Positions 1-64,000 of a DNA stretch of 64,000 nt are shown one piece after another. Location: assembly GCA_964512925.1 (NCBI GenBank), contig CAZEKH010000001.1, positions 136,226-200,225 on the forward strand. The letters run 5' to 3'. Made by a program: the position numbers and the translations under genes. The number at the start of each line of letters is the position of its first letter. Position 1 is the first letter of the stretch. The DNA is from an uncultured Candidatus Saccharibacteria bacterium. GTDB lineage: Bacteria > Patescibacteriota > Doudnabacteria > UBA920. Under the pieces are notes generated by a model that was not told where the DNA came from, did no database searches, and was given only the letters and a program-made list of their open reading frames with translations.

Positions 1-3000
1 CCGGTTTTTACCGCTGGTATCGGCGCGGAAGGCATCAAAGGCCTTTTGGAACAGATTAATCTGGAAGAATTGTCTATGAGCTTGTCAGTGGCGGTTAAAG
101 AGCTTGAAGGCCAGGCCCAGAGAAAAGCTTTAAAACGTTTGAAATTGGTCAAATCTTTGATCAGCGCCGGTCTTCGTCCGGAATGGATGCTGGTAACAGT
201 CTTGCCGGTTATCCCGCCGGATTTACGCCCAATGGTTCAGTTGGACGGAGGCAGGTTTGCCGCATCTGACTTAAACGATTTGTACCGCCGCGTGATAAAC
301 CGAAACAACCGGTTGAAAAAACTTTTGGAAATAAAAGCCCCGGAAGTCATTACTAGAAACGAAAAAAGGATGTTGCAGGAAGCAGTGGATGCTTTGATAG
401 ACAACTCGGTCAGACACGGTAAAGAAGTTACCGCTTCAACTGGGCAGAAAAGAAAACTTAGAAGTCTGGCTGATATGCTGAAAGGCAAGCAAGGCCGCTT
501 TAGGCAAAATTTGTTGGGTAAGCGCGTGGACTATTCCGGCAGGAGCGTAATCGTGGTTGGTCCGCATTTGAAACTTCACCAGTGCGGTTTGCCGAAGTTT
601 ATGGCTTTGGAATTGTTTAAACCATTTGTTATTTCCAAGCTAATCGCCCGCGAGTACGCGCATAATGTCCGTTCCGCCAACCGCATAATAGAGCAGGGGC
701 GCAATGAGATTTTTGATATCTTGGAAGAAGTGACCAAAAATCATTATGTGCTTTTAAACCGCGCTCCGACTTTGCACAGATTGGGTTTTCAAGCTTTTCA
801 GCCAGTTCTTATAGAAGGCAAGGCAATTCAGCTTCATCCTATGGTTTGCGCGGCTTTTAATGCAGACTTTGACGGTGACCAAATGGCCGTGCACGTGCCT
901 TTGACCGAGCTGGCGCAAAAAGAAGCGCGCGAGATTATGGTTTCAGCTCATAACCTTTTAAAGCCAGCTTCCGGCGATCCGGTGATGACCCCAGACAAAG
1001 ATGTAGTGGTCGGCTGTTACTACATCACCCGTATCAAACCAGGCTGCAAGGGTGAAGGAAAAATTTTCTCCAGCCCCTCAGAAGCTGTGATGGCGTATAA
1101 CAATAAATTTTTAGAGATCCAGGCGAAGATTAAAGTGCGGCTGGAAAGCGGTGAAATGGTGGAGACTTGCGTGGGCCGGCTGATTTTCAACAAAATTTTA
1201 CCCAAAGAACTTGGTTTTAGAAATGAAAATTTTGACAAGAAGAAACTGCAGGGTTTGGTCCGCGAAGTTCATCGGGCGTTTGGCAATGACCGGACAGCCG
1301 AGCTGATTGACGAGATTAAGCGCATCGGCTTTCACTATATGATGCGTTCCGGCCTGTCCTGGGGTATGGATGATTTGCTGGTGCCTGGCGACAAGCAGAA
1401 GGAATTGGCTTCCGCAGATGAAGAGGTTCAGAGCACTTATGACCAATATCGCGAAGGGCTTTTAACCGAAGAGGAAAGAAAAAACCGCGTGGTGGAAATT
1501 TGGGCCGGAGCTTCCGACAAGATTGCGGAAGAAGTAAAAACAACTGTGCCGGAGTTTGGTTCGGTCAACTACTTCGTGTCTTCCGGCGCTAGAGGATCTT
1601 TTTCCCAGATTACCCAGATGTCCGGTATGAAAGGTTTGGTGGTAAACCCGTCCGGAGATGTTATAGAACTTCCGGTAAAGGGAAGTTTTAAAGAAGGACT
1701 TCAGGTTTTGGAATATTTTATTTCTACTCACGGAAGCCGAAAAGGTATGTCTGACACGGCTCTTCGTACCGCGGATGCAGGATATCTAACCAGACGTCTG
1801 GTGGATGTTTCTCAGGATGTGGTGGTGAATGCTGAGGACTGCGGAACTTTGGATTTTGACCTGATCACTCTGGAAGAAAGCAAAAAAATGAACAAGCTTT
1901 TTGACCGCAGGTTGTTTGGTCGGGTTTCCGCTGAGGATGTTAAAGACAGAAACGGAAAAATCATTGTTCAAACCAACCAGGGAATAGATGACCAACAGGC
2001 TAGAGAAATAGTGGAAGCGGGGATCACGGAAGTTAAATGCCGCAGCGTGATAAAATGCAAATTAACCCGCGGTATTTGCAGGCAGTGTTATGGGTTTGAT
2101 CTTGGTTTTAACCAGATGGTCAACTTCGGCGCAGCAGTCGGGATTGTGGCGGCGCAGGCTATCGGTGAGCCTGGCACGCAGCTGACTATGCGTACTTTCC
2201 ACACCGGAGGTTCGGCTTCTGTAAAAGACATCACTCAGGGTCTCCCCCGCGTGGAAGAGCTTTTTGAAGCCAGAGAACCTAAAGGACAGGCCTGGGTTTC
2301 GGAGATTGACGGCACGGTTTATATTTCCAAGATCAGCAATAAAGAATATTCCTTGAGAGTTGAGGGAGCCGGGGTTACTAAAGACGAGTATATGCTGCAC
2401 GGCGCCCAGTCTTCACTGAAAGACGGCAGTCATATTTTGTCCGGGGAAACTCTTTATATCAACAACGAAGGTCAGGCTGTCAAAGCTAAAGCCGACGGAA
2501 TGGTCAGAGTAGATAGCGATAAAATTAAAGTCGTGTATGAAAGCGATGAGGTAAAAGAATATATTGTGCCGGCTTCTTTTTCCTTGCTTGTCAAAGACGG
2601 GGATTTGGTAACTAAGGGTCAGGCTTTAACAGAAGGAAACTTAAGCCCTCACCAAATAATGCTTTTGCGCGGTACTCAGGCAGCCCAGAAATACATCATC
2701 AAAGAAGTTCAGTCTGTTTATGACTCCCAAGGGCAAAACATCCACGACAAGCACATTGAAGTTATCGTCAGACAAATGTTTTCAAAGATGAAAATATCAG
2801 AAGCAGGAGACAGTCAGTTCGTGTCAGGCGAGCTGGTGGACAAGTCCAAGCTCAACGCGCTTAACGAACAGCTTGCGTCAGAAGGCAGAAAGCCTGCGGA
2901 AGCCGAACAGATGCTGATGGGTATAACCAAGGTATCTCTAAATACCGAAAGCTTCTTAGCAGCAGCGTCTTTTCAGGAAACTACCCGCGTGCTTATCGAG

Positions 3001-3153
3001 GCGGCGGTTACCGGCAAGACTGACTACTTAAGAGGATTGAAGGAAAATGTTATCATTGGAAAACTCATTCCGGCCGGAACGGGTTATGACTTCCATGTAG
3101 CTCAGGAAAAGATCCGAGCAGAAGAAGCAGTTTCAGCAGTGGCAGAAGAATAA
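1..3153 (+). CDS. rpoC: DNA-directed RNA polymerase subunit beta' (5' end truncated by the window edge; ORF track start 46 is an internal TTG)
   Basis: Frame 1 is open from nt 1. Contains the catalytic [14 protein letters not shown] motif and the conserved beta' C-terminal region (GKLIPAGTG). Stop at 3151-3153. Confidence 0.95.
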
Positions 3154-3162
3154 AACATATTG

Positions 3163-3199
3163 AAAAACGCTCCGATGTCCATCGGAGCGTTTTTGTTTT
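3163..3199 (+). terminator. Rho-independent terminator of rpoC
   Basis: Hairpin ACGCTCCGATG-tcc-CATCGGAGCGT followed by TTTTTGTTTT. Confidence 0.8.
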
Positions 3200-3235
3200 G
3201 CTTATAAATAAAAGGGAAAATGAGATATATACATC

Positions 3236-3264
3236 TTGCAAAAGTATTCATTTTATGGTATAAT
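3236..3264 (+). promoter_or_regulatory. sigma70-like promoter for the 3321 ORF
   Basis: TTGCAA (3236-3241), 17-nt spacer, TATAAT (3259-3264). RBS GGAGGGG at 3310-3316 precedes the ATG at 3321. Confidence 0.55.
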
Positions 3265-3320
3265 ATATATTAAGTGCCCTTTTAGTCTTGTATAGGAGCC
3301 CAAGATTGGAGGGGTAAAAG

Positions 3321-3752
3321 ATGGCAAAACTTGCCACAGTATTTTTTCTGGCCGCGCTTAGCGTGGCCTTTTGTGAGGAAGGAGGAAGAAGCATTGTTCT
3401 TTCGGACGTCCGCTATGACGCTCCGAAAGAAGGCACCCGCGCGGTCGGGCGCGGGTGGAAGGTTAGTGCCGCGGCTGTGCTTGCCGCGTCTGCCTTTGAC
3501 TGCCAGTCGTCTTGGGGACGGCTGGAATTGAACCCATTGCTAAGGGGTTCAGACGGACGATTTGGCGCAAAGGGGGCCGGCATCAAACTTGGTATCACAG
3601 CGGGATCTTTGTTTTTGGAGTATGCGCTGGCGCGCAAGCTGCCAAAGGCGGAGAAGGTCGGCGTTGTGACCAACGGTTTGATGGCTGGCGTGTTAACATC
3701 AGTCGCGGTATACAATAAGAAACTTGCCGCCCAGGAGCGGGCAGGCAAGTAA
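3321..3752 (+). CDS. hypothetical secreted/membrane protein with N-terminal signal peptide; high GC (~60%)
   Basis: Good promoter, SD and a downstream terminator. Hydrophobic N-terminus MAKLATVFFLAALSVAF. Composition differs from neighbouring genes. Confidence 0.5.
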   Translation: MAKLATVFFLAALSVAFCEEGGRSIVLSDVRYDAPKEGTRAVGRGWKVSAAAVLAASAFDCQSSWGRLELNPLLRGSDGRFGAKGAGIKLGITAGSLFLEYALARKLPKAEKVGVVTNGLMAGVLTSVAVYNKKLAAQERAGK

Positions 3753-3777
3753 AACACTAAGCTTCACAAGTTTGCTT

Positions 3778-3813
3778 GGGCGCTTTCGGAGAAATCCGGA
3801 GCGCCTTTTTTTA
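3778..3813 (+). terminator. Rho-independent terminator
   Basis: GGCGCTTTCGGAGAAATCCGGAGCGCC hairpin followed by TTTTTTT. Confidence 0.65.
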
Positions 3814-3954
3814 AAATGAGGTTATAGCAGTTATGAGAAAAATGCAAGTAAAAAAATCCCTGCCCACAGGCAGGCCCGCTGGAGGTTGCCCTCATAACCT
3901 GCCTCGTTTGACTTACGAGTCATGGCGGGAAATTGGGGCAGGGATGACAGAATA

Positions 3955-4010
3955 CAAAAATAGCAAAAACAGGGGCACCCTCTAGCCTTGCTGAGAGGGT
4001 GCCCCTGTTA
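3955..4010 (-). terminator. Rho-independent terminator of valS
   Basis: CAGGGGCACCCTCT...AGAGGGTGCCCCTG hairpin with a U-run on the minus strand. Confidence 0.75.
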
Positions 4011-4018
4011 ACTGGTTA

Positions 4019-6280
4019 TTATTTTGGCCATTTGGATACCATCAGGAGTCCGCCTTTGTCTAGGAGCTTGTGTTCGTTTAAGATTTGCCAGATGTGTTCG
4101 GTAACAAAAGGCATAAAGGGGTGGAGGAGTCTGAGAATAGTATCGAGTATATAGTATAAAGTATTTAGCGTGTTGAGTTTTAATGCTTCGTCGGCCAGTT
4201 GAATTTTACTGGCTTCAATATAGACGTCTGCAAATTCGTGCCAGACAAAGTGATAGATTTCTTGTGCAGCTTCGTGCAGACGGAAGTTCTCCAGGTGTTC
4301 GGTGGAAGATTTAATAAGATTTTCTAATTTGGAGAGGATGTCTTTGTCGGCATCGGTGATTGGCTGCACCCCCTCCCTTAATCCCTCCCCCATCTGATGG
4401 GAGAGGGAAATGGGCGAGGGAGTGTTCTCCTCAGCAGGGGAGGGTAAAGAGGTGAGAATGAAGCGAGCAATATTCCAAAGCTTGTTGGCAAAATGCTTCA
4501 TACCTTTGATTTTGTCTTCAGCAAGTGGAATGTCGTTGCCGGCGGCTGAGGAAAATATTAAAGCAAATCTTAAGGCATCGGTCCCATAGGTATCTATAAC
4601 AGCCAAAGGGTCTATGACATTGCCTTTGGACTTGGACATTTTTTGTCTGTCTTTGTCGCGTACTAGTCCGTGAAGGTAGACTTTTTGAAAAGGAGCTTTG
4701 TTGGTGCGGTAGTAGGAAAGCATAACCATCCTGGCTACCCAAAAGAAAAGTATGTCCCAACCAGTTTCCATAACTTGGGTTGGAAAGAAACTTTTAAAAT
4801 CCAACCTCTCCCCATCCCTCCCCTCAGAAGGGGAGGGGGAAGTAGAAGATTTGCGCTTTTGGTCATTTGCCATAAGTGTGGCAAAAGGCCACTGGCCGCT
4901 AGAAAACCAAGTGTCAAAAGTATCTGGGTCTTGAACTAAAACTTTAGAGTTACATTTTGGGCAAATTGTCTCGGTGTTATTTGTGTCAATTATAAATTCG
5001 GGGCAATTTTGGCAATATTTTGCCGGGATGGATATTCCCCACCAAATCTGTCTTGAGATTGGCCAGTCACGGATGTTTTCCATCCAGTGGCGGAAGATTT
5101 TTTCAAATTTTTCTGTGACAATTTCTACTTCTTTTTTATCCAGTGCTTGTATAGCCATATCGCGCAAACTCGGTCTCCCATCTTTGAGCGGTTTGGTCAT
5201 AGCTATATACCACTGCTGAACAATCTGGGGTTCGATGATTCTGCTGCACTTGTAGCAAGTTTGGACATTGTGTTTATAGTTTTCGTCTATTTTTTCCAAA
5301 AGCCCTTTTTCTTTGAGTTTTTCTACTATTTTTGGTCTGGCTTCTTCAGTGCGCATCCCAGCAAATTCTCCGGCGATAGGTAGAAGCTTGCCGCGAAGAT
5401 CTATAATCTGTTCAAAGTCCAAGTTATGACGTTTAGCAATGTCAAAGTCAACAGCATCGTGCCAGGGGGTGATGGTCATAACTCCACTGCCAAACTCCAT
5501 ATCCACTGCCTTGTCTTTTATGATTGTTGCCGTAATTTTGCCATTGATCCACTCCACATTTTCCAGTTTTTGTCCGTGCTTATACTGCTCGTATCTTTTG
5601 TCGTCCGGATGCATAACTACGTACTTGTCGCCGAACTTAGTTTCAGGACGCGAGGTGCCTATGGTAAAAGGTCCGTATTTAAAATAGTAAAAAGGCTCTG
5701 TGCGTTCTTCGTATTTGGTTTCAAGATCTGCAAGTCCAGTTTGGTGTTTGCTGCACCAGTTGCAAATCCGGCCATCGCGGTAGACAAGGCCGTCTTCGTG
5801 CATTTTTTTAAAAGTGTCGTAAACAACTTTGACTATTTCTGGGTCCAAGGTAAAAATATTTCTACTCCAGTCACAGGAAGCCCCCAGACGTTTTAAGCTG
5901 TTTTCTGTTATGTGTTTGTTGCCCTGTACAAAGTCCCAAATTTCTTTGTAAAAGTCTTCGCGCTGCATCCCAAAACGGCTGCGACCTTCTTTTTCCAGCT
6001 TTTTTTCGTATACCACTTGGGTTTCAAAACCCGCGTGGTCAGTGCCAGGCTGCCACAGGGTTTTAAACCCTTGCATCCTTTTGTAGCGTATTAAAATGTC
6101 TTCAATTGTTACAAATAAAGCGTGCCCTACATGCATAGGCGCATTGGCATTTGGCGGGGGCATTATAATTGTGTAAGGCTCGCCCGTTAGGTTGTCCGGG
6201 TTAAAGTACCCAGAGTCTTCCCACATTTTGTAAATTTTGTCCTCTACTTCGTTTGCGTTGTAAGATTTTTGTAATTCCAT
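4019..6280 (-). CDS. valS: valine--tRNA ligase (class I aaRS); likely start is the internal Met MELQKSYN, the ORF track extends to 6355
   Basis: HIGH-type motif PPPNANAPMHVGHA and KMSKS motif KMSKSKGN. N-terminal YNANEVEDKIYKMWE. Carries two in-frame low-complexity insertions derived from palindromic repeats. Confidence 0.75.
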   Translation of the reverse strand: MELQKSYNANEVEDKIYKMWEDSGYFNPDNLTGEPYTIIMPPPNANAPMHVGHALFVTIEDILIRYKRMQGFKTLWQPGTDHAGFETQVVYEKKLEKEGRSRFGMQREDFYKEIWDFVQGNKHITENSLKRLGASCDWSRNIFTLDPEIVKVVYDTFKKMHEDGLVYRDGRICNWCSKHQTGLADLETKYEERTEPFYYFKYGPFTIGTSRPETKFGDKYVVMHPDDKRYEQYKHGQKLENVEWINGKITATIIKDKAVDMEFGSGVMTITPWHDAVDFDIAKRHNLDFEQIIDLRGKLLPIAGEFAGMRTEEARPKIVEKLKEKGLLEKIDENYKHNVQTCYKCSRIIEPQIVQQWYIAMTKPLKDGRPSLRDMAIQALDKKEVEIVTEKFEKIFRHWMENIRDWPISRQIWWGISIPAKYCQNCPEFIIDTNNTETICPKCNSKVLVQDPDTFDTWFSSGQWPFATLMANDQKRKSSTSPSPSEGRDGERLDFKSFFPTQVMETGWDILFFWVARMVMLSYYRTNKAPFQKVYLHGLVRDKDRQKMSKSKGNVIDPLAVIDTYGTDALRFALIFSSAAGNDIPLAEDKIKGMKHFANKLWNIARFILTSLPSPAEENTPSPISLSHQMGEGLREGVQPITDADKDILSKLENLIKSSTEHLENFRLHEAAQEIYHFVWHEFADVYIEASKIQLADEALKLNTLNTLYYILDTILRLLHPFMPFVTEHIWQILNEHKLLDKGGLLMVSKWPK

Positions 6281-6341
6281 ATGCGATCCTAATTTACGAA
6301 TTACACTCGAATGATCCGAATGTAGTTTGAATAATAAATTA

Positions 6342-6752
6342 TTAAAGATAGCCAAGTTGTTTAAAAAGTTTTCTTGAGGGCGGAACTATATCCATATCTT
6401 TTAAATTTTCAATTTTTACCCATTCAATTTTTTCTACTCCCTCGGGTTTTTGCGGCTGGCCTGAAACATAGGAGCAAAGAAAGTTAAAATATTTATATTT
6501 TGTTTGAACTCCATTTATATCTGGTTTTTCTTCTTCGCTTATACCAATATCTTGATCAGCTTTTATTTTTATACCAAGTTGTTGCAGGATTGCTTTTTCC
6601 GCAAATTCTTTTAAATTTATGTCTTGTTCAGTAAATTCAGCTCCGAACAAATACCAAGTTTCTTTGTAAGGCAGACTGCCTTGCGGCTTTTTACGCATTA
6701 GTACTTTTCCTTGGTTTTCAATGACACATATAGCTAGGCTTTTTGTTTGCAT
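6342..6752 (-). CDS. NUDIX-fold protein with degenerate Nudix box
   Basis: GAEFTEQ...EFAEKAILQQLGI aligns to the MutT Nudix box, but RE..EE is replaced by KA..QQ. Confidence 0.45.
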   Translation of the reverse strand: MQTKSLAICVIENQGKVLMRKKPQGSLPYKETWYLFGAEFTEQDINLKEFAEKAILQQLGIKIKADQDIGISEEEKPDINGVQTKYKYFNFLCSYVSGQPQKPEGVEKIEWVKIENLKDMDIVPPSRKLFKQLGYL

Positions 6753-7119
6753 TGTTTATTTGGATTCCCGCTACCGGCCTTGTCTTGATTGCCAAGTCGA
6801 GACAGGTCGCGGGAATGACAATATAAAAAAATAAAAAACACCTAAAATAGGTGTTTGAGAGCCCTCGCGGGCGGTACCATCTCAAAGTTGTCCCCCAAAA
6901 GCTGAAGCATTTAGGCGGATCCCGCTTTGCGGGACTTAATTTACTACTTTAACGGGCAGTCTCCGGCCAGGTCTAGTTTTTCCAAAGTGGAAATTTCTTC
7001 TGGCACCATCCCGATGACGGTCAGGATATAGGCTTTTTTATAGTATAGAGTATTTGGTATTTTGTATCAAGCGGATAGCAAATTAAAATTATAGATAAAA
7101 TTAAAAAAGGAGAGCGCGT

Positions 7120-7307
7120 TTATTGCGCGCTCTCTGGTGTGTCGATGAAGATTTGCGGGCGAGAATCCTGCTTGGTTCCTAAAGGTCTCCATCTCCAGGA
7201 TTTACCGGCAATAACAATCCCATTCCAGGGATTGTTATTTTTCCAGGCGGCCATAAACTCTCCGGTCGCCTTTGTAAAATCTTCTGCGGATAAGTAAGTC
7301 CACTGCA
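7120..7307 (-). CDS. small hypothetical protein (62 aa, MQWTYLSAEDF...)
   Basis: ATG preceded by GGAGGAGG SD on the minus strand. No recognisable family. Confidence 0.3.
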
Positions 7308-7364
7308 TATGATTCCTCCTCCAGGTTTTGCGCCCTGGAATTTGCGGTTGGCAAGTTTCAAGGT

Positions 7365-7397
7365 ACAAAAAACCCCGCCCTTTAGGAAGGGCGGGGT
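7365..7397 (-). terminator. Rho-independent terminator
   Basis: CCCCGCCCTTTAGGAAGGGCGGGG hairpin flanked by an A/T run. The same stem recurs at 35269-35304. Confidence 0.65.
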
Positions 7398-7490
7398 GGG
7401 AAATGAAAATATCAATGCCCAAAACACCGCCCTAAAGTAGAGCAGGAGGTAGAGGATGAGACCAAGAAATGTAATGAGGATTTGATCATA

Positions 7491-7805
7491 TTAAAATTCA
7501 TAAGGAATACCAAGTTTGAGCGAAGCTTTTTGTATCCAGTTTTCCATTTTTTGAACTCTGCGGACAAGAAAAACCATTTCTTGATGATAATCTTTTATAA
7601 GCTTTGCCAAATTATCAATTTGTGTTTGCACCTGTAGAATATCGGTTTTATCAGCTTTTTGAGATAAAAGAGTTTGAAATTTTGTATCAAGATTGTGTAT
7701 GTCAGTTTTGAGCGCTACTTTATAGTTTAAAAAATCAATAATAAAATCCACTTTTTCTTCAAGATTTGTTGGTTTTTTAACGGATTTTTTATTATTATTT
7801 TTCAT
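7491..7805 (-). CDS. hypothetical coiled-coil protein
   Basis: 104-aa ORF, lysine-rich N-terminus, heptad-like sequence. Confidence 0.45.
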   Translation of the reverse strand: MKNNNKKSVKKPTNLEEKVDFIIDFLNYKVALKTDIHNLDTKFQTLLSQKADKTDILQVQTQIDNLAKLIKDYHQEMVFLVRRVQKMENWIQKASLKLGIPYEF

Positions 7806-7904
7806 TTGTCGCTTTAGTTGCCTGCATATTTTTAGATATTTATATTATATACCAGTGTTTTAAACTTTTCAAATAGTAGTTTTTTATGAGCAATTATGAT
7901 CGTT

Positions 7905-7998
7905 GTTGCCTCACCCCCCAGTACTATTTAGTACGGGGCAAGCCAGCCCCCAGCCCGAACGCCGCAAGCGGGCAGGTCTCCGATGTCGGAGAGGGGGT
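7905..7998. repeat. composite GC-rich palindromic repeat (CCTCACCCC / CCCGAACGCC...GGCGGGCAGGTCTCC-loop-GGAGAGGGGG modules)
   Basis: Same modules recur at 48320-48390, 48660-48740, 49140-49205, 52142-52200 and 55830-55900, and inside pgm at 33590-33650. Confidence 0.7.
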
Positions 7999-8004
7999 AG
8001 GGTG

Positions 8005-9105
8005 TTAAATTTGCAAATTGCTGTCCGCTGAAAGTTTTTTGTAGGAGATGGGTTTAAACCCGCCTGCTAGTTTAACCGCTGCGGCAATACCGATCATCTC
8101 TGCGTTGTCGCCGGTTAAGTGTAGGGGAGCGGGGAAGAATTTTAGTCCATTATTTTTAGACATTATCTCCAGTCTCTGCCTAAGCGCGCGGTTAGCGGCA
8201 ACTCCGCCTGACAGCGAGATGGATTTAGCGCCAAACTCTTTGGCTGCGCGCAGGGTTTTTTGGGTGAGAACATCTACAACCGCTTCCTGGAAGGAAGCGC
8301 AAATGTCAGAGGTAGCGTTTAGTGGGTAGCGTTTAGTGGGTAGGGACTGCAGGTGATAGAGGACAGCTGTTTTAAGACCGGAGAAGGAAAAGTTGTAGTT
8401 TTTGTGGGTGAGCATCGGGCGCGGGAAATTTATTGCCTTAGGGTCGCCTTTTTCAGCTAACTTGGAAACTTCCGGTCCGCCCGGGTAGGGAAGTTTGAAC
8501 ATCTTTGCCACTTTGTCAAAACATTCGCCCGCCGCGTCGTCCACGGTTTCGCCGATCACTTTATAGTTATGTAAATCTTTCATCAAAACCAGCATAGTGT
8601 GGCCGCCGGAAACTATGAGAGCAATGGATGGAAACACCCCCTCCCTTAATCCCTCCCCCGTTTTGCGGGAGAGGGAAGTGGAGAATGGTGAATATAGGTG
8701 GCCAAGCATATGGTTAATCGGGATCAGCGGTTTTTTTGTTGCCAGAGAAAGGGCTTTGGCAAACTCTACCCCTACGGCCAAAGAGACTATGAGCCCTGGG
8801 CCTTGGGTGGGGGCAATATAATCCAAATTTTCAATTTTTAATTTTGCAATTTTCAATGCCGACTCTACAACCGGGCGGATATATCTGATGTGAGCGCGGG
8901 CTGCGGCTTCCGGTACTACCCCGCCCATTTTGGAGTGGATTTTAATTTGGGATTTTACGACCGCAGACAGGATTTTTATTTCTGGCAATTTTTTATTAGT
9001 CCCCCTCTGCTGGTGAGGAGAGGGGTTAGGGGAGAGGTTACAGCTTAAAACCGCAGCAGCAGTTTCGTCGCAGGAAGTTTCAATGGCAAGAATTTTTTGC
9101 ATCAT
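8005..9105 (-). CDS. tsaD: tRNA N6-adenosine threonylcarbamoyltransferase TsaD (Kae1/Gcp family)
   Basis: N-terminal ILAIETSCDETAAAV, GGVAANRALR and C-terminal GDNAEMIG motifs. Two in-frame repeat-derived insertions (GEGLREGV; NLSPNPSPHQQRG). Confidence 0.85.
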   Translation of the reverse strand: MMQKILAIETSCDETAAAVLSCNLSPNPSPHQQRGTNKKLPEIKILSAVVKSQIKIHSKMGGVVPEAAARAHIRYIRPVVESALKIAKLKIENLDYIAPTQGPGLIVSLAVGVEFAKALSLATKKPLIPINHMLGHLYSPFSTSLSRKTGEGLREGVFPSIALIVSGGHTMLVLMKDLHNYKVIGETVDDAAGECFDKVAKMFKLPYPGGPEVSKLAEKGDPKAINFPRPMLTHKNYNFSFSGLKTAVLYHLQSLPTKRYPLNATSDICASFQEAVVDVLTQKTLRAAKEFGAKSISLSGGVAANRALRQRLEIMSKNNGLKFFPAPLHLTGDNAEMIGIAAAVKLAGGFKPISYKKLSADSNLQI

Positions 9106-9178
9106 ATATAGAATATTGCTGTATTATATACGAACTGAAAGTGAAATAAAAGTTGGTTAAAAGTGTATAATAGAAGAT

Positions 9179-9733
9179 ATGACTGACCAAGCTGATGAAG
9201 CACTGGCAAAATTGGCGCAAAATGGCGATTCTGGGGCTTTTTCCCAGCTGGTTTTGAGATATGAGCAAAAAATTCTCAGGTACGCCAGAAAATTTTTGTT
9301 TGGTTATCAGGAAGCCGAGGATTTGGCGCAGGAAGTTTTTTTGAAAGCGTTTGTGAATTTGCGAAGTTTTGATACAGACAGAAGATTTTCCCCCTGGATC
9401 TACCGGATTGCCCACAACGAGTTTATAAACGCAATCAAGAAAAAAGGCAAAGAGCCGCTGCCGTTTTTTGACGCTGATGCGATTTTTCCCCACCCGTTGT
9501 CCAAGGAAGATCCGGCCAAAGATACGGACATTGCCCAGACTAAAATAATGCTGGATAAATGTTTGTCCAAGCTTGATCCGAAATACCGCGAGCCTTTGGT
9601 CTTGTTCTTCTTTGAAGATATGGATTACAAACAGATTGCGGACATCTTGCGTATTCCGATGTCCACGGCCGGAGTGAGGATCAAACGGGGTAAAGAGAGG
9701 CTCAAGGAAATTTTTTCAAATATAAAGGGATAA
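9179..9733 (+). CDS. ECF-type RNA polymerase sigma-70 family factor
   Basis: Region 2 (YRIAHNEFINAIKK) and region 4 HTH (DYKQIADILRIPMSTAGVRIKRGKERL). Confidence 0.85.
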   Translation: MTDQADEALAKLAQNGDSGAFSQLVLRYEQKILRYARKFLFGYQEAEDLAQEVFLKAFVNLRSFDTDRRFSPWIYRIAHNEFINAIKKKGKEPLPFFDADAIFPHPLSKEDPAKDTDIAQTKIMLDKCLSKLDPKYREPLVLFFFEDMDYKQIADILRIPMSTAGVRIKRGKERLKEIFSNIKG

Positions 9734-9737
9734 ATAT

Positions 9738-10502
9738 ATGGAAAATTTAGATGATACACCAATTCATAGCAAAGTGCAAAAAGCCATTCAGAGTGGAGAT
9801 GTTAAAATGCGCCCCAGATGGGTGTTTGGACTAAAAACTTTTTCTGCTGTTTTGGGTTTTGTTTTGCTGATTTTGTCTTTGTGGTATATTGGCAGTCTGA
9901 TTGTGTTTCTGCTCAGCGCGAACGGGCTGTGGGCAGCCCCGGGTTTTGGCTTTAGAGGGTTGGTTGCTTTTTTATGGTCAGTGCCCTGGGTTTTGTTGGT
10001 TTTATCGCTTATGTTTTTGTTTGTGGTAGGCCTCTTGGTTAGCCATTTTTCTTTTGCCTATGGCAGGCCTTTGATTTTTACCGCTTTCGGCATAATAGTA
10101 GTTAGCGTTGCCGGGACTGTTATTGTATATCTAACCCCTTTGCATCAGAATTTGTTTTTACAGGCCAGGATGCACAAATTGCCGTTTGGGGAAAATCTAT
10201 ACCAAGGTTATGGGTTTTCCAGGTCTGAAAAATTGGCAGCGGGCGAAGTGATGCAGATTGTGCCTGAGGGTTATGTGCTGGAAACCCCGCAGGAAGAAAT
10301 ATTATATGTATTAGTGGCTCCGGACACGGATTTTTCTTATGGTAGGGATATAGATTTGGGGGATAGGATTTTAGTTATAGGCGTCAGGCGTAAAAATACC
10401 ATAGATGCCAGAGCTGTCAGGGAGCTTAAGAGTCAGGAATTTTTAAGGCCCAGAGGTGCCTATGAGGGTAAATTTAAAATGCTTCAGCTGCCGGTGAAAT
10501 AA
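9738..10502 (+). CDS. membrane protein, putative anti-sigma factor partner of the ECF sigma
   Basis: Starts 5 nt after the sigma gene. Several TM helices. Function by position only. Confidence 0.45.
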   Translation: MENLDDTPIHSKVQKAIQSGDVKMRPRWVFGLKTFSAVLGFVLLILSLWYIGSLIVFLLSANGLWAAPGFGFRGLVAFLWSVPWVLLVLSLMFLFVVGLLVSHFSFAYGRPLIFTAFGIIVVSVAGTVIVYLTPLHQNLFLQARMHKLPFGENLYQGYGFSRSEKLAAGEVMQIVPEGYVLETPQEEILYVLVAPDTDFSYGRDIDLGDRILVIGVRRKNTIDARAVRELKSQEFLRPRGAYEGKFKMLQLPVK

Positions 10503-10568
10503 TATTTTTGTCCCAAGTGTAGTATGAGGCGGATATCCAAAATAATTAACCATTAAAATAAAATAGTT

Positions 10569-11000
10569 ATGAAAAAGAAATATTTTAGTTTTGCAGTGGT
10601 GCCGATTTTAACCCTGGCGCTTTTGGGCGCTGGAACAGCTTCCGCCCACGGAATGCTTGGTTTTGGACAGGCTGCCCAAAACCCCGAACAATTTGCCAGC
10701 CAAAGGCAGGCAATGTTTCAAAAAGAAGCTGAGCTGTTAGGGGTAAGCGTGGATGAAGTAAAAAATGCCTGGGCAGCAGGCAAAACGCTCGAGCAGCTGG
10801 CCCAGGAAAAGGGTATAACCAAGGACCAGCTAAAAACCAAGATGCAGGAGTTGAGAAATAAAGAACTATCAGCCCAGCTCCAAGCGTTGGTTTCTAAAGG
10901 TGTTATCACACAAGCCCAGGCTGATGCCCGTTTGCAGTTTATGAAAAACCACCAGCAGGAAGGCAAGGGCAAGCGAGGCGGATTTAGAATGCATTTTTAG
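10569..11000 (+). CDS. hypothetical secreted protein
   Basis: Signal peptide MKKKYFSFAVVPILTLALLGAGTASA. Followed by a terminator. Confidence 0.55.
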   Translation: MKKKYFSFAVVPILTLALLGAGTASAHGMLGFGQAAQNPEQFASQRQAMFQKEAELLGVSVDEVKNAWAAGKTLEQLAQEKGITKDQLKTKMQELRNKELSAQLQALVSKGVITQAQADARLQFMKNHQQEGKGKRGGFRMHF

Positions 11001-11010
11001 AACAGTTGAT

Positions 11011-11048
11011 TAAACAAGAGCCCTATTTTGGGCTCTTGTTTTGGTTTT
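11011..11048 (+). terminator. Rho-independent terminator
   Basis: AACAAGAGCCC-tatttt-GGGCTCTTGTT followed by a T-rich tail. Confidence 0.75.
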
Positions 11049-11120
11049 CCCCAAAGTATTAAATTTTAATGTATAATATATTGTAGGATATGTACTTATT
11101 TAAATGGTAAGAGTAAAAAT

Positions 11121-11552
11121 ATGGAAAATAATTTTACTGCCAAAGCTGAAATATTGATCAAAGCCTCACCGGCCAAAATTTGGCGGGCTTTGACCACGCC
11201 GGAAATAGTTAAACAGTATTTTTTTGGCACTGATGTGGTTACCAATTGGAAAGAAGGTTCCCCGATTGTATACAAAGGCGAATGGCAAGGAAAAAAATAT
11301 GAGGATAAAGGCAAGATTGTCCAGGTGGAGCCGGAAAAACTTTTGGTTACAACTTACTGGTCAAGTTTATCAGGACGGCCGGATCTGCCGGAGAATTATA
11401 GCACCGTGATTTATGAACTGTTTTCCAAGGGCGAGGGAACGGAATTGGTTGTGACGCAAGATAACAATTTAAATGAAGAATCAAGATTGCATAGCGAGAA
11501 AAATTGGAAAATGGTTTTAGAAGCTTTAAAAAAACTTTTGGAACATAAATAA
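11121..11552 (+). CDS. SRPBCC superfamily protein (AHSA1/Aha1-like fold)
   Basis: 143 aa. KIWRALTTPEIVKQYF... is typical of the activator of Hsp90 ATPase homolog / polyketide cyclase SnoaL-like START family. Confidence 0.55.
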   Translation: MENNFTAKAEILIKASPAKIWRALTTPEIVKQYFFGTDVVTNWKEGSPIVYKGEWQGKKYEDKGKIVQVEPEKLLVTTYWSSLSGRPDLPENYSTVIYELFSKGEGTELVVTQDNNLNEESRLHSEKNWKMVLEALKKLLEHK

Positions 11553-11583
11553 AAACTGCCCCGATATCGGGGCAGTTTTTATT
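11551..11583. terminator. bidirectional Rho-independent terminator
   Basis: AAAAACTGCCCCGATATCGGGGCAGTTTTT palindrome between convergent genes. Confidence 0.8.
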
Positions 11584-12415
11584 ATTTTTCAAATTGTCTG
11601 ATTTCTTTTGAATAGTTTGGTGTATCGCCTATTTCAAGGGATTTGTCGGTAATAAAATATTTTTTTCTGGCTTGTTCAATACTAAGGTCTGTGTCTAAGA
11701 GTTTATGTTTCAAAGCCAGCTCATCGGCTGAAGCTGTCAGCCACAATTGCCAGGACCACATAGAGATTCTGCCGGGGCTTAATTTGTTGATATGTCCGAC
11801 AATGCTGGAAGTGCAATTGGCCCAAAAAGTGTTATACCAGCGGGGTTTTGTTTGCAGCTCGTTCATAGTTTTTAGCATATCGGTTAAAAGCAGGCGCATA
11901 TTTTCAGAGGATGATGTTTTAACCGGATAAACATAAACATTGTCTTTTCTGATATTGGCTCTAAGAAGCAGCACATCCCGTTCATCGGTCGCTATGTACA
12001 TCAGCGGATAAGTATGTAGCATACCTTTCCAAATGCTGTATGTTTGAGCTTTGGTTTTTCTGGCCTCGATGCTGATGGCTAGAAAATCTCCATTTTCAAA
12101 CTCAAAAGATAGGAAAGTATGGGCCGCCAACTTGTTTTCGTTAAACGGCTCGGTAACATACCAGATTTTTTTAATTTGTCTTAAATCATAAGTTCGGTCG
12201 TAGTAACCGGGTATCATATCGTGCTCAGTCGGCGAGTAGCGGAAATTCCGCACATTTTTTATGGTTACCATATCGCCGGAAAATTCCGCAGTAGAAGGTA
12301 TTTTTAACTGTTCTTGCCAATCGCCCGTAGTTGCCGGAGTTTTCAGATTTTGCCAAAGTAAAAATACACTTAGTAAAAATATTGCGCTTAAAAAAAATTT
12401 TATTTTTTCTGTCAT
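11582..12415 (-). CDS. hypothetical secreted protein
   Basis: N-terminal signal/TM segment. No recognised motif. Confidence 0.5.
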   Translation of the reverse strand: MTEKIKFFLSAIFLLSVFLLWQNLKTPATTGDWQEQLKIPSTAEFSGDMVTIKNVRNFRYSPTEHDMIPGYYDRTYDLRQIKKIWYVTEPFNENKLAAHTFLSFEFENGDFLAISIEARKTKAQTYSIWKGMLHTYPLMYIATDERDVLLLRANIRKDNVYVYPVKTSSSENMRLLLTDMLKTMNELQTKPRWYNTFWANCTSSIVGHINKLSPGRISMWSWQLWLTASADELALKHKLLDTDLSIEQARKKYFITDKSLEIGDTPNYSKEIRQFEK

Positions 12416-12897
12416 TTTTCGGTTGCGGTTAATTGTCCGTCTGAATTTATTATGCCGATGAACTGGGTGTCGTTTTGGTAGTGTTTTAAAACAAAAGGTA
12501 TTGAGACCTTTGCATTTTTGGTAAACTCGGCGAGTGGCAAGTTGTCTATGGGGTAAAAATTCAGAGCGCCTTCGTTGGAGTCTAAATTGTTTGGGACTGA
12601 CAACAGCACTCCCGTGTGCCAGCAGATTATAGACAAAAGGTCCGGCCTGGTTGTTAAAACGGTTAATTTTAGCTTTAAATCGGAGATTTGATCTAGGGTA
12701 ATATGGCTTTCTTCCGAAAGTTCTCTGAGTAAAGATTTTTGCAAGTCTTCAGCTTCTCCAAGTTCCAACTCGGTCTTGCCGCCTAAAGTGGAAATCAGAT
12801 TCGGATCGCGCTTTCTTTCGGGTGAACGCTTCATTAGTAAAACTTCTTTTTTGTTTGGGTGTATAAGGATCAGACCGGTTCGGCATTCAATTTTCAT
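12412..12897 (-). CDS. NUDIX hydrolase
   Basis: Nudix box GGKTELELGEAEDLQKSLLRELSEES (GX5EX7REUXEE pattern retained). Confidence 0.6.
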   Translation of the reverse strand: MKIECRTGLILIHPNKKEVLLMKRSPERKRDPNLISTLGGKTELELGEAEDLQKSLLRELSEESHITLDQISDLKLKLTVLTTRPDLLSIICWHTGVLLSVPNNLDSNEGALNFYPIDNLPLAEFTKNAKVSIPFVLKHYQNDTQFIGIINSDGQLTATEK

Positions 12898-13141
12898 TTG
12901 ATTGGGTTTTTATTAGTTTAAGTTTTTTTATTCTTGACCATTTTTTAACTTCTGACTCGCGTTTTAGAGCTTTGTTTTTGCTTCGAAATTTTTCACTATA
13001 TACTATTTTTCCGCCGCCACGGCTTCTTGTGTATTTGGCGCCCTTGCCCGTGTTGTGAAGCAGCGCGCGCTTTTTTAGGTCATTTGTTGAACCGGAGTAG
13101 AGGCTTTTGTCTTTACAAAGGAAAATGTAGAAGTAATGCAT
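12887..13141 (-). CDS. small stand-alone GIY-YIG nuclease (COG2827/UPF0213-like)
   Basis: YFYIFLC...LYSGSTNDLKKRALLHN. GIY-YIG motifs within 84 aa. Confidence 0.7.
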   Translation of the reverse strand: MHYFYIFLCKDKSLYSGSTNDLKKRALLHNTGKGAKYTRSRGGGKIVYSEKFRSKNKALKRESEVKKWSRIKKLKLIKTQSNEN

Positions 13142-13246
13142 AAAAATATTATATCATCTTTAACTTGTGAAGATTGTAAAAAACCTATAAACTTTAGACA
13201 TAGTTAAAATATTGTAATATCCGCCTTTGGCGGGGAAAGAAAAAAT

Positions 13247-13474
13247 ATGAAACAAATGACCTGCGCCCAATTGGGCGGACCCGTAAATTGCGCCGTTGCT
13301 TTTACCGGAAATTCTTTAGAAGAAATTGCCGGACAGGGCGGGACACACCTGATGTCTACCACGGACGAAGACCATAAGGCAGCCAGAGATATGATGCAAA
13401 ATAGTAAGCCTGAAGACCAGGCTCAATGGATGGCAGATATGATGCCAAAGTTTGCAGCCCAACCGGAGTTATAG
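13247..13474 (+). CDS. small hypothetical protein (DUF1059-like?)
   Basis: 75-aa ORF with a downstream terminator. Weak resemblance to small metal-binding DUF1059 proteins. Confidence 0.4.
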   Translation: MKQMTCAQLGGPVNCAVAFTGNSLEEIAGQGGTHLMSTTDEDHKAARDMMQNSKPEDQAQWMADMMPKFAAQPEL

Positions 13475-13481
13475 TTTTTTT

Positions 13482-13512
13482 AAAAGCCTTCCAAAACTTG
13501 GGAAGGCTTTTT
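13482..13512. terminator. bidirectional terminator
   Basis: AAAAGCCTTCC-aaaacttg-GGAAGGCTTTTT. Confidence 0.75.
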
Positions 13513-13517
13513 AAATG

Positions 13518-14510
13518 CTATGAATAGTTTTCTTTATGAAGTTCTTTGGGGTGAAAAAATTTGGTTAGTCCGCTGCCGAAAAACAAAAGTAAGATAGCGG
13601 CAGAATACACCACCAAGTCTTCCACTTCCCAGGCGCGGAATTGTGTGAGCATGATTACCACTGAAGTGGCAAAAAACAGGGCGATTAAAATTGTGGTTAT
13701 TCTGGTGATGTATCCGAGGATAAAAAGTATGCCAAAGATCATCTCGGCAAAGCCGGCGCTTAGCACAAACAGCCTGTCAGAGTACCAGGAAAAACCCAAA
13801 AGCCGCATAAAGTTCCAGTTATGTTCGGACAAAAAAGCTAAAGAGAGTTCCGGGTACATAAGTTTTTCCGTAAAAGCCATCACTATCAGAGAAATACCTA
13901 CAGTTACCCTGACCATTTCTACCGAGTGTTTGTCCAATTTTTTAAACCGAGAATTCTCCGGTGAATTTTTGATAAAGAAAAAGAGAGCCAGACCCAAAAG
14001 CAGAAGATTTTCCAACAATGCCGCAGGGGAGGCGAGTATGCCAAGAAAAAGCAGGAGCCCAAAAAGCATCATTGAAGCAGCTCGGGGAAATATATTAAAC
14101 ACAAATAGGAGACCGGCCAAAACCTGGACAGCCCCGAGTATGGAAGTTAGTGTGTTGGTTATGGGCAGGTCAGGGCTAAGGATGAGGCTCCAGATAAAAG
14201 TTACAGTGATGAGGAACACACCCAAGATCGCTTGCGCGGTTTGAATGATTCCACGTTCTTTTCTTTCCGCAAAATCCAGTATTTTTTGCCAGGTTTTAAG
14301 TTTGTGGTCTAAAAAGCTAAACAACAAAACCGCTATCAGGCTGATAACAGACCACAGCAGTACTTCTTTGCTGGTTAAGTAGTAAAACGGAGTTTTGCCG
14401 TGTTCAGCTGCAGTTATGGAAGCTGAATCCACAAACCATTTGACGTGAGCTGAGGCAAAAGCTAAGGGGCTTATAAGGCTTATAAGGATAAGTAAAAATA
14501 TTTTTTTCAT
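13518..14510 (-). CDS. polytopic integral membrane protein (possibly DoxX-like)
   Basis: Signal peptide plus about 8 predicted TM segments. Confidence 0.55.
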   Translation of the reverse strand: MKKIFLLILISLISPLAFASAHVKWFVDSASITAAEHGKTPFYYLTSKEVLLWSVISLIAVLLFSFLDHKLKTWQKILDFAERKERGIIQTAQAILGVFLITVTFIWSLILSPDLPITNTLTSILGAVQVLAGLLFVFNIFPRAASMMLFGLLLFLGILASPAALLENLLLLGLALFFFIKNSPENSRFKKLDKHSVEMVRVTVGISLIVMAFTEKLMYPELSLAFLSEHNWNFMRLLGFSWYSDRLFVLSAGFAEMIFGILFILGYITRITTILIALFFATSVVIMLTQFRAWEVEDLVVYSAAILLLFFGSGLTKFFHPKELHKENYS

Positions 14511-14609
14511 TTTTTTATTTATTTTATTTTACAACAAATCTATATAAGTATATTACACCAAAATGGGCAATTTTCAAATTTGTGGAGGTTTGGCATAAAC
14601 TGCTAAGAT

Positions 14610-15194
14610 ATGGATATGCATATAAAATCAGCGGAATTTGTAAAAGGGCTTACAGGGCCGGACGACCTGCTTTTAGATGGCACGCCTCAGGTGGCTTTTA
14701 TTGGGCGTTCCAATGTCGGCAAGTCCAGCGTGATCAATGTTCTGGCTAACAAAAAAGATTTGGCCAGAACCAGTTCTTTTCCGGGACGAACCCAACAGGT
14801 CAATGTTTTTTTGATCAATAAAGAATTTTATTTATTGGATCTGCCCGGTTATGGTTACGCGAAGGCTTCCAGGGAAATGCAGGAACAAATCCAGCAGCTC
14901 ATCTACTGGTATTTACTTGATTCCGACTATGAGCAAAAAGCTGTGGTGTTGATAGTGGACGCGGAAGTGGGTTTGACTAAAACGGACTCGCAAATGCTTT
15001 TTAGTTTGGAGGAAAAAGGGAAAAATGTTATTGTGGTGGCTAACAAAATAGACAAGCTAAAAAAAACCGCCATCCCCAGACAGTTAAAAGAAATTCAGGA
15101 TTCCATAGGCAACCATAAGCTTATTGCTTTTTCCGCAGAAAAAAAGATCGGAGTGGAGGAGTTGTTGAAAGTTGTTTTGGAAGGTATAAGTTAA
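14610..15194 (+). CDS. engB: ribosome biogenesis GTP-binding protein YihA/EngB
   Basis: G1 GRSNVGKSS, DLPGYGYA G3 region, NKIDK G4. Confidence 0.85.
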   Translation: MDMHIKSAEFVKGLTGPDDLLLDGTPQVAFIGRSNVGKSSVINVLANKKDLARTSSFPGRTQQVNVFLINKEFYLLDLPGYGYAKASREMQEQIQQLIYWYLLDSDYEQKAVVLIVDAEVGLTKTDSQMLFSLEEKGKNVIVVANKIDKLKKTAIPRQLKEIQDSIGNHKLIAFSAEKKIGVEELLKVVLEGIS

Positions 15195-15292
15195 GCAGGG
15201 TACAGGAGTAGGCCTTGAATAATTAAAAGTTCGCTTTAGTATTCTGCGTTTCACAATTTTGTCAAAAAAATCGTGAAAATATATTGTTCTCC

Positions 15293-15368
15293 TCCCTTGA
15301 GGGGAGGGGTTAGGCCTGCCCGAAATGCATGAGCATGCATATGCGATGCAGGCGGGGGAGGGTGATGC
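15293..15368. repeat. ~50-bp repeat, inverted copy at 32325-32385
   Basis: GGCCTGCCCGAAATGCATGAGCATGCATATGCGATGCAGG is the reverse complement of 32330-32378. Confidence 0.7.
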
Positions 15369-15487
15369 CGTATCGTTAATAATTTGTTAGTTAGCTCAGA
15401 GATAGTTTATTTAAATTCCTGGGGTTGAAAAAAACTGAAGAATATGGTAAACTTGCAAAAGTTTCCAGTTAAATCGTTTCATATATT

Positions 15488-15727
15488 ATGTATTACTTAT
15501 ATATAATAAAAAGTAATATTAAAGACTGGCGTTATATAGGAATCACTGACAATGTTGAAAAAAGGTTAATTGAACACAATAAAGGTAAAACCAAATCAAC
15601 TAAAGCCTATATTCCATTTACGCTTATTTATAGAGAGACTTTTTCTAACAAGACCGATGCTAGAAAAAGAGAAATATATTTGAAGAAAAATTATAAAGCA
15701 AGAGAAGAAATATTTAGAAACTTATAA
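15488..15727 (+). CDS. small stand-alone GIY-YIG nuclease
   Basis: MYYLYIIKSN...RYIGITDNVEKRLIEHN. Confidence 0.7.
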   Translation: MYYLYIIKSNIKDWRYIGITDNVEKRLIEHNKGKTKSTKAYIPFTLIYRETFSNKTDARKREIYLKKNYKAREEIFRNL

Positions 15728-15741
15728 ACATTTTCTTTTGC

Positions 15742-15816
15742 GGCGCTATCATCTAATGGTTAGGATAAGTGGTTTTCATCCACTAAATCGGGGTTCGATT
15801 CCCCGTAGCGCTACCA
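15742..15816 (+). tRNA. tRNA-Glu (anticodon UUC)
   Basis: Cloverleaf with acceptor GGCGCTA/TAGCGCT, anticodon arm AGTGG-TTTTCAT-CCACT, T-arm CGGGG-TTCGATT-CCCCG, CCA encoded. Confidence 0.8.
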
Positions 15817-15829
15817 AAGAAAATGTTTA

Positions 15830-15985
15830 TAAAAAGTTAGGACAAGTGGTTTTTCCGCCAAAGGCGGACCCGCCTCTGGCGGGTATCCTGATCACACTAA
15901 ATCTGGTTTCAATTTTACAATTTAATTTATAGAAAGATTGATCCGCCTTTGGCGGACGATTCCCCGCCGTGCCCCGCATACGAGT
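15830..15985 (+). pseudogene. disrupted tandem copy of the tRNA-Glu gene (D-arm and 3' acceptor fragments split by hairpin insertions)
   Basis: TTAGGACAAGTGGTTTT and GATTCCCCG...TAGCGCTA match the upstream tRNA. The intervening sequence holds TCCGCCAAAGGCGGA and CCCCGCATACGAGTCCGCGAGTTATGCGGGG hairpins. Confidence 0.45.
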
Positions 15986-16046
15986 CCGCGAGTTATGCGG
16001 GGTAGCGCTATGACAAAAAACTCATCCAAACCGATGAGTTTTTGGT

Positions 16047-16385
16047 ATGAAAACAATGGGTCATGTCCCCATTGTTTTCCCTAGTGAGATGATAAAAAAA
16101 GAATCTGCTCCCGCGATTGAGGCTTTTAAAGAGAGAGAAGGAAAAGTTACGGGCTTGTACGAGGAATGGGACGGCTGCTTGATTGATGATATGTTAAATG
16201 AAGAAGGTAATGCTTTTGCTCAATATTATTTTGATTTCGAAAAAGGGCAGTTTCTAAATGACTACACAAATTTATTTGATGTAGCAGACCCACGCACCTT
16301 TGATGTTCCTTGCACCTGGGAAAATTATGAAAAGTTAAAAGGCGTTATTGATAACCGTTATAACCAATGGAAGAAGTCAAAGTAA
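16047..16385 (+). CDS. hypothetical protein (low-GC islet)
   Basis: 112-aa ORF in the ~33% GC region that follows the tRNA. Confidence 0.4.
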   Translation: MKTMGHVPIVFPSEMIKKESAPAIEAFKEREGKVTGLYEEWDGCLIDDMLNEEGNAFAQYYFDFEKGQFLNDYTNLFDVADPRTFDVPCTWENYEKLKGVIDNRYNQWKKSK

Positions 16386-17452
16386 AAAAACATTTTCTTA
16401 TAATAGCGTCACAGATAGCTGAGCTATATGTCATATTCTCATATTTAATGACTTTTCTAGCACGGAAGGGCACTGATTATTTTGAAGATATTTTGCTTCC
16501 TTTTATTTTGTTTTTAATTGCTGCGGTTGTCTTTTTTACCCAGATAAAGGCAATTGAAAAATTCAGAAAGTTAATAAGCTATATTTCAATAATAAGTATT
16601 ATTGTTTTATCCTATTTAGTATTTATTATTCATAATAAAGGGTACGATTATTTTCAACTTAATTGGTGGAATTTTGAATTTTACAAATATAGAAATCTAA
16701 TTATTTTTTTGTTTCTTATTGTTGGTTCCCAAGTTGTTAAGTTATTGGCTTTGAATATAAATAAACTAAGTTATCAGAAAATAGTTGAGTCTAGTAGGTT
16801 AAAAAAGTTCTTTGTTGTTACTGCTGTAATTCTTGTAGTTGGCATTGTTTTTGTCTTCGTTATGCAAAAGCTAGAGACACACAAGATTGAAAGAACAGGA
16901 ACCGAAGTAGTAAAAAGCATTGAAAAATTTAGGTCGCAATACGGGCGCTTGCCTGAATCACGGGCCGAAATGGGACTTCCTGACACAGAAAGTACACGTC
17001 CTTTTTATACAAAAATCAGCAACGATGAGTATGAACTTAACTACCCAATAGGTTTTGATGGGGGTTATGTATATTATTCAAAAATAGGAAAGTGGCAAGA
17101 CTATCCGTCGGGCGACTTTGGTTGTGCTAACGATGACTATCAATTACTCACATCTCCTAACGGTCAACATACAGCGCGATTATTCAGAAGGGATTGTGGC
17201 GCCACAACAGATTATTCAGGACACGTAACATTGGACAGCGAACCAATTTTTGTACTTAATCATTATTATGGTAAAACTATTGAAGTAAACTGGATTAACG
17301 ACACGCATCTTTTCATTCAATATGCGTATAAGGAATCACCTGACGACGTTTCAATTTTCAAAACAGAATATAAAGGTATTAAATTAGAATATTTCTACTG
17401 GCCTTGTATTGGCCCAGTAGATAAACACCCTAAAGGGTACTGTTTAGAATAA
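16367..17452 (+). CDS. hypothetical membrane protein with C-terminal soluble domain
   Basis: 4-5 N-terminal TM helices. Low GC. Confidence 0.45.
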   Translation: MEEVKVKKHFLIIASQIAELYVIFSYLMTFLARKGTDYFEDILLPFILFLIAAVVFFTQIKAIEKFRKLISYISIISIIVLSYLVFIIHNKGYDYFQLNWWNFEFYKYRNLIIFLFLIVGSQVVKLLALNINKLSYQKIVESSRLKKFFVVTAVILVVGIVFVFVMQKLETHKIERTGTEVVKSIEKFRSQYGRLPESRAEMGLPDTESTRPFYTKISNDEYELNYPIGFDGGYVYYSKIGKWQDYPSGDFGCANDDYQLLTSPNGQHTARLFRRDCGATTDYSGHVTLDSEPIFVLNHYYGKTIEVNWINDTHLFIQYAYKESPDDVSIFKTEYKGIKLEYFYWPCIGPVDKHPKGYCLE

Positions 17453-17467
17453 TAAATCCTATATAAT

Positions 17468-18052
17468 ATGGACTTAAAATTATTTAAAGAAAAACTAGAA
17501 AAGTTTGGCGTAATTTTTGAAGCTGGTTTAAACGATAAGGAAATATTGTTTGCTGAACAAAAATATCAATTTAAATTTCCACCTGACCTTAAACAATGGC
17601 TGCAATACGCATTACCCATTCAGCTAAAGGATAACCAAGGTATGAAATTCCCTAACTGGCGAAATTTAGAAAATAAGGATTTGAAATTCCAAATGGATGG
17701 ACCTTTAGAGGGCATTTTATTCGACGTGGAAAATAATAACTATTGGCTAAATGAATTAGGTAATAAGCCTGCTGATTTGGAAGAGGCTAAAAGTATTATT
17801 TCTGATGCTATTAACAAAGCACCTAAATTAATTCCAGTATACGGACACAGATATTTACCAAGCGAGCCTTTAGAAGAAGGGAATCCAATTCTAAGTGTGC
17901 ACCAGACTGACATTATTTATTATGGAAATAATCTATGGGGTTATTTAGATATTGAGTTTGGCTCTCCTGGACAAATGGTTATTTACGTTGGTGATTCAGA
18001 AGAGCCAAAAAAAATTAAGTTTTGGTCAAGAATTATTGAAAGTAACAAGTAG
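17468..18052 (+). CDS. SUKH/SMI1-KNR4 family protein (putative immunity protein)
   Basis: N-terminal LEKFGVIFEAGLNDKEILFAEQKYQFKFPPDLKQWL pattern typical of SMI1/KNR4 (SUKH-1) domains. Confidence 0.45.
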   Translation: MDLKLFKEKLEKFGVIFEAGLNDKEILFAEQKYQFKFPPDLKQWLQYALPIQLKDNQGMKFPNWRNLENKDLKFQMDGPLEGILFDVENNNYWLNELGNKPADLEEAKSIISDAINKAPKLIPVYGHRYLPSEPLEEGNPILSVHQTDIIYYGNNLWGYLDIEFGSPGQMVIYVGDSEEPKKIKFWSRIIESNK

Positions 18053-18056
18053 CTCT

Positions 18057-18749
18057 ATGTGGCCATTTAAGAAGAAAGTAAAAGAAACTCACATACTCAC
18101 TCCTAGACAAATTAAGGAGGCTCATAAGTTAATAACGACAAATAAGCAGTTATTAGCTGAGAGTCAGATGGCGGGCTGTTATTATTGTTTAGAAATTTAT
18201 CCCGCTAAGGAAGTCGAGGAGTTTTTGGAAGTAGAAAATACAGCACTTTGTCCCAAGTGTGGTATTGATTGTGTTTTAGGAGATAAAATTGATTTCCCAT
18301 TGAATAAAGAAGTCTTACAAGAATTGCATAACTTTTGGTTTTCAGACAGGGGCTGGTCGATATTTACTGAAGATAAAGACTCTAAAAAAGCAGATGTGTT
18401 TGTAAGAAATAAGATGACTAAAGATGACAGAAAAAAGATGCCTTGGATTTTAGAATTATTAGTAACCCCAAAGTTTGCGAATGATAACCTTTCGCAAGAG
18501 GAAAAATTAAAATTACACAGCTTTATTGATGATATAGATACTGAGCTAAGAGAGGTTCGTAAAGTAGAATCAATTGTTAAACTAAACTGGTTTGTATATG
18601 AAGAAGCCTTCTTTTGTTTAGACAAGCCAGATAAGGTTGATGAAATACTAAAAGAAGTTTCAAAAAAATATAGCCCTGAAATCACTTGGCAAACAAAACT
18701 TACGAATGACCCTAAGTGGGATTCCGTATCACACTATCTGAAAATTTAA
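18057..18749 (+). CDS. hypothetical protein with CxxC...CxxC zinc-ribbon-like motif
   Basis: ATG at 18057 (the ORF track's upstream TTG extension overlaps the previous gene). CYYC...CPKC. Confidence 0.45.
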   Translation: MWPFKKKVKETHILTPRQIKEAHKLITTNKQLLAESQMAGCYYCLEIYPAKEVEEFLEVENTALCPKCGIDCVLGDKIDFPLNKEVLQELHNFWFSDRGWSIFTEDKDSKKADVFVRNKMTKDDRKKMPWILELLVTPKFANDNLSQEEKLKLHSFIDDIDTELREVRKVESIVKLNWFVYEEAFFCLDKPDKVDEILKEVSKKYSPEITWQTKLTNDPKWDSVSHYLKI

Positions 18750-18901
18750 GATAGAATTATAAACCTCTCTTACCAAAGCCAAATAAGTTTTCCACCTGTA
18801 CAGAGCGGGTCTACCAAGAAATGCTTCTCAGCCTGTGATGGGGGATTTTTTCTTGATACAAAGTCCCACTTGCAAAGATCATCTTCGTTCACTTCGTTCA
18901 T

Positions 18902-18932
18902 AAAAAACCCCGACCTTGTGTCGGGATTTTTG
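18902..18932 (+). terminator. Rho-independent terminator
   Basis: AAAAAACCCCGACC-ttgtg-TCGGGATTTTTG. Confidence 0.8.
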
Positions 18933-18936
18933 TAAA

Positions 18937-18965
18937 TTGACGGTTGGCGACAAAAGGGGTATTAT
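18937..18965 (+). promoter_or_regulatory. sigma70-like promoter of htrA
   Basis: TTGACG, 17 nt, TATTAT. A second TATAAT lies 20 nt downstream. Confidence 0.5.
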
Positions 18966-19051
18966 GGTTTGTTAACAATTATTTCTGTATCGGGTATAAT
19001 ACGGTAAGGGTTGAGTTGAGGTTTTAAGAAAAAATAATTTAAAAAAATAGT

Positions 19052-20128
19052 ATGAACAAATTTTTAAAATACATAAGCATAGTAACTATTGTGTTGGGAG
19101 TGGTGTTTGTCGTACAAACCGGTGTAGCGCAGAACATTAAATTCAGCCCTATTAAGCCCCAGGCAAAGCAAAACGCTCTTTTAACTGACGAACAGCAGGG
19201 GATTTTGGCTGTGAGAAAAGCAAAGGCCAGTGTGGTCAATATAGTGGGCAGGAAAAACGACATTGGTCCGGGCAAGGTCATCTCCGGCATAGACATCACC
19301 AACGGCACGGGCATTGTCTGGTCGGCTGACGGGTACATAGTGTCCAACAGTCACGTGGTGGAAGATGTGGCTTTTGAATACGAAGTGGTGTTTGCGGACG
19401 GTTCTTCGTATCCCGCCAAAGTGGTGGGTAAAGACAAATACAATGACGTGGCGCTTTTAAAAATAGAAAGATCTGGGTTAACCTCTGCAACTGTGGGCGA
19501 TTCCGACGCTTTGGAAACCGGACAAACAGTCTTTGCTATCGGTAACTCTCTGGGTAAATATCAAAACACAGTTTCCAGAGGTGTAGTGTCGGGTTTGGGT
19601 AGGGCGATAGACATCGGCAGCGAAGCCAAGCCTTTGCCGCGTTTGCAAAACTTGATTCAGACTGACGCGGCCATAAACTTGGGAAATTCCGGCGGGCCTT
19701 TGGTTAATATGGCAGGGGAAGTGGTAGGGATGAATACGCTTATAGAAAACGACGCTGCCAGCATTGGGTTTTCGGTTCCTATAAACACTGTAAAAAAATC
19801 AGTGGAACAGCTGAAAAATTTCGGTAAAGCCTCCAGACCCTATATGGGCATCCAGTATCAAACCATCACTCCTGAAGCTAGGGTTCTGTATGGCTTTTCA
19901 GCTTCGAACGGAGCAGCGGTTTCCATAGTGGCAAAAAATTCTCCAGCTCAAAAAGCCGGACTGAAAGATGGAGATATAATTTTGGAAATAAACAGAGAAG
20001 TTTTGTCGGCGCAAAATGAGCTAGACAAAATCTTGACCAAATATCAGGCAGGGGACCAGATTTTGCTCAAAGTTTTGCGAGGTAAAAACACTTTGGAACT
20101 TTTACTGATTTTGGAAGAATATAAGTAA
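19052..20128 (+). CDS. htrA: HtrA/DegP-family trypsin-like serine protease with one PDZ domain
   Basis: Signal/TM anchor, His-Asp-Ser triad with GNSGGPLVN, C-terminal PDZ. Confidence 0.85.
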   Translation: MNKFLKYISIVTIVLGVVFVVQTGVAQNIKFSPIKPQAKQNALLTDEQQGILAVRKAKASVVNIVGRKNDIGPGKVISGIDITNGTGIVWSADGYIVSNSHVVEDVAFEYEVVFADGSSYPAKVVGKDKYNDVALLKIERSGLTSATVGDSDALETGQTVFAIGNSLGKYQNTVSRGVVSGLGRAIDIGSEAKPLPRLQNLIQTDAAINLGNSGGPLVNMAGEVVGMNTLIENDAASIGFSVPINTVKKSVEQLKNFGKASRPYMGIQYQTITPEARVLYGFSASNGAAVSIVAKNSPAQKAGLKDGDIILEINREVLSAQNELDKILTKYQAGDQILLKVLRGKNTLELLLILEEYK

Positions 20129-20319
20129 TTGAGCAAAAATAAGTAAAATTGACAAAATTGATCAAAATTTAATAAAACGGGACTTACGTATATGGTGTCA
20201 TTCCCGCGGAGGCGGGAATCTAGTTAGTATAACTGTGTTATTTATTAATAAAATTTACTCTGTCACGTCTATTCATCTTTGATAAAAAAAGACAATATGG
20301 ATTTTTAAAAGTGAATAGA

Positions 20320-20356
20320 AAAAGACCGTGCCGATGTGTGTCAGCTCGGTCTTTTT
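20320..20356 (+). terminator. Rho-independent terminator
   Basis: AAAAGACCGTGCCGATGTGTGTCAGCTCGGTCTTTTT. Confidence 0.7.
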
Positions 20357-20514
20357 GAAACCTTCAGGAACTTATGACTCGGCTTTTCTGGCCTTTATAT
20401 TACTCAAAATTGAAAATTTTGAGGAAGCGTTCTGAAAATCTGGCTCCGCCAGTTTTCAGAAAACTTCTAAAGGTAAAGAAAAGCTTATGAAAGGAAAAAT
20501 GCTAGTTTGTCCGT

Positions 20515-20784
20515 TCATAAATTGTCTTCGGTTCCTGTTTTGACCGCTTGCCAGATGGCAAGCATAATCAGGGAAGCGGCGATGCTGACCAGGGAGGCGT
20601 GCTCAACGGCTTTTAACAGCTCGGAGACTTGCGCCAGCATAATCAGCATACCAAAGCCTTTGGAGACCAAAGGCTTGCTTCCTGTTTTGCCGGCAAGCTT
20701 TGCCTTCAGGTTAGAAGTTGACCGAAAGGCGCTTACCAGCAGGCCTGCCATAACCACAGCCGCCAGGAACGCGAAGGAGTTCAT
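20515..20784 (-). CDS. small membrane protein, relatively high GC
   Basis: 89 aa with two hydrophobic segments. Confidence 0.35.
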   Translation of the reverse strand: MNSFAFLAAVVMAGLLVSAFRSTSNLKAKLAGKTGSKPLVSKGFGMLIMLAQVSELLKAVEHASLVSIAASLIMLAIWQAVKTGTEDNL

Positions 20785-21079
20785 AATGCTCCTTTCTTTC
20801 CCGATTTGACTCTCGGGAGAACCTCCTTAATGGTAATGTGCTTCCTCAACCTTGGTTGGCAACGCCAACTCGGGGAGGACCCCGAAGTATAAGTTTAAAA
20901 CATGTGTTTGTCAATATACTTAACCGATGTTAAAATATGTTTAATTGATTTGTATGTTTTGTTGTTTTTAAATTAACCTAATTTCTCCGCCTGCAACTTT
21001 TGCCTAGCATTTGGGCAGGTAATTAACCTAATTACCTAAAATCATACATTGGGATTTATTTAGAATAATCAGAAATTTT

Positions 21080-22060
21080 ATGGATATATACAACACTATC
21101 ATCATCGGATCCGGGCCGGCGGGACTGACAGCCGCAATTTATGCTGCCAGGGCTTCTTTGGCGCCTCTGGTTTTGGCCGGACAAAATCCTGGCGGACAGC
21201 TGATGCAGACCACGGAAGTGGAAAATTTCCCCGGGTTTATAAACGGCATACTTGGCCCGGAGCTGATGGAGAACATGACAAAGCAGGCTGAGAGGTTTGG
21301 CGCCAAAATTCTGCAGGAGACTGCGGTTTCGGTTGATTTTAGCGCTCAGCCTTTTGTGGTAACCACAAATATATACAACTCCCAAAAACCACCTCTTAAT
21401 GCAAGAGAGGGCATAGGGGGTGGTATGCCACAAGGGGTATATCTGGCCAAAACCGTGATCATTGCCACGGGCGCGGAAGCCAACTGGCTGGGCTTGCCCA
21501 ACGAGCAGAGGCTTCGCGGCAAAGGCGTTTCCGCCTGCGCTACCTGCGACGGGTTTTTCTTTAAGGGCAAAGACGTGGCAGTCATCGGCGGCGGGGACAG
21601 CGCCATGGAAGAGGCAAATTTCCTTTCCCGTTTTGCCAATACGGTTACCATAGTCCACCGCAGGGAGGAGTTTAAAGCTTCCAAGATAATGCTTCAAAGG
21701 GCAAAAGAAAATCCCAAAATAAAGTTCGTAACCAATGCGGAAGTTTTGGATGTATTAGGCGCGGAAAAAGTTGAAGGATTGAAAATAAAAGATAAAGTTT
21801 CCGGAAGTGAAAGTGATTTAGCTGTTCAAGGAATGTTTTTAGCCATTGGTCATACTCCGGCAGGCAAGATTTTCAAAGACGCGGGCGTGGAAGTTAACGA
21901 GAAAGGCTATATAGTCCCCAAATACCATACAGAAACCAACGTCCCGGGTGTCTTTTGCGCCGGAGATGTGGACGATGCGCGTTACAGGCAGGCCATCACC
22001 GCCGCTGGTATGGGCTGTATGGCTGCTTTGGATGTTGAGAAATATTTAAGCGAAACATAA
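21080..22060 (+). CDS. trxB: thioredoxin-disulfide reductase
   Basis: FAD-binding GSGPAG, redox-active CATCDG, NADPH-binding GGGDSAMEEA. Probable in-frame hairpin insertion near 21375-21425. Confidence 0.9.
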   Translation: MDIYNTIIIGSGPAGLTAAIYAARASLAPLVLAGQNPGGQLMQTTEVENFPGFINGILGPELMENMTKQAERFGAKILQETAVSVDFSAQPFVVTTNIYNSQKPPLNAREGIGGGMPQGVYLAKTVIIATGAEANWLGLPNEQRLRGKGVSACATCDGFFFKGKDVAVIGGGDSAMEEANFLSRFANTVTIVHRREEFKASKIMLQRAKENPKIKFVTNAEVLDVLGAEKVEGLKIKDKVSGSESDLAVQGMFLAIGHTPAGKIFKDAGVEVNEKGYIVPKYHTETNVPGVFCAGDVDDARYRQAITAAGMGCMAALDVEKYLSET

Positions 22061-22635
22061 TGAAAGAAATTGGGAATAATGAATTTAGCGGGGAAGTCCA
22101 AAAATCCCCAGAGTCAAAGCTTGAAAGTAAGATAAAAAATATTCGCCAGGAGATGTGGCGGCTTTGCTTGATTTTGAATGAGTATTTACTTTCTATAGGA
22201 AATAAGAAAATTTTAAATCGGGAAAATTTTAATATAAATACTTTTTATTCTTATATTACGCAAGCCTCAACAAGCCTTTTAACCGGATCGAAGAATCCGT
22301 TATATCAGGAAGCTATGACTACTCATGCTGAATTGTTAAAGCTTTTTGAGCAACTGATATTTAGTTATAAAAGTTTGGGCAGGCTTAGAAAAACACACCC
22401 AACTGACCAAACATATGATATTTCTCCTAAAGTCGACGATTGGTCGATTGCCTTTCATGGCGATATGAACCCAAATGGCGCCAGAGTTTTAAGTAGCCGA
22501 TTGCCAGATTTGTCGCAGCAAGAAGGGGATATTGGTGATGACGAGCTTATAGATATGCCAGGGGAGAAAGCAAGGAGAAACAAAAGAATTTTGAACATTC
22601 AAGCAAAACTGCCAGATGAAGAGATAAAAATATGA
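22060..22635 (+). CDS. hypothetical protein
   Basis: 191-aa ORF translationally coupled to both neighbours. Confidence 0.45.
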   Translation: MKEIGNNEFSGEVQKSPESKLESKIKNIRQEMWRLCLILNEYLLSIGNKKILNRENFNINTFYSYITQASTSLLTGSKNPLYQEAMTTHAELLKLFEQLIFSYKSLGRLRKTHPTDQTYDISPKVDDWSIAFHGDMNPNGARVLSSRLPDLSQQEGDIGDDELIDMPGEKARRNKRILNIQAKLPDEEIKI

Positions 22636-23075
22636 AAAAATATTGTATTTCTGGCAAAGTTGTAAAGGGTCTGGGCTATGGCAGGAAGCTTGGATACCCG
22701 ACTGCCAACATAGAAAGGCGCGGGTGGGCGAGGCTTACAGAAAAACCGAAGACTGGGGTTTGGGCTGGCTGGATGCAATTGAAAATAGAAAATAGAAAAT
22801 TGAAAATAAATCCCTCTCCCTCAATGGGGGATGGGAAGGGGTGGGGGTGGCACAAGGCTGCTGTAGTTATAGGGCCTTTGGACCAATCCGGTCTTCCAAA
22901 AATAGAAGCGCACCTCCTAAATTTTACAGGCAATTTGTACGGGAAAAAAATTACCATTGTTTTAGAAAAGTATTTAAGGCCGTTTAGAAAGTTTAAGACT
23001 GAAGCCGAACTGAAAAAGCAGATAGGGAAGGATGTTCACAGAGTTAGAAAATTTAAAAATAGAGATAAAAAATAA
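22632..23075 (+). CDS. riboflavin kinase domain protein (RibF C-terminal-domain-like)
   Basis: GKVVKGLGYGRKLGYPTANI motif. Repeat-derived in-frame insertion at 22790-22860 (NPSPSMGDGKGWGW). Confidence 0.6.
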   Translation: MKKYCISGKVVKGLGYGRKLGYPTANIERRGWARLTEKPKTGVWAGWMQLKIENRKLKINPSPSMGDGKGWGWHKAAVVIGPLDQSGLPKIEAHLLNFTGNLYGKKITIVLEKYLRPFRKFKTEAELKKQIGKDVHRVRKFKNRDKK

Positions 23076-23089
23076 AGAATAATGACCAC

Positions 23090-23215
23090 TTTTATAACCC
23101 GCATCTGTCATTCCGGAAATTCCAATCATTAAGGAATTATCCGGAATCTAGCTTTTTTACCCTGGATCCCAGCTCTCTCCGCCTGCTGGCGGATAGTCTG
23201 GGATGACAAAAAGTT
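23090..23215. repeat. two adjacent copies of the TGTCATYCC-hairpin-GGRATC element family
   Basis: CTGTCATTCCGGAAATTCC...GGAATTATCCGGAATC and CCTGGATCCCAG...CTGGGATGACAAAAAG. Confidence 0.6.
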
Positions 23216-24144
23216 ACTTACTACTTGTATTTATGTACCCTCTAATCATTTTCTTTTCTTCTCTCCTTTGGGCTTTGGACGCTCCTTTTCGGCAGCCTTT
23301 GTTGGTCGCGGGTTTGGGCGTGGGGTTTGTGGCTTTACTTGAACATTTGTTCAACACCGGAGCGTCATTGCCGGCTTTGTGGCAAAACCGGGCAAGCTTA
23401 AAAAATATCACACCCAAGCAGTGGGCGGGATTTTTTTACATTGGAGCCGGGGCTTCGGCTTTTGCCGCCATACTGTTTGTCAAAGGCGCGGTTTCTATGA
23501 ACTACAACTTTACAGTAGTGGCGCTCTTACAAAAATTTCAACCGCTCTTTGCTATTTTGTTGTCGTACTTCTTTTTAAAAGAAAAAATCACGGGAAAATT
23601 TTGGCTTTATGCCGTGCCGGCTTTGTTTGGAGGATACTTGGTGAGTTTTGGTTTGTCTAATCCTTTTGTGTTATTACAAACCGCAAAAATTGCTTCATTT
23701 GTCGGCCCTTTTCTTGCGGTCTTGGCAGCAATCCTATGGGCAGGAGGGACTGTTGTGGGTAGAGGGCTTTTAAATAATTTAGATTTTAAACTTGTAACTG
23801 CTTTGAGATTTTTGTTTGGCCTTTTGTTTTTAGTTTTTTATGTTTGGTTTTTTGAAAAATTTCAGTTTAGCCAAATGGGCAGCTTTGAGTGGAGAAATGT
23901 GTTTATTATTGCTATGCTGACAGGGTTTTTTGCCTTGTCTTTGTACTACTATGGCCTGAAAAAAACCAAAGCCTCGGTTGCCACGCTTATGGAGCTTGGT
24001 TACCCAGTTGCCCTTACAATCATCAACTGGAAATTTCTTCATATTGCCCTAAGCCCCTGGCAGATCGCCGGAGCGGTGCTTTTGGTAGTATCTGTGGTAG
24101 CTATGGCTTTAGTCGGACAAAAGAAAGCGCCAGAAGTTCGGTAG
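23203..24144 (+). CDS. EamA/DMT-family transporter
   Basis: 10 predicted TM helices in two repeated halves. Confidence 0.65.
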   Translation: MTKSYLLLVFMYPLIIFFSSLLWALDAPFRQPLLVAGLGVGFVALLEHLFNTGASLPALWQNRASLKNITPKQWAGFFYIGAGASAFAAILFVKGAVSMNYNFTVVALLQKFQPLFAILLSYFFLKEKITGKFWLYAVPALFGGYLVSFGLSNPFVLLQTAKIASFVGPFLAVLAAILWAGGTVVGRGLLNNLDFKLVTALRFLFGLLFLVFYVWFFEKFQFSQMGSFEWRNVFIIAMLTGFFALSLYYYGLKKTKASVATLMELGYPVALTIINWKFLHIALSPWQIAGAVLLVVSVVAMALVGQKKAPEVR

Positions 24145-24438
24145 CTCGATATGATATTAAGTATAGATTTTCAGCTGTACTTTAGAAACAAGATCCCAGC
24201 ATTCCTCCTTTTTTAAAACTCCGGAAGGATAAGTCGCGAGGATTACAATAAAAATAAACTGTCATTCCGGCCTTTGAGCCGGAATCTTGTATTTTAAGAG
24301 AAATATTTTTCACTGTATTTAGTATTTTACTTTGAATTACGAAATTGTTATCAAGACAAAATTTTCCAGGCGATTGACGAGAGGGGTGTTTTGGAGTACA
24401 ATATAAAGTCCTAAATATAACAATTAATTTATAAATAT

Positions 24439-26802
24439 ATGTTAAAAAAAGCTCTTATTTTAGCGGCTTTTGTGGGGCTGATGGCGGCTTTTGCGCCAAA
24501 AGCTCTGGCCGCCACCCCGTATTTGTCCGTTTCTGGACAGAGCGGTGACAACTATACCTTTACCATCACTGGCGCGGATTCAAACGCGAGGGTGGTTTTG
24601 TACGCGAGAACCCAAGGGTCTTCGCTTTGGTCAACAGTCATTGACCCGATTGGTTATACAGACTTTTCCGGCAATTTAACCACCACAAAAAATGCAGGAT
24701 TAGGTAGTTCCGCTGGTGAGTTTTATGTTTTGGTCAACGGCCAGCAGTCAGGAGTGGTAAGTTCAAACTATAACAATTACAATAACTATAATGGAAATTA
24801 TAGCGGTTGTACTTATAACTGTGGCAGTCCATATGGTTTATCTTTGAGCCAAAACAGCGTCAGTGTGGCAGTAGGACAGAATTCGTATGTTACTGCCTAT
24901 AACTCTTCCGGGTTATATATTTCTTCAAATTCCAATTCTTCTGTTGTTATAGCTTCGGTTTCCGGTAATCAGATTACTTTATACGGCAGGGCTTCGGGCA
25001 CGGCAACTGTGCAGGTATGCGGCAATAGCTATAACAATAACTATTACTATAACAACAGCTCAAACTGCGCCAGCATTTTCGTTACCGTAAGTGGCGGAGT
25101 TTTGGGCGCAAATACCAACCTTTGGTTTTCGCCTTCTAACCCAACTTTATTTGTGGGGCAAAATTTAGCAGTCTCTATCAACAGTTCAGTGGTCGCGGGT
25201 AGCTACTACTATCCGCAGAGCAATGCCTACTATATTTCCTCTAACTCTAACTCAGGTGTTGTTTCCGCCAATGTAGTGGGAACAGTTTTAAACTTGTATG
25301 GCTTGACGAACGGTTCTTCCACTATCAATGTTTGTCACAGCTCGCTGGGGTATTGTTCAAGTCTGTATGTTACAGTTAGTGGCGGCTCCTCAGGATCCAG
25401 CATCACTTTTAGCGAACCAAGTCCGGCTATGTATGTCGGGCAAAGCAAAGCTGTCAGCATTTACGGCGGCTCGTATGGCACCTATTACATAGGCGCAAAC
25501 GGCAACTCCTCAGTAGTTTCAGCCAGCATTTCAGGTTCAACTTTGAACTTGTACGCAATGCAAAACGGTTCTTCCACCATTAGCATTTGTCAGTATGGTG
25601 GCACTTGCGGGTATATTTATGCTACGGTTTCCGGCTCGGGTACCGGGTCTTTAACTCTTAGCCAGGGCACTTTAAACCTAACACCTAACCAGTCTTCTTC
25701 AGTAACTGTTTATGGCAACAATTCCGGTCTCTATATTTCCCAAAATTCCAACTCCCAGGTAGCCAGCGCGACTTTGTCCGGCAATACTGTCAATGTGTAT
25801 GCCTACACGCAAGGCAACACTACTATTTCCATCTGCCAGACAGGATATAGCGTTTGCGCTTACTTGTATGTTACTGTCAGCGGCGGCTCTACCGGGGGAC
25901 AGGTTTGGTTTTCTCCTTCCAGCGCCAACATCAACGTTGGCCAAAATCAAGCGGTAAATATTTATAGCGGCAGTTTTAACAGCTATTACATCTCAGCTAA
26001 TTCAAACCCAAGCGTTGTAACAGCCAGCATTTCTGGCAATATAATGAACATCTACGGACGGGTAAATGGCTCTTCTACTGTTACAGTTTGTCAGTCTTCT
26101 GTCTCAGCCTGTTCTAGCTTTTATGTTACAGTATCTGGTGGCGGCACGACCGGCGGTTTGTCTTTAAGTCAAACCTCAGTTAGCTTAAACATCGGACAGA
26201 CTTCATATGTTACAGCTTATAACTCTTCTGGCCTGTACATTTCTTCCAATAGCAATTCTTCCGTAGCCTCAGCTTCTGTCTCAGGTAGTCAAATAATGAT
26301 TTACGGACTAACCAACGGCAGTACCAACATTTTGGTTTGTTCCGGTGGTTCGGGTTATACAGTGGGCTGTGCTACTGTGTATGTAACAGTTTCTGGTGGC
26401 GGCGGAGTTTTGGGTACATCTATCTACAAAAATGGCACACTGATTTCTGAAAACGGCACAGTCTATATAACTTATAAAAATACCAAAACCGGATTTGCCA
26501 ATAGAGCGGCTTTTGAAGGCTTGGGCTTTAGATTTACAAATGTTTTGTCCACCGGCTATACCGGCCTTGTTAACTCCGGTTATATTGTGCAGACTGCTTA
26601 TGCTTCCCACCCTTGGGGCTCCTGGATTAAGTCAGGCGGCACGGTTTACTTTGTCCACGAGTCTGGGCTTATCCCAGTTCCATCTTATGATGTGTTCTTA
26701 AATAATGGGGGACAGGACTACCTGGTGGTCCCTGCCAACTCCTGGGACTTTAGTCTCCCAATGCTGTCACCGATGACGTATGGGGATTTTAGGCTTCAAT
26801 AA
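24439..26802 (+). CDS. large secreted surface protein with ~8 tandem Ig-like (Big_2-type) repeats
   Basis: Signal peptide. Repeated modules ...YISSNSNSSVV-ASVSGNxITLYG-NGSSTVxVC-...YVTVSGG. Confidence 0.7.
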   Translation: MLKKALILAAFVGLMAAFAPKALAATPYLSVSGQSGDNYTFTITGADSNARVVLYARTQGSSLWSTVIDPIGYTDFSGNLTTTKNAGLGSSAGEFYVLVNGQQSGVVSSNYNNYNNYNGNYSGCTYNCGSPYGLSLSQNSVSVAVGQNSYVTAYNSSGLYISSNSNSSVVIASVSGNQITLYGRASGTATVQVCGNSYNNNYYYNNSSNCASIFVTVSGGVLGANTNLWFSPSNPTLFVGQNLAVSINSSVVAGSYYYPQSNAYYISSNSNSGVVSANVVGTVLNLYGLTNGSSTINVCHSSLGYCSSLYVTVSGGSSGSSITFSEPSPAMYVGQSKAVSIYGGSYGTYYIGANGNSSVVSASISGSTLNLYAMQNGSSTISICQYGGTCGYIYATVSGSGTGSLTLSQGTLNLTPNQSSSVTVYGNNSGLYISQNSNSQVASATLSGNTVNVYAYTQGNTTISICQTGYSVCAYLYVTVSGGSTGGQVWFSPSSANINVGQNQAVNIYSGSFNSYYISANSNPSVVTASISGNIMNIYGRVNGSSTVTVCQSSVSACSSFYVTVSGGGTTGGLSLSQTSVSLNIGQTSYVTAYNSSGLYISSNSNSSVASASVSGSQIMIYGLTNGSTNILVCSGGSGYTVGCATVYVTVSGGGGVLGTSIYKNGTLISENGTVYITYKNTKTGFANRAAFEGLGFRFTNVLSTGYTGLVNSGYIVQTAYASHPWGSWIKSGGTVYFVHESGLIPVPSYDVFLNNGGQDYLVVPANSWDFSLPMLSPMTYGDFRLQ

Positions 26803-26837
26803 TGCAAGTAGATAGTATATTGTATTAAGTATTATGC

Positions 26838-26872
26838 AAAAACTCCCCCGATGTAATCGGGGGAGTTTTTTT
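26838..26872. terminator. bidirectional terminator
   Basis: AAAAACTCCCCCGATGTAATCGGGGGAGTTTTTTT. Confidence 0.85.
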
Positions 26873-26907
26873 GTCTTTGCTAAATACAAAATACTTTATA
26901 CTAAATA

Positions 26908-27468
26908 CTAGTTCGCCACTCTTTCCACATAAGCGCCGTCTCTGGTGTCCACACGGATGAGGTCGCCTTCCTTGATGAACATCGGAGCGTCAACTGTCAG
27001 GCCGGTTTCAAGCGTGACGATTTTCGTAACATTGCCGCCACTGTTGCCTTTGGTGTCGGGTGGAGCTTCGGTAACTTTTAGTTCAACTTTGATCGGAAGT
27101 TCTATGGAAACTGGTTTGTCGTTAAAGCGCAAGATGGAAACTTCCATACCTTCTTTCAAAAACTTTTCTTGTTCCAATGTAACTTCTTTTTGGATGTCTA
27201 CGGTTTCAAAAGTCGACTGATTCATAAAGTGGGTGCCGTCAGCATCGGCATATAGAAAGCCGGCTTTTTCGCGGGTAACATCCGCTTCCTCTATGCTTTC
27301 GCCGAATTTGAAAGAATATTCGTAAACTTTGCCGGTGATGACATTTCTAAGTTTGGTTTGCATTACTGGTTTTCTTTGGGCAGTACGCATCCGGTTGGAC
27401 CAGATGACCTGAACTGGCTGTTTTTCCCAGAGAATAATGGTACCAATTTTAAGATCGTTTAAATCCAT
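26908..27468 (-). CDS. efp: elongation factor P
   Basis: Full-length EF-P with the conserved KPGKG-type loop region. Confidence 0.9.
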   Translation of the reverse strand: MDLNDLKIGTIILWEKQPVQVIWSNRMRTAQRKPVMQTKLRNVITGKVYEYSFKFGESIEEADVTREKAGFLYADADGTHFMNQSTFETVDIQKEVTLEQEKFLKEGMEVSILRFNDKPVSIELPIKVELKVTEAPPDTKGNSGGNVTKIVTLETGLTVDAPMFIKEGDLIRVDTRDGAYVERVAN

Positions 27469-27570
27469 TGTTGTTTAATCCTAATTATCCGAATTAATAT
27501 CCAAATGTTCCGAATTTACTGCAATCATTCGGGTAATTTGGATTGCAGTATTTGGGTAATTCGGGTTATG

Positions 27571-27801
27571 TTATGCTGCTACAAACGGCAGGAGAGCCAT
27601 ATGCCGGGCTCTTTTTAAGGCCTGGGCAACTACGCGCTGGTGTTTTGGGCAAGTGCCTGTTCTTTTGCTACCCATAATTTTAGCGTGGGGAGACATAAAG
27701 CGTCTGAGGCCTTGGGTGTCTTTGTAGTCAATGGTGGTTAAGTGGTTGGAGCAGAAATAACACTGCTTTTTTACGTTGATGGTTGGTTGTTGTGGACGCA
27801 T
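27571..27801 (-). CDS. rpsR: 30S ribosomal protein S18
   Basis: CYFCSNHLTTIDYKDTQGLRRFMSPHAKI... Confidence 0.9.
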   Translation of the reverse strand: MRPQQPTINVKKQCYFCSNHLTTIDYKDTQGLRRFMSPHAKIMGSKRTGTCPKHQRVVAQALKRARHMALLPFVAA

Positions 27802-27906
27802 AATAAAATTATTCTAATTATTCTAATTGCTCTAATTAACCTAACTGATTTTTAGAATAATTAGGTCAATTAGGTTAATTTGTCATTACCATTTTAAACC
27901 AATGGT

Positions 27907-28404
27907 TTAAAATGGTATATCTTCCACATTTACATCTTCCTGCTGGATGGTTGGAAGTTCTTCTTCTCTTGGGGCTGGGGCAGGGGAGAGGTTTTGTGGT
28001 TTGGTTGAGGATTGAAATGTTGGAGCTTGGGAAACTTGGGGCTGGAAAGCTGAAGACTGGGAAGTGCCGGAAGATTTGCTGTCCAGCATAATCATATTGT
28101 CGCCGATGATTTCCGTGCGGTAGCGCTTTTGTCCGTCCTGGCCGTCCCAGGAGCGGGTCTGGAGCCTGCCTTCTATGTAGACTTTTGCGCCTTTTTTCAG
28201 GTATTGGTGAGCGATCTCGCCAAGCTTGCGCCAGAGGACTACGTTGTGGAATTCGGTTTGTTCCACTTTTTGCCCCGTGTCTTTGTTGGTGTAAGCAAAG
28301 CCCGTGGCAACACCGATCTGGCAAACATTGACGCCAGAAGGGGTGGTGCGCAGTTCTGGGTCGCGGGTCAGCCGACCGATGATCATAACTTTGTTTAAAT
28401 CCAT
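27907..28404 (-). CDS. ssb: single-stranded DNA-binding protein
   Basis: OB-fold N-terminus MDLNKVMIIGRLTRDPELR and acidic C-terminal DIPF tail. Confidence 0.9.
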   Translation of the reverse strand: MDLNKVMIIGRLTRDPELRTTPSGVNVCQIGVATGFAYTNKDTGQKVEQTEFHNVVLWRKLGEIAHQYLKKGAKVYIEGRLQTRSWDGQDGQKRYRTEIIGDNMIMLDSKSSGTSQSSAFQPQVSQAPTFQSSTKPQNLSPAPAPREEELPTIQQEDVNVEDIPF

Positions 28405-28494
28405 ATAAATCGCTGATCTCTCGCGGATTAAAACGCTGATCTCATGCGGATCTGCGTGGGGTCCGCGTTAATTTCTGCGTGTATTCCGCGTTAA

Positions 28495-28983
28495 TTATTT
28501 GGTGAGGTCTTCAGTTAGCGCTGCCTCTATCTTTTCTTCCAGGGCTTTTTCGTCTATGTCTTCCAGCTTAACCTGAGGCTTTGCTTTTTTCTCCACCGGA
28601 GCTGAGCTTGGCTTTTCCAGTTCAGAAGCCGGGATTTTGCGCTTGGAATTTAAGGCGCTTTGGGCTTTCCTGTCCTTTTCCGCGCGTTCCAAGTACTCAT
28701 CCAGGTTGACCAGGATATAGCGGATAATGTTTTGGTTCTGGGAGCGGATTTTCGCGTCCAAACCGTTGACCTTTTTTCCTTCCATACTGAAATTCACCAC
28801 AACATAATGTCCGTTGCGGGTTTTCTTGATGGGATAGGCAAGTTTCTTTTTGCCTAACTGGGTTTCTACAACTTCTTCTCCGCCAAATTCTTTGACAAAG
28901 TCTAAAACTTGAGCGGTGATGCCAGGAACGTCAGTGTCTGCTACGTGGCTTCCGAGCAGATACATAAGTTCATATTTTGGCAT
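28495..28983 (-). CDS. rpsF: 30S ribosomal protein S6 with acidic C-terminal extension
   Basis: MPKYELMYLL...YVVVNFSMEG. Conserved rpsF-ssb-rpsR order. Confidence 0.9.
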   Translation of the reverse strand: MPKYELMYLLGSHVADTDVPGITAQVLDFVKEFGGEEVVETQLGKKKLAYPIKKTRNGHYVVVNFSMEGKKVNGLDAKIRSQNQNIIRYILVNLDEYLERAEKDRKAQSALNSKRKIPASELEKPSSAPVEKKAKPQVKLEDIDEKALEEKIEAALTEDLTK

Positions 28984-29216
28984 AAGGAGGTCTCCTTATC
29001 TCTGCGGCTAAATACCACAAAGAATATGAATAATTATTGTTCACAAATCACCAATACTACAAATTTTACAAATAACTTATCAATCTGTTTGATTTGCCGT
29101 ATCTATGATCAGTGGATGATGTTGAAAGTATAGCAATTACTGGGTTTTTTGTCGATATTGACAATTTTTAGGATTTATGGTAAGATGTTGGGTCATTCTG
29201 AAGGAGGGTGACATTA

Positions 29217-29480
29217 GTGTACGCAGACAAACGCCTTGCCAAATTTTTCCACGGACCGCTCGGTGTCCCTCCAGGGATACGGTCGGTCATCGTCCTTGAA
29301 GGGGGCGAGACCGCAGACGCGGTTATGTGGAGAGCATACAAGGAGAAAGCGGTTTATACGTCATGGGGTGGAGACAAGCTTTTTTGGGTGGTTTTTCCAA
29401 ACAAACCTGACAGAGCTTGGGATTTCACCGCAGGGGCGCTTAGACGCGAACTCCGAAAGGCAAATCAGCCGAAAGGCTGA
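29217..29480 (+). CDS. hypothetical protein in a high-GC segment
   Basis: GTG start 10 nt after GGAGGG. ~58% GC. Followed by GC-rich hairpins. Confidence 0.3.
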   Translation: MYADKRLAKFFHGPLGVPPGIRSVIVLEGGETADAVMWRAYKEKAVYTSWGGDKLFWVVFPNKPDRAWDFTAGALRRELRKANQPKG

Positions 29481-29684
29481 GCCGCTCGCACCCGGCTTAC
29501 GGTGCGGCGCTAACCGCAGGATCTCTAAGCGAGGTTTTGGCGGGAAACGATCCGAAGCGGCGGCCGAAGGCCTGCCGAAGACGGATCGCCGGCGCGGCGA
29601 TGTCTGCATATAATATATTATGAAAAAAAATAAGATCTAGCTTAAAACCCTAGGTCTTTTCTTTTGATTTATTTTTTATAAATT

Positions 29685-29782
29685 ATTTCCTCCCCTTAGT
29701 GTAAGGGGAGGCTGGGAGGGGATATGAAGTTTTCAGTATCACCCCCTGCCCCCTCTTATGTTAAGAGGGGGGAAAATATTTG
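29685..29782. repeat. m2-m1 junction of the CCTCCCCTTA..TAAGGGGAGG / ATCACCCCC..CCCCCTCTTA..TAAGAGGGGG repeat family
   Basis: Same modules flank the DUF559 gene at 40400-41005, in the opposite order. Confidence 0.6.
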
Positions 29783-29785
29783 CGT

Positions 29786-30880
29786 CTATGCAGATGTTAG
29801 GAAATGAACAACATCCCCATCCTGTACCACATAGGCTTTGCCTTCGGTGCGAAGCCAGCCTTTTTCTCGGGCCTTGCCATAGCTGCCGGCTTCCAGGAGT
29901 TTGTCCCACTGGATGACTTCCGCGCGGATGAAGTTTTTTTCAAAGTCAGAGTGGATCTTGCCTGCGGCCTCAGGCGCTTTGGAGCCGGCTACACAAGTCC
30001 AGGCTTTGGACTCTTTTGGTCCCGCCGTGATGAAAGTTACCAAGCCCAAAGTTTTGTAGGCTTGTTTGATGATTTTGTTTAAACCTGACTCAGGCAGTCC
30101 CAGCTCTTTTAAATATTCGCTCCGTTCTTCGTCAGAAAGTTCGGAAAGCTCGGATTCAAGTTGCGCATCAGCAGATATAAAATCCTTATAGTCCCCCTCC
30201 CCAGGCTTGGGGAGGGTTGGGGAGAGGTCGAAGTTTTTAGTACTTAAATCAAATTTCTGGTTCGCCACAAACAAAAACGGTTTTGTGGTAAGAAGCTGGA
30301 TGTCTTTGCTGTTTTCTTTTTCTTCATCGCTCAAAGAAACTTCAGACGCCATTTTCCCTTGGTTTAAAGCTTCTCTATATTTTTCCAAAACCTGTTTTTT
30401 TATAACCATTTCCCGGTCGCCGGATCTGGCGCCTTTGGAAGCGGTCTCAAGCCTTTTTTCCACATTTTGCAGGTCAGCCAGCTGAAGCTCCAGGCCAATA
30501 GTTTCCATATCCCTTTTTGGGTCCACAGTGCCGGAAACGTGGATGATGTCCTTGTTTTCAAAAAACCTTATAACTTCCATTATAGCGTCCACTTCTCTTA
30601 TGTTTGCCAAAAACTGGTTACCCAAACCTTCGCCTTTGTGCGCGCCGGCAACCAAACCTGCGATGTCCACGAACTCTATGGTAGTAGGCACGACTTTTTC
30701 ACTTTTTTCCTGCTGGGCAAGTTTTCCAAGCCTCTCGTCCGGCACTGTTACGACTGCCACGTTTGGTTCAATAGTTGCAAAAGGGTAGTTGGAAGCCACA
30801 ACCTTGCTTTTGGTAATGGCGTTAAAAAGTGTGGATTTGCCTACATTTGGCAGGCCGACAATGCCGATTTTGAAGCTCAT
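29786..30880 (-). CDS. ychF: ribosome-binding ATPase YchF (Obg-family GTPase)
   Basis: GIVGLPNVGKSTLFNA, NYPFATIEPN, C-terminal TGS domain. In-frame repeat insertion at 30190-30235 (PKPGEGDYKDF). Confidence 0.9.
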   Translation of the reverse strand: MSFKIGIVGLPNVGKSTLFNAITKSKVVASNYPFATIEPNVAVVTVPDERLGKLAQQEKSEKVVPTTIEFVDIAGLVAGAHKGEGLGNQFLANIREVDAIMEVIRFFENKDIIHVSGTVDPKRDMETIGLELQLADLQNVEKRLETASKGARSGDREMVIKKQVLEKYREALNQGKMASEVSLSDEEKENSKDIQLLTTKPFLFVANQKFDLSTKNFDLSPTLPKPGEGDYKDFISADAQLESELSELSDEERSEYLKELGLPESGLNKIIKQAYKTLGLVTFITAGPKESKAWTCVAGSKAPEAAGKIHSDFEKNFIRAEVIQWDKLLEAGSYGKAREKGWLRTEGKAYVVQDGDVVHFLTSA

Positions 30881-31211
30881 AGTTTTTCCTTATAGTCTCC
30901 CTCCCCCTGTCTGCCGCCAGGCAGGCAAAGCTTGGGGAGGGTTGGGGAGAGGTTTGATCTTGAATAATAACGATATACAACCCAAGTATTGTAAATGAAA
31001 TAAGGATTTTCGCCAAGCATTAAATTTTTACTAATGCGAAATAATACAAAGTCATTTTTTTGTGTCATCCCCGCGGAGGCGGGGATCTTGCTAATTGTCA
31101 TTATTTACCGATTTTCATATGGGTAAACTTCAACAGGTATCTAAGTTTGCCCAGCAAGGACTTGATTTTTTCAAAGAGAGAGAGAGTACATTACTGGGCA
31201 AGGAGGTAGTT

Positions 31212-31361
31212 ATGGGCATCAAATTACCAATTCTGCCAGGCAGAAGGAATTCAAGAAGGCGCTCACCAGCTGAGCGCAGGCTACGAATGAAAGGGGGGTG
31301 TTCGGGGAAAAGCTGCAAGGAAGCTTTTTCAGAAATCCGACACCAGTGTCGGGAGGGGTGA
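31212..31361 (+). CDS. small Arg-rich hypothetical protein (49 aa)
   Basis: Perfect SD AAGGAGGT 6 nt before the ATG. Terminator hairpin GCGGCGCGCTCCTCGCGCCGC+T7 at 31416-31445. Confidence 0.3.
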   Translation: MGIKLPILPGRRNSRRRSPAERRLRMKGGCSGKSCKEAFSEIRHQCREG

Positions 31362-31743
31362 AAATTCCCGATGGCAAGACCCCGATGTCGTCCGGTGGTA
31401 ATCGTTTCAAAGCGGCGCGCTCCTCGCGCCGCTGATTTTTTTACAAAGAAAAAGCGCCGTTTGTAGTCCGGCGCCTGCCCGAATGGGCAAAAAACTGTGC
31501 TGGATCACCCCCTTTCCCGCTGGTTGCGCCCCGTCTGTGCGGGGTAAATAGGATGCGTCAGACATCTTTTTTTGCTACCACGGGAAAGGAGGTTTGTTCA
31601 GTTGGAATCTCATACGAGTCCTCCTAATCACAATATACTCCAAATGAAAAAAAATATCCACTTGACCAAAATGTGGAAAAGAGTAAGATATTAGACAAGA
31701 TGCTGCCTGGAGCAGCAAATTTCAATCAGAAAGAGGCAGATAC

Positions 31744-32169
31744 TTGGCACCTTTTGGCAGTCAAAAGTCTAGGGCCAACATTGGTCGTCACGGGCAAAGG
31801 AGGTCGCAAGCACGCGCTTACGCACGCAATCATCCTATTTCATTCGGGGTATGCAGCGTCCCACTACAAGAGATTTTAGCAGGGTTGTACTTGCTTTCAT
31901 CTCTGGGTGATCAAAAAGAAACTCCTAGCACCGAGCGACTGATCGTTGAGATCGTTGGTGCGGCCACACGGCTAAAATGTCCTGTTATCATCAAAGCTTA
32001 CAAGGTGGTTTGTAAGCACAAGGGCGGTCAAAAGTACGGCAAGTTGGGGGTAGAGATTCGTACCAAGCGGCGTTTTCAAATAGACGGATATCCGCCCATT
32101 ATCCGCCTCTGGGATACGCCTGAACAAGTCTTATTCTATATGAGAAAGTGGGCGAGCAAACTTTCTTGA
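31744..32169 (+). CDS. hypothetical protein
   Basis: 141-aa ORF ending just before a strong terminator. No family recognised. Confidence 0.3.
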   Translation: MAPFGSQKSRANIGRHGQRRSQARAYARNHPISFGVCSVPLQEILAGLYLLSSLGDQKETPSTERLIVEIVGAATRLKCPVIIKAYKVVCKHKGGQKYGKLGVEIRTKRRFQIDGYPPIIRLWDTPEQVLFYMRKWASKLS

Positions 32170-32179
32170 CACCCATCGT

Positions 32180-32214
32180 GGGCGCCGGCAACTGCTGCCG
32201 GCGCTCTTTTCTTT
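32180..32214 (+). terminator. Rho-independent terminator
   Basis: GCGCCGGCA-actgc-TGCCGGCGC followed by TCTTTTCTTT. Confidence 0.75.
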
Positions 32215-32479
32215 GGGAGTGTTATAATATTAATACTTGCGGTTTTCAATGAATTTTCTATTCTGATTTTTCAAGGTGGAGTGGAATTGCTTAAAGTTAT
32301 TGATTATTTAAAGTTCAGGGGTCCCCACCTGCATCGCATATGCATGCTCATGCATTTCGGGCAGGCCTCCACTCCTCGGATGCACTCGTCGGTCGGGATG
32401 ACAAAAAGAATTTGGGGAGGGTTCTTGCTTAATACTTAATACTTAATACTTAATACTTAATACTGAGCATCCCACACAA

Positions 32480-33940
32480 ATGCAAAACATAGATACTTCC
32501 ATTTTCAAAGCCTATGACATAAGGGGTATATATCCAACACAGATAGATGCGGATTTGGTATATAAAATTGGTCAGGCGTATTTGCAGTTTCTGCAAACGC
32601 GGAATTACGCTGACCAAGACGCGGACTTACGGAGAAAGTTTAAAATTGTAGTGGGACACGATATGCGCCTGTCTGGGGAGGAGTTTTCTGAAAGCGCAAT
32701 CCGCGCTTTGACAGACGCGGGAGCGGATGTGGTGGATATCGGCCTGGTTTCAACTGATCAGTTGTACTTTGCTGCCGCGACTTTGGACGTTGATGGCGGT
32801 ATTCAGATCACTGCCAGCCACAACCCGAAAGAATACGGCGGGATGAAATTGGTTAGGGAAAAAGGCCGGCCGATTTCGGGGGATAGCGGAATTTATCAGA
32901 TTCGGGATTTGGTAATAAGTAATCAGAAATCAGTTATCAGTGATCAGAGAGGAAGAGTGGAAAAGAAGGATATTACTGAAGAGTATTATAAACATATACT
33001 AAAAACTTTTGAAATAAGTAAATTTAAAAAATTCCGTATAGTTGCCAATGCCAACTTTGGGATGGCTAATCCCGCCATCGAAAAGCTTAAAACTCTTTTG
33101 CCAATTGAGTTTGTGGAAGTTTTAAATGGCCATTTGGACGGCAGTTTCCCTAAAGGACCTTCGGATCCACTACTTCACTCTAACCGTGAAGAAACTATAG
33201 AAGCCATAAAAAAGCACAAACCGGATTTGGGCGTGGCTTGGGACGGGGACGCTGACCGTTGTTTCTTTTTTGATGAGAACGGAAAATTTGTCACACCCGC
33301 GTACATAAACGCGATTTTAGCAGAATACTATTGCAAAAAAAATCCAGGCTGCAAGATACTTCACGATACCAGGGTTGTAAGAGTGATTGATTATGCCGTA
33401 GAAAAAAACGGGGGAGTGAGTGTCATGAACAAAGCCGGCCACTCGTTCATAAAAGAGCGGATGATCAAGGACGACATTGTTTTTGGCAATGAAACTTCGG
33501 GGCACTATTATTTCAAGGACAATTTTTATCTGGATAACGGCCTAATGCCGTTTTTGGCAATACTGTCAATTTTGTCCGAATATATATCTCCCTCATCCTT
33601 TGCGGGAGACCTGCCCGCCGTGGGTGTTCGGGCGGGGGGTCAGGGAGAGGTCGTGCTGTTATCCGATATTCTACAGCCTTTACGCGAGAAGTTTTTTATC
33701 TCCGAAGAGATAAATTTTAAAGTCAAAGATGCCAATCAGGTTATTGAAAGCCTCAGGCAAAAATACCAGGAAGCCAAAATAGATGAAATAGACGGTTTGG
33801 ATTTTAATTTCCCATCCTGGCGCTTCAATGTGCGCAAAAGCAATACAGAACCGCTTTTAAGGCTCAACTTGGAAGCTAATAGCCAAAAAGAGCTTGAGGA
33901 AAAACAAAAAGAAATTAGCGATTTAATTTTAGCCATATGA
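32480..33940 (+). CDS. phosphomannomutase/phosphoglucomutase (alpha-D-phosphohexomutase family)
   Basis: Active-site TASHNPKEYGGMK, metal-binding DGDADR. In-frame palindromic-repeat insertion at 33590-33650 (SFAGDLPAVGVRAGGQGEVV). Confidence 0.85.
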   Translation: MQNIDTSIFKAYDIRGIYPTQIDADLVYKIGQAYLQFLQTRNYADQDADLRRKFKIVVGHDMRLSGEEFSESAIRALTDAGADVVDIGLVSTDQLYFAAATLDVDGGIQITASHNPKEYGGMKLVREKGRPISGDSGIYQIRDLVISNQKSVISDQRGRVEKKDITEEYYKHILKTFEISKFKKFRIVANANFGMANPAIEKLKTLLPIEFVEVLNGHLDGSFPKGPSDPLLHSNREETIEAIKKHKPDLGVAWDGDADRCFFFDENGKFVTPAYINAILAEYYCKKNPGCKILHDTRVVRVIDYAVEKNGGVSVMNKAGHSFIKERMIKDDIVFGNETSGHYYFKDNFYLDNGLMPFLAILSILSEYISPSSFAGDLPAVGVRAGGQGEVVLLSDILQPLREKFFISEEINFKVKDANQVIESLRQKYQEAKIDEIDGLDFNFPSWRFNVRKSNTEPLLRLNLEANSQKELEEKQKEISDLILAI

Positions 33941-34284
33941 ATGAAACCTGGACAGAGTTTGTTGAAGAAAATAATGAGGTTTATAAACTTTTTTTAGCCT
34001 GGCGCGAGATGGAGGATTTAAAAAAAAGACTTGATCCCAGCCACCCAGAAACTTCGCAGGTTTTTTGGCAGAAAATTGAAGAGATAAAAAAACAATCCCA
34101 TTGGGATGATTTGTTATTTGATTCAGATGTCATTATTAGGAAAAGTTTGGCAAAAAAAATTTATGACTATAGCATATCAACCGGAAACATTTATGCTGTT
34201 GGTAACTACTATGAAGATTTGGTTGAAAAAATGAGGCTTGAGGTGATGGAAAAAAGAGGGTATAAAAAATCGGCCCTAGAGTAG
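33937..34284 (+). CDS. hypothetical protein
   Basis: ATGA overlap with the upstream gene. 115 aa. Confidence 0.45.
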   Translation: MNETWTEFVEENNEVYKLFLAWREMEDLKKRLDPSHPETSQVFWQKIEEIKKQSHWDDLLFDSDVIIRKSLAKKIYDYSISTGNIYAVGNYYEDLVEKMRLEVMEKRGYKKSALE

Positions 34285-35253
34285 GCCGATTTTTTCTTTA
34301 ACTTCAGAAAGTGTTACGCTGGCAACTGCTTTTGCTTTTCTGGCGCCTTCAGCCAAAACTTCCGCTATATAATCTGGTTTGTTTAAAAGTTCTTTTTTCT
34401 TTTCCCTAAACTCCGCAAAATATCCGGCAGTGGCTTTTGCCAAAGTTTCTTTCAGTTCGCTGTATTTTAACTGGCCCGTTTTTTGGGCTTCGGAAAAATA
34501 TTTTACTTCATTTTCGGAGCTAAACTTTGATAGTAGATCTAAAAGGTTTTCTTCGCCCGGAGATTTTTGTCCAGGTATGGAAGCGGTAACGGCTTTTTTG
34601 AGTTTTCTATGTATTTCTTCCGGACCGTCGTCTAAATTTAGGGCTTCGTCGCCGGTCTTGCTCATTTTTTTTGCCGGGTCGGTTAAGGACATTATCCGCA
34701 AAGGTTTCCGAAGATACGTTTGGGGCTCTGGGAAAGTTTCGCCGAAGTGGTGGTTAAATTTCCTGGCGACGACCCGAGAAAGTTCAACGTGCTGGATCTG
34801 GTCTTCACCTACCGGGACAGCGGTTGGTTTGTAAAGTAATATATCAGCCGCCATCAAGCAAGGGTAAGTTAAAAGTCCGGCGTTGATGTTTTCTTTATGT
34901 TGTTTGGCTTTGTCTTTATATTGAGTCATCCTTTCAAGCTCGCCTAATGGGGTGATACAGTTGAATATCCAGGCAAGTTCGGAGTGTTCGTGAACGTGGC
35001 TCTGGACAAAAAAAGTGATTTTTTCCGGGTTGATGCCTAAAGCTAAGTAGGTAGCCGCGATGTCCAAAGTATTTTCTGCAAAAGTTTTCGGATCAAAAGG
35101 CGTAGTTAAGCCATGCAAATCAGCGATGAAATAAAAGCAGTTATTGTTTGGGTTATTTTGGGTTTCCAAAAGTTGCTGTACCAAGCCCAAGTAGTGCCCG
35201 ATATGAAGTTTCCCAGAAGCGCGTATTCCCGCCACCAAGTTTTGTTTTGTCAT
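34276..35253 (-). CDS. trpS: tryptophan--tRNA ligase
   Basis: HIGH motif GKLHIGHYLG, KMSKS motif KMSKTG. ~325 aa. Confidence 0.9.
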   Translation of the reverse strand: MTKQNLVAGIRASGKLHIGHYLGLVQQLLETQNNPNNNCFYFIADLHGLTTPFDPKTFAENTLDIAATYLALGINPEKITFFVQSHVHEHSELAWIFNCITPLGELERMTQYKDKAKQHKENINAGLLTYPCLMAADILLYKPTAVPVGEDQIQHVELSRVVARKFNHHFGETFPEPQTYLRKPLRIMSLTDPAKKMSKTGDEALNLDDGPEEIHRKLKKAVTASIPGQKSPGEENLLDLLSKFSSENEVKYFSEAQKTGQLKYSELKETLAKATAGYFAEFREKKKELLNKPDYIAEVLAEGARKAKAVASVTLSEVKEKIGLL

Positions 35254-35266
35254 ATGGAATATTATA

Positions 35267-35305
35267 CCAAAAACCCCGCCCTTTGCTAAGGGCGGGGTTT
35301 TTGGT
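35267..35305. terminator. bidirectional terminator
   Basis: AAAAACCCCGCCCTTTGCTAAGGGCGGGGTTTTTGG. Confidence 0.8.
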
Positions 35306-35367
35306 ATGTTACTGATCCACTGATTACTGATAACTGATCACTATGTACCGAGTGCTAAGCACTGTCC

Positions 35368-37344
35368 CTACATTTCCATTATCACGGGCAAAACCATTGG
35401 GCGGCGTTCGGTTTTTTGGTAGAGGTATTCGCCGATTTCGTCGCGGATGATATTTCTAAGGAAAGTCCAATTCGGCTCGAGCCGTTCTTTACTCTTGGAT
35501 TCCACGAGTTTTCTTACTTCGTGTTTGACTTCACGGATCAGCTCGTCGTTGCCTTTCATATAGATGAAGCCTCTGGAGATGATATCCGGCTGGTTGATGA
35601 TCTTGCCGTTTCTGCGGTCCAGCGTGATGATGATGACAAACATTCCGTCTTGGGCCATCACCTGGCGGTCGCGGATAACCACTTCGCCGACATCGCCTAC
35701 TCCAAGCCCGTCTATGAACACATAACCTGAGACCACTTTCGGGTCTTCGACTATCTTGGCTTCTTTGGCGGAAGTTATCTCAACTATCTGCCCGTTGTCT
35801 AAAGCAAAGATGTTGCTGTCCGGGATGCCCATAGTTTTTGCCAGATCCGCGTGAGCCACAATCATATGGTGTTCGCCGTGGATGGGCATAAAGTATTTCG
35901 GTTTGACTAAAGCTATCATCAGTTTTAGTTCTTCCTGGTGAGCGTGTCCGGAAGTGTGGATGTCTAAAGTTTTGTTGTAAATGACGTGGCTGCCCAAACG
36001 GGTGAGGTTTGAAAGCATAGCGGAAATAGCGCGCTCATTGCCCGGGATAGGGGAGGCGGACACAATGGTGGTGTCGCCTTTTTTGATTTTTACGGTTTTG
36101 TGGTCGCCACGGGCAATGCGAGCCAGGCCAGCCGCTTCTTCGCCCTGGGCGCCAGTGGTTAAGATGACGATCTGGTTGTCCGGAAATTTTTTCGCCATTT
36201 CGGACTTGATGATGATCTTCGGCTGAATCTTTAAGTAACCCAAAGACAAAGCAATCTCAATGTTGTTGACCATAGAGCGGCCTGTAACTATGACTTTGCG
36301 GTTGTATTTGGCAGCCGCGTCAAACACTTGCTGGATGCGGGAGATGCTGGTTGAAAAGTTGGCAAAAATAATTCTTCCCTTTATGTCAGCAAAAGTCCGG
36401 TCAATGGTTAAGCCGATTTCTCTTTCCGAAACACAGTAACCGGGTTTGACCGCGTTGGTTGAGTCTGACATTAAAAGTAAAACTCCTTCAGCGCCGAATT
36501 TGGCGATTTTGTCGAATTCGGTGGGCTTGCCGTCTACCGGCGTGTGGTCAAACTTCCAGTCAGTGGCATATACCACTTGTCCGACCGGGGTGGTGATACA
36601 AAGACCTACTCCATCTGGGATACTATGATTGGTTCTAAAGAAGCGAATTTTAAAATTGCCCAAAACCAAAACATCGTCTTTGGTCAGAGAGTTGATTTTT
36701 GAGCGGCCTAACAGACCGAACTCTTCCAAACGCTTTTTTATGAACGCCGCGGTCAGGGGTAAAGTATAAACCGGCGGGTCGCCCAGTTTGGGTAAGATAT
36801 ACGGCATAGCGCCGATGTGGTCCAAATGCCCGTGGGTGATGATCACGCCTCTGACTCTGCGCTTGTTTTCTTCCAGCCATTTGGTGTCAGGGATGATGTA
36901 GTCAATGCCCGGCATAGTATCGTCTGGAAAAGCCAGACCCATATCTATGATAATCAGGTCATCGCCAAATTCCAGGACAGTCATATTTTCACCGACTTCC
37001 TCTATACCTCCCATTGGGATAATCCTGAGGTTTTGTCTGGAAGCCGTGTAGCGGCTGGTAGAAGACAAAACAGTGTCAGCCGGTGTTTTAAGACCGAGGC
37101 TGGTTGCTTTGTCTATCAGGCGGTCAAGCCGGCTGGTACCGCTATTGACGTTAGCCTGCTGTTCGTTAGCAGGGGATTTTTTTACGGGATGGTTCACCCC
37201 GTGCCCGCTTCTCTGCGGATTTCGATTGTGAGAAAAGGTTTTTCTCATCATAAAATTCTTTCGGGTCAAACTTTCTGCAAAAAAAGACCTGGATAATAAA
37301 TATTCCCATTTTTTTGGGAACGATTGCGTTTCTTTGAGCTTCAA
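35368..37344 (-). CDS. rnj: ribonuclease J (metallo-beta-lactamase/beta-CASP) with ~100-aa N-terminal extension; start uncertain (alternative Met at 37251)
   Basis: HGHLDHIG motif, beta-CASP and C-terminal domain. Conserved core begins at LRIIPMGGIEEVGENMTVLEF. Confidence 0.85.
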   Translation of the reverse strand: MKLKETQSFPKKWEYLLSRSFFAESLTRKNFMMRKTFSHNRNPQRSGHGVNHPVKKSPANEQQANVNSGTSRLDRLIDKATSLGLKTPADTVLSSTSRYTASRQNLRIIPMGGIEEVGENMTVLEFGDDLIIIDMGLAFPDDTMPGIDYIIPDTKWLEENKRRVRGVIITHGHLDHIGAMPYILPKLGDPPVYTLPLTAAFIKKRLEEFGLLGRSKINSLTKDDVLVLGNFKIRFFRTNHSIPDGVGLCITTPVGQVVYATDWKFDHTPVDGKPTEFDKIAKFGAEGVLLLMSDSTNAVKPGYCVSEREIGLTIDRTFADIKGRIIFANFSTSISRIQQVFDAAAKYNRKVIVTGRSMVNNIEIALSLGYLKIQPKIIIKSEMAKKFPDNQIVILTTGAQGEEAAGLARIARGDHKTVKIKKGDTTIVSASPIPGNERAISAMLSNLTRLGSHVIYNKTLDIHTSGHAHQEELKLMIALVKPKYFMPIHGEHHMIVAHADLAKTMGIPDSNIFALDNGQIVEITSAKEAKIVEDPKVVSGYVFIDGLGVGDVGEVVIRDRQVMAQDGMFVIIITLDRRNGKIINQPDIISRGFIYMKGNDELIREVKHEVRKLVESKSKERLEPNWTFLRNIIRDEIGEYLYQKTERRPMVLPVIMEM

Positions 37345-37594
37345 AAGTGGCTTGTTCGGCCGACCGTCAAAGCTAAATGTTTAGCAATTAGCAGATGCAA
37401 AATAAAAAAACTTTTTTATCAAATATCCGGTAATTGTTTTGGTTTCTTTAGAGCCAAGAAAACTATTTCTAATATTATATCACTAATCTAGAAAACTGTC
37501 AAAAAATAAACAAAATTTTGCTTTATTTAAAAGGGAAAATAAAATAACATATAGCGATCTGATTTAACTACAACCCTGCATATTTCTACGCATT

Positions 37595-37681
37595 TGGTGG
37601 GCGAAGAGGGACTTGAACCCTCACGGGATTACTCCCACACGTACCTGAAACGTGCGCGTATGCCAATTCCGCCATTCGCCC
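37595..37681 (-). tRNA. tRNA-Leu (anticodon CAG), type II with long variable arm
   Basis: Minus-strand read GGGCGAATGGCGGAATTGGCATACGCGCACGTTTCAGGTACGTGTGGGAGTAATCCCGTGAGGGTTCAAGTCCCTCTTCGCCCACCA. Confidence 0.8.
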
Positions 37682-37761
37682 ATCAAATATTTAGAATATA
37701 TAAGCGGGTAGACACCACTCGAGCAAAAATATTTGCCTACCAATTATATACGAACTAACTT

Positions 37762-39507
37762 TTATTTCCAAGCTCTTTTTTCCTGAACATACCAACGGCT
37801 TACCGCTGAATACCTTTGAGCCGGTTCAAAAATTGATTTAAAAGCAACTCCTTTGAGGTTTTTATTGGCTACAAAAAAGTACTGCGCCTGGTTGATCGGC
37901 AGGGACGCAAGTTCTTGAGAGACTGTTTGTTCCAGCAGGCGGTATTTATCCAGCCGTAAATTTTGGTCAGTAGTGGTTCTCGCTTCCACAATCAGTTTGT
38001 CCGCAGCTTGGCTGTTTAAGCCGGACAGGTTCAGGCCCGGATCGCTTTTTTGGCTGGAGTGCCAAAAGATAAAAGGATCCGGATCAGGGGAAAATTTTTG
38101 AAAAAACAACAACAGGTCAAAATTTCTGCCTTTGATTATTTCCTCGGACAACTGCTTGTTGGAGAAAGTTTTTACATCCGCGTTGATGCCGACTTCTTTT
38201 AGGTTTTGGGAAATCAGTTTGGCGGCTTTGACATTGGGTTCGTATTCATTGGTAGCCAGCACAAAATTTAAACCGATCTTTTTTCTTTCCCTGACCAAAG
38301 TTTCGGCGTTCAAAGCCCAGCCAGCCGCTTCCAACTGGGCAATGGCTTTGTCTTTGGAGAACTCCGGGTTTAAAAGGCTTTGTTCGCCGAAGTTGAAAAT
38401 CAGCTGCTTGAAACCTAAAATATTTTGTTCGCCAAATGCCTGGCTGATGATTTGTTTACGGTCAATAGCCAGGTTGACGGCTTGCCTGATAGAGCTTTCA
38501 GACAACGGATTCTTTCGTAGATTAAAAAACAAGGTTTGATATTGCGCGGACGGGGCTGAAAAAATTTGCAAATTCCCCGTGCGTTCAGCCAAAATTTTAG
38601 TGTTGGAGGTCAGGTAGCTGAAAAAATCCGCTTCTTTGGCCTGAACAGAAGCGATGGCTTGTTCGTCTGTATCAAAAAATTTGATTGTCATCTCGTCCAG
38701 ATACGGCCGCCCGTTCGTATAGCCGTCAAAAGCTTTGAGGTTCAGGCTTTGAATTTTGCCGTTCGGAAGTTTGCTTATTTCAGAGATGGCAAAAGCCCCG
38801 CTGCCTATGGCTTTGAGGTTGAATTCTGACAAAGGGAAATTTTGTGCGTCCACTTTCATCCAGACGTATTCCGGAAGGATGGGTAAGGTCAGGTTGCCAA
38901 GAAACGGGCCGGAAATGTCCTTGGTAATAAACTTAACCGAAGTTTCGGACAATTTTTCTACAGTGGTGGACTGCCAAAACGTATTGTAAGGGCTTTTCAC
39001 CTGCGGATTTTGTAAAATTTTTATCGTAAAGATGATGTCATTGGCATCAATAGGTCTGCCGTCGTGCCATTTGCGGCCTGTTTTTAGTTTGATTATGTAT
39101 TGTTTTTGGTCCTGGGAAATCTCTGGCATTCCGTCCGCCAGCTCAGGAACCAATTTACCGTTTTCATCGTATTTATAGAGAGAGGCAAACAATAGGCGGG
39201 TGAGGCTTAAATCCGGTTCTTGGTAGGCGAGTATGGGGTTTAAAAAAACCGGTTGCCCGCGCACAGCCTCGGTGATTTTTCCACCGCGAGCCGGTATGGG
39301 ATTGGTATGGGCGAAATAGGATTTTCTTAAACTAAAACCCAGGCCGATAAAAAATATAAAAATTAAAAAAAACAAAGCATATTTTTCGTGTTTACCCATC
39401 AAAGAAAAAACCTTGCCAAGCAAGGAAAGTCGGATTTTTGGCACAGCTTTGAGTCCCTGGAAAATTAGCCTGCCTTCATTTTTAAATTGTTGGATAAACT
39501 CTGCCAT
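37762..39507 (-). CDS. ABC transporter substrate-binding protein, family 5 (oligopeptide/dipeptide-binding-like), membrane-anchored
   Basis: N-terminal TM anchor. ~540-aa SBP_bac_5-like domain. Start may be the internal Met near 39399. Confidence 0.55.
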   Translation of the reverse strand: MAEFIQQFKNEGRLIFQGLKAVPKIRLSLLGKVFSLMGKHEKYALFFLIFIFFIGLGFSLRKSYFAHTNPIPARGGKITEAVRGQPVFLNPILAYQEPDLSLTRLLFASLYKYDENGKLVPELADGMPEISQDQKQYIIKLKTGRKWHDGRPIDANDIIFTIKILQNPQVKSPYNTFWQSTTVEKLSETSVKFITKDISGPFLGNLTLPILPEYVWMKVDAQNFPLSEFNLKAIGSGAFAISEISKLPNGKIQSLNLKAFDGYTNGRPYLDEMTIKFFDTDEQAIASVQAKEADFFSYLTSNTKILAERTGNLQIFSAPSAQYQTLFFNLRKNPLSESSIRQAVNLAIDRKQIISQAFGEQNILGFKQLIFNFGEQSLLNPEFSKDKAIAQLEAAGWALNAETLVRERKKIGLNFVLATNEYEPNVKAAKLISQNLKEVGINADVKTFSNKQLSEEIIKGRNFDLLLFFQKFSPDPDPFIFWHSSQKSDPGLNLSGLNSQAADKLIVEARTTTDQNLRLDKYRLLEQTVSQELASLPINQAQYFFVANKNLKGVAFKSIFEPAQRYSAVSRWYVQEKRAWK

Positions 39508-39547
39508 TTTGGAAAAGGAGCCAGTCCTTTTTTGCTTTGGTTGTTGT

Positions 39548-39766
39548 TTACTTGATAAACAAAAAAGAAATATTGATTCCCACGAAGAGGGTGCCTAAAA
39601 CTATGGTTGCGTAAAACAGCCATTTTTCAAAACCGCGGCGGGTGGAAACTACGCCTCCGCCACCGCCGAAAACTCCAGACAAGCCGGAAGATTTGTTCTG
39701 TAAAACCACAGCAATAATCAAAAGAACCATAACCAGGATATTTGCAAATTGTAGGATATTTTTCAT
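39548..39766 (-). CDS. secG: preprotein translocase subunit SecG
   Basis: Two TM helices with the characteristic GVFGGGGG glycine-rich loop. Confidence 0.7.
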   Translation of the reverse strand: MKNILQFANILVMVLLIIAVVLQNKSSGLSGVFGGGGGVVSTRRGFEKWLFYATIVLGTLFVGINISFLFIK

Positions 39767-39923
39767 AAATGGATTTTAGTAACTTATGCATTATATGGAT
39801 TTTGAAACTTTGCGTCAAGGCGCTACAGAAAAAAGTTGACCGCACTACAGATGCCTACAAAAAAATGCAGGGTTGACATTTGCAGATTTTTATGGCATTG
39901 TAGGTGTGCGAAGGGGGTAAATT

Positions 39924-40307
39924 ATGCGTATCTGGTTGTTGGTGCATACTGGCTTGTGGTTGCTGATGATCGCACCCGCAAGCTGGTTGGGCTGCTTGTG
40001 GGCACTGGCAGGGGTGGTTGCGCCACTAGAAAAAATGCCCTGGTGGCAAAGGGTTGTTGCCGCGAGTATTTTTGCCCTCGGGTTAGTATACGCCACTGGG
40101 TTTATGATTGATCCATGGTTTACACCAGCAGGCACTGCTTGCGCAATGGTATTTTACTATCTGGGGGTTCTGTTGTGGGTCATTGGTCAGGGGCTTTGGT
40201 GGCTTCTGCCCAAAATGGTCTGGCCGTTTGTGGCCAGTCAAATCCTAATCGGAGTGCTTATACTCCGAAAATGGATGCACAGCAAGCCATTTTCGGTTCA
40301 ACCCTAG
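39924..40307 (+). CDS. hypothetical membrane protein, high GC
   Basis: TTGACA -35-like at 39875. SD GGGGGT. 4 TM helices. Confidence 0.35.
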   Translation: MRIWLLVHTGLWLLMIAPASWLGCLWALAGVVAPLEKMPWWQRVVAASIFALGLVYATGFMIDPWFTPAGTACAMVFYYLGVLLWVIGQGLWWLLPKMVWPFVASQILIGVLILRKWMHSKPFSVQP

Positions 40308-40399
40308 CAACTTTTTCAATCGTTTTTTGCTCGCTGATACGCGGGCGCGCTTTTAGGGCGGACGTTGTTATACGGCCGCCTTTTTGTTTTTTCTATAAA

Positions 40400-41005
40400 A
40401 AATATCACCCCCCAGCCCCCTCTTACTTTAAGAGGGGGAGGAGAAAAAAAGGCTCTAATTATTTTATAGAAATGATATTGTTCCGTCCCTCCCCTTAAGA
40501 TAAGGGGAGGTTAGGAGGGGATACTTTTTAGCGCATTTATTGTTTGCAGAATTTTTTCTCCTACGCCATCAATATTTTTAAATACATCAGTATTGTAAAA
40601 TCTTAATACAATAATATTTTGTTTATCTAAAAATTTAGTGCGGATTTCATCATTGATTTTATTTTGTATCTCTAAATGCTGTCCGCCGTCTAACTCAATA
40701 GCAAGTCTTAATTTTGAACAATAAAAATCCAAAATATAATTACCCACGCTATATTGCCGCGTAAATTTATAACCCGTTTGTCTGTTCCTTAAAATCTGCC
40801 AGAGTTTGTATTCTGCATCTGTTTGGTTGTTGCGAAGATTTTTTCTAAGTTGCTTTAACTGTGGGTGTTGGTAAAACATAAAGTATGAGTGAATATCACC
40901 CCCCAGCCCCCTCTCCTGCCAAAGGCGGGCAAGTATTTTAAGAGGGGGAGGTTATTTTTGCATTATCCCTCCCCTTAAGATAAGGGGAGGTTAGGAGGGG
41001 ATAGT
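40400..41005 (-). mobile_element. DUF559 endonuclease cassette bounded by ~110-bp direct repeats
   Basis: Direct repeats 40400-40510 and 40893-41005 (m1 ATCACCCCCCAGCCCCCTCT...TAAGAGGGGGAGG; m2 TCCCTCCCCTTAAGATAAGGGGAGGTTAGGAGGGGATA) flank the 369-bp ORF. Confidence 0.4.
40511..40879 (-). CDS. DUF559 endonuclease-domain protein (Vsr/restriction-endonuclease-like fold)
   Basis: YILDFYCSKLRLAIELDGGQH motif typical of DUF559. Confidence 0.75.
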   Translation of the reverse strand: MFYQHPQLKQLRKNLRNNQTDAEYKLWQILRNRQTGYKFTRQYSVGNYILDFYCSKLRLAIELDGGQHLEIQNKINDEIRTKFLDKQNIIVLRFYNTDVFKNIDGVGEKILQTINALKSIPS

Positions 41006-41013
41006 GTTTCGAA

Positions 41014-42975
41014 TTATAAACTCTTTTTTATAGTCTCTGCCAGTTTTTGCCCCACCACTTCAGCCAGTTCTTCCAATGATGAGTTTTTTATTTGGCTGAC
41101 TGTGCCGAATTTGGTTTTTAAGAGTTTTTTGGTTTTAGGCCCCACGCCCGGTATTTCGTCCAGCGCAGATTTAACGGCTTGCTTGCTTCTTAAGCTTCGG
41201 TGGAAAGTTATGCCAAACCTGTGGGCTTCGTCGCGAAGTCTTTGCAACATCTGAAGCCCGGGCTGATCGTGGCTTAAAACTATGGGAGTGGGATTGCCCG
41301 GTAAAAATATTTCCTCGATGCGTTTGGCCAAGCCGATCAAGGGTATAGGGCTAAGGGCTAAGGGTATAGACTCTATTTTTTCCAGCGCAGCGGATAGTTG
41401 GCCTTTGCCCCCGTCTATCACTATCAAATCCGGTATGGGCCAGAACTCCCCCGGCTTCGCCACCCCCTCTTTGGCAAAGAGGGGGGAGGGGGAGTTCGTC
41501 TGATTTACTGATCCACTGACCAAATGTCCCGACTTGGCTAGTCTTCTGCTTAGCATTTCCTGCATCATCTGGAAATCGTCCGGCGTGTCTTTTGTGCGGA
41601 TTTTAAATTTTCGGTATTCGGATTTTTTAGGCATTCCGCCCTCAAACACCACCATACTCCCGACCGCGTTAGTGCCCTGGGTGTTGGAGATGTCGTAACA
41701 TTCTATCCGCCTTGGGATATTTTTCAAATTCAAAACTTCTTTGAGTTGCTCCAATCCTGCATTTATCCTATCTAGCATAAAGGCTTCGGAAGACTGTTTT
41801 TGTTTGAGAAATTCCAAAGCGTTTTCTTCGGCTATTTTCCAGAGTTTTTGCGGTTGTTTTTGAATTGCTAAATTGATTTTAATAGTTTTGCCTGAGCGTT
41901 CTTTTAGTAAAGCTTCTAGAAGGTTTTGATTTTCAATTTTAGTTCCAGTATAAATTTTTTTCGGAAAATCCGAAGTCTTACTATAATAGTCCTCTAAAAA
42001 CCTTTGCAGCCCAGTTTCTTCCCCCCTTAAGATAAGGGGGGACTGAGGGGGGTTATGATGCAGAGTGGATTTGTAGACATTTGTAAATTTGTCTTTCATT
42101 TGTATATTTGAATTTTTGTAGACAAAATTTTCCTTATCTGCCAGTTTTCCTTGCCTGACTTTCAGTAGACTAAAAGAGATCTCCCCATTTGCTTGGCTTT
42201 GCCCGACAACATCCCAGGAAACTTTTTTAGGCATAATCACATTTTGCTTTTGTTCCAGAGATTCTAGGGATTTGATTTGGTTTCTAAGGCGCGCGGCTTT
42301 TTCAAAAAGTTTTTTAGCCGCGGCTTTTTGCATTTCTCTGGCAATTTCTTTTTTTACGCCTATTATGTCGCCTTGTAAAAATTTTTTAATTTTATCGAGA
42401 TGTTTTGCGTATTCTTCAAGGGTTATTGAGCCTATGCACACACCAGGGCAGCGGTGCAGATGAAAGTAAAAGCAAGGTTTTTGGCCAATTTTCTCATTGG
42501 CGCAATAGGAAAAGATGTAGCGGACAGTTTTAAGAATCTCTTTGGCTTTGTAAGCGGCGGAGTAGGGACCGAAAGAAGTAGGGCTAAGGGCTAAGGGTTT
42601 AGGGTGTAGGGATAGTTCAATATTTCTGGAAATGGTTATTTGGGGTATTTGTGTTGAGTAGTCAATGACAATAAACGCATAGCTCTTGTCGTCTTTTTGG
42701 AGGATGTTGTATTTGGGGCGGTATTTTTGGATCAGGGTTTGTTCCAGGTACAGGCTTTCAAGTTCAGTTGAAACTACTGTAAAGTCTAAGCTTTTTGCTT
42801 CCTGCATCAAGAAAGGAATTTGAGGTCTTTCATCTGTGCCACGGAAATACTGGCTAACTCGGTTTTTCAGGTCTTTGGCTTTACCCACATACAAAACCGC
42901 CCCGTCTTGGTCTTTGTAAATATAGACCCCGGGTTTTTTGGGGAGGCTTGGGAGGGTGAAACTTATTTTTTTCAT
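41014..42975 (-). CDS. uvrC: excinuclease ABC subunit C; start at internal Met MKKISF (the ORF track's upstream extension translates an intergenic hairpin)
   Basis: N-terminal GIY-YIG (GVYIYKDQDGAVLYVGKAKDLKNR), UvrBC interaction region, RNase-H-like endonuclease, C-terminal HhH. At least four in-frame repeat-derived insertions. Confidence 0.9.
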   Translation of the reverse strand: MKKISFTLPSLPKKPGVYIYKDQDGAVLYVGKAKDLKNRVSQYFRGTDERPQIPFLMQEAKSLDFTVVSTELESLYLEQTLIQKYRPKYNILQKDDKSYAFIVIDYSTQIPQITISRNIELSLHPKPLALSPTSFGPYSAAYKAKEILKTVRYIFSYCANEKIGQKPCFYFHLHRCPGVCIGSITLEEYAKHLDKIKKFLQGDIIGVKKEIAREMQKAAAKKLFEKAARLRNQIKSLESLEQKQNVIMPKKVSWDVVGQSQANGEISFSLLKVRQGKLADKENFVYKNSNIQMKDKFTNVYKSTLHHNPPQSPLILRGEETGLQRFLEDYYSKTSDFPKKIYTGTKIENQNLLEALLKERSGKTIKINLAIQKQPQKLWKIAEENALEFLKQKQSSEAFMLDRINAGLEQLKEVLNLKNIPRRIECYDISNTQGTNAVGSMVVFEGGMPKKSEYRKFKIRTKDTPDDFQMMQEMLSRRLAKSGHLVSGSVNQTNSPSPLFAKEGVAKPGEFWPIPDLIVIDGGKGQLSAALEKIESIPLALSPIPLIGLAKRIEEIFLPGNPTPIVLSHDQPGLQMLQRLRDEAHRFGITFHRSLRSKQAVKSALDEIPGVGPKTKKLLKTKFGTVSQIKNSSLEELAEVVGQKLAETIKKSL

Positions 42976-43103
42976 TTGTAGGTTTGAATTTGAGGTCATT
43001 GTCATTCCCGTGAAAACGGGAATCTTAATGAGTTTATTATACTTGTCCGTAACGCAGGTTGACAAATAAATTTGTAAATAGTATACAAAAGCGGGGAGGA
43101 TGG

Positions 43104-43265
43104 ATGAAACTTACTGGTTGTGCAATTTGTTTCTTGGTCTCTATGCGTTTTTTGACCTGGTTACCCCAAGGCGATGGAGCCTGGGGAAAGGGATTGATTG
43201 GCTTGGCGGGAGTAGTATACTTGTTGGGAGGAGTGATGATTTGGCGCCTTCCAACACAGAAGTAG
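43104..43265 (+). CDS. small 2-TM membrane protein (53 aa)
   Basis: SD GGGGAGGATGG before the ATG. Paralogous to the next small ORF (GLIGLAGVVYLLGGVMIW versus GLAIAGLVVGFWAMMDW). Confidence 0.3.
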   Translation: MKLTGCAICFLVSMRFLTWLPQGDGAWGKGLIGLAGVVYLLGGVMIWRLPTQK

Positions 43266-43361
43266 TTTTTTGGGTTCCTTTGCGGCTGTTATGTGCGCTT
43301 GGGATCCTTCTTTTTTTTGACAATTTTTCTGATTTCAATTATAAACCTTGTGGAGGTGGGG

Positions 43362-43529
43362 ATGAAAGTGATTGTCGGGATTGGCCTTCTGATCGAAGGC
43401 TGTATATCGGTTGGATGCTTTGTGTGGTATCGAGGCATTGATCCGACCGCTTCGATACACTCTTTTGGACTTGCAATCGCAGGTTTGGTGGTGGGGTTTT
43501 GGGCTATGATGGATTGGATAAATGAATGA
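43362..43529 (+). CDS. small 2-TM membrane protein (55 aa), paralog of the preceding one
   Basis: SD GGAGGTGGGG before the ATG. Confidence 0.3.
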   Translation: MKVIVGIGLLIEGCISVGCFVWYRGIDPTASIHSFGLAIAGLVVGFWAMMDWINE

Positions 43530-43677
43530 AAAGGGGGTGGGAGACTATATCGGGCTTTAGGTGTGTTTACCCTAGGGCTCTTTTCATTTCTTGACATTTA
43601 TGGTAAACTTGCTATTACTTTGTGCTTAAAAATTATTTATGAATTTTTATTTTTGATATTTCAATTTTAAATTTTTT

Positions 43678-46584
43678 ATGGCTGATATCATTTCTATCCG
43701 CGGGGCGCGGATGCATAACTTAAAAAATATTGATGTAGATTTGCCTAGAAACAAGCTGGTGGTTTTAACCGGCCTGTCAGGCAGCGGCAAGTCGTCTTTG
43801 GCTTTTGACACCATCTATGCCGAAGGGCAGAGAAGGTATGTGGAAAGTTTGTCAGCTTATGCCAGACAGTTCATTGGTCTTATGGACAAGCCGGACGTGG
43901 ACAAAATAGAAGGTTTGTCCCCGGCAATTTCCATTGACCAAAAGTCCGCATCGCACAACCCTCGCTCTACTGTCGGAACCGTAACTGAAATTTATGACTA
44001 TATGAGGCTACTTTGGGCTCGTGTGGGAGTGCCTCATTGTCCGGTCTGCGGGAAAAAAATCCAAGGTCAAACTATCCAGGCAATGGCTGAGCAGCTTTTG
44101 GGTTTGGAAAAAGGCACAAGGCTGATGCTTTTGGCGCCTTTTATTAAAGATCAAAAAGGCGAACACCGGCATATATTTGAACAGATCAAAAAAGCCGGTT
44201 TTGCCCGCGTGCGTGTGGATGGCACAGTGATGGACTTAAACGAAGCCCAGGGTTTAAGCCTGGACAAGCAAAAAAAACATAATATAGAAGTGGTGGTGGA
44301 CCGCGTGGTGGTAGATCCGGCTGAACGGGGCAGACTCTCCGAGAGTCTGGAAAAGGCTGCGGATTTGGGCGATGGGATAGTTATAGCTTTGCGGGTTGCT
44401 GAAGAAACAAAACCTGACAGCAAGACGCGATCAACCTCTCCCCAGCCCTCCCCAAGTCTTGGGGAGGGAGGCTATAAGGAAATATTGCTCTCCCAAAAAT
44501 TCGCTTGTCCGGACGGACACATTCAGCTGTCTGAGCTGGACCCGAGGGATTTTTCTTTTAACAGCCCGCACGGAGCTTGTTCGGAGTGTAAGGGTTTGGG
44601 CACTAAGCTGACGGTGGAGCCGGATTTGGTTTTACCCAACCACCGGCTGACTTTGGCTGAAGGCGCTATCCGTCCCTGGAGCAAGACGACTTCCAGACAG
44701 TCCTGGTACTCGCGGATGCTGGAAGCCGTGGCCAAAGAATACGGTTTTTCCGTACACACTCCGGTGAAAGATTTGCCAAAAAAATATATTGATATTGTTT
44801 TGCACGGTTCAGGCGAGAAAAAAATCCGCATCTCCGGCGAGTTTAGGAGCGGCGACGGGGAGTTTGAGATGAACACGGTTTTTGAAGGCGTGGTGCCAAA
44901 CCTGGAGAGGCGGTACCGCGAGACTGACTCGGAATATATGCGCAGCGAAATAGAAAATTATATGCGCGTGCGCCAGTGTCAGGTTTGCCACGGCAAGCGC
45001 CTTAGGCTGGAAGTTTTGGCTGTGACCGTAGGCGGACAGGGGATAGTGGAGGTATCTGCTATGACTATAGACAAAGCCGCGGATTTTTTTGAAAAACTTT
45101 CCAAATCTTTGAGCGCCAAAGACAATCAGATTGCCAAACAAATTTTAAAGGAAATTTCCGCGCGTCTGTCTTTTTTGCTCAATGTTGGTTTGTCGTATTT
45201 GTCTTTGGACAGAACTGCGGATACTTTGTCCGGTGGGGAAGCCCAGCGCATCCGTTTGGCGACCCAGATCGGCAGCGGCCTGACCGGAGTTTTGTATATA
45301 TTGGACGAGCCATCTATCGGCCTGCATCAGCGCGACAACGGTAGACTCCTTAAAACATTGAAAGATTTAAGAGATTTGGGCAATACGGTGATAGTTGTAG
45401 AGCACGATGAGGAAACCATTCGCGAGGCGGATTGGGTGGTGGACATCGGACCAGGAGCCGGCAAGCACGGAGGCGAGCTGGTGGCGGAAGGTAAACCTTT
45501 GGATATTGAAAAAAATCCGAAAAGCATCACCGGGCAGTATTTGTCAGGAAAAGAATACATAGAAGTGCCGAAAAAAAGACGGCACGGCAACGGTAAAAAT
45601 ATTTCAGTTGTGGAAGCTTCTGAGTTTAACCTGAAAAATGTTACAGCCCAGATCCCGCTCGGCAAATTTGTCTGCGTAACCGGGGTGTCAGGTTCCGGCA
45701 AATCTACATTGATTTCTGACATTTTAGCCAGAGCGTTAAACAAACATTTTTGGGACAGCAAGGACGAACCAGGCAAGCATAAAAAGATCACGGGACTTGA
45801 ACACCTAGACAAAGTCATCAGCATTGACCAAAGCCCCATAGGCAGGACTCCGAGGTCAAACCCGGCTACTTACACCGGGCTGTTTACGCCGATCCGGGAG
45901 ATTTTTGCCGAAACCCGCGAAGCCAAGATGCGCGGCTATCAGGCTGGCAGGTTTAGTTTCAACGTCAAAGGCGGTCGTTGTGAGAAATGCGCCGGGGACG
46001 GGGTTTTGAAAGTCGAGATGAATTTTTTACCCGATGTCTATGTAACCTGCGAAGAGTGCAACGGCAAAAGGTATAACCGCCAGGCTTTGGAGATCCACTA
46101 TAAAGAAAAAACCATTTCCGATGTTTTGGAGATGACAGTTGACGAAGCAAAAACTTTTTTTGCAGCCGTGCCTGCCTTGCACAAAAAACTGGAAGTCTTG
46201 TCCCAGGTGGGCTTGGGCTATATGCGCCTGGGCCAGAACGCCACGACTTTGTCCGGCGGGGAAGCTCAGAGGATCAAACTTGCAACCGAACTGTCGCGCG
46301 CGTCTACCGGCCGCACTCTTTACCTTTTAGACGAGCCAACTACGGGCTTACATTTTGCGGACGTCAAACGTTTGATCCACGTTTTAAACAAACTGGTAGA
46401 CAAGGGCAACACTGTGGTGGTCATAGAACACAATCTGGATATGATCAAAACCGCGGATTGGCTTTTGGATATGGGTCCGGACGGGGGAGACAAGGGCGGA
46501 ACTATAGTTGCCGAAGGCACACCCGAAGATGTGGCAAAAGTCAAAGTTAGCTTTACCGGCCAATACCTAAAAAAGATTTTATAA
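43678..46584 (+). CDS. uvrA: excinuclease ABC subunit A
   Basis: Two ABC ATPase modules ([12 protein letters not shown]; [11 protein letters not shown]), zinc fingers and signature motifs. In-frame repeat insertion at 44430-44480 ([17 protein letters not shown]). Confidence 0.95.
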
Positions 46585-46605
46585 CCCACACATTTTATTT
46601 TATGA

Positions 46606-46633
46606 TATAATACCTTCATACACGACTGTATGA
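46606..46633. repeat. palindromic hairpin CTTCATACACGACTGTATGAAG; second copy at 47150-47178
   Basis: Identical hairpins flank the TrpR-like gene on both sides. Confidence 0.6.
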
Positions 46634-46657
46634 AGGTATTATTAATATACCAACAAA

Positions 46658-47149
46658 ATGACAAAGCTATCTAAAAGAAAATTAGACCCTGAGCATTTTG
46701 GGCACTATATAAATAATCTATGGTCAGCTTTTACTCTGCTAACCAGCAAGGAAGATATACGGCTTTTGTTTAAAGATATTTTTACCCATACGGAATATAA
46801 AATGTTTGCAAAACGATTGGAGATTGCTCGCCGTCTTTTAATGCAGGAGAGTTACGAGCAAATAGAAAAAGCATTAAATGTTACATCAAGGACTATTACC
46901 TCCGTAAATAATGTTCTTTCAGAAAAAGGGGATGGTTTTAGAAAAGTTCATGAAAAGTTTGAAAGAATTGAGGATGCTTATTGGAAGAAACAAAAAGAGA
47001 TCACGAAAAATTTGGAAAATCCTTTTCGGAAGAAAGCTCAAAGGAAAACTGTGGGCGGGGCGTTGCTCAAAGCCGGCGCCATAGCTTTAGACAAAGTAAT
47101 CGTCAAAAAGATAAAAGAAAAATCTGCAAAAAAATATTTAGATATATGA
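46658..47149 (+). CDS. TrpR-related YerC/YecD-family DNA-binding protein
   Basis: EYKMFAKRLEIARRLLMQESYEQIEKALNVTSRTITSV HTH region. Confidence 0.55.
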   Translation: MTKLSKRKLDPEHFGHYINNLWSAFTLLTSKEDIRLLFKDIFTHTEYKMFAKRLEIARRLLMQESYEQIEKALNVTSRTITSVNNVLSEKGDGFRKVHEKFERIEDAYWKKQKEITKNLENPFRKKAQRKTVGGALLKAGAIALDKVIVKKIKEKSAKKYLDI

Positions 47150-47475
47150 CACACCTTCATACACGACTGTATGAAGGTGTGGGTGGGGAAAGTGGGGGGT
47201 GGGTTGGTTTGTAGAATTGCCACAAAACTGACCAAATAAAGTTTGGATTTTAAATAATCCGCCTTAAATAAGGCGGATTATTTTTGCTATGGGGCTTGAT
47301 TTTTTTGAGGGTTTGTGTTAAAGTAACAAAGCTTTGAATGAGGAATCGACTAAACCTAAGGGTAAGGCCGATTTTTTGTTTGTTTGTCGCGGTGCAGGAG
47401 ATCTCGCACTACGGCAAAAAGCTGCGCCCGTCTCAAAAAGGCGGGTTAAGATTTCAGTTCACCAAGGAGAGGGAA

Positions 47476-48102
47476 ATGTCAGATTTTCGCAAGTTGTTTC
47501 TCGCGGCTTTCGCCGCGATTCTGATGTTCTGGGCGCCGCAGACTGCGTCGGCAGGTTTCGTGGACAATTTCGAATTGAACCCGAACGCTGGGGACGTGGG
47601 CGGTCTAGATGGTTCGAATACGATCTGGGTCGTCACGCCCACCCTGGACGTTGCGGGACCCATGTATGGAGGTCTCTCGTGCCACAGCGGCACGAGTTGT
47701 ATCGACATGGACGGCACTGGCCAGATGGCCGGCTCCCTCAAGACCATGTTCGCTACTATGGTTGGGGCGACTTACACCGCCAATTTCTGGATCGGGGGAA
47801 GTCAGCGCAACTTCCTTGGACCGGATGCGGTGACGGTGAATTTCGGGACCGCGATCCCACTGGTGGTCACGACGCCGCAAGGCGACACCAGCTGGACAAT
47901 GTACACAATGTCTTTCGTCGGTGATGGGAACAACCACTGGTTGGAATTTGTCGGTCAGGGAGCCGACAACGTCGGAGTGTTGCTGGACGACGTGGAACTG
48001 GCCGATAACTCGGTTCCGGAGCCCGCGACGTTCGCGTTGATCGGCGGAGGTCTGGTGCTTCTCGGCCTCAAACGCCGAGGTCGCAAGAACGCCAACAACT
48101 AG
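47476..48102 (+). CDS. secreted protein with C-terminal PEP-CTERM sorting signal; high GC (~60%)
   Basis: Start at Met preceded by GGAGAGGG SD (the ORF track's extension to 47338 is unlikely). Signal peptide. C-terminus VPEPATFALIGGGLVLLGLKRRGRK. Confidence 0.55.
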   Translation: MSDFRKLFLAAFAAILMFWAPQTASAGFVDNFELNPNAGDVGGLDGSNTIWVVTPTLDVAGPMYGGLSCHSGTSCIDMDGTGQMAGSLKTMFATMVGATYTANFWIGGSQRNFLGPDAVTVNFGTAIPLVVTTPQGDTSWTMYTMSFVGDGNNHWLEFVGQGADNVGVLLDDVELADNSVPEPATFALIGGGLVLLGLKRRGRKNANN

Positions 48103-48104
48103 TC

Positions 48105-48135
48105 CGCCCGCCCCGATGTCCATCGGGGCAGGCAA
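48105..48135 (+). terminator. hairpin / possible terminator
   Basis: GCCCCGATGTCCATCGGGGC. The same CCGATGTCCATCGG stem is used in the rpoC terminator. No T-run. Confidence 0.35.
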
Positions 48136-48289
48136 GGAGGACTAATCGCAATAAATTAGCCTGTTTCCCGCGTTCGGGCAGCAAGCAGGCTAATCGCTGT
48201 TTTTCGCACTCCCTAGCAGGACGGCGAAAAACACACGCAACAATGTTCGCTCGAGCCGCGACTCACTTCTGTGATCGCGGCTCTTTTCA

Positions 48290-49215
48290 TTTGTATAATT
48301 TTTTACATACTAATTAACTCCCCCAAGGCCCCCCGTCCGAACGCCCACGGCGGGCAGGCCTCTTTAAAAAAGAGGGGGGAATGAAGCGGGTAGGTTTGAA
48401 AAAGAGTGGAAAAAATATTACAGTCGTTGCAACCTCACCCCACCCCCTCTCCGATAGCGGAGAGGGGGAAGCGGATGCAAGATTCCAGCCGGAGTTTACC
48501 CCGATGAACATCGGGGCGGGAATGATACCTTTTCTATTTTTGTCATCCCCACATAACCGGGGATCTTGGTTTTTACCCTCTCCAATATGGGAGAGGGTGT
48601 CCCGATGAACATCGGGACGGGTGAGGTTTGAGCGATGGTGATAAAATATAAGTTGGTTTAATTTTCTAACATTGTTACCTCACCCCATCCCCCCGCCCGA
48701 ACGCCACAGGCGGGCAGGTCTCCCAAATGGGAGAGGGGGTAAAGAACGCATCATTCTCACCTAGTGGGAATGATATAGAAACGCGGAATGACGGAATATT
48801 TTTCCTATTTTCCCCAAGTTTCCCACATAGCTTTGCACAGGGGTTTTCCACTTTTGGGGGATAATTTTTGCTGTTTGTTGGGCTTTGACCAGAGGCAGGC
48901 TTTTGTGCCAAGATATAAAGACCACTTTTTACCCCCGTTAGAAGCAATCCGCCGTCAGGTGGATACCGAGCCTTTTTGTGCCCGGGCTTCTAACGGGGTG
49001 ATCTGGTTTGTGGGGACATTAACTCCCCCTGACCCCCTCTTTGAAAAAGAGGGGGAAATGAAAGGGGGTAGATTTGAAAAAGAGGGGAGAGGCTTAAAAT
49101 ATTACAATCATCGTAACCTCACCCCCCTACTTCGTTAAAACTTCGTAGGGCAAGCCAGCCCCCCGCCCGAACGCCCAAGCCGGGCAGGTCTCCGATAGCG
49201 GAGAGGGGAACTAAT
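48290..49215. repeat. ~0.9-kb non-coding repeat cluster
   Basis: Contains CCCTCTCC-loop-GGAGAGGG hairpins, CCGATGAACATCGG hairpins, CCCGAACGCC..GGCGGGCAGGTCTCC modules, a TGTCATCCCC..GGGGATC element and a 75-bp GGTGAGG..CCTCACC MITE-like unit. Confidence 0.7.
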
Positions 49216-50451
49216 TTGATATCTATGAATGAGCTGAAAATAAAAATTGAACAAGAGATTGTTAAAGCTTCCGGGATTTCTATCATCGGGCTTTTAAACG
49301 ACCTGGTGGAATACGCGGAAAGCCTCCGCGCTTCGGACATCCATATTGACCCGTACGAAAAAGATGTGCTGGTTCGTTTTCGCGTGGACGGGGTCTTGCA
49401 GGAGATATTCCGCTTGCCGAAAAATATCCATAGCGAAACAATCAGCCGCATCAAGATTTTGTGCGGCCTGAGGACTGACGAACATCAGGCGGCGCAGGAC
49501 GGACGCTTTCGGATGTTTTTTGATGTTGAAAAGAAAAAATTCATTGACGTCCGCGTGTCCGTGGTCCCAACTTACTTTGGCGAAAACGCGGTGATGCGTC
49601 TTTTGACTGACAAGGCCGAAGGTTTGTCTTTGGACGACTTGTATTTTTCCAAAGAAAACCAGAAAAAAATCCTTAAAGCCGCGCATAAGCCTTATGGGAT
49701 GATCTTAACTACCGGCCCTACGGGTTCGGGCAAAACCACCACGCTTTACGCGCTTATCAAGCTTTTACAGGGGCCAGAAATTTCTATCGTAACTATAGAA
49801 GACCCGATTGAGTACGCGATGCTGGGCATAGAGCAGATCCAGGTCAACTCCAGAACCAACTTAACTTTTGCCCAGGGACTTCGCGCCATCCTCAGGCAGG
49901 ACCCAAACATCATAATGGTTGGCGAAATCCGCGACTCAGAAACTGCCGGGATAGCGGTTAATACGGCGCTTACTGGACATTTGCTTTTGTCCACTCTTCA
50001 TACCAATGACCCGGCTACCACTCTGCCCAGGCTTTTGGATATGGGAATAGAGAGCTATCTGGTTGCCTCCACTGTTAACTTGGTTATCGGTCAGAGATTG
50101 GTTAGAAAAATTTGCGAGAGCTGCAGAGTAGTAAAAAAATTCACCCCTGCTGAAACCAAAAGTTTGTCCGAACATATCCCTTTAAAAATCTTAAAAAAAT
50201 TTAAACACTTCTATCAAGGTACCGGCTGCGATGAATGTAACAACACCGGGTATAAAGGCAGGGTGGCGCTGCACGAGGTGTTGGAAGTTGATGATCATAT
50301 CCGCGAGTTGATTTTGAAAAAAGCTTCCGCAACGGAGATCCGCCATCAGGCTTTTGAAAAAGGCACGGTGGCTATGGGAATGGATGGTCTTTTAAAAGCC
50401 GGGCAAGGCCTGACCACGGTGGAAGAGATACTCAGGATAAGCCATGAGTAG
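49216..50451 (+). CDS. pilB: type IV pilus assembly ATPase, GspE/PilB family (short form)
   Basis: Walker A GPTGSGKTTT, Asp and His boxes, C-terminal tetracysteine CESC...CDEC. Confidence 0.8.
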   Translation: MISMNELKIKIEQEIVKASGISIIGLLNDLVEYAESLRASDIHIDPYEKDVLVRFRVDGVLQEIFRLPKNIHSETISRIKILCGLRTDEHQAAQDGRFRMFFDVEKKKFIDVRVSVVPTYFGENAVMRLLTDKAEGLSLDDLYFSKENQKKILKAAHKPYGMILTTGPTGSGKTTTLYALIKLLQGPEISIVTIEDPIEYAMLGIEQIQVNSRTNLTFAQGLRAILRQDPNIIMVGEIRDSETAGIAVNTALTGHLLLSTLHTNDPATTLPRLLDMGIESYLVASTVNLVIGQRLVRKICESCRVVKKFTPAETKSLSEHIPLKILKKFKHFYQGTGCDECNNTGYKGRVALHEVLEVDDHIRELILKKASATEIRHQAFEKGTVAMGMDGLLKAGQGLTTVEEILRISHE

Positions 50452-50517
50452 AATTATTCTAATTAACCTAATTTCTAATTATTCTAAAATATTATTTTAT
50501 CCCCATAAGCAAAATTT

Positions 50518-50895
50518 TAATTTGCTGTCATCCCGGCCTTGAGCCGGGATCCAGGGTTATATGCAAAACGAATGTTATGTATACATCCTTGCAAACAAAA
50601 GAAACGGAACACTGTATGTGGGAGTGACCAATGACTTAATAAGAAGAGTTTATGAACATAAAAATGATTTAACAGAAGGCTTTACTAAAAAGTACCAGAT
50701 ACACACTTTAGTCTATTTTGAAAATACAGGAAATATAGAAAGCGCAATAAAAAGAGAAAAACAGTTAAAAAGATGGCAAAGACAATGGAAAATATCCCTT
50801 ATTGAAAAACAAAATCCGCAGTGGAATGAGTTATACTCTAACTTGACTTAACCCTGGATCCCGGATATCCGCCTAAGGCGGATTCCGGGATGACA
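50518..50895 (+). mobile_element. GIY-YIG gene bounded by inverted hairpin repeats
   Basis: Left TGTCATCCCGGCCTTGAGCCGGGATCCAGGGTT (50521-50553). Right AACCCTGGATCCCGGATATCCGCCTAAGGCGGATTCCGGGATGACA (50840-50887). Both are members of the same element family, in opposite orientation. Confidence 0.4.
50561..50851 (+). CDS. small stand-alone GIY-YIG nuclease (UPF0213-like) inserted between pilB and pilC
   Basis: CYVYILANKRNGTLYVGVTNDLIRRVYEHKN. Confidence 0.7.
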   Translation: MQNECYVYILANKRNGTLYVGVTNDLIRRVYEHKNDLTEGFTKKYQIHTLVYFENTGNIESAIKREKQLKRWQRQWKISLIEKQNPQWNELYSNLT

Positions 50896-51023
50896 AAATC
50901 TATTTAGCTAAAGCCCTATATTTGATTGGAGTTTATAACCACTTATTTAGAATAATTAGGTTAATTACCTACCCGAATGCCAAGTAAAGCGTGGTAGGCG
51001 GGGAAATTAGAATAATTTAACCC

Positions 51024-52142
51024 ATGTTTAATTTAAAAATTCAAAAAAACACACCTGAACTAGTTACTTCTCCGTCGTTTTTTACCCGCCTTGTTGAAGG
51101 TTCCATCTCCCGCTCGGAGCAGGTGCAGTTTGCAAAGAGGCTGGCTTTTTTGATGCGCGCGGGAGTGCCGATTTTAGAGAGCCTGCAGATTTTGGCCGGG
51201 CAGTCTAAGACTAAAGGCGGCAAAAAAATGTTAGAGAATTTGGTGTCAGAAGTTTCCAACGGGCATTTTTTGTCTACCGCAATGGCTAAGTTTTCTTCCG
51301 TGTTTGGTGACTTTGCGGTCAACATTGTCAAAGTCGGGGAACAGGCTGGCATCTTGCCTGAGAATTTAAACTATTTGGCGGAGGAGCTGAAAAAAAAGCA
51401 GGCGCTGAGAAAAAAAGTGATGGGCGCTTTGTTTTACCCGATATTTATAGTGGTGGCCACGCTTTTGTTGGTGGGACTTTTAACTGTCGTGGTGTTTCCT
51501 AAAGTTTTACCCATCTTTACCAGTATCAATGTGCCTTTGCCTGTTAGCACAAAAATTCTAATGTCAGTCAGCCGGTTTCTCATAGCTTATGGATTTTGGG
51601 TGTTGATTTTGATATTGATTTTTCCCTTCGCTCTTTTGTTTTTATCCCGCTTGCCTAAAGTCAAAGCCTGGCTGGATAAAGTTTTGCTGAAAATTCCGTT
51701 AGCCGGTAGCATTGCCCAGAACTATTATTTGGCTAACTTTTGCCGGACTATGGGACTGCTACTCAAAGGCGAGTCGCGCCTTGACGAAGCTTTGCAGACT
51801 TCCGCGCGTACCACGCAAAATATGGTTTACAGAAAGCAGCTGGAAAACCTGGCGCAGACTGTAGCGAAAGGCAGTAGGATGTCCGAGTATATGCTGAAAA
51901 ACAAAAAATATTTTCCGGATATGGTGTCTCATATGTTGGCCGTGGGGGAAACCGCGGGCAACCTAAGCGAGAGTTTTATGTATCTGGCGGATATGTACGA
52001 AACCGAGGTAGATGACCAGACAAAAAATTTATCTACTCTCATTGAGCCGGTTTTGATGGTGTTTATGGGCCTGTTGGTCGGTTTTGTTGCGATTTCCATC
52101 ATCACCCCAATTTATTCGGTTACCCAGAAATTACATCCATAA
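51024..52142 (+). CDS. pilC: type IV pilus inner-membrane platform protein PilC (GspF family)
   Basis: Two T2SSF repeats and three TM segments. Confidence 0.85.
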   Translation: MFNLKIQKNTPELVTSPSFFTRLVEGSISRSEQVQFAKRLAFLMRAGVPILESLQILAGQSKTKGGKKMLENLVSEVSNGHFLSTAMAKFSSVFGDFAVNIVKVGEQAGILPENLNYLAEELKKKQALRKKVMGALFYPIFIVVATLLLVGLLTVVVFPKVLPIFTSINVPLPVSTKILMSVSRFLIAYGFWVLILILIFPFALLFLSRLPKVKAWLDKVLLKIPLAGSIAQNYYLANFCRTMGLLLKGESRLDEALQTSARTTQNMVYRKQLENLAQTVAKGSRMSEYMLKNKKYFPDMVSHMLAVGETAGNLSESFMYLADMYETEVDDQTKNLSTLIEPVLMVFMGLLVGFVAISIITPIYSVTQKLHP

Positions 52143-52265
52143 TGCCCCTCTCCGAGCACGGAGACCTGCCCGCCGTGGGCGTTCGGGCGGGGGGTTAGGG
52201 TGAGGTAACAGTGTTTGAATATTAAATAAGCTTAAATTTTATTACCATCGCTTAAACCTCACCCC
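52142..52265. repeat. composite repeat including a 75-bp MITE-like element (GGTGAGGTAACAG...TTAAACCTCACC)
   Basis: Near-identical copy at 52870-52990. Related copies at 48610-48683 and 58930-59005. Confidence 0.7.
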
Positions 52266-52311
52266 AGCCCTCTCCCATATAGGAGAGGGAGTAAAAACAT
52301 TTCTGACAATT

Positions 52312-52797
52312 ATGATCAATTCTGCGCAATCTAAAAACGGGTTTACCCAACACCATTTTTTTTTAGAAAAAAATAGTGCTGGGTTTACCCTCATAGAAGT
52401 TTTGGTTTCAATGGGTATACTGGCAATGCTGGGGACTTTGGGACTGGTGTTTGGGTTGGATTTTTATCGGGCGTATGCTTTTAACTCGGAAAGGGATTTG
52501 GCGGTGGGGATTTTACAAAAAGCGCGCAGTCGCAGTTTGGCTAACATTAACCAAACAACTCACGGAGTTTGTATTATAGGTTCTAAATATATTTTGTTTG
52601 AGGGTGCTTTAAATTGCGATCCGAACAATTCAGCCAATGAAGTTTATGATGCAAACCCAGGCGTTTCAAATTCGGGACTACAAATTGTTTTTCAGCAGCT
52701 TTCCGGTAGGCCGAATTCTGTTGGTTCTGTAACATTAACTTCGGGCGTGAGATCTTCGGTTATTAACATTAACGCTGAGGGGATGGTGGAGTGGTAA
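52312..52797 (+). CDS. pseudopilin / minor pilin (prepilin-type N-terminal cleavage/methylation domain)
   Basis: KNSAGFTLIEVLVSMGILAMLG class III signal. Confidence 0.7.
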   Translation: MINSAQSKNGFTQHHFFLEKNSAGFTLIEVLVSMGILAMLGTLGLVFGLDFYRAYAFNSERDLAVGILQKARSRSLANINQTTHGVCIIGSKYILFEGALNCDPNNSANEVYDANPGVSNSGLQIVFQQLSGRPNSVGSVTLTSGVRSSVININAEGMVEW

Positions 52798-53056
52798 AAT
52801 AATTTAAGATTAAAGATTAAAGATTGAAGATTTAAACAATACGTTTTTATTTTATATGTATGAGTTTTTTCAAATCCCCCTCTCCACTCTCGGAGAGGGT
52901 TAGGGTGAGGTAACAGTGTTTGAATATTAAATAAGCTTAAGTTTTATTACCATCGCTTAAACCTCACCCCTTCCCTCTCCCATATGGGAGAGGGAGTGAA
53001 AAATCAAAAAAAATAGGGTTGAGATAATGTAAAAAAAATGCTAAACTAAGGCGCAA

Positions 53057-54526
53057 ATGAAAATATCAGGAAAAAAAATAAATACCCAGGCAGGCGGCAG
53101 CACGGTTGAGCTAATGGTGGCTTTGTTCGTGTTTGTCGTGTGTTTAGCCGGCATCATTGCCGTGGTTTTTGGCAACCAGTTTTTGTCCGTGGATACGGAG
53201 ATGAACGGAACTGCCATAGCCAAAGCCCAGGAGCTTTTGGATGAAAAGCGTAACGACGCAAGAACGAACTTTAACGGCGTGGTAGCCGGGGTTTCTACTG
53301 ACGGACAATTTACTAAGACAGTGGCAGTCAACAATCTTAACCAATGCCAAAAGGAAGTAACAAGTGAAGTTTCCTGGAACGACGGCACACGCTTACAAAA
53401 AGTTTCTTTAACTACTTTGATCAGCAACACTGACGAGCTCGTGGCGGTCAGCGGAGTTTGCTCAAACCAAAATGGTTTTTCTGGCCTTACTTGCCCCAGT
53501 ACATCGTCTTATTCGGATTGGAATTTTACTTTGCCTGGCGGCGGGACAGTTAAGTCTATGTTTGTGACTAGTAGAATTGTAAGTCTGGCGGTAGACCCTT
53601 CCGGCACGGCAATAACAGATTTTGACTATCTTAGGTTTACAGTTTCTTCTGGTTTAGTATTTAACAATGGAACATTTACAAGAACTCCTTCCGGCGTACG
53701 CACTTCGTCCGGCGGTTTAAACGGCGTAACATATGACAACTCAAAAACTTATGCGTATGGCGCTGGCAAGTGGAGTGGCGCAGGACAAGTGCAGATCATC
53801 AATGCCGACGCAACAAGACCAGGGGGAATGTATGCCATAGCCTTTGTCCTCGATAGTAACACTCAGGACGCTTTAAGCATATTTTTTAGGGACAATAAAA
53901 TTTACATAGGGACAAAAAATAACCCCTCAGGTCCTGAGCTTTATATCATCGACGTTACGAGCCCGGAGTCAGCTCAGATTTTAGCTACCAAAGAGATTGG
54001 CGCGGATGTAAAAAAGATTGTTGTTAGGGGGAGTTTGGCTTACTTAGCAACTTCGGACCCAAGCGCGGAAGCGCGGGTTTATGATATTGGGCAAGTCAAA
54101 AGTATTGCTTTGCCAGGCGTGATCAATTTTGTTGGAAATTTCAATGCCAGTTTGCTTTCCGGTGCCAACAGTTTGGCGGTTTTGGGCGCTACTGTGTTTT
54201 TGGGCGGCAGTGGCGCAAATAATTTTTATGAAATAAATACTTTAAACGCTTCTTCAATGTCTGAGATTACGCATCAACCGATAGGCGGGAGCATAAACGA
54301 CCTTTCCGCCAGCGGCAACCTGGCATATCTCGCCACTGACGGCGCCAATGTTTCAGGCAAGGAGCTTGAACTGTTAAATTACGCGGATATAAGTAGTCCT
54401 CAAACCTGTGCCATTGGTTCGGAAGACTTGCCAGCCTCGGCTTCGGCCGTGGTGTTAGATGGGGGATGGGTGTATGTGGGAATGAATGCTTCAAACAAAC
54501 CGTTGAGGATATATAAGTTTCAGTAG
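53057..54526 (+). CDS. pilin-like protein fused to an LVIVD-repeat beta-propeller domain (candidate pilus-tip adhesin)
   Basis: N-terminus AGGSTVELMVALFVFVV (G-x4-E prepilin-like). C-terminal half has repeated LYIIDVTSPES / ARVYDIGQV / LAYLATxD motifs resembling LVIVD repeats. Confidence 0.55.
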   Translation: MKISGKKINTQAGGSTVELMVALFVFVVCLAGIIAVVFGNQFLSVDTEMNGTAIAKAQELLDEKRNDARTNFNGVVAGVSTDGQFTKTVAVNNLNQCQKEVTSEVSWNDGTRLQKVSLTTLISNTDELVAVSGVCSNQNGFSGLTCPSTSSYSDWNFTLPGGGTVKSMFVTSRIVSLAVDPSGTAITDFDYLRFTVSSGLVFNNGTFTRTPSGVRTSSGGLNGVTYDNSKTYAYGAGKWSGAGQVQIINADATRPGGMYAIAFVLDSNTQDALSIFFRDNKIYIGTKNNPSGPELYIIDVTSPESAQILATKEIGADVKKIVVRGSLAYLATSDPSAEARVYDIGQVKSIALPGVINFVGNFNASLLSGANSLAVLGATVFLGGSGANNFYEINTLNASSMSEITHQPIGGSINDLSASGNLAYLATDGANVSGKELELLNYADISSPQTCAIGSEDLPASASAVVLDGGWVYVGMNASNKPLRIYKFQ

Positions 54527-54585
54527 ATTACATTTTAGATTCCCTCTCCAAGTGTTGGAGAGGGCTAGGGAGAGGTTGAATTATA

Positions 54586-55083
54586 ATGAGTTATAAATTA
54601 CAAAACCAAAATTTAACTCCCCCTAACCCCTCTTTGAAAAAGAGGGGTGAAGAAGCTGGGTTTACCCTGCTCGAGACTTTGCTTTATATCGCCCTCCTGT
54701 CTTTTTTTCTCGCGAGTTTGGTGGGTATCACTTATCAGTCTTTGGATTCAGCCGGGCAGATTGGCCGAAAAATTGCCATTCAGCAGGAAGCTAACTTTAT
54801 ACTTAGAAAAATGGACTGGGCTATAACCGGTGCTTCGGACATCACCGGAACTGCGGATCATTTAACAATCACAAGGACTGTTTCGCCTACTTCAGTTGAA
54901 TTTATCTCAGATACTCTAAACAAAGGTATGGACATCAAAGCCGAGCTTGGCCAGATGAAGTTAAACAGCAGTAACGTCAAAGTGGAAAATGTAAATTTTG
55001 TCATATCCGGCAGTCCGAAAAAAGTCGTAGCCAGTTTTGATATTAACGGAGAAAATTTTAGTTTGACTAGGTATTTGAGGTAA
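54586..55083 (+). CDS. pseudopilin / minor pilin
   Basis: EAGFTLLETLLYIALLSFFLASL. Confidence 0.7.
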   Translation: MSYKLQNQNLTPPNPSLKKRGEEAGFTLLETLLYIALLSFFLASLVGITYQSLDSAGQIGRKIAIQQEANFILRKMDWAITGASDITGTADHLTITRTVSPTSVEFISDTLNKGMDIKAELGQMKLNSSNVKVENVNFVISGSPKKVVASFDINGENFSLTRYLR

Positions 55084-55096
55084 CCGTTAGAGACTT

Positions 55097-55795
55097 ATGG
55101 AATATACTTATATTTTAAAAAGTAAAAAAGACGGTAAAATGTATACAGGTCTGACCAGTGATCTACGGAAGCGTTTTAAGGAGCATAATGAAGGTTTGGT
55201 TCCTTCTACAAAGAATAGAGGGCCATTTAAGATAATTTATTATGAAGCTTGTGTAAATAGACAAGATGCCGCAAGTAGAGAGATTTTTTTAAAAACTGGT
55301 ATGGGAAAGAGATATATAAAAAATCGTTTAAAACGCTTCCTGTCTCTAACGGCTCAAAGAGATAGTGCTAGCACCGTTATAAACAGCTTGCCAAAGTCAA
55401 GCGAAGTTTTTAACGGTGGATATATCGCTTTAACTTCCGTCATCATCGTTTCTTTATTGCTCCTGACTGTCATCACCGCTTTAAGCTCTGTTAACTATTT
55501 TTCCCGTTACAACATATTGGAAAACGAATATAAGGACAGAAGTTTTGCTTTGGCTGAAGGCTGTGTGGATTATGCTATAGGAAGACTGGCGGGAAATAGT
55601 AATTACATCGGTAATGAAACAGTAAACATCGGAGTCGGAACTTGTCAGGTGGCGTCAGTTTCTTCCGGGGCTTTTCCTAAAACTATCAGCACTGTCGGAA
55701 TTTTTCCACCCACGGCTGCAAAAAAAAGTTATACCAAACTTCAGGCAGTTGTAAGTTCAAGTTTCGCCATCAGTTCTTTTATAGAAAATCCATAA
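55097..55795 (+). CDS. GIY-YIG nuclease domain fused in frame to a pilin-like hydrophobic C-terminal half (possible insertion-generated fusion)
   Basis: First ~90 aa are GIY-YIG (YTYILKSKKDGKMYTGLTSDLRKRFKEHN). The remainder has GGYIALTSVIIVSLLLLTVITAL and an internal TTG that could start a separate minor-pilin ORF. Confidence 0.5.
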   Translation: MEYTYILKSKKDGKMYTGLTSDLRKRFKEHNEGLVPSTKNRGPFKIIYYEACVNRQDAASREIFLKTGMGKRYIKNRLKRFLSLTAQRDSASTVINSLPKSSEVFNGGYIALTSVIIVSLLLLTVITALSSVNYFSRYNILENEYKDRSFALAEGCVDYAIGRLAGNSNYIGNETVNIGVGTCQVASVSSGAFPKTISTVGIFPPTAAKKSYTKLQAVVSSSFAISSFIENP

Positions 55796-56112
55796 ATATG
55801 CTTGTCATTCCCTTGGCAAAGGGAATCTTGTACCCTCTCCCTCTCCGAGAGACGGGGATCTGCCCGCCTTGGGCGTTCGGGTGGGGGTAGGGGTGAGGTT
55901 ACGGATTTGATAAAATTAAAGATATTTAAATATGTAATATTAACCCCTGGATCCCGGATATCCCGCGAAGCGGGATTCCGGGATGACAGCAAAAATTTTT
56001 TGGAAAGATTGAATTTTGAACATTGAATCAAGATATTTCTAAAAAACCAACCGCCTTTACAAAAGGCGGATATAAAATTATAATTAAGCCATAAATATTA
56101 AATCATTAAAAT

Positions 56113-56625
56113 ATGAAAAAGTTTCTTAAAAAATCCCAAGGATTTACATTGATTGAAATCCTGGTAGTCATCGGTATCATCGCGGTGTTGGCAACCATTG
56201 TCATCATCGCCATTAACCCCGCCCGCCAGTTTGCCCAGTCAAGGAACACTCAGAGGACGGCCAATGTCCAGGCAATTTTAAATGCGGTAGGGCAGAGGAT
56301 TGCGGATAACAAAGGTGTGTTTGCCGGCACAGTAGGAGCCCAAACTTGTCCAAATTTAACCACCTCCGGAGCAAATGCCTTAACTGCTGGCACTGCTTAT
56401 AAAATAAAGGCTCCTGCAGTACTGGCAAGTAATGAGATTGATTTATCGTGTCTGGTTACAACTTATATTCCTTCTTTTCCTTATGATCCAAGCGATGCAG
56501 CTGCAGCGTGGACAAGCACAGCCGCTTATAATACCGGGTATACAATAGCAATTGATGCGAGCGGAAGAGCTACGGTAGCCGCGCCTACTGCTGAATTAGG
56601 AACGACTATTTCAATCACCCGCTAA
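56113..56625 (+). CDS. pilA: type IV major pilin
   Basis: MKKFLKKSQG|FTLIEILVVIGIIAVLATIVI canonical prepilin leader and N-terminal helix. Confidence 0.8.
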   Translation: MKKFLKKSQGFTLIEILVVIGIIAVLATIVIIAINPARQFAQSRNTQRTANVQAILNAVGQRIADNKGVFAGTVGAQTCPNLTTSGANALTAGTAYKIKAPAVLASNEIDLSCLVTTYIPSFPYDPSDAAAAWTSTAAYNTGYTIAIDASGRATVAAPTAELGTTISITR

Positions 56626-56638
56626 AATTTTATTTTAT

Positions 56639-56676
56639 ATCCAGCCTCGATGTTTACGGGGCTGGATTTTTTGTTT
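56639..56676 (+). terminator. Rho-independent terminator of pilA
   Basis: ATCCAGCCTCG-atgtttac-GGGGCTGGAT followed by TTTTTTG. Confidence 0.8.
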
Positions 56677-56702
56677 CAAAAATGGTATAATAGATATGCA
56701 AA

Positions 56703-56996
56703 TTGATAAACTTTATTATGCAAAAAACTTTACCTGCATTTTTAAAACCTGTTGTTTGGTGGGCTAAGTTTGATGATTTGGATATTGAAAAAGACAAGGG
56801 AACTATTATTGCGCACATATTAAATACCGGAGATACAAAGGCCACAGACTGGATGAAATCTGTATATAAAGAACAAGATATTAAACAGGTTTTACTTGAA
56901 AAAAGACCAGGTTTTTGGGATAAAAAATCTTTAAATTTTTGGTCATTGGTTTATGGAGTAATGCCGAATTTTAATCAGATGCGCCAGATAAAATAA
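56703..56996 (+). CDS. hypothetical protein, candidate antitoxin partner of the downstream AbiEii-like gene
   Basis: 97-aa ORF ending 2 nt before the next start. Assignment by position only. Confidence 0.35.
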   Translation: MINFIMQKTLPAFLKPVVWWAKFDDLDIEKDKGTIIAHILNTGDTKATDWMKSVYKEQDIKQVLLEKRPGFWDKKSLNFWSLVYGVMPNFNQMRQIK

Positions 56997-56998
56997 CT

Positions 56999-57619
56999 AT
57001 GCATTTAGAAATTTTAGACAAAGAAAAACAAGATTTGTTGCCCCATCTAGTGCTATTTTCTCAGCAATTTTATTTAGCTGGTGGTACGGCTTTAGCTTTA
57101 CAACTTGGCCACAGGAAAAGTGAGGATTTTGATTTTTTTTCACAAACTGAATTTAACGAAAACGAATGGAATATCAAAACTGAAAAAGAATTTTTAAATT
57201 TTGGTTTAAAAAAAGTTACTGCCACTTGGCAGACTTTGGGGTATCATATTGGCGGGCATACCAGTTTAAGTTTGATGTGCTATCCGTACCATTTGCTTGA
57301 GCCGTTCGTAGAAATAAAAGGTTTAAAACTCGCTTCGCTTTTAGACATTGGTTGTATGAAATTGTCAGCCATTGTGTCGCGTTCTACCAGTAGGGATTAT
57401 GTTGACCTGTATATGCTTTTAAATGGGCATTTTGAGTTAGGTTTTTTGCTTGAAAAATGTAAAAAAAAGTTTCCAACTTTGGATACTAACCTCATCATAA
57501 AATCTTTGACTTATTTTGAAGATATGGAAGATAAAAATTTGGATATACTGGATCCTAAAATACCCGATATGAAAAAAATTCAGGAATTTTTTGTGAAAGA
57601 AGTAAAAAAGCTTGTATAA
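56999..57619 (+). CDS. nucleotidyltransferase, AbiEii/AbiGii toxin family (DUF1814)
   Basis: FYLAGGTALALQLGHRKSEDFDFF N-terminal motif typical of AbiEii. Confidence 0.6.
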   Translation: MHLEILDKEKQDLLPHLVLFSQQFYLAGGTALALQLGHRKSEDFDFFSQTEFNENEWNIKTEKEFLNFGLKKVTATWQTLGYHIGGHTSLSLMCYPYHLLEPFVEIKGLKLASLLDIGCMKLSAIVSRSTSRDYVDLYMLLNGHFELGFLLEKCKKKFPTLDTNLIIKSLTYFEDMEDKNLDILDPKIPDMKKIQEFFVKEVKKLV

Positions 57620-57627
57620 AATATAAA

Positions 57628-57668
57628 AAAAAACACCTTTTCACTGTTGTGAAGAGGTGTTTTTTTGT
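57628..57668 (+). terminator. Rho-independent terminator
   Basis: CACCTTTTCAC-tgttgt-GAAGAGGTG followed by T7. Confidence 0.75.
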
Positions 57669-57790
57669 ATTGATTTTTTGTTGACATTTGCCGGAAAATG
57701 GAGTAAATTTGTATATTGCGCTAGCCTTTTTCAGCCCCAAGTGCACGGCGGCTGGGAATGGTAATCTAAGGCGCGATTTAGGAGGTTGCC

Positions 57791-58582
57791 ATGACCTATA
57801 AAATGGCAAGGGCGTGTTTGATTGCCCTTATTTTTCTTTCGCTTGTGTGTATCGTACCACAGGCGGAAGCGACAACAATCACCCCGTGGCAGGGGTCAGC
57901 CGCGGGTCGGACATACAACGACCCTGACTTCTCCGACGCCAAGGCCGACGCCTTGGCTAACGGCTTTCAGATCGCGCCCTCAAGCGCGATCACGACACAG
58001 GTGCTGGCCAGCACCTGTGTGTTCGTCATTAACGAGGCGTCCAACGCTCCGACAGCGGGAGAAATCTCCCTACTGGATGCGTGGGTTCGGAGTGGCGGTA
58101 CGTTAGTTGTTACCGCCGATTCCGGTTCAGCTGGGGTTGGATCTGGGAACGCCATCTTTTCGTCTTTGGGCGTTGGCTTGTCATTCGCGGGGATTGCAAC
58201 TCCTGGGGTGATCTTACCGTCGCCGTTCTCAGCAGGAATCGTTGGACAAAGCCTCACAAATTCTCCCGCTTCTGGGGTAACTGGTGGATCAGCCGTTGTT
58301 CAGACGCTGATTCATTATGCCACTCTTGGGCTTGGGATCGTGTTCGGGATGGGAGACGCGAATGTCGCTGCCGCTCATAACGCAGTCGTGGATCAGGTGA
58401 ATTTGGCTTTGGTCAAAAACATCTGCACTGTCGCAGGGTGTGCTGGCAGTACGGGCGGGGGCCCAGGCCCTGATCCGGGTGGGCAGACTCCAGATATGCC
58501 GACTTGGATTTTGGCGGGAACCGGCGGCTTAGGGATTTGGGGTGTCCCTGAGTTTAGACGCCGCCGCCGCTCACGCAAATAA
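57791..58582 (+). CDS. secreted Gly/Ala-rich protein, high GC (~58%), C-terminus resembling a PEP-CTERM-like anchor
   Basis: Signal peptide MTYKMARACLIALIFLSLVCIVPQAEA. C-terminal ...LGIWGVPEFRRRRRSRK. Confidence 0.5.
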   Translation: MTYKMARACLIALIFLSLVCIVPQAEATTITPWQGSAAGRTYNDPDFSDAKADALANGFQIAPSSAITTQVLASTCVFVINEASNAPTAGEISLLDAWVRSGGTLVVTADSGSAGVGSGNAIFSSLGVGLSFAGIATPGVILPSPFSAGIVGQSLTNSPASGVTGGSAVVQTLIHYATLGLGIVFGMGDANVAAAHNAVVDQVNLALVKNICTVAGCAGSTGGGPGPDPGGQTPDMPTWILAGTGGLGIWGVPEFRRRRRSRK

Positions 58583-58685
58583 ACCACCGCATAAGACGGC
58601 GAGATAAGCCCTGTCCGCACTAGGGCAGGGTAAAATTAGAAGGAGATTCCATCAACTTTGTCCCCCAAAGAGGGGACGCTTTCAG

Positions 58686-58717
58686 GCCGGCGCTCAACCA
58701 AGGCGCCGGTTTTTTTA
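58686..58717 (+). terminator. Rho-independent terminator
   Basis: GGCCGGCGC-tcaaccaa-GGCGCCGG followed by T7. Confidence 0.7.
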
Positions 58718-58779
58718 TATTCTCTTCTTTTGCGTAAATACCTACAACTTTGCTACGAAATTACTTGCAGTTTTCCCTC

Positions 58780-59100
58780 CCCTTGAGGGGGAGGGTTAGG
58801 GAGAGGTGATGCAGTGAATTTTTTTTCATCCTCGCGACTTGTCCTTCAGCAGTTTGAACGAAGGAGGAATGTGGGGATCTTGGTTTTTTGCCCTCTCCGA
58901 TATCGGAGAGGGTGTCCCGATGAACATCGGGACGGGTGAGATTTGAGCAATGGTGATAAAACATAAGTTTATTTAATTTTCTAACATTGTTACCTCACCC
59001 CTGACCCTCTCCGAAAGCGGAGAGGGGGAAGAGGATGCAAGATTCCCGCTGGAGTTTATCCCGATAAACATCGGGGCGGGAATGACAGCATTAAATGAAA
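58780..59100. repeat. second copy of the ~230-bp composite repeat unit (circularly permuted relative to 48437-48683)
   Basis: 58872-59005 matches 48553-48683. 59005-59095 matches 48437-48527, both at high identity. Confidence 0.75.
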
Positions 59101-59201
59101 AAAACCATAAATTTTGTGCAAAACCAGAGGATAAAGGGTGTATAAAACTCTTTGCAAAACAAGGCTTTTTATGGTAATATAAGTATATTATCAGCAAATT
59201 T

Positions 59202-59576
59202 ATGGTAGATATTACATTAAAAGCAATTGAGCAATTATTAGATCGGAAGTTAGAGCCGATTGTTGTTACATTGGATGCGGTTCAGGAAACAGTATCAGGT
59301 CATACTGAAAAGTTAGATAAATTACAAAAAGTAGTTTCTAACCATACTGAAATATTGGTTAAGCACTCAGAAAAACTTGATAATTTGGAGAAGATGGTTT
59401 CTGGACATACTGAGATTTTAAATTCTCATACTAAAATTTTGGATGGCATTAGCAAACAGCTTGTGGCTTTGTCTCAGGACAAGGCGGCAATGATAGAAAG
59501 ATTGGACAGGCATGAGAAAATCATTGAAGCTTTGGCAGCTAAGTTGAATTTGGACATCAAACATTTTTTTGTATAA
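59202..59576 (+). CDS. hypothetical coiled-coil protein with ~11-residue HTExL repeats
   Basis: Promoter TTGCAA..TAATAT upstream. Repeats SGHTEKLDKLQ / SNHTEILVKHS / SGHTEILNSHT. Confidence 0.45.
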   Translation: MVDITLKAIEQLLDRKLEPIVVTLDAVQETVSGHTEKLDKLQKVVSNHTEILVKHSEKLDNLEKMVSGHTEILNSHTKILDGISKQLVALSQDKAAMIERLDRHEKIIEALAAKLNLDIKHFFV

Positions 59577-59676
59577 GAAATTAGAAGAAAGTTTTTAAAT
59601 ATTAAAGTTTGTTACCTCACCCCAACCCTCTCCGAAAACGGAGAGGGGGTTTGGCCAGAAAATTAACAGAAACAAA

Positions 59677-60963
59677 ATGAAGAAAATATTATTGGGTTTT
59701 TTAAGTAGCGTGTTGGTTTTGGGACTTTTGCCGGTTTCGGTTTTAGCCATTGCGCCGGGCAAGGTTGTAGTTATAAAAAAAGTTATAAACGACAACGGTG
59801 GAAGCAAAGTTTCTGGTGATTTTACTATTGATCTCTATGTGAAAGACATCACCAGGCCGGCTAGCGAGCCTATGGTTTTGTGGTCAGAGTTTCCAGGACC
59901 CGTGTCGCCTGGCACAACTTTTAGCATAGGCGCTACTTCCTATAAAGTCACCGAGACCCCAGCGTCCGGTTATACAGCTTACTATTCTTCAGACTGCGAA
60001 GGCTCAGTTTCAAACGGAGAGGTTAAAACTTGTACTGTAACAAACAACGACCAGCCACCGAAAGTTACGGTTATAAAAAATGTAGTCGGTGGAAGCAAAA
60101 CTGCCGGGGATTTTGTAATGCAAGTTTATGGGCGCGATGTGACTCGGCCGGCGGATGAGCCCAATGTGCTTTTGGCGGAATTTCCAGGATCAGGCGGCGA
60201 GGGGACTACTGTAAATATCAATGCCGGAAGCTATGAAGTTAAAGAAATTGTGGATTTAGCTTATACCACCACTTTTTCCGAAGGTTGCAGCGGGACAGCC
60301 TCCGTTGGTCAGAACATCTCTTGTACAGTAACCAATACTTTTAAAAATTCTGAAGGTGGAAGTGGCGGAGGTTCGGGCGGCTCTGGCGGAAGCGGGGGAA
60401 CTGGAGGAGCTGGTGGAACTGGCGGCGGGGGTGGAGGTGGCGGTTTGCCAGTGACCTCTGGTTCAATATCCGGCAGCGTATATAACGATATCAATACAAA
60501 CCAAGTCAAAGACGGTACAGATACAGGACTTTCTGGCTTTACAGTTTTTCTGGATGCCAATGACAACGGACAGCTAGATTCCGGCGAGGCTACAGCTCTA
60601 AGCGGCGCAAACGGAGCCTATGTTTTTTCTGGAATACCTTTCGCAATTTATAATATTAGAGTAGTAGCTCAGCCAGGTTGGAGCATTGCTTTTCCAACCT
60701 TAGCATCTGGCAATAAATATACAGTCAATGTAAGCAGTATCCAACCCAATCATTTTGTTAAAGACTTTGCCTTAAACAACAAGGGTGTGATTTTAGGAGC
60801 GTCTACCGGCCCAGGTGGCAGTACAGCGCCCGGCGCTTCTGACCCTGCAATTTTAGGAGCAGTCACTGAACTGCCCAGAACAGGTTTGCCAGCCAGCCTG
60901 CCTGCATTGTTTGCAGGGCTTGGTATAGCGGGATTTTTACTGAAAAAGAAAAAATTTGTTTAA
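59677..60963 (+). CDS. LPXTG-anchored cell-surface protein
   Basis: Signal peptide. Gly-rich linker. C-terminal LPRTG + hydrophobic segment + KKKK tail. Confidence 0.7.
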   Translation: MKKILLGFLSSVLVLGLLPVSVLAIAPGKVVVIKKVINDNGGSKVSGDFTIDLYVKDITRPASEPMVLWSEFPGPVSPGTTFSIGATSYKVTETPASGYTAYYSSDCEGSVSNGEVKTCTVTNNDQPPKVTVIKNVVGGSKTAGDFVMQVYGRDVTRPADEPNVLLAEFPGSGGEGTTVNINAGSYEVKEIVDLAYTTTFSEGCSGTASVGQNISCTVTNTFKNSEGGSGGGSGGSGGSGGTGGAGGTGGGGGGGGLPVTSGSISGSVYNDINTNQVKDGTDTGLSGFTVFLDANDNGQLDSGEATALSGANGAYVFSGIPFAIYNIRVVAQPGWSIAFPTLASGNKYTVNVSSIQPNHFVKDFALNNKGVILGASTGPGGSTAPGASDPAILGAVTELPRTGLPASLPALFAGLGIAGFLLKKKKFV

Positions 60964-61002
60964 GAACAATCCCTTCCCAAAAATGGGAGGGGATTTTGGT
61001 AT

Positions 61003-61617
61003 ATGAAATATATAAAAAAAATTATACTTTGGGTTTTGTTTTTGTTGGTCTTATGTACGGTGTCAGTGGTGCTGTTGAATTTTCGGTATTTTGTTTTGCA
61101 GTATCAGCTTTTGGTGTCCGGCAAGCCGCCAGAGATAGAGGCGCCGCAAATTTCTAAAAATTCTCAAACGTTGGAAAAAAATGAAAAGCCAAATTATCTT
61201 TGGATTCCATCTTTGGGCATTGAAGCTCCCATAGTATATGTGGATGGAATAACTGACCAAATTTTTCAAGAAGCTTTAGGAAAAGGTGTAGTGCATTTTC
61301 CTCAAACCGCCAAGCCAGGGGAATATGGCAACTGTTACATATTTGGCCATAGCAGCGACTATGCCTGGAGCAAAGGTTCGTACAAAACAGTATTTGCTTT
61401 GCTAACCAAGATTCAGCCAGGGGCGGAAATATTGGTTTCAGATAGTATTGGCAAAGTTTATTTCTATAAAGTTTTGGAAGCAAAAGTGGTAAGTAAAAAG
61501 GATGTGGGCCTGCTGTCCCAGGAAAAATATACAAAAAAACTTTTAACTTTACAAACTTCTTATCCGATAGGCACAGCTTTAAAGCGCTATATTGTTCGCG
61601 CGGAGTTGTCTGAGTAA
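61003..61617 (+). CDS. sortase-fold protein with Ser in place of the catalytic Cys (TLQTS instead of TLxTC)
   Basis: N-terminal TM anchor. Conserved His in NCYIFGHSS. LLTLQTSYP...RYIVRAE matches sortase TLxTC...R spacing, but the codon is TCT (Ser). Confidence 0.55.
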   Translation: MKYIKKIILWVLFLLVLCTVSVVLLNFRYFVLQYQLLVSGKPPEIEAPQISKNSQTLEKNEKPNYLWIPSLGIEAPIVYVDGITDQIFQEALGKGVVHFPQTAKPGEYGNCYIFGHSSDYAWSKGSYKTVFALLTKIQPGAEILVSDSIGKVYFYKVLEAKVVSKKDVGLLSQEKYTKKLLTLQTSYPIGTALKRYIVRAELSE

Positions 61618-61618
61618 A

Positions 61619-61660
61619 TCCAGCACTACTTTTTGCTACAAAAAGTGGTGCTGGATAAAA
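61619..61660. other. long perfect hairpin (possible terminator)
   Basis: TCCAGCACTACTTTTTG-cta-CAAAAAGTGGTGCTGGA. Confidence 0.4.
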
Positions 61661-61702
61661 AGTGTGGTATAATAATATAAATACAAAATTAATCTTTTTG
61701 AA

Positions 61703-62014
61703 ATGAAAAATAAAGCAACATTTGCAGCTTTACTAGCTGCTATCGTATTTGGCGCCGTGTTCCCAACTCTGTCTTTGGCGCAAAATTTCGATGTTTTAAA
61801 TGAACAACGGGAAGAGGCAAGGACTTTGGAACAAGCCAGGCCAAGCGGTTTGCAGTTTGAACAGGCTTTGCCTGACGCAGATCCTTCAGTTATGGCGGTT
61901 GGCGAGGTTAAGGGGGCTTCTACCAAGCTGCCCAGAACCGGAGCTCCGCTTCTGGCACTTGCGATTTCTGCCTTAGCCGGGACTTTCGCGTTCCTCAAAA
62001 GAAAGAAAATTTAA
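61703..62014 (+). CDS. small LPXTG-anchored secreted protein
   Basis: Signal peptide. C-terminal LPRTGAPLLALAISALAGTFAFLKRKK. Confidence 0.6.
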   Translation: MKNKATFAALLAAIVFGAVFPTLSLAQNFDVLNEQREEARTLEQARPSGLQFEQALPDADPSVMAVGEVKGASTKLPRTGAPLLALAISALAGTFAFLKRKKI

Positions 62015-62079
62015 ACTCTGCCAAAGCCCCGCTCTAAAGTCAGCCGAACAGGCAGACAGGGCGGGGTTTTAGAAATCAA

Positions 62080-62985
62080 ATGCCAGTTAAAACCAAACCT
62101 TCAACAATTGTTAAATCTTCAAACAAAAAAGCTTTGTTAAAAGCGGTTTTGGTTGTAAAAAAAAGGTCAAAGCTAAAGAATGCCGAAGCGATAAAAATTA
62201 AAAAAAATTCTAGAGCAGAAAAGAACAAGTCCGGAGTTTTAGCATTGAAAAAAAATAAAACCGTTAAACTTAAAAGCCCCCCAGAGTTTTTAATTTCCAA
62301 GCCCAGAGAGTACAGCCTTAGGCAAATTTTGCTGAAGCTGGAAACAGAAAAAATAAATTTAAAACCACAGAGCCCCGTTAAAGTTTTTTTAAGAAATTTT
62401 GTTACAGCCTCAGGAGCGGCGGTTTTGTGTTGGATGGTGTTAAATTCCCCGTATTTTTTTGTAGCCGCCAAGCAGGAGATAAATCAAATTTCAAAATCAG
62501 CGGAAACAAGCGGTGCTCAGGAAATGATTCAAACTAAGATATTACCAGAGCTTAAGACAAATGAAATTTATATTCCAAATTTGCAAATTCGGGCTCCGAT
62601 AGTTTATGCCCAAAATAAAGATGAGTCCGAATTTCAAAAATCTTTGAGATTTGGCGTCGTGCACTATCCGGAAACCGTAATGCCTGGCGAAAAAGGCAAC
62701 TGTTATATCTTTGGCCATAGTTCTGATGCGGCCTGGACAAAAGGCGAATATAAAACAGTGTTTGCGGCGCTTCCCCAGATAGTCACTGGCGAGTCCATTT
62801 ATATTTCCGATCCTGAAGGCAGGGTTTATGTTTATAAAGTTTATGAGACTTTGGTTGTTTCGGCTTCTGACACCAAGTATATTTCTGAAAATTTTGGAGA
62901 AAAAACGATATTAACTCTTCAAACTTCCTATCCTGTGGGGACTGCTTTAAAAAGGTATATAGTTCGAGCGGAGGTTTTAGAGTAA
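62080..62985 (+). CDS. sortase-fold protein paralog, also with TLQTS (Ser) and Lys-rich N-terminal extension
   Basis: NCYIFGHSSDAAW ... ILTLQTSYPVGTALKRYIVRAEV. Ser codon TCC differs from the paralog's TCT. Confidence 0.55.
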   Translation: MPVKTKPSTIVKSSNKKALLKAVLVVKKRSKLKNAEAIKIKKNSRAEKNKSGVLALKKNKTVKLKSPPEFLISKPREYSLRQILLKLETEKINLKPQSPVKVFLRNFVTASGAAVLCWMVLNSPYFFVAAKQEINQISKSAETSGAQEMIQTKILPELKTNEIYIPNLQIRAPIVYAQNKDESEFQKSLRFGVVHYPETVMPGEKGNCYIFGHSSDAAWTKGEYKTVFAALPQIVTGESIYISDPEGRVYVYKVYETLVVSASDTKYISENFGEKTILTLQTSYPVGTALKRYIVRAEVLE

Positions 62986-62994
62986 CATAAGTTT

Positions 62995-64000
62995 ATGAGG
63001 GTTAAAAACCCATCACAATTTGGGCATTCGACTGTGGAAATACTGGTAGCGGCATTTATTTTGGCTTCAGCTTTAGTTGCTGTTCTGATGATTGTTTGGC
63101 AACAATTGGCTTTAGCTTTGTCGGGAGAGATGTTTCAAAAAGCTACTCAAAAAGCGATGACAGCTTTGATTGAAGGTCAGACGGTTTTAAGAAGCAATTT
63201 TGAAGCCAGTATAGACAAAAATGAAACCGATGGAATTTTTGCCTTAAGTCTGAATAAGGATTTTTTAAGCCCACAAGCTGAAAAAGTCATGTCAAAAGTT
63301 TCTTGGCAGGATGCTTTTTATGGGCAGAGAGAGATCGAAATGTCCGGTAATGTCTGGGATCTGAGCCATATGGGCGGAGCAGACACCTGCGGACTGGGTT
63401 TTTCCGGCAGCTGGATAAGCGCCAATACTTTGGGAAGTTATTATGCCGATCCGGCTAACCCAATTATTGACGCTGATGTAGATGATAAAAAAATATATGT
63501 TGCAACAAACTCTTCCGCGTCTTCTCTGGAAGATTTTTTTATTTTAGATGCCTCAGACCAGCTCAATCCTCAGAAATTATCCACTTCCGTTTTAAATACC
63601 GGACCTGGATTGGCTGCTCTTCAAAAGAGCGGTGATTATATATTTGCCGCCAATGACGGCACAGCCCAGCAGCTTCATATTATTAAAGTGTTAAATCCCG
63701 AGGCGCCAACGTTAGTTTTAAAATTGCGAGTACCCAATTTTAACGGCCTGCAATCTGACGGAACAGGCTCATCTGTGCTAGTTTATGGCACAAAATTATT
63801 TTTAGGTTTAACAAAGAACAATGGTCCGGAATTGCATATTTATGATGTTAGTAATCCAGAAGCTCCTTTATGGTTGGGTTACTTTGAAACAAACAGCGCT
63901 GTCAATGCGATGACAGCTTTTCGCGGCAGATTGTATTTGTCCGTTGCCTCAGGAGATCAGTTGGTGATTTTAGACATCAGCGATGCCCATCATCCTGTAA
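62995..64000 (+). CDS. pilin-like protein fused to LVIVD-repeat beta-propeller (3' end beyond window); paralog of 53057-54526
   Basis: ATG at 62995 (absent from the ORF track because no stop lies within the window). N-terminus FGHSTVEILVAAFILASALVAVL. Repeats ELHIYDVSNPEAP, QLVILDISDAHHP. Confidence 0.5.
   Translation, partial: MRVKNPSQFGHSTVEILVAAFILASALVAVLMIVWQQLALALSGEMFQKATQKAMTALIEGQTVLRSNFEASIDKNETDGIFALSLNKDFLSPQAEKVMSKVSWQDAFYGQREIEMSGNVWDLSHMGGADTCGLGFSGSWISANTLGSYYADPANPIIDADVDDKKIYVATNSSASSLEDFFILDASDQLNPQKLSTSVLNTGPGLAALQKSGDYIFAANDGTAQQLHIIKVLNPEAPTLVLKLRVPNFNGLQSDGTGSSVLVYGTKLFLGLTKNNGPELHIYDVSNPEAPLWLGYFETNSAVNAMTAFRGRLYLSVASGDQLVILDISDAHHPV

Follow-up and report, generated by a model that had tools for sequence, protein, structure and literature searches.

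At the 40-kb position of the window –the whole 64-kb stretch of DNA that was analysed– a small nuclease gene lies between uvrC and secG, enclosed on both sides by C/G-rich hairpin repeats. This gene (40511-40879, minus strand, 369 nt) is the only DUF559 gene in the window, presents a GC content of ~30% compared to 43% for the window, and encodes a 122-aa protein with a single Vsr-like PD-(D/E)XK domain. In a Pfam search, the product matched DUF559 (PF04480, E=1e-32) along profile positions 3-108 of 109 and, besides, MTES_1575 only; no HUH/Y1 transposase was among the matches. It also matched the NCBIfam model PRK09767 (YcjD) with E=7e-25, below the equivalog cut-off. The nearest solved relatives were PDB 3HRL (profile match E=3e-31) and the homing endonuclease I-Bth0305I (3R3P, E=7e-4), and residues D51, E62, D64, and H68 were invariant in 30 aligned homologues, the window protein included. 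An exact-protein look-up returned no record for it.

DUF559 is a very large protein family with no assigned function. One DUF559 protein of Caulobacter, VsrA, damages DNA and leads to an SOS response in vivo (PMC12907096). The window protein belongs to the same fold superfamily as Vsr and VsrA, but its gene is found in a repeat-bounded cassette and not in a repair operon. In the secG-uvrC interval, we saw no cytosine methyltransferase gene next to it.

Each side of the gene carries two repeat units, m1 and m2. The left flank (40401-40524, 124 nt) begins with m1-left (40401-40442, plus strand), which consists of a C-rich third-strand segment ATCACCCCCC (40404-40413), an AG spacer, and the hairpin arms 40416-40425 and 40429-40438, with a DNA fold of -10.7 kcal/mol (z=-3.5). 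It continues with m2-left (40486-40524, minus strand), with a hairpin at 40488-40510, a TTA spacer, and a G-rich mirror segment GGAGGGGATA; this unit supplies the stop and the last four codons of the nuclease gene (S-I-P-S-TAA). The right flank (40892-41004, 113 nt) holds m1-right (40892-40952, plus strand), with 13 nt between the unit end and the DUF559 ATG, and m2-right (40966-41004, minus strand), whose minus-strand start is 10 nt past the uvrC stop.

When the flanks were compared, m2-right was identical to m2-left (39/39), and m1-right shared with m1-left the 23-nt 5' part and the 12-nt 3' arm (for m1, 23 nt and AAGAGGGGGAGG are identical; for m2, 39 nt). The 20-nt m1 core ATCACCCCCCAGCCCCCTCT had exactly two copies, at 40404 and 40895 (chance expectation of 0.01), and so did the 35-nt m2 core, at 40489 and 40969 (chance expectation of 0.00). 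With modules identical left and right and these exact-match counts, we confirmed the proposal of the first-pass annotation that a two-module repeat flanks the DUF559 ORF on both sides. The same annotation described the flanks as direct repeats of ~110 bp. However, the spacer between m1 and m2 is unrelated in the two flanks, with ~43 nt in the left one and 13 nt in the right one, and the loop of m1-right has ~19 nt extra, including a small hairpin CCTGCC-AAA-GGCGGG (40915-40929), so these are not simple 110-bp direct repeats. Moreover, m2 corresponds to an m1-like unit in reverse complement; thus, both flanks consist of a single unit type arranged as a convergent pair. The two units directly on either side of the gene are inverted relative to each other. 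No Rfam family matched the units or the locus, either at gathering thresholds or at permissive E-values.

The window derives from a genome of Patescibacteria, probably of the Doudnabacteria type, and its uvrC-secG interval measures 1,247 nt. Four relatives present the same gene order (uvrA, uvrC, secG, SBP_bac_5 gene, and RNase J), but their uvrC-secG gap is only ~100-160 nt, with neither units nor DUF559; this empty-site comparison is at the level of synteny, with UvrC 57-59% identical and a best identity of 59%. The DNA missing from these relatives (39830-41013) extends from the secG promoter to the uvrC stop and contains ORF 39924-40307, a terminator-like hairpin, and the block of unit pair, DUF559, and unit pair. 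secG retains its own promoter (TTGACG-17-TATAAT, 39818-39790). ORF 39924-40307 (plus strand, 127 aa, ~52% GC), located between secG and the DUF559 block, encodes a hydrophobic product with no Pfam match and is absent at the syntenic position in the four relatives; the terminator-like hairpin ends near 40393.

Repeats of this type were reportedly noticed in E. coli by Bergler in 1992 as BoxC, and Hoyne and Maher are said to have re-described them as PIT elements in 2000. We know of no reported origin, spreading mechanism, or associated gene for BoxC, PIT, or TM repeats. In 2015, Holder et al. described them as intrastrand triplex motifs tied to genome instability, with the BoxC/PIT/TM_ECO consensus CCCTCNCCC-N3-6-GGGNGAGGG-N3-GGGNGAGGG and a second loop of TTA or CCG (PMC4666352). 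The motif was found in >260 genomes, triplex formation was demonstrated in vitro for TM_ECO, and 23 TM_ECO copies were described in E. coli K-12, some of them as inverted pairs of both types (PMC4666352). The authors never found mobility functions near the motif, and ycjD, DUF559, and "endonuclease" are absent from the main text of that study (PMC4666352).

The unit described here is made of a C-rich segment, a 2-3-nt spacer, and an 8-10-bp hairpin whose 5' arm is C/T-rich and whose loop measures 3-7 nt. For m2, the three-block layout is CCTCCCCTTA-AGA-TAAGGGGAGG-TTA-GGAGGGGATA, where the segment outside the hairpin mirrors the adjacent arm. BoxC/PIT/TM repeats share this architecture of C-arm, loop, G-arm, 2-3-nt second loop (TTA or CCG type), and G-rich mirror third strand, and they also occur as singles and inverted pairs of two subtypes, dispersed and in many phyla. 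Among 135 units from other genomes, the third segment mirrored its own arm at >=7/8 positions in 30% of the units, compared to 6% when the arms of other units were used (p=5e-4). Window units of the form CCTCACCCC-AG-CCCTCTCC...GGAGAGGG resemble the TM_ECO consensus, with a close fit at 52268, 52878, 59005, and 59626 (CCCTCTCC..GGAGAGGG..GGGTGAGG), and the CCTCACCCC/CCCTCTCC subtype prevails between 48 and 60 kb. The m1 and m2 units are variants, with stems CCCCCTCT and CCTCCCCTTA, that present the TM architecture but not the exact E. coli consensus.

Judging from its sequence, and with hairpin folding as the structure computed for the window units, we identify the window unit with the repeat named BoxC, PIT element, or intrastrand triplex motif (TM). 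There are also differences. The E. coli copies were reported as always intergenic, whereas several window units are in frame within genes. Besides, a DUF559 gene cassette of the window has such units as its ends, whereas the published work reports no associated mobility function and mentions neither ycjD nor DUF559 nor an endonuclease. We also considered the leader as a direct repeat of its own 5' arm and rejected it (0.605 vs. 0.586, p=0.056); the mirror relation was supported instead.

A scan for perfect hairpins of the unit type retrieved ~27 units of several subtypes in the 64-kb window. Solo units are in frame in uvrC at 41463-41485 and 42020-42042 (both minus strand), encoding ...NSPSPLFAKEG... 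and ...HHNPPQSPLILRGEETG..., respectively, each missing in 9 homologues; in uvrA at 44446-44468 (plus strand), with an encoded peptide missing in 3 relatives; and in ychF at 30195-30216 (minus strand), encoding ...LSPTLPKPGEGDY... Two further ORFs carry in-frame units (4383-4444 and 4816-4837 in ORF 4019-6355, and 9002-9025 in ORF 8005-9105). Relative to homologues, the uvrC and uvrA solo units are insertions, and the two uvrC insertions are located exactly at the units. In-frame units are translated to Pro/Ser/Gly-rich peptides, e.g. PPQSPLILRGEE. Rickettsia palindromic elements are likewise short palindromic repeats that are in frame in housekeeping genes and tolerated as extra peptide loops, but their sequences are unrelated to the window units, and to our knowledge they have no associated protein gene.

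Apart from the nuclease gene, a pilin-like gene (52312-52797, with an N_methyl motif) is located between 106-nt direct repeats (52192-52297 and 52897-53002, 95% identical), each of which consists of two head-to-head units separated by a conserved spacer of 49 nt. Thus, flanking direct repeats are not DUF559-specific in this window. No DUF559 remnants were found between the other head-to-head pairs of the window, and the weak tblastn matches elsewhere in it were mainly repeat-encoded terminal extensions of homologues that matched the units.

A gene-less head-to-head pair (29687-29774, no strand assigned) consists of an m2-like unit at 29687-29724 (hairpin 29689-29711), a 12-nt spacer, and an m1-like unit at 29737-29774 (hairpin 29749-29771). 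Its facing mirror segments are able to pair, and its DNA fold is -27.2 kcal/mol (z=-5.9). The first-pass annotation read this region (29685-29782) as m2 directly followed by m1 and as the 40-kb locus without its gene. The m2-m1 order was correct, and the polarity is that of the pair immediately bracketing DUF559, but 12 nt separate the two units. In the alignment with the 40-kb flanks, the copy is co-linear solely with the inner m2-m1 pair and lacks the outer m1 and m2. Its m2 shares 75% identity with the flank copies and its m1 67-70%, and other family members are at least as close. The identity of 67-75%, the missing outer modules, and the unit-free empty hrpA sites described below argue against an empty site, and a gene-less (MITE-like) inverted pair belonging to this family is a better reading than an empty allele. 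Besides this one, the window has no fewer than three more head-to-head pairs (52.2, 52.9, and 54.6 kb).

To place the locus in a broader context, we used 80 DUF559 loci, drawn from many phyla, with one archaeon among them, and fetched via homologue alignment, with a perfect C/T-rich hairpin counted within ~155 nt downstream and ~165 nt upstream of DUF559. The hairpin was present downstream in 70/80 loci, upstream in 65/80, and on both sides in 59/80, with a background hairpin density of 0.21 per kb in the same loci. For 316 other ORFs of these loci, the values were 7.9% downstream, 4.1% upstream, and 2.2% on both sides (Fisher p ~1e-44). In most loci, the 3' end of DUF559 runs straight into a unit and an inverted unit lies just ahead of the start codon, and many loci contain no such hairpins within 10 kb other than the flanking ones.

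The similarity between the downstream unit and the reverse-complemented upstream unit was 0.44 within a locus and 0.17 between loci (p=2e-24). At the sequence level, the cassette ends behave as terminal inverted repeats that vary from genome to genome. DUF559 protein identity was correlated with end similarity (Spearman 0.19; in a Mantel test, 0/999 permutations reached the observed value), and shared descent contributes to this correlation. The gene-less units had a perfect stem match to the local cassette ends in 38% of cases, compared to 11% for the ends of other loci (p=7e-12); in locus L060, an unusual stem GCCCCTTTCGC was common to the cassette ends and six background units. Unit polarity varies: where polarity could be called, the third strand is oriented toward the gene in ~70% of cases, and some loci show the opposite orientation at both ends. 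Four loci (L012, L037, L058, and L062) contain, within 5 kb of the first DUF559 gene, a diverged second one with 41-47% identity to the query.

Several cassettes are in frame in host genes together with their units. These genes encode MetH in a Stagnimonas aquatica isolate (L031 1902-6299), HrpA in Sideroxydans (L023 4230-8627 and L091), and five MmeI-like restriction-modification enzymes (L010, L026, L030, L045, and L073). When compared to E. coli HrpA, Sideroxydans HrpA presents a single clean 194-aa insertion, and only one other of the 120 closest HrpA homologues listed carries PF04480. The occupied hrpA site of L091 holds 462 nt, made of unit, DUF559, and unit. Within this Sideroxydans/Gallionellaceae hrpA comparison, the same site is uninterrupted (...KHF|LN or SG|AP...) and has no units in the hrpA orthologues L089 and L090 (85-86% identical). 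Since these empty sites are unit-free, units arrive together with the gene, and the entry of the whole cassette into unit-free DNA is evidence against a gene that inserts into a pre-existing repeat. The earlier suggestion that the nuclease gene was inserted into, or mobilised by, the repeat is therefore upheld in part: gene and repeat belong together (the 80 loci and the uvrC-secG interval of the relatives) and look mobile, but a pre-existing m2-m1 site is not supported.

At the outer hairpin edges, no general signal of target-site duplication was detected (mean 1.97 vs. 1.69 in controls). In L005 and L011 (Desulfuromonadales, Geobacter), direct repeats of 8 nt (TTTTGGCT) and 7 nt (CTAAAAG) surround the whole cassette and may be clade-specific target-site duplications. 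The hairpins of the Sideroxydans cassettes (L091 1086-1118 and 1488-1520; L023 4850-4960) contain one stem mismatch, which reads T·G or C·A depending on the strand, and the majority of E. coli TM_ECO copies are likewise of the 'mm' type. Vsr is a T:G mismatch endonuclease.

For the 40401-41004 segment, we suggest that it is probably a selfish cassette, mobile or once mobile, with the gene-less units as its miniature relatives and with a nuclease that would act on the units. The autonomous, protein-coding form would be the Vsr-like DUF559 gene between inverted units of C/G-rich mirror repeat plus hairpin. The miniature forms would be the ~27 gene-less units of the window, either single, head-to-head (29687-29774), or in frame in uvrC and uvrA. 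DUF559 would recognise the hairpin- and triplex-prone units, both at the cassette ends and in dispersed copies, and nick or cut there; host repair or replication would afterwards copy or move units and cassette. The DUF559 nuclease is thus proposed as a candidate protein partner of the BoxC/PIT/TM repeats.

Several observations count against the cassette reading. Target-site duplication is not consistent and unit polarity is not uniform; there are ~27 units of several subtypes in the window for one DUF559 gene flanked by one subtype pair; and another small gene of the window is also flanked by repeat pairs. Regarding a cassette driven by the nuclease, a 122-aa hydrolytic nuclease alone cannot perform strand transfer.

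The main rival explanation is that DUF559 is a passenger and that the units are moved or copied by other means, such as replication slippage, template switching at triplex or hairpin structures, or another enzyme, with a unit pair now and then taking the small nuclease gene with it. The nuclease itself might then be an addiction or defence function, or act on forks that stall at these structures. The passenger reading is in line with the polymerase stops reported for the motif (PMC4666352) and with the large excess of units over genes (27 versus one in the window; 23 TM_ECO copies and a single ycjD in E. coli K-12). Nevertheless, bracketing by units is 10-30 times commoner for DUF559 than for neighbouring ORFs, and one gene family recurs with the units across phyla and at unrelated insertion sites. 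In agreement with a passenger, several unit subtypes lack a cognate DUF559 gene anywhere in the 64 kb and unit pairs also bracket the pilin-like gene, but the cassette ends co-vary with the protein, and random cargo is not expected to be always one 120-aa nuclease. Overall, we regard a passenger role as unlikely.

A second alternative is a homing endonuclease gene that split a pre-existing head-to-head m2-m1 junction, with 29685-29782 as the unoccupied target, and we consider it very improbable. The family is related to I-Bth0305I (3R3P), with which DUF559 shares a Vsr-like catalytic domain and the condition of a small selfish nuclease gene that can occupy host genes. However, the DUF559 cassette is not in an intron or intein, its in-frame copies are translated through, and it has its own inverted repeats. 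The gene is located exactly between two facing mirror segments that jointly form a palindrome, and this palindrome is intact in the 29.7-kb pair, but the identity of that copy to the flanks is only 67-75%. At hrpA, the orthologous empty sites are unit-free, so the units come in with the gene; units are also absent from the uvrC-secG spacers of the relatives, and in many loci the flanking units are the sole ones within 10 kb. Homing implies that the target is the uninterrupted allele and that the gene occupies its own recognition site; here, the intergenic, hrpA, metH, and MmeI-like sites are unrelated, and the empty hrpA sites have nothing in common with the units. With so many unrelated insertion sites, recognition of the empty allele by DUF559 is unlikely.

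We give hardly any credence to the hairpins as ordinary cis-regulatory elements (terminator, mRNA stabiliser, or translation control) with an incidental likeness to dispersed repeats: they are placed at the 5' and 3' ORF ends and the upstream G-rich segment is Shine-Dalgarno-like, but no T-run follows them (the terminator scan detected no hairpin plus T-run at the units, save the small nested hairpin in m1-right), PIT elements showed neither promoter nor terminator activity (PMC4666352), identical units are found within coding regions and other intergenic regions, and the inverted, co-varying ends within a locus are left unexplained.

Among known systems, the proposed cassette resembles REP/REPIN-RAYT, as a functional analogy only. 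In both, a single-copy enzyme gene lies between inverted copies of a genome-dispersed short palindromic repeat, and the repeat classes are genome-specific, match the gene-adjacent copies, and occur as singlets and inverted doublets. However, the enzyme of the cassette is a Vsr-like PD-(D/E)XK hydrolase and not an HUH/Y1 transposase, its units carry mirror-repeat triplex motifs and no GTAG or CGTC tag, and the DUF559 cassette itself appears horizontally mobile and enters genes. Insertion sequences and MITEs share with it the terminal inverted repeats around one gene, the gene-less end-to-end derivatives, and the documented insertion polymorphism, but the DUF559 cassette has no DDE, serine, tyrosine, or HUH transposase, and no consistent target-site duplication was found for it.

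In E. coli, the DUF559 gene is ycjD, and TM_ECO number 9 lies 168 nt downstream of it. At the 3' end of ycjD in K-12 (L081 8040-8830), we found a degenerate unit-like sequence, a duplicated fragment of the gene's own 3' part, and then TM_ECO number 9. Across 5,426 E. coli genomes, the family of this unit occupies a median of 16 places in each, and the K-12-type sequence breaks off 8-40 nt from TM_ECO number 9 in ~38% of complete E. coli genomes. Partial matches to the ycjD region correspond to different DNA beside fabI, e.g. TetR and RND efflux genes in O157:H7.

On a wider scale, we tentatively propose that DUF559, E. coli YcjD included, could be the missing partner of the BoxC/PIT/TM repeats, and that together they could represent a previously unrecognised class of mobile elements. 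The autonomous form of this class would be a cassette of ~450-600 bp with inverted triplex motifs and a Vsr-like structure-specific nuclease as its only protein. The miniature forms would have spread from candidate-phyla bacteria to enterobacteria, even in frame in essential genes, where the Pro/Gly-rich unit translations could serve as tolerated linkers.

The consistent physical link between DUF559 and the repeat gives a candidate explanation to each of them. If true, a nuclease-only element would join the short list of bacterial repeat-plus-enzyme systems, and the in-frame Pro/Gly-rich insertions in housekeeping proteins of small-genome bacteria would be accounted for. Repeat and protein family were each already known. 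We did not find the DUF559-repeat association, the layout of the cassette, or its in-frame insertions described in the searchable literature –which omits many subscription-journal papers–, where 25 papers name DUF559 and 2 name PF04480, none of them linking it to repeats; nothing relevant was retrieved there on Vsr-like mobile elements, REP/RAYT, or Patescibacteria repeats.

Other repeats were also observed in the window. A small GC-rich palindrome, CTGCCCGCC..GGCGTTCGGGCGGG, is nested in arms or loops of triplex-motif units (7936-7996, 33605-33651, 48328-48362, 48678-48738, 49148-49208, 52160-52206, and 55854-55900), which suggests a separate tiny repeat family inserting into units. GTGTCATTCCCGCGGAGGCGGGAATC represents a third family of dispersed palindromes, present five times in the window (20195-20226, 31062-31093, 42999-43030, 48540-48571, and 55802-55833). 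Finally, two sets of direct repeats of ~150 nt were ~70% identical. The first set (24835-24986 and 26155-26306) is within the long ORF 24439-26802 and probably represents internal protein repeats of that ORF; the second one (61264-61412 and 62632-62780) spans ORFs 61003-61617 and 62080-62985.

Follow-up and report, generated by a model that had tools for sequence, protein, structure and literature searches.

Repeat DNA apparently taken into the reading frame of a patescibacterial uvrC gene at four loops

REP elements and REPINs are short GC-rich hairpins that occur in many copies, are by definition extragenic and carry GTAG or CGTC tags. REP copies bracket the gene of a RAYT, an IS200/IS605-type Y1 transposase, with their tails pointing towards the gene. 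Nostoc punctiforme reportedly harbors SDRs, dispersed hairpins of 20–30 nt, in a genome that is also rich in heptameric tandem repeats.

Rickettsia palindromic elements (RPEs) are dispersed repeats of about 150 bp found in frame in unrelated housekeeping genes (PMC10969869). The host genes are intact, and the fold is considered able to tolerate the added peptide (PMC10969869). Heptameric G-quadruplex (G4) repeats have been described with the units GGGNATC in Xanthomonas and GGGGA(C/T)T in Nostoc; four units are preferred and G4 forms in vitro (Rehm et al. 2015, PMC4692102). They are depleted within coding regions, and cyanobacterial heptameric STRR repeats are also cited there (PMC4692102).

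In this study, we analyse a 64 kb stretch of DNA (the window) from a member of the Patescibacteria (CPR), placed as Doudnabacteria-like by the names of its orthologs, in which the uvrC gene contains four repeat segments, sites A to D. Like RPEs, these repeats are dispersed, in frame, present also outside the gene and located in loops, and at sites B and C most orthologs are shorter. RPEs are however about 150 bp long, grouped in ten families and found in Rickettsia while the uvrC elements measure 28–52 nt, which makes them an analogue by description and not a member. Also unlike RPEs, one gene combines heptamer arrays with tailed hairpins, which are unrelated kinds of repeat, and repeats have settled in the same UvrC loops again and again in different lineages. 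A literature search for CPR and palindromic repeats in coding regions found nothing relevant.

The heptamer arrays share with the repeats of Rehm et al. a 7-nt unit, a G3 tract, at least four tracts and a genome-wide occurrence in several phyla. Nonetheless, the uvrC unit is GGGCTAA, a string absent from PMC4692102, and not GGGNATC or GGGGA(C/T)T. Moreover, the described repeats are scarcer in coding regions while the present heptamers are translated in conserved genes, and the units of relatives are mostly not G-rich. As for the SDRs, the likeness is one of description (tiny hairpins alongside heptamers) and the phylum differs.

The uvrC gene and its start

The uvrC gene lies on the minus strand at 41014–42975 and encodes 653 amino acids from an ATG at 42975. 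Its product scores above the cut-offs of two NCBIfam UvrC equivalog models, TIGR00194 (499.5, cut-off 285.45) and NF001824 (476.9, cut-off 451). Pfam domains follow in the order GIY-YIG (15–90), UVR (208–239), PF22920 (254–393), PF08459 (412–589) and HhH (604–653), and PDB matches cover the N- and C-terminal halves of UvrC. Invariant columns in 120 UvrC sequences include R39, E78 and N90 in GIY-YIG as well as D428, D521 and H585 in the YDISN, VIDGG and DEAHRF motifs. Judging by these motifs, we infer that the six residues correspond to those published as catalytic in T. maritima. With equivalog models above cut-off, domain order kept and catalytic-motif residues retained, the gene is by sequence an intact UvrC.

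The ORF track extends the protein by IPVFTGMTMTS, which the first-pass annotation rightly proposed to exclude: the ortholog consensus agrees with an N-terminus at ATG 42975. As also claimed, IPVFTGMT is the translation of a hairpin, GTCATTCCCGTGAAAACGGGAATC, at 43001–43024 on the minus strand. This intergenic, non-coding hairpin probably belongs to the uvrC 5′ leader (RNA fold −12.9 kcal/mol, z −3.98). Its family, GTCATYCCC..GGGRATC, counts 5 copies in the window against 0.00 expected, all located between ORFs when coordinates are compared with the ORF list. The TTG at 43065 that starts the over-long ORF is the first base of a −35 box in a promoter-like TTGTCA-18 nt-TATAAT (43036–43065, minus strand), called by consensus match only (11/12 positions).

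A separately deposited protein with 100% identity over the entire query has all four segments. Among 5.8 billion proteins we found no close relative with empty sites, and the best non-self match is 57–62% identical. Since the nearest ortholog is only about 60% identical, each insertion event is deduced from distant comparisons.

Two kinds of repeat in four UvrC loops

The first-pass annotation had read four sites in uvrC as repeat insertions. When the protein is aligned to 119 UvrC orthologs and solved UvrC fragments, all four segments indeed fall in loops between conserved elements, and none is conserved UvrC sequence. Sites A to D are the sole length-variable segments of UvrC in the 119 orthologs, with 18–38 length classes (38 at site A) compared to 1–4 in seven control segments delimited by invariant residues. 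The AlphaFold model presents all four as coil between secondary-structure elements. Site A is modelled as a loop at 117–132 (mean pLDDT 60 at residues 121–130), pLDDT falls below 50 at residues 292–312 for site B and 489–506 for site C, and the short loop of site D is modelled confidently (block means 82–87). According to this model, the four segments sit in surface loops compatible with the UvrC fold.

Sites A and D consist of heptamers. Site A (42577–42611, minus strand) reads CCCTACA CCCTAAA CCCTTAG CCCTTAG CCCTACT and encodes (L)SLHPKPLALSPT at about residues 121–133, in the loop past the GIY-YIG domain and ahead of the YFGPY strand and Cys-rich region. Site D (41337–41364, minus strand) reads CCCTTAG CCCTTAG CCCTATA CCCTTGA and encodes PLALSPIPL(I) at residues 538–547, in the loop that PF08459, the catalytic RNase H domain, forms between helix 524–536 and strand 546–549. 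Both are degenerate arrays of the form (CCCTNNN)4–5 that share the exact 17-mer GGGCTAAGGGCTAAGGG as their core. This 17-mer has exactly 2 copies in the window, at 41348–41364 and 42581–42597, both in uvrC as minus-strand direct repeats separated by 1233 nt (411 codons); tolerating up to 2 mismatches raises the count to 3, where shuffled sequence would give 0.04. Both copies translate in one frame as P-L-A-L-S-P, which bears out the earlier claim of two uvrC sites with a common unit in the same frame and a shared LALSP. The heptamer has no further place in the window beyond sites A and D.

The word insertion is accurate insofar as four repeat segments are in frame, but overstates the case at sites A and D, where the net gain is merely 3–8 residues. 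The query loop exceeds that of the shortest of the 119 orthologs by 8 residues at site A and by 3 at site D, without exceeding the median at either; solved UvrCs are 1–3 residues shorter at site D. Most relatives also have these two loops encoded by heptamer arrays, often of other units, and in other lineages different heptamers occupy sites A, C and D. Reading seven uvrC genes as DNA uncovers a lag-7 periodicity in 17 segments, and of the lags between 4 and 12 no other one shows up in any segment.

The LALSP peptide is present at the same sites in a few distant orthologs. It is borne by an identical DNA repeat and scattered on the tree, and therefore does not represent conserved protein sequence. 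We rejected shared ancestry of the carriers on a neighbor-joining tree that gives 3 changes for 3 carriers at site A and 8 changes for 8 carriers at site D, weak evidence from one protein and a deep tree. At site A, a 26-nt core is identical in three lineages, third codon positions included, while the flanking conserved codons are merely 63–69% identical. At site D, a few heptamer 'alleles' keep recurring with almost no phylogenetic signal. Such identical heptamers at identical loops of unrelated lineages hint that the arrays form in a targeted or templated manner, as opposed to simple slippage.

Across many phyla, CCCTTAG arrays are perfect and long between genes but include at most two perfect units within long ORFs, since one more CCCTTAG would bring a TAG stop into whichever frame is used.

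Sites B and C are tailed GC-rich hairpins, with a layout of C-rich tail, 3 nt and a stem whose pyrimidine arm comes first. Site B (42018–42056, minus strand) is a type II hairpin, CCCCCCTTATCTTAAGGGGGG plus C-rich tail, and encodes HNPPQSPLILRGEE at residues 307–320 in a loop of PF22920, the first RNase H-like domain. Site C (41446–41497, minus strand) is a type I hairpin with CCCCCTCTTTGCCAAAGAGGGGG within CUCCCCC/GGGGGAG, and encodes NSPSPLFAKEGVAKPGE at residues 494–510 in a loop of PF08459. Their RNA folds reach −17.6 kcal/mol (z −2.06) and −32.5 kcal/mol (z −3.36), respectively. At these sites the query is long: 108 of 119 orthologs are shorter at site B and 85 of 119 at site C, where solved UvrC chains have 1–7 residues compared to around 30. 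Other repeats are found at site B in other lineages, namely composites of type II and type I in lineages L160 and L161 and a GTCAT-type palindrome in lineage L003.

In the window, CCCCTC..GAGGGG matches 9 times against 0.08 expected and CCCCTT..AAGGGG 4 times against 0.11 expected, with one match of each in uvrC. The two hairpin sites that the first-pass annotation had assigned to a CCCTCC/GGGAGG family are hence both real and far above chance, and HHNPPQSPLILRGEE was correctly given as a uvrC-frame peptide. The peptide quoted for 41440–41520, GFATPSLAKRGEGEF, was however read off the opposite strand: it comes from the plus-strand ORF 41282..41503, and the uvrC frame gives the site C peptide above.

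Hairpins outside uvrC and a DUF559 endonuclease gene

Hairpins of types I and II are also found outside uvrC at 29692–29772, 40401–40529, 40892–41009, 48438, 49034, 58998 and 59620. Type II has four mutually alignable copies, three of them outside uvrC, and the type I copies likewise form an alignable family. The families are intergenic as well as in frame in uvrA, ychF, tsaD, ssb, an aminoacyl-tRNA synthetase gene and a pilin-like gene. For example, the in-frame copy in uvrA (44435–44470, plus strand) lies within a segment of about 24 amino acids absent from solved UvrA structures, query residues 237–264 aligning to residues 256–259 of the solved chain. Rfam finds two tRNAs in the window and nothing else.

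Two composites of type I and type II deserve attention. One (40892–41009, plus strand) lies directly downstream of the uvrC stop and forms the upstream flank of a DUF559 gene; the other (40401–40529, plus strand) contains the stop codon of that gene inside its type II copy. Between them, repeat D4 is identical at 23/23 positions and D2 at 42/44. The DUF559 gene itself (40511–40879, minus strand) is predicted to have the fold of a Vsr-like PD-(D/E)XK endonuclease (Pfam PF04480, 1e-32; PDB 3hrl, 2e-20). Its flanks are inverted, with a hairpin and G-rich tail right before the ATG and the stop within a C-rich tail and hairpin. By synteny, related loci have a uvrC–secG interval without the DUF559 gene, and DUF559 endonuclease genes bracketed by hairpins occur at 80 metagenomic loci.

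This arrangement resembles REP/RAYT systems in that multicopy GC-rich palindromes bracket one gene with their tails towards it. The bracketed gene differs, a Y1 transposase in REP systems and a DUF559/PF04480 Vsr-like PD-(D/E)XK endonuclease in this locus. The GTAG and CGTC tags are not found, and the ends read off the alignments are the C-rich tails ATCACCCCCC, ACCTCTCCCC and ATCCCCTCC. Furthermore, REPs are extragenic whereas the tailed hairpins are often translated. In comparison with MITEs, each element is itself a hairpin, and by eye, with no empty site to compare, we recognised no flanking duplication at the four uvrC copies.

We tentatively suggest, as a possibility that we consider to be on the doubtful side, that the tailed hairpins may be non-autonomous or target partners of DUF559, in a pairing akin to REP/RAYT with the Vsr-like nuclease replacing the Y1 transposase. 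A literature search for DUF559 and repeats found nothing relevant. If true, such a partnership would give a function to DUF559 and an origin to the widespread repeats coding for 'PSP..GEG'.

Origin of the segments

By sequence, the four segments are DNA-level repeats taken into the reading frame and not UvrC sequence. Our preferred explanation, to which we give a probability of about 80%, is that selfish or neutral repeat DNA came to lie in the uvrC frame and that selection confined it to permissive loops, in the manner of Rickettsia palindromic elements. The DNA is of two kinds: heptanucleotide tandem arrays, of a simple-sequence-repeat type that this genome and its relatives have in abundance, and short GC-rich C-tailed hairpins, REP- or MITE-like and dispersed both in intergenic DNA and in further housekeeping genes. 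It would arise or land anywhere in the genome, and its survival in an essential gene would require a frame-keeping length, a stop-free frame and a tolerant, solvent-exposed loop. UvrC would remain a working protein with the loops riding as passengers. Such a survival filter would account for the four positions in uvrC, for the use at site B of the only frame that is open in the hairpin, and for the ceiling of two on perfect CCCTTAG units. We infer that the loops are neutral and also how the elements spread. It is not obvious that random neutral gain would produce the recurrence of the 26-nt core at site A or of the alleles at site D.

Could the repeats instead act on uvrC as DNA or RNA? Conceivably, uvrC expression is modulated by template-strand G-quadruplexes or by the mRNA hairpin of −32.5 kcal/mol, heptamer slippage turns the repair gene off, or recombination between the 17-nt direct repeats deletes 411 codons in frame, with the same effect. 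Both arrays do place 4–5 G3 tracts at 7-nt spacing on the plus (template) strand, 4 at 41341–41364 and 5 at 42581–42611, and GGGTATAGGGCTAAGGGCTAAGGG may be a candidate quadruplex-forming sequence. G4 motifs number 11 in the window, where 1.26 would be expected, with 3 of the 11 in uvrC, and the in vitro G4 formation of G-rich heptamers in Xanthomonas and Nostoc (PMC4692102) points the same way, while the direct orientation and common frame of the two 17-mers suit the recombination route. Nevertheless, G4 formation is not the common property of these loops, since most relatives have heptamers without G or C runs at the same sites (AATTTCC, GCTACAA and the AT-rich CATAATT, for example), and frequent slippage would need more than two perfect units. 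When 185,579 species genomes were scanned, a CCCTTAG 19-mer turned up in 75 stretches across many phyla, 2 in uvrC and 73 outside, which speaks against any uvrC-specific element such as a regulatory G4. As for the hairpins, none within uvrC is followed by a T run or scores as a terminator. We therefore regard a role of the repeats as DNA or RNA as improbable.

Marginally less probable still is selection of the loop peptides for a role in UvrC, in contacts with UvrB or DNA or as a flexible tether, with the repeats as mere raw material. That PLALSP recurs, at two sites as well as across several lineages, would fit, as would the good model confidence at site D. Yet the peptides at each site are wholly different among relatives, which share the 7-nt periodicity of the DNA, and the identity at site A is one of nucleotides down to third codon positions. 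The same peptides also turn up in proteins with no relation to UvrC, among them TsaD, an EngA-like ORF and large Planctomycetes ORFs. It is very unlikely that the segments are simply conserved parts of UvrC or that they arose as assembly or alignment artefacts: a few orthologs do have LALSP at matching positions, but the segments are missing from most orthologs and from every solved UvrC chain, the identical protein deposited independently has all four, and the repeats recur at many other positions of the window.

If the four segments are translated repeats filtered by selection, a sizeable share of the lineage-specific 'insertions' that lengthen housekeeping proteins of this CPR genome and complicate their alignment would be translated repeat DNA rather than evolved protein sequence. 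Annotation would be affected by false N-terminal extensions and spurious ORFs on the opposite strand (41282..41503, for example), and so would alignment trimming in deep-lineage phylogenomics and structure prediction. A functional link to DUF559 would provide a candidate enzyme for small hairpin repeats of unexplained mobility and a function for a widespread domain. Finally, the repeats would provide a naturally drawn map of where UvrC has permissive loops, with four sites that accommodate from a few to around 80 extra residues across lineages.

The uvrC gene and its four repeat segments

The long open reading frame at 41014..43065 (minus strand) encodes UvrC: its product exceeds the cut-offs of two NCBIfam UvrC equivalog models, its Pfam domains follow the canonical order (GIY-YIG 15-90, UVR 208-239, RNase H-like 254-393 and 412-589, HhH pair 604-653) and both halves can be aligned to solved UvrC fragments. 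The catalytic-motif residues are invariant in the ortholog alignment. One NCBI UvrC record, encoded on a 274 kb contig, is 100% identical across the whole query; the next-nearest orthologs, assigned to Candidatus Doudnabacteria or Patescibacteria where named, share 57-62% identity.

Based on ortholog consensus, uvrC starts at the ATG at 42975, while the identical-protein record is 8 residues longer, which would place its start at the ATG at 42999. Upstream, the hairpin at 43001-43024 is a member of the GTCATYCCC..GGGRATC family, which has five copies in the window (20197, 31064, 43001, 48542 and 55804, all plus strand; 0.00 expected), all intergenic when their coordinates are compared with the ORF list. 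The TTG at 43065, from which the ORF track starts its over-long uvrC, begins at the first base of a promoter-like TTGTCA-18 nt-TATAAT (43036-43065, minus strand), a consensus match only, at 11 of 12 positions. The 5′ extension is rightly left out of the gene, as in the first-pass annotation. Judging from the promoter match, the hairpin is probably part of the leader of uvrC.

Four in-frame repeat segments lie within the gene on the minus strand: heptamer arrays at sites A (42577-42611) and D (41337-41364), and hairpins at sites B (42018-42056) and C (41446-41497). Within the 64 kb, the 17-mer GGGCTAAGGGCTAAGGG has exactly two copies (41348-41364 and 42581-42597); allowing as many as 2 mismatches raises this to 3 matches, versus 0.04 expected. 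The spacing of the two copies is 1233 nt (411 codons), and both read PLALSP in a common frame, bearing out the earlier claim of one unit used twice in one frame. On the coding strand, degenerate heptamer arrays surround this core: CCCTACA CCCTAAA CCCTTAG CCCTTAG CCCTACT at site A and CCCTTAG CCCTTAG CCCTATA CCCTTGA at site D. In any frame, tandem CCCTTAG runs into a stop codon once every three units (CCC TTA GCC CTT AGC CCT TAG), and for this reason both arrays hold exactly two perfect units, with flanking units altered at positions 5-7. No folding of the arrays in the uvrC mRNA was found.

The two hairpins reported earlier are also real. Site C represents type I (CCCCTC..GAGGGG, 9 occurrences versus 0.08 expected) and site B type II (CCCCTT..AAGGGG, 4 versus 0.11). 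Both types share a layout of a 9-10 nt C-rich tail, about 3 nt, and a stem with an all-pyrimidine 5′ arm. Folding energies within the uvrC mRNA are -32.5 kcal/mol for the element at site C (z -3.4) and -17.6 kcal/mol for that at site B (z -2.1). When all six frames of the site B element are read, the single open one is that of uvrC. In the uvrC frame, the site C element reads NSPSPLFAKEGVAKPGE; the peptide GFATPSLAKRGEGEF previously assigned to it belongs to the wrong strand and comes from the plus-strand ORF at 41282..41503. This antisense ORF (73 aa) exists only because the repeat elements are open on the opposite strand, and it probably gives rise to spurious gene calls.

Loop lengths were counted as residues between invariant anchors in 120 aligned UvrC orthologs. 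Site A has 18 residues in the query (ortholog minimum/median/maximum 10/25/89; 38 distinct lengths), site B 45 (17/28/82; 33 lengths), site C 36 (8/28/61; 33 lengths) and site D 22 (19/22/45; 18 lengths), compared to 1-4 length classes for seven control segments elsewhere in UvrC. An AlphaFold model (mean pLDDT 84.5) shows each of the four sites as coil linking secondary-structure elements, with pLDDT below 50 at residues 292-312 and 489-506. Site C comprises about 30 residues in the query versus 1-7 in solved UvrC chains, which at site D are 1-3 residues shorter than the query. Given the ortholog lengths, solved chains and coil placement, sites B and C are clear insertions, as first proposed for all four; sites A and D, which exceed the shortest ortholog by 8 and 3 residues, are instead loops that are repeat-encoded in most relatives.

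Repeats in other genes and genomes

Scanning one genome per bacterial species, we found the CCCTTAG 19-mer in 75 stretches, of which only two fall in uvrC; they belong to Acidobacteriota, Planctomycetota, Proteobacteria, Firmicutes, Bacteroidota and CPR. Intergenic arrays are long and perfect, whereas those in long ORFs hold no more than two perfect units, translated as PLALSP, or as GLRAKG from the other strand. Seven CPR uvrC genes read as DNA yield 17 segments of 7-nt periodicity; lags 4-6 and 8-12 yield none. Every one of the 17 falls at site A, C or D, and their units differ (AATTTCC, CAATCCG, GCTACAA, CCCTCTA and others). The whole window has 11 lag-7 segments versus 0-6 for any other lag.

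At site A, the 26-nt core CCCTAAACCCTTAGCCCTTAGCCCTA is identical in the window and in two comparison loci from elsewhere (L001 and L002), for which the conserved adjoining 150 nt are 63-69% identical (34-52% at third codon positions). At site D, about seven discrete heptamer 'alleles' recur almost without phylogenetic signal (54 Fitch steps versus 60.9 with permuted labels). Plain slippage explains neither the identical core nor the recurring alleles.

Other repeats occupy the same loops elsewhere: composites of type II and type I at site B in loci L160 and L161 and at site A in L161, and at site B in L003 a GTCAT-type palindrome, larger than GTCATYCCC..GGGRATC with the same ends, and translated in frame as VIPAHEPGS... 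At least three repeat families have thus entered the uvrC loops independently of one another.

The uvrC hairpin family is also found in frame in uvrA, ychF, tsaD, ssb, a class I aminoacyl-tRNA synthetase gene and a pilin-like gene. For example, the uvrA type I hairpin (44435-44470) is contained in a roughly 24-aa segment (44386-44469, aa 237-264) that solved UvrA lacks. The synthetase and tsaD genes share the 23-nt CCCCCTCCCTTAATCCCTCCCCC, identical at 4369-4391 and 8637-8659 and read in frame as GEGLREGV in both, and carry additional heptamer, 13-mer and 14-mer arrays as well as hairpins. For one TsaD loop (..LQS-x-DICASFQ..), the coding DNA consists of CTACCCA/CTAAACG repeats in the window (8311-8343) and of CCCTTAG repeats in a different CPR genome (L044, 7683-7701); the heptamer-loop phenomenon is therefore wider than uvrC. 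In ORFs of 416 aa (Doudnabacteria, L039, 6828-6846) and 461 aa (Saccharibacteria, L046, 4359-4377), a CCCTTAG array lies just 5′ of a P-loop-like ..IVGKPNV.. motif. Our guess is that these encode EngA/Der; the array position would be another shared insertion site.

The window also holds three copies of GGG(C/T)GTTCGGG(C/T)GGGGG.., each a G4-type motif (33622-33645, 52177-52200 and 55871-55893), one of them inside a phosphoglucomutase ORF. The ssb ORF is separated from the following one by a gap that holds two adjacent 23-nt tandem duplications (28406-28496; 2 copies each, 86% matches).

A DUF559 gene bracketed by hairpins

A DUF559 (Vsr-like) endonuclease gene (40511..40879, minus strand) lies 100 nt downstream of uvrC, flanked by direct copies of a type I and type II composite that are identical at 23/23 and 42/44 positions; gene and flanks together span 40401-41009. 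In related loci the uvrC-secG interval lacks this gene. Across 80 metagenomic DUF559 loci, the density of pyrimidine-arm-first GC hairpins rises to 5-6.5 per kb in the 100 nt upstream of the gene and to 9.8 per kb in the 50 nt downstream, but is only about 0.1 per kb at distances above 300 nt: their density at the gene borders is 50-100 times that at 300 nt or more. Nearly all GC hairpins near the borders (134 of 135) have the pyrimidine arm first. Typically, the ATG follows a hairpin with a G-rich tail, while the stop codon falls within a C-rich tail and hairpin, so the tails point inwards. Under strict criteria, 34 of 62 loci have an upstream and 29 of 62 a downstream hairpin; in 15 of 64, the two flanks have an exact direct repeat of 15 nt or more in common.

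In REP/RAYT systems, hairpins with a GTAG/CGTC tag enclose a Y1 transposase gene. The DUF559 layout resembles this arrangement; unlike REP/RAYT, its hairpins are without the tag and the bracketed gene is not a Y1 transposase. A literature search for papers linking DUF559 to repeats found none. We describe an association, in which DUF559 may mobilise the hairpins, target them or merely ride with them. Just downstream of ychF (29692-29772), type II and type I hairpins stand side by side, 13 nt apart; the pair resembles the cassette without its gene and is possibly a non-autonomous form.

Origin of the translated repeats

We favour, with a probability of roughly 0.8, the reading that the uvrC segments are selfish or neutral repeat DNA, of which selection would retain copies in permissive loops and open frames. 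That they act at uvrC as DNA or RNA, through a template-strand G4, an mRNA hairpin or phase switching, seems very unlikely: G4 motifs are in excess (11 in the window versus 1.26 expected, 3 within uvrC), but relatives have AT-rich heptamers at the same sites, and frequent slippage needs more than two perfect units. Selection on the loop peptides themselves is very unlikely, as the identity lies at the nucleotide level and there is no common peptide. The chance that the segments are conserved sequence or an artefact is close to negligible.

Translated repeats in uvrC, the main claim, are correct and have precedent. The closest known case is the Rickettsia palindromic elements, which behave alike in being inserted in frame into housekeeping genes (PMC10969869); because size, sequence and host differ, the uvrC repeats are an analogue and not a member. 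Xanthomonas and Nostoc have G4-forming heptameric repeats (PMC4692102) to which the CCCTTAG arrays are similar, although the latter differ in their unit and in being translated. What specialists might not expect is that identical heptamers recur at identical sites, and that there is an association with DUF559.

Follow-up and report, generated by a model that had tools for sequence, protein, structure and literature searches.

The gene at positions 47476-48102 of the window, the whole 64-kb stretch of DNA that was analysed, encodes a 208-aa protein composed of a signal peptide, a beta-sandwich domain and a PEP-CTERM tail (Table 1). The ORF, already called in the first-pass annotation, is also a gene call in the public annotation. 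A longer start at 47338 was rejected because it is missing from the public annotation, because homologues begin at the methionine equivalent to 47476, and because the Shine-Dalgarno sequence precedes 47476. This sequence, AAGGAGAGGG, is strong and stands ahead of the ATG, as had been claimed. The upstream sigma-70-like promoter candidate is a weak consensus match which a stricter promoter scan did not list. A sigma-54 promoter, such as proteobacterial PEP-CTERM genes typically have, was sought upstream of 47476-48102, with no match to GG-N10-GC.

By inspection, the N-terminus consists of MSDFRK, LFLAAFAAILMFWA and PQTASA/G, which has the features of a Sec-type signal peptide. The signal peptides of homologues align with it, and in the AF2 model the N-terminal helix (2-17) is separate from the domain. 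The domain itself was modelled with a mean pLDDT of 86.4 and is predominantly made of beta strands. Its top Foldseek matches in the PDB were CBM70, CBM16, CBM4, CBM61, CBM35, CBM22 and gingipain adhesin domains (E 1e-6 to 1e-5), with 11-20% identity to the solved CBMs. The modelled domain resembles carbohydrate-binding modules. Among 60 aligned family members, 58 match PF07589, 30 match DUF642 (PF04862) and six match CBM_4_9. The 208-aa protein alone gave no match to DUF642 at E <= 10, and since half of its relatives match this model and it does not, the relation to DUF642 is one of superfamily level. Similarly, choice-of-anchor C (TIGR04362) scored 50.3 bits (E 3e-13, positions 31-156 of 157 in the profile), short of the 120-bit cutoff, which suggests a remote relationship rather than membership. 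The combination of signal peptide, domain and PEP tail in about 200 aa was found in 104 of the best 150 profile matches, and the residues conserved in the family are all kept. The protein as such is unremarkable within its family, which is very large and consists of ~200-aa proteins of this architecture.

The C-terminal tail is VPEPATFALIGGGLVLLGLKRRGRK. It passed both curated models, with 20.5 bits for TIGR02595 (cutoff 16) and 25.6 bits for PF07589 (cutoff 20.7), and the full-length protein is homologous to the PEP-CTERM family, so that the PEP-CTERM motif reported in the first-pass annotation holds. By itself, the PEP-CTERM HMM has limited specificity: a sortase-substrate tail within the window scores 15.4 bits, just below the cutoff. 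A six-frame scan of the 64 kb for tripartite C-termini found a single PEP tail; the remainder were two of LPRTG type and one unclassified. No further PEP-CTERM protein was found within the window, which therefore holds one such protein and not several, and the scanned multi-pass membrane ORFs of the window gave no match to exosortase in Pfam or NCBIfam. PEP-CTERM proteins usually co-occur with EpsH/exosortase, with a median of eight per genome (Haft 2006; PMC1569441).

Table 1. Coordinates of the focal gene, its surroundings and the other ORFs considered in the 64-kb window.
Feature	Coordinates	Strand	Evidence or description
PEP-CTERM protein gene, DUF642/CBM-like family	47476..48102	+	ORF, 208 aa; exact product in public annotation
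Sigma-70-like promoter candidate, TTGATT-N17-TAAAGT	47296..47324	+	relaxed pattern scan; AT-rich native DNA, ~150 nt upstream of gene
Shine-Dalgarno, AAGGAGAGGG	47464..47473	+	read from sequence, before ATG
Sec-type signal peptide (predicted), residues 1-26	47476..47553	+	MSDFRK, hydrophobic core, ASA/G cleavage; inspection, homologue alignment, AF2 helix 2-17 then linker
Beta-sandwich (jelly-roll) domain (predicted), residues ~27-178	47554..48009	+	CBM-resembling; AF2, Foldseek, family matches
PEP-CTERM sorting domain, residues 179-203/208	48010..48084	+	VPEP, 15-residue hydrophobic helix, KRRGRK; TIGR02595, PF07589, AF2 helix 183-206
Foreign high-GC segment, ~0.9 kb	47385..48290	+	short 5' leader, ORF, donor-type 3' hairpins; 100-bp GC profile, Logan unitigs
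Perfect GC-rich hairpin	48104..48135	.	immediately 3' of stop codon; hairpin scan
Terminator-like hairpin, gagccgcga...tcgcggctc then TTTTCATTT	48253..48290	+	read from sequence; 13-nt loop; 3' edge of high-GC segment
Native cluster of GC-rich palindromic REP/MITE-like repeats	48300..49215	.	between island and pilB; repeat families with copies elsewhere in window
Native sortase locus	59677..62985	+	PF04203, TIGR01076, tail motifs
SdrD_B/SpaA-like surface protein with LPRTG tail	59677-60963	+	motif
Sortase	61003-61617	+	PF04203, TIGR01076
Small LPRTG protein	61703-62014	+	motif
Sortase	62080-62985	+	PF04203, TIGR01076
Second likely foreign gene, signal-peptide/multi-pass membrane protein	3321..3752	+	143 aa; 56.7% GC, homologues, codon LLR
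High-GC orphan ORF	57791..58582	+	263 aa; 57.1% GC; signal peptide, C-terminal hydrophobic stretch, RRRRRSRK tail
Weak case, GTG-start ORF	29217..29480	+	87 aa; 54.2% GC; no signal peptide/TM segment; in public annotation, singleton
Weak case, Trp/Leu-rich membrane ORF	39924..40307	+	127 aa; 51.8% GC; codon LLR -0.386, inside native range

The most striking feature of the gene is its composition. It has a GC content of 58.7% (0.587; z = 3.4) in a window of 43.3% GC, a background which had been put too high at ~47%, and only 0.02% of the 627-bp windows elsewhere in the stretch equal it. The excess extends to synonymous sites, with a GC3 of 0.727 (z = 3.6) against 0.446 +/- 0.077 in native genes. 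Moreover, its dinucleotide delta* of 0.273 is the highest among all windows and its native codon score has a z of -5.9. When a codon table from an Acidobacteria MAG was compared with the native one, the log-likelihood ratio (LLR) was +0.156, against -0.46 +/- 0.145 (maximum -0.185) for native genes and +0.20 to +0.27 for the genes of homologues. It is the sole ORF that fits the Acidobacteria MAG table better. The gene is thus, as had been proposed, a high-GC outlier, the strongest in the 64 kb, and GC3, delta* and codon LLR all mark it as foreign.

In the 100-bp GC profile, values of 0.34-0.39 give way to 0.50-0.65 near 47385 and drop again past ~48290. The island so delimited has a yerC/trpR-like gene on one side and pilB on the other, the latter beyond the repeat cluster. 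Eight repeat families of this cluster (D1, D2, D3, D5, D7, D8, D13 and D17) recur elsewhere in the window; no credible ORF was found in it, as its ORFs are missing from the public annotation, and it gave no Rfam match. Four Logan unitigs from three separate runs span the junctions, all at 100% identity. L003 (46583-47504) crosses the 5' junction and L004 (46571-47492) the low-to-high GC boundary near 47385, while L001 (47475-48619) crosses the 3' junction and L002 runs from the gene to 48408, both ending in the native repeat cluster. Two runs carry the whole gene with identical sequence and the third carries the 5' junction. Because both junctions are covered by independent unitigs from three runs, the island is no assembly chimera. 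No integrase, target-site duplication or terminal inverted repeats were found at the island. A mobile-element origin was rejected, since there are no mobility hallmarks and tblastn against 72,556 plasmids and 50,697 phages gave no relative. RNA genes were likewise rejected as an explanation of the GC peaks: two tRNAs are the only Rfam matches at gathering threshold, and E-value scans of 28980-29790 and 47150-49220 gave only sub-threshold noise.

Among 5.8 billion proteins, only four homologues of the product were found. P0002 (66% identity) lies in contigs of 56-58% GC, and P0003 (47% identity) belongs to Acidobacteria sp. RBC033 (62.8% GC), where it is one of a tandem pair adjoining LolA; both have the same architecture as the 208-aa protein. 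All close homologues are on contigs of 56-63% GC, whereas the 17 relatives of the neighbouring yerC-like gene are all on contigs of 36-49% GC. The focal gene is absent near the yerC-like gene in each of these 17 loci, among which synteny is not conserved, so that the comparison establishes absence nearby rather than an unoccupied site. Synonymous-site composition, affinity, absence from relatives and physical linkage agree, and the segment at ~47385-48290 is foreign DNA. The horizontal acquisition suggested in the first-pass annotation is strongly supported for this gene by GC3, delta*, codon usage and the high-GC homologues. We infer a recent arrival by horizontal transfer from an outer-membrane donor of ~57-63% GC, GC3 having fallen little, from ~0.75 in the homologues to 0.73. 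The donor was probably an acidobacterium, an assignment that comes from one labelled MAG; the actual donor is unsampled, as no homologue comes closer than 66% identity.

The same annotation had described five short genes of 58-62% GC as islands encoding signal-peptide or membrane proteins. Their GC contents are 56.7% (3321-3752), 54.2% (29217-29480), 51.8% (39924-40307), 58.7% (47476-48102) and 57.1% (57791-58582), so none reaches 62% and two fall below 55%. The protein description fits four of them and fails for 29217-29480, which has neither a signal peptide nor a membrane segment. Acquisition is strongly supported for 47476-48102 and likely for 3321-3752, which both have high-GC relatives; 29217-29480 and 39924-40307 are weak or native-like, and 57791-58582 is an orphan that speaks neither for nor against acquisition.

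Eleven homologues of 3321-3752 were found, the best of which (P0166, 55% identity) is in the Acidobacteria RBC033 MAG, and the four homologue-bearing loci that were inspected have GC contents of 63, 63, 63 and 53%. For both this ORF and the focal gene, the best homologue or one close to it comes from a single Acidobacteria MAG. The codon LLR of 3321-3752 (-0.163) exceeds that of every native gene, and this ORF is likely foreign as well. The ORF at 57791-58582 has no homologue besides itself among the 5.8 billion proteins, a weak DUF4350 match below cutoff and no match to a sorting-domain HMM. AF2 run on the single sequence gave a model too poor to use (pLDDT 39), and Logan contig L005 links it physically to native genes. 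Its GC1/2/3 values are 0.57/0.56/0.58, and amino-acid composition probably explains part of the high GC in this ORF and in 39924-40307. Family and Rfam searches with 29217-29480 gave no match.

The recipient sorts surface proteins by other means. Two sortases (61003-61617 and 62080-62985) match PF04203 (4e-23 and 2e-24) and pass TIGR01076 (48.5 and 43.3 bits; cutoff 39.35). Two adjacent ORFs end in LPRTG, a hydrophobic stretch and a basic KKKK/KRKK tail, and score 13.3 and 9.7 bits with the LPXTG model TIGR01167, just under its cutoff of 15.9. The sortase/LPXTG system that had been noted is thus real, its enzymes being identified by HMM and its substrates by motif, but the PEP-CTERM gene is not next to it, the distance being 11.6-15 kb. 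That the two sorting signals should meet in one genome had been called unexpected and is indeed unusual against the published distribution, in which PEP-CTERM is found solely in outer-membrane bacteria and LPXTG almost solely in Gram-positive-type envelopes (PMC1569441). No outer-membrane or EPS genes were found among the annotated genes of the window, which also carries RNase J1, a type IV pilus cluster without secretin and many small GIY-YIG genes. An envelope that lacks an outer membrane is suggested by the sortases, the LPRTG substrates and RNase J1. Together with the pilus cluster, the GIY-YIG genes and the occurrence of relatives in a 0.2-um groundwater filtrate, these features suggest that the recipient is probably of the Patescibacteria/CPR type.

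We consider it likely that 47476-48102 is a transferred PEP-CTERM gene whose tail serves as an unprocessed anchor displaying a glycan-binding-like domain. Transcription would start from the native AT-rich promoter-like sequence upstream, and the protein would be exported by Sec and its signal peptide cleaved after ASA26. As the recipient sorts by sortase/LPXTG and no exosortase was found in the 64 kb, the PEP-CTERM helix would most likely be left unprocessed. It would then serve simply to stop transfer and anchor the protein by its C-terminus: the KRRGRK tail would stay in the cytoplasm and the glycan-binding-like domain would be held at the external surface of the cell membrane.

The data are equally compatible with a young passenger that has no role in the recipient: it would have entered recently, perhaps through natural transformation, and would owe its intact state only to its youth. 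The barely ameliorated GC3, the absence of the gene from all sampled relatives, the weak and distant promoter match and the lack of a cognate sorting enzyme in view within the window would all be expected of such a gene. Set against this are the intact signal peptide, Shine-Dalgarno sequence and conserved family residues, and the identical sequence in the two whole-gene runs, to which a third run adds the 5' junction. This identity and intactness weigh little, since all the runs may come from one population. We regard this account as possible but somewhat unlikely.

In a more elaborate form of the transfer account, the islands would have passed from a host to its episymbiont. The recipient, a cell of Patescibacteria type that lacks an outer membrane, would have taken both 47476-48102 and 3321-3752 from an acidobacterial partner, the PEP-CTERM helix would be an exosortase-independent anchor, and the displayed module would bind the exopolysaccharide of the partner. 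Taken as a whole, this account is distinctly unlikely. In a rarer variant, an exosortase-like enzyme would work in a cell that has sortases and lacks an outer membrane.

It is very unlikely that an exosortase and more PEP-CTERM proteins are encoded outside the window and that sorting proceeds as in donors. The tail is fully intact, EpsH/exosortase normally accompanies PEP-CTERM, and most of the genome lies outside the 64 kb, which are part of a contig of about 274 kb. However, the window yielded a single PEP-CTERM tail and no exosortase match in its scanned membrane ORFs, and the gene is a lone recent cassette without EPS or Xrt neighbours. The sortase/LPXTG machinery of the recipient is moreover typical of envelopes without an outer membrane, and genomes with one or two PEP-CTERM matches were read by Haft et al. 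as likely remnants or noise (PMC1569441).

A misjoined fragment of a high-GC organism, introduced into the low-GC contig by assembly or binning, is extremely unlikely. The compositional break at the island is sharp, and two samples have Logan unitigs whose first position is exactly 47475, marking a branch of the de Bruijn graph where the gene begins, but native sequence lies on both sides, which would require two chimeric joins, and the unitigs from three runs cross the boundary or enter the native repeats. Finally, a native gene with GC raised by a secreted-protein composition rich in Gly, Ala, Val and Thr is practically untenable, for although Gly/Ala-rich secreted proteins raise GC1 and GC2, the excess here is at synonymous sites, the codon and dinucleotide signatures are foreign and the homologues reside in high-GC genomes; GC3, codon and dinucleotide signals rule out a composition-only reading.

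The notable point is the location of the gene: a freshly transferred, intact PEP-CTERM gene lies in a genome with sortases for its own surface proteins. If the recipient is an episymbiotic CPR bacterium, two independent insertions with Acidobacteria-type relatives would give a cheap genomic clue to its partner and would show that sorting signals can cross envelope types; if the host-to-episymbiont account is true, the transfers point to the host of the symbiont. Conversely, with an exosortase in the genome or a silent gene, the case would be one of routine horizontal transfer.

Several known systems can be compared with the locus. In the 2006 survey, a sortase/LPXTG system together with PEP-CTERM was not found (PMC1569441), and our literature search found no paper linking PEP-CTERM with Patescibacteria/CPR. 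With the PEP-CTERM proteins of exosortase (EpsH/XrtA) systems (TIGR02595/PF07589; PMC1569441), the 208-aa protein shares a ~200-aa architecture common to thousands of family members. It differs in being encoded by a single-copy gene in a low-GC genome with sortases and LPRTG substrates, in a window that shows no exosortase, EPS locus, second PEP-CTERM protein or sigma-54-type promoter. Orphan PEP-CTERM genes without EpsH, such as the two in Chlorobium tepidum (PMC1569441), similarly have a tail without a detectable exosortase; here, however, the absence covers 64 kb only and the host also has sortase/LPXTG. Among the DUF642, choice-of-anchor C and CBM4-9-16-35-61 type beta-sandwich modules, the predicted jelly-roll resembles CBM folds, as well as gingipain adhesin domains, although the protein is under every model cutoff and ligand binding is putative. 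Further counterparts are the tandem PEP-CTERM paralogues of RBC033 (GCA_902826685.1, CADEFT010000001.1; P0003 and its neighbour), with 47% full-length identity, the same domain order and length, and similar GC and codon usage. These form a tandem pair, and the genome around them has 63% GC and is of outer-membrane type, with LolA and sigma-54 activators nearby, whereas the window gene is one copy in an alien background.

The focal gene, which encodes a PEP-CTERM protein, was found to be compositionally foreign when its codon and dinucleotide usage was compared with that of the rest of the window. Overall GC of the window is 43.3% (300-bp windows: mean 0.432, sd 0.062), and GC as high as that of the focal ORF occurs in only 0.02% of other 627-bp windows. 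GC3 of the gene is 0.727 (z = 3.6) versus 0.446 +/- 0.077, with a maximum of 0.574, in confident native genes (n=38), its native-codon score lies at z = -5.9, and dinucleotide delta* at the gene (0.273) is the maximum over all windows. Moreover, a donor-type codon table was built from 22 genes of the MAG (Acidobacteria) encoding P0003, one of the closest homologues of the focal protein; among the window ORFs, this table fits the focal gene alone better than the native table does (log-likelihood ratio (LLR) per codon +0.156 versus -0.46 +/- 0.145, maximum -0.185, for native genes). Since its homologues lie close by (LLR +0.20 to +0.27, GC3 0.75-0.76), amelioration has been minimal.

Contigs bearing these homologues have 56-63% GC. 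The only labelled homologue genome is 'uncultured Acidobacteria bacterium ... RBC033', in which the gene occurs as a tandem pair adjoining lolA, with sigma-54 activators nearby. The yerC/trpR-like gene adjoining the focal gene has 17 metagenomic relatives, all in contigs of 36-49% GC, and a PEP-CTERM gene homologue was found near none of them. GC3, codon usage, dinucleotides, homologue location and relatives agree as independent lines, and the horizontal acquisition proposed in the first-pass annotation holds for this gene.

Features of the high-GC ORFs, the focal insert and protein, and dispersed elements
Feature	Position	Description
Focal ORF	47476-48102 (+)	208 aa, 58.7% GC
High-GC ORF	3321-3752	56.7% GC
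High-GC ORF	29217-29480	54.2% GC
High-GC ORF	39924-40307	51.8% GC
High-GC ORF	57791-58582	57.1% GC
Leader, ~90 nt	SD 47464-47473	with SD
Perfect GC hairpin	48104-48135	
Terminator-like stem and T-run	48253-48290	
N-terminal helix		signal peptide, AlphaFold model
Beta-sandwich	residues 28-177	AlphaFold model
C-terminal helix	residues 183-206	AlphaFold model
Scattered REP/MITE-like copies (examples)	4367-4413, 7936-7997, 8635-8681, 29687-29774, 40402-40529, 52160-52297, 52897-53002	
Small GIY-YIG genes	12887-13141, 15488-15727, 50561-50851, 55097-55795	25-37% GC

The GC profile rises at ~47385 and falls after ~48290, and this span holds two more hairpins besides the tabulated stems. The sole upstream promoter-like match (TTGATT-N17-TAAAGT, 47296-47324) lies in native AT-rich DNA, and no sigma-54 motif was found upstream of the gene. 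Neither integrase, target-site duplication nor terminal repeats were found at the insert, and searches found no plasmid or phage relatives of the gene; the entry route may, as a guess, have been free-DNA uptake and then illegitimate recombination. An assembly artefact was rejected, as both junctions are covered by independent Logan unitigs, all with 100% identity to the window: 46583-47504 and 46571-47492 (SRR14271332, SRR14271336) cross the GC step near 47385, and 47475-48619 and 47475-48408 (SRR14271332, SRR14271335) link the gene with the native repeat cluster. Unitigs from two runs start precisely at 47475, 1 nt 5' of the ATG, and overlap by 30 nt with the upstream unitig ending at 47504 (Logan loci L001, L002, L003). 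The start of the gene is thus a reproducible branch point in the de Bruijn graph, and the samples may hold the gene in a second context or variant.

Beyond the 3' end of the insert, native GC-rich palindromic repeats form a dense cluster (48300-49215), in which no ORF is credible and Rfam gave no match. REP/MITE-like repeats of this kind, in several families, occupy this cluster and 58870-59650, with further copies scattered. The main families are CCCTCTCC-GAnA-GGAGAGGG (11 copies), CCCCTCTT...AAGAGGGG (7), TCATTCCCGCGGAGGCGGGAATC (5) and GGAGACCTGCCCGCC...GGGCGGGG. They concentrate right 3' of two high-GC ORFs, lifting intergenic GC to ~52%, and some copies apparently fall within coding regions (TsaD 8005-9105, ValS 4019-6355, 54586-55083 and a stretch in UvrA).

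The tail of the focal protein (VPEPATFALIGGGLVLLGLKRRGRK) scored above the curated cutoffs of TIGR02595 (20.5 bits, cutoff 16) and PF07589 (25.6 bits, cutoff 20.7), and full-length homology agrees with the PEP-CTERM assignment made earlier. By itself the PEP-CTERM HMM is of limited specificity: the LPRTG tail of the neighbouring sortase substrate 59677-60963 reaches 15.4 bits, slightly below cutoff. Full-length homology is the stronger evidence. The closest homologues, P0002 (66% identity) and P0003 (47%), match the focal protein in length and in the order of signal peptide, domain, VPEPAT, helix and RRK. With a profile built from these, >20,000 representatives of clusters were retrieved at E <= 1e-3. 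Proteins of <260 aa, nearly all with a signal peptide, make up 104 of the 150 best profile matches; in 92 of them the tail contains a P[ED]P motif, and most others have VPAA/VPLP-type variants. Other matches include giant proteins with up to 13 domain copies. Among 60 aligned family members, PF07589 was found in 58, DUF642 in 30 and CBM_4_9 in 6.

In the focal protein, a Sec-type signal peptide precedes a CBM-like ectodomain, which leads to a C-terminal hydrophobic helix and then KRRGRK. Its AlphaFold model, based on the family alignment, is confident (mean pLDDT 86.4, pTM 0.78), and Foldseek against the PDB matched it to gingipain adhesin domains and carbohydrate-binding modules (E 1e-6 to 1e-5), including CBM70 (hyaluronan-binding), CBM16, CBM4, CBM61, CBM35 and CBM22. 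The choice-of-anchor C model (NCBIfam) gave a partial, sub-threshold match (50 bits, cutoff 120). Because of this fold and the retention of all nearly invariant family residues, the protein is an intact secreted module with a PEP-CTERM tail, probably glycan-binding or adhesive.

The public annotation of the source contig (273,987 bp) includes all five high-GC ORFs as genes, and each is preceded, as first noted, by AT-rich TTGACA-like/TAnnnT sequences and a good Shine-Dalgarno. The contrast in composition had been overstated: the background is not ~47% GC, and the ORFs span 51.8-58.7% rather than 58-62%, with modest peaks in two of the five. Nor is every product a signal-peptide or membrane protein, 29217-29480 being neither. 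Horizontal origin extends probably to 3321-3752, but is not convincing for 29217-29480 and 39924-40307. The 3321-3752 product is a signal-peptide/multi-pass membrane protein of 143 aa. Of its 11 homologues, the closest (55% identity) belongs to the RBC033 MAG. Four homologue contexts were examined (63% GC in three, 53% in one) and have Acidobacteria-style neighbours; the codon score of 3321-3752 is slightly outside the native range. This gene probably came from a source similar to that of the focal gene, in an older transfer or one that has partly ameliorated. For the 263-aa secreted orphan encoded by 57791-58582, a search of 5.8 billion proteins gave no homologue, the GC excess is even over codon positions and the AF2 single-sequence model is uninformative. 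Its C-terminus is tripartite and sorting-signal-like (PDMPTW, hydrophobic stretch, RRRRRSRK), and this tail (PDMPTWILAGTGGLGIWGVPEFRRRRRSRK) matched no known sorting-domain model. Since related low-GC genomes carry occasional high-GC outlier genes, sporadic, recurrent uptake from GC-rich bacteria may be a habit of the recipient lineage. Isolated examples on contigs of relatives are L025 9304-10308 (-), encoding a 334-aa secreted protein (GC3 0.70), and L029 716-2140 (-), a PurF-like amidophosphoribosyltransferase gene (GC 0.56).

The window encodes RpoC, ValS, TsaD, HtrA, RNase J1, UvrC, UvrA, PilB and PilC, along with several prepilins and numerous small proteins of the GIY-YIG type. Recipient proteins are all singletons in the database, and relatives occur in 0.2-um groundwater filtrate; on these grounds, together with gene content, the recipient is likely a bacterium of Patescibacteria/CPR type that lacks an outer membrane. 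CPR bacteria typically have sortase motifs and type IV pili (PMC5220378). GIY-YIG genes and REP-like repeats interrupt the type IV pilus/pseudopilus cluster (49216-56625), which encodes a short ATPase resembling PilB/GspE, PilC/GspF and several proteins of prepilin type; no secretin gene was seen among the ORFs examined. At least four small, very AT-rich GIY-YIG nuclease-family genes, one of which has a longer C-terminal region joined to its GIY-YIG domain, occur in the 64 kb and may be selfish or homing elements. The sortase locus (59677-62985) encodes, in order, an SdrD_B/SpaA-like LPRTG protein (59677-60963), a sortase, a 103-aa LPRTG protein and a second sortase. Both sortases exceed the PF04203 and TIGR01076 cutoffs, and the LPRTG tails fall slightly below the LPXTG HMM cutoff. 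The sortases are paralogous, share a near-identical terminal motif (TLQTSYP[IV]GTALKRYIVRAE) and score best, below cutoff, on class D/E models.

Among the multi-pass membrane ORFs scanned in the window, none matched exosortase models, and the 64 kb contains one PEP tail only. A full exosortase system encoded elsewhere in the recipient genome is very improbable. The focal protein would be exported and its signal peptide cleaved; as no exosortase is in view, the PEP-CTERM helix would keep it tethered as a type-I anchor, with the domain exposed on the cell surface. A silent young passenger gene is a less likely alternative to this tethering. All bacteria for which PEP-CTERM has been reported have an outer membrane and EPS genes, and LPXTG has been reported almost solely in Gram-positive-type envelopes; genomes with one or two PEP-CTERM matches were treated as possible remnants (Haft et al., PMC1569441). 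For the focal gene, the earlier remark that PEP-CTERM is odd beside sortases was right. Its protein adds a new member to a very common family, and it is the host that is unusual.
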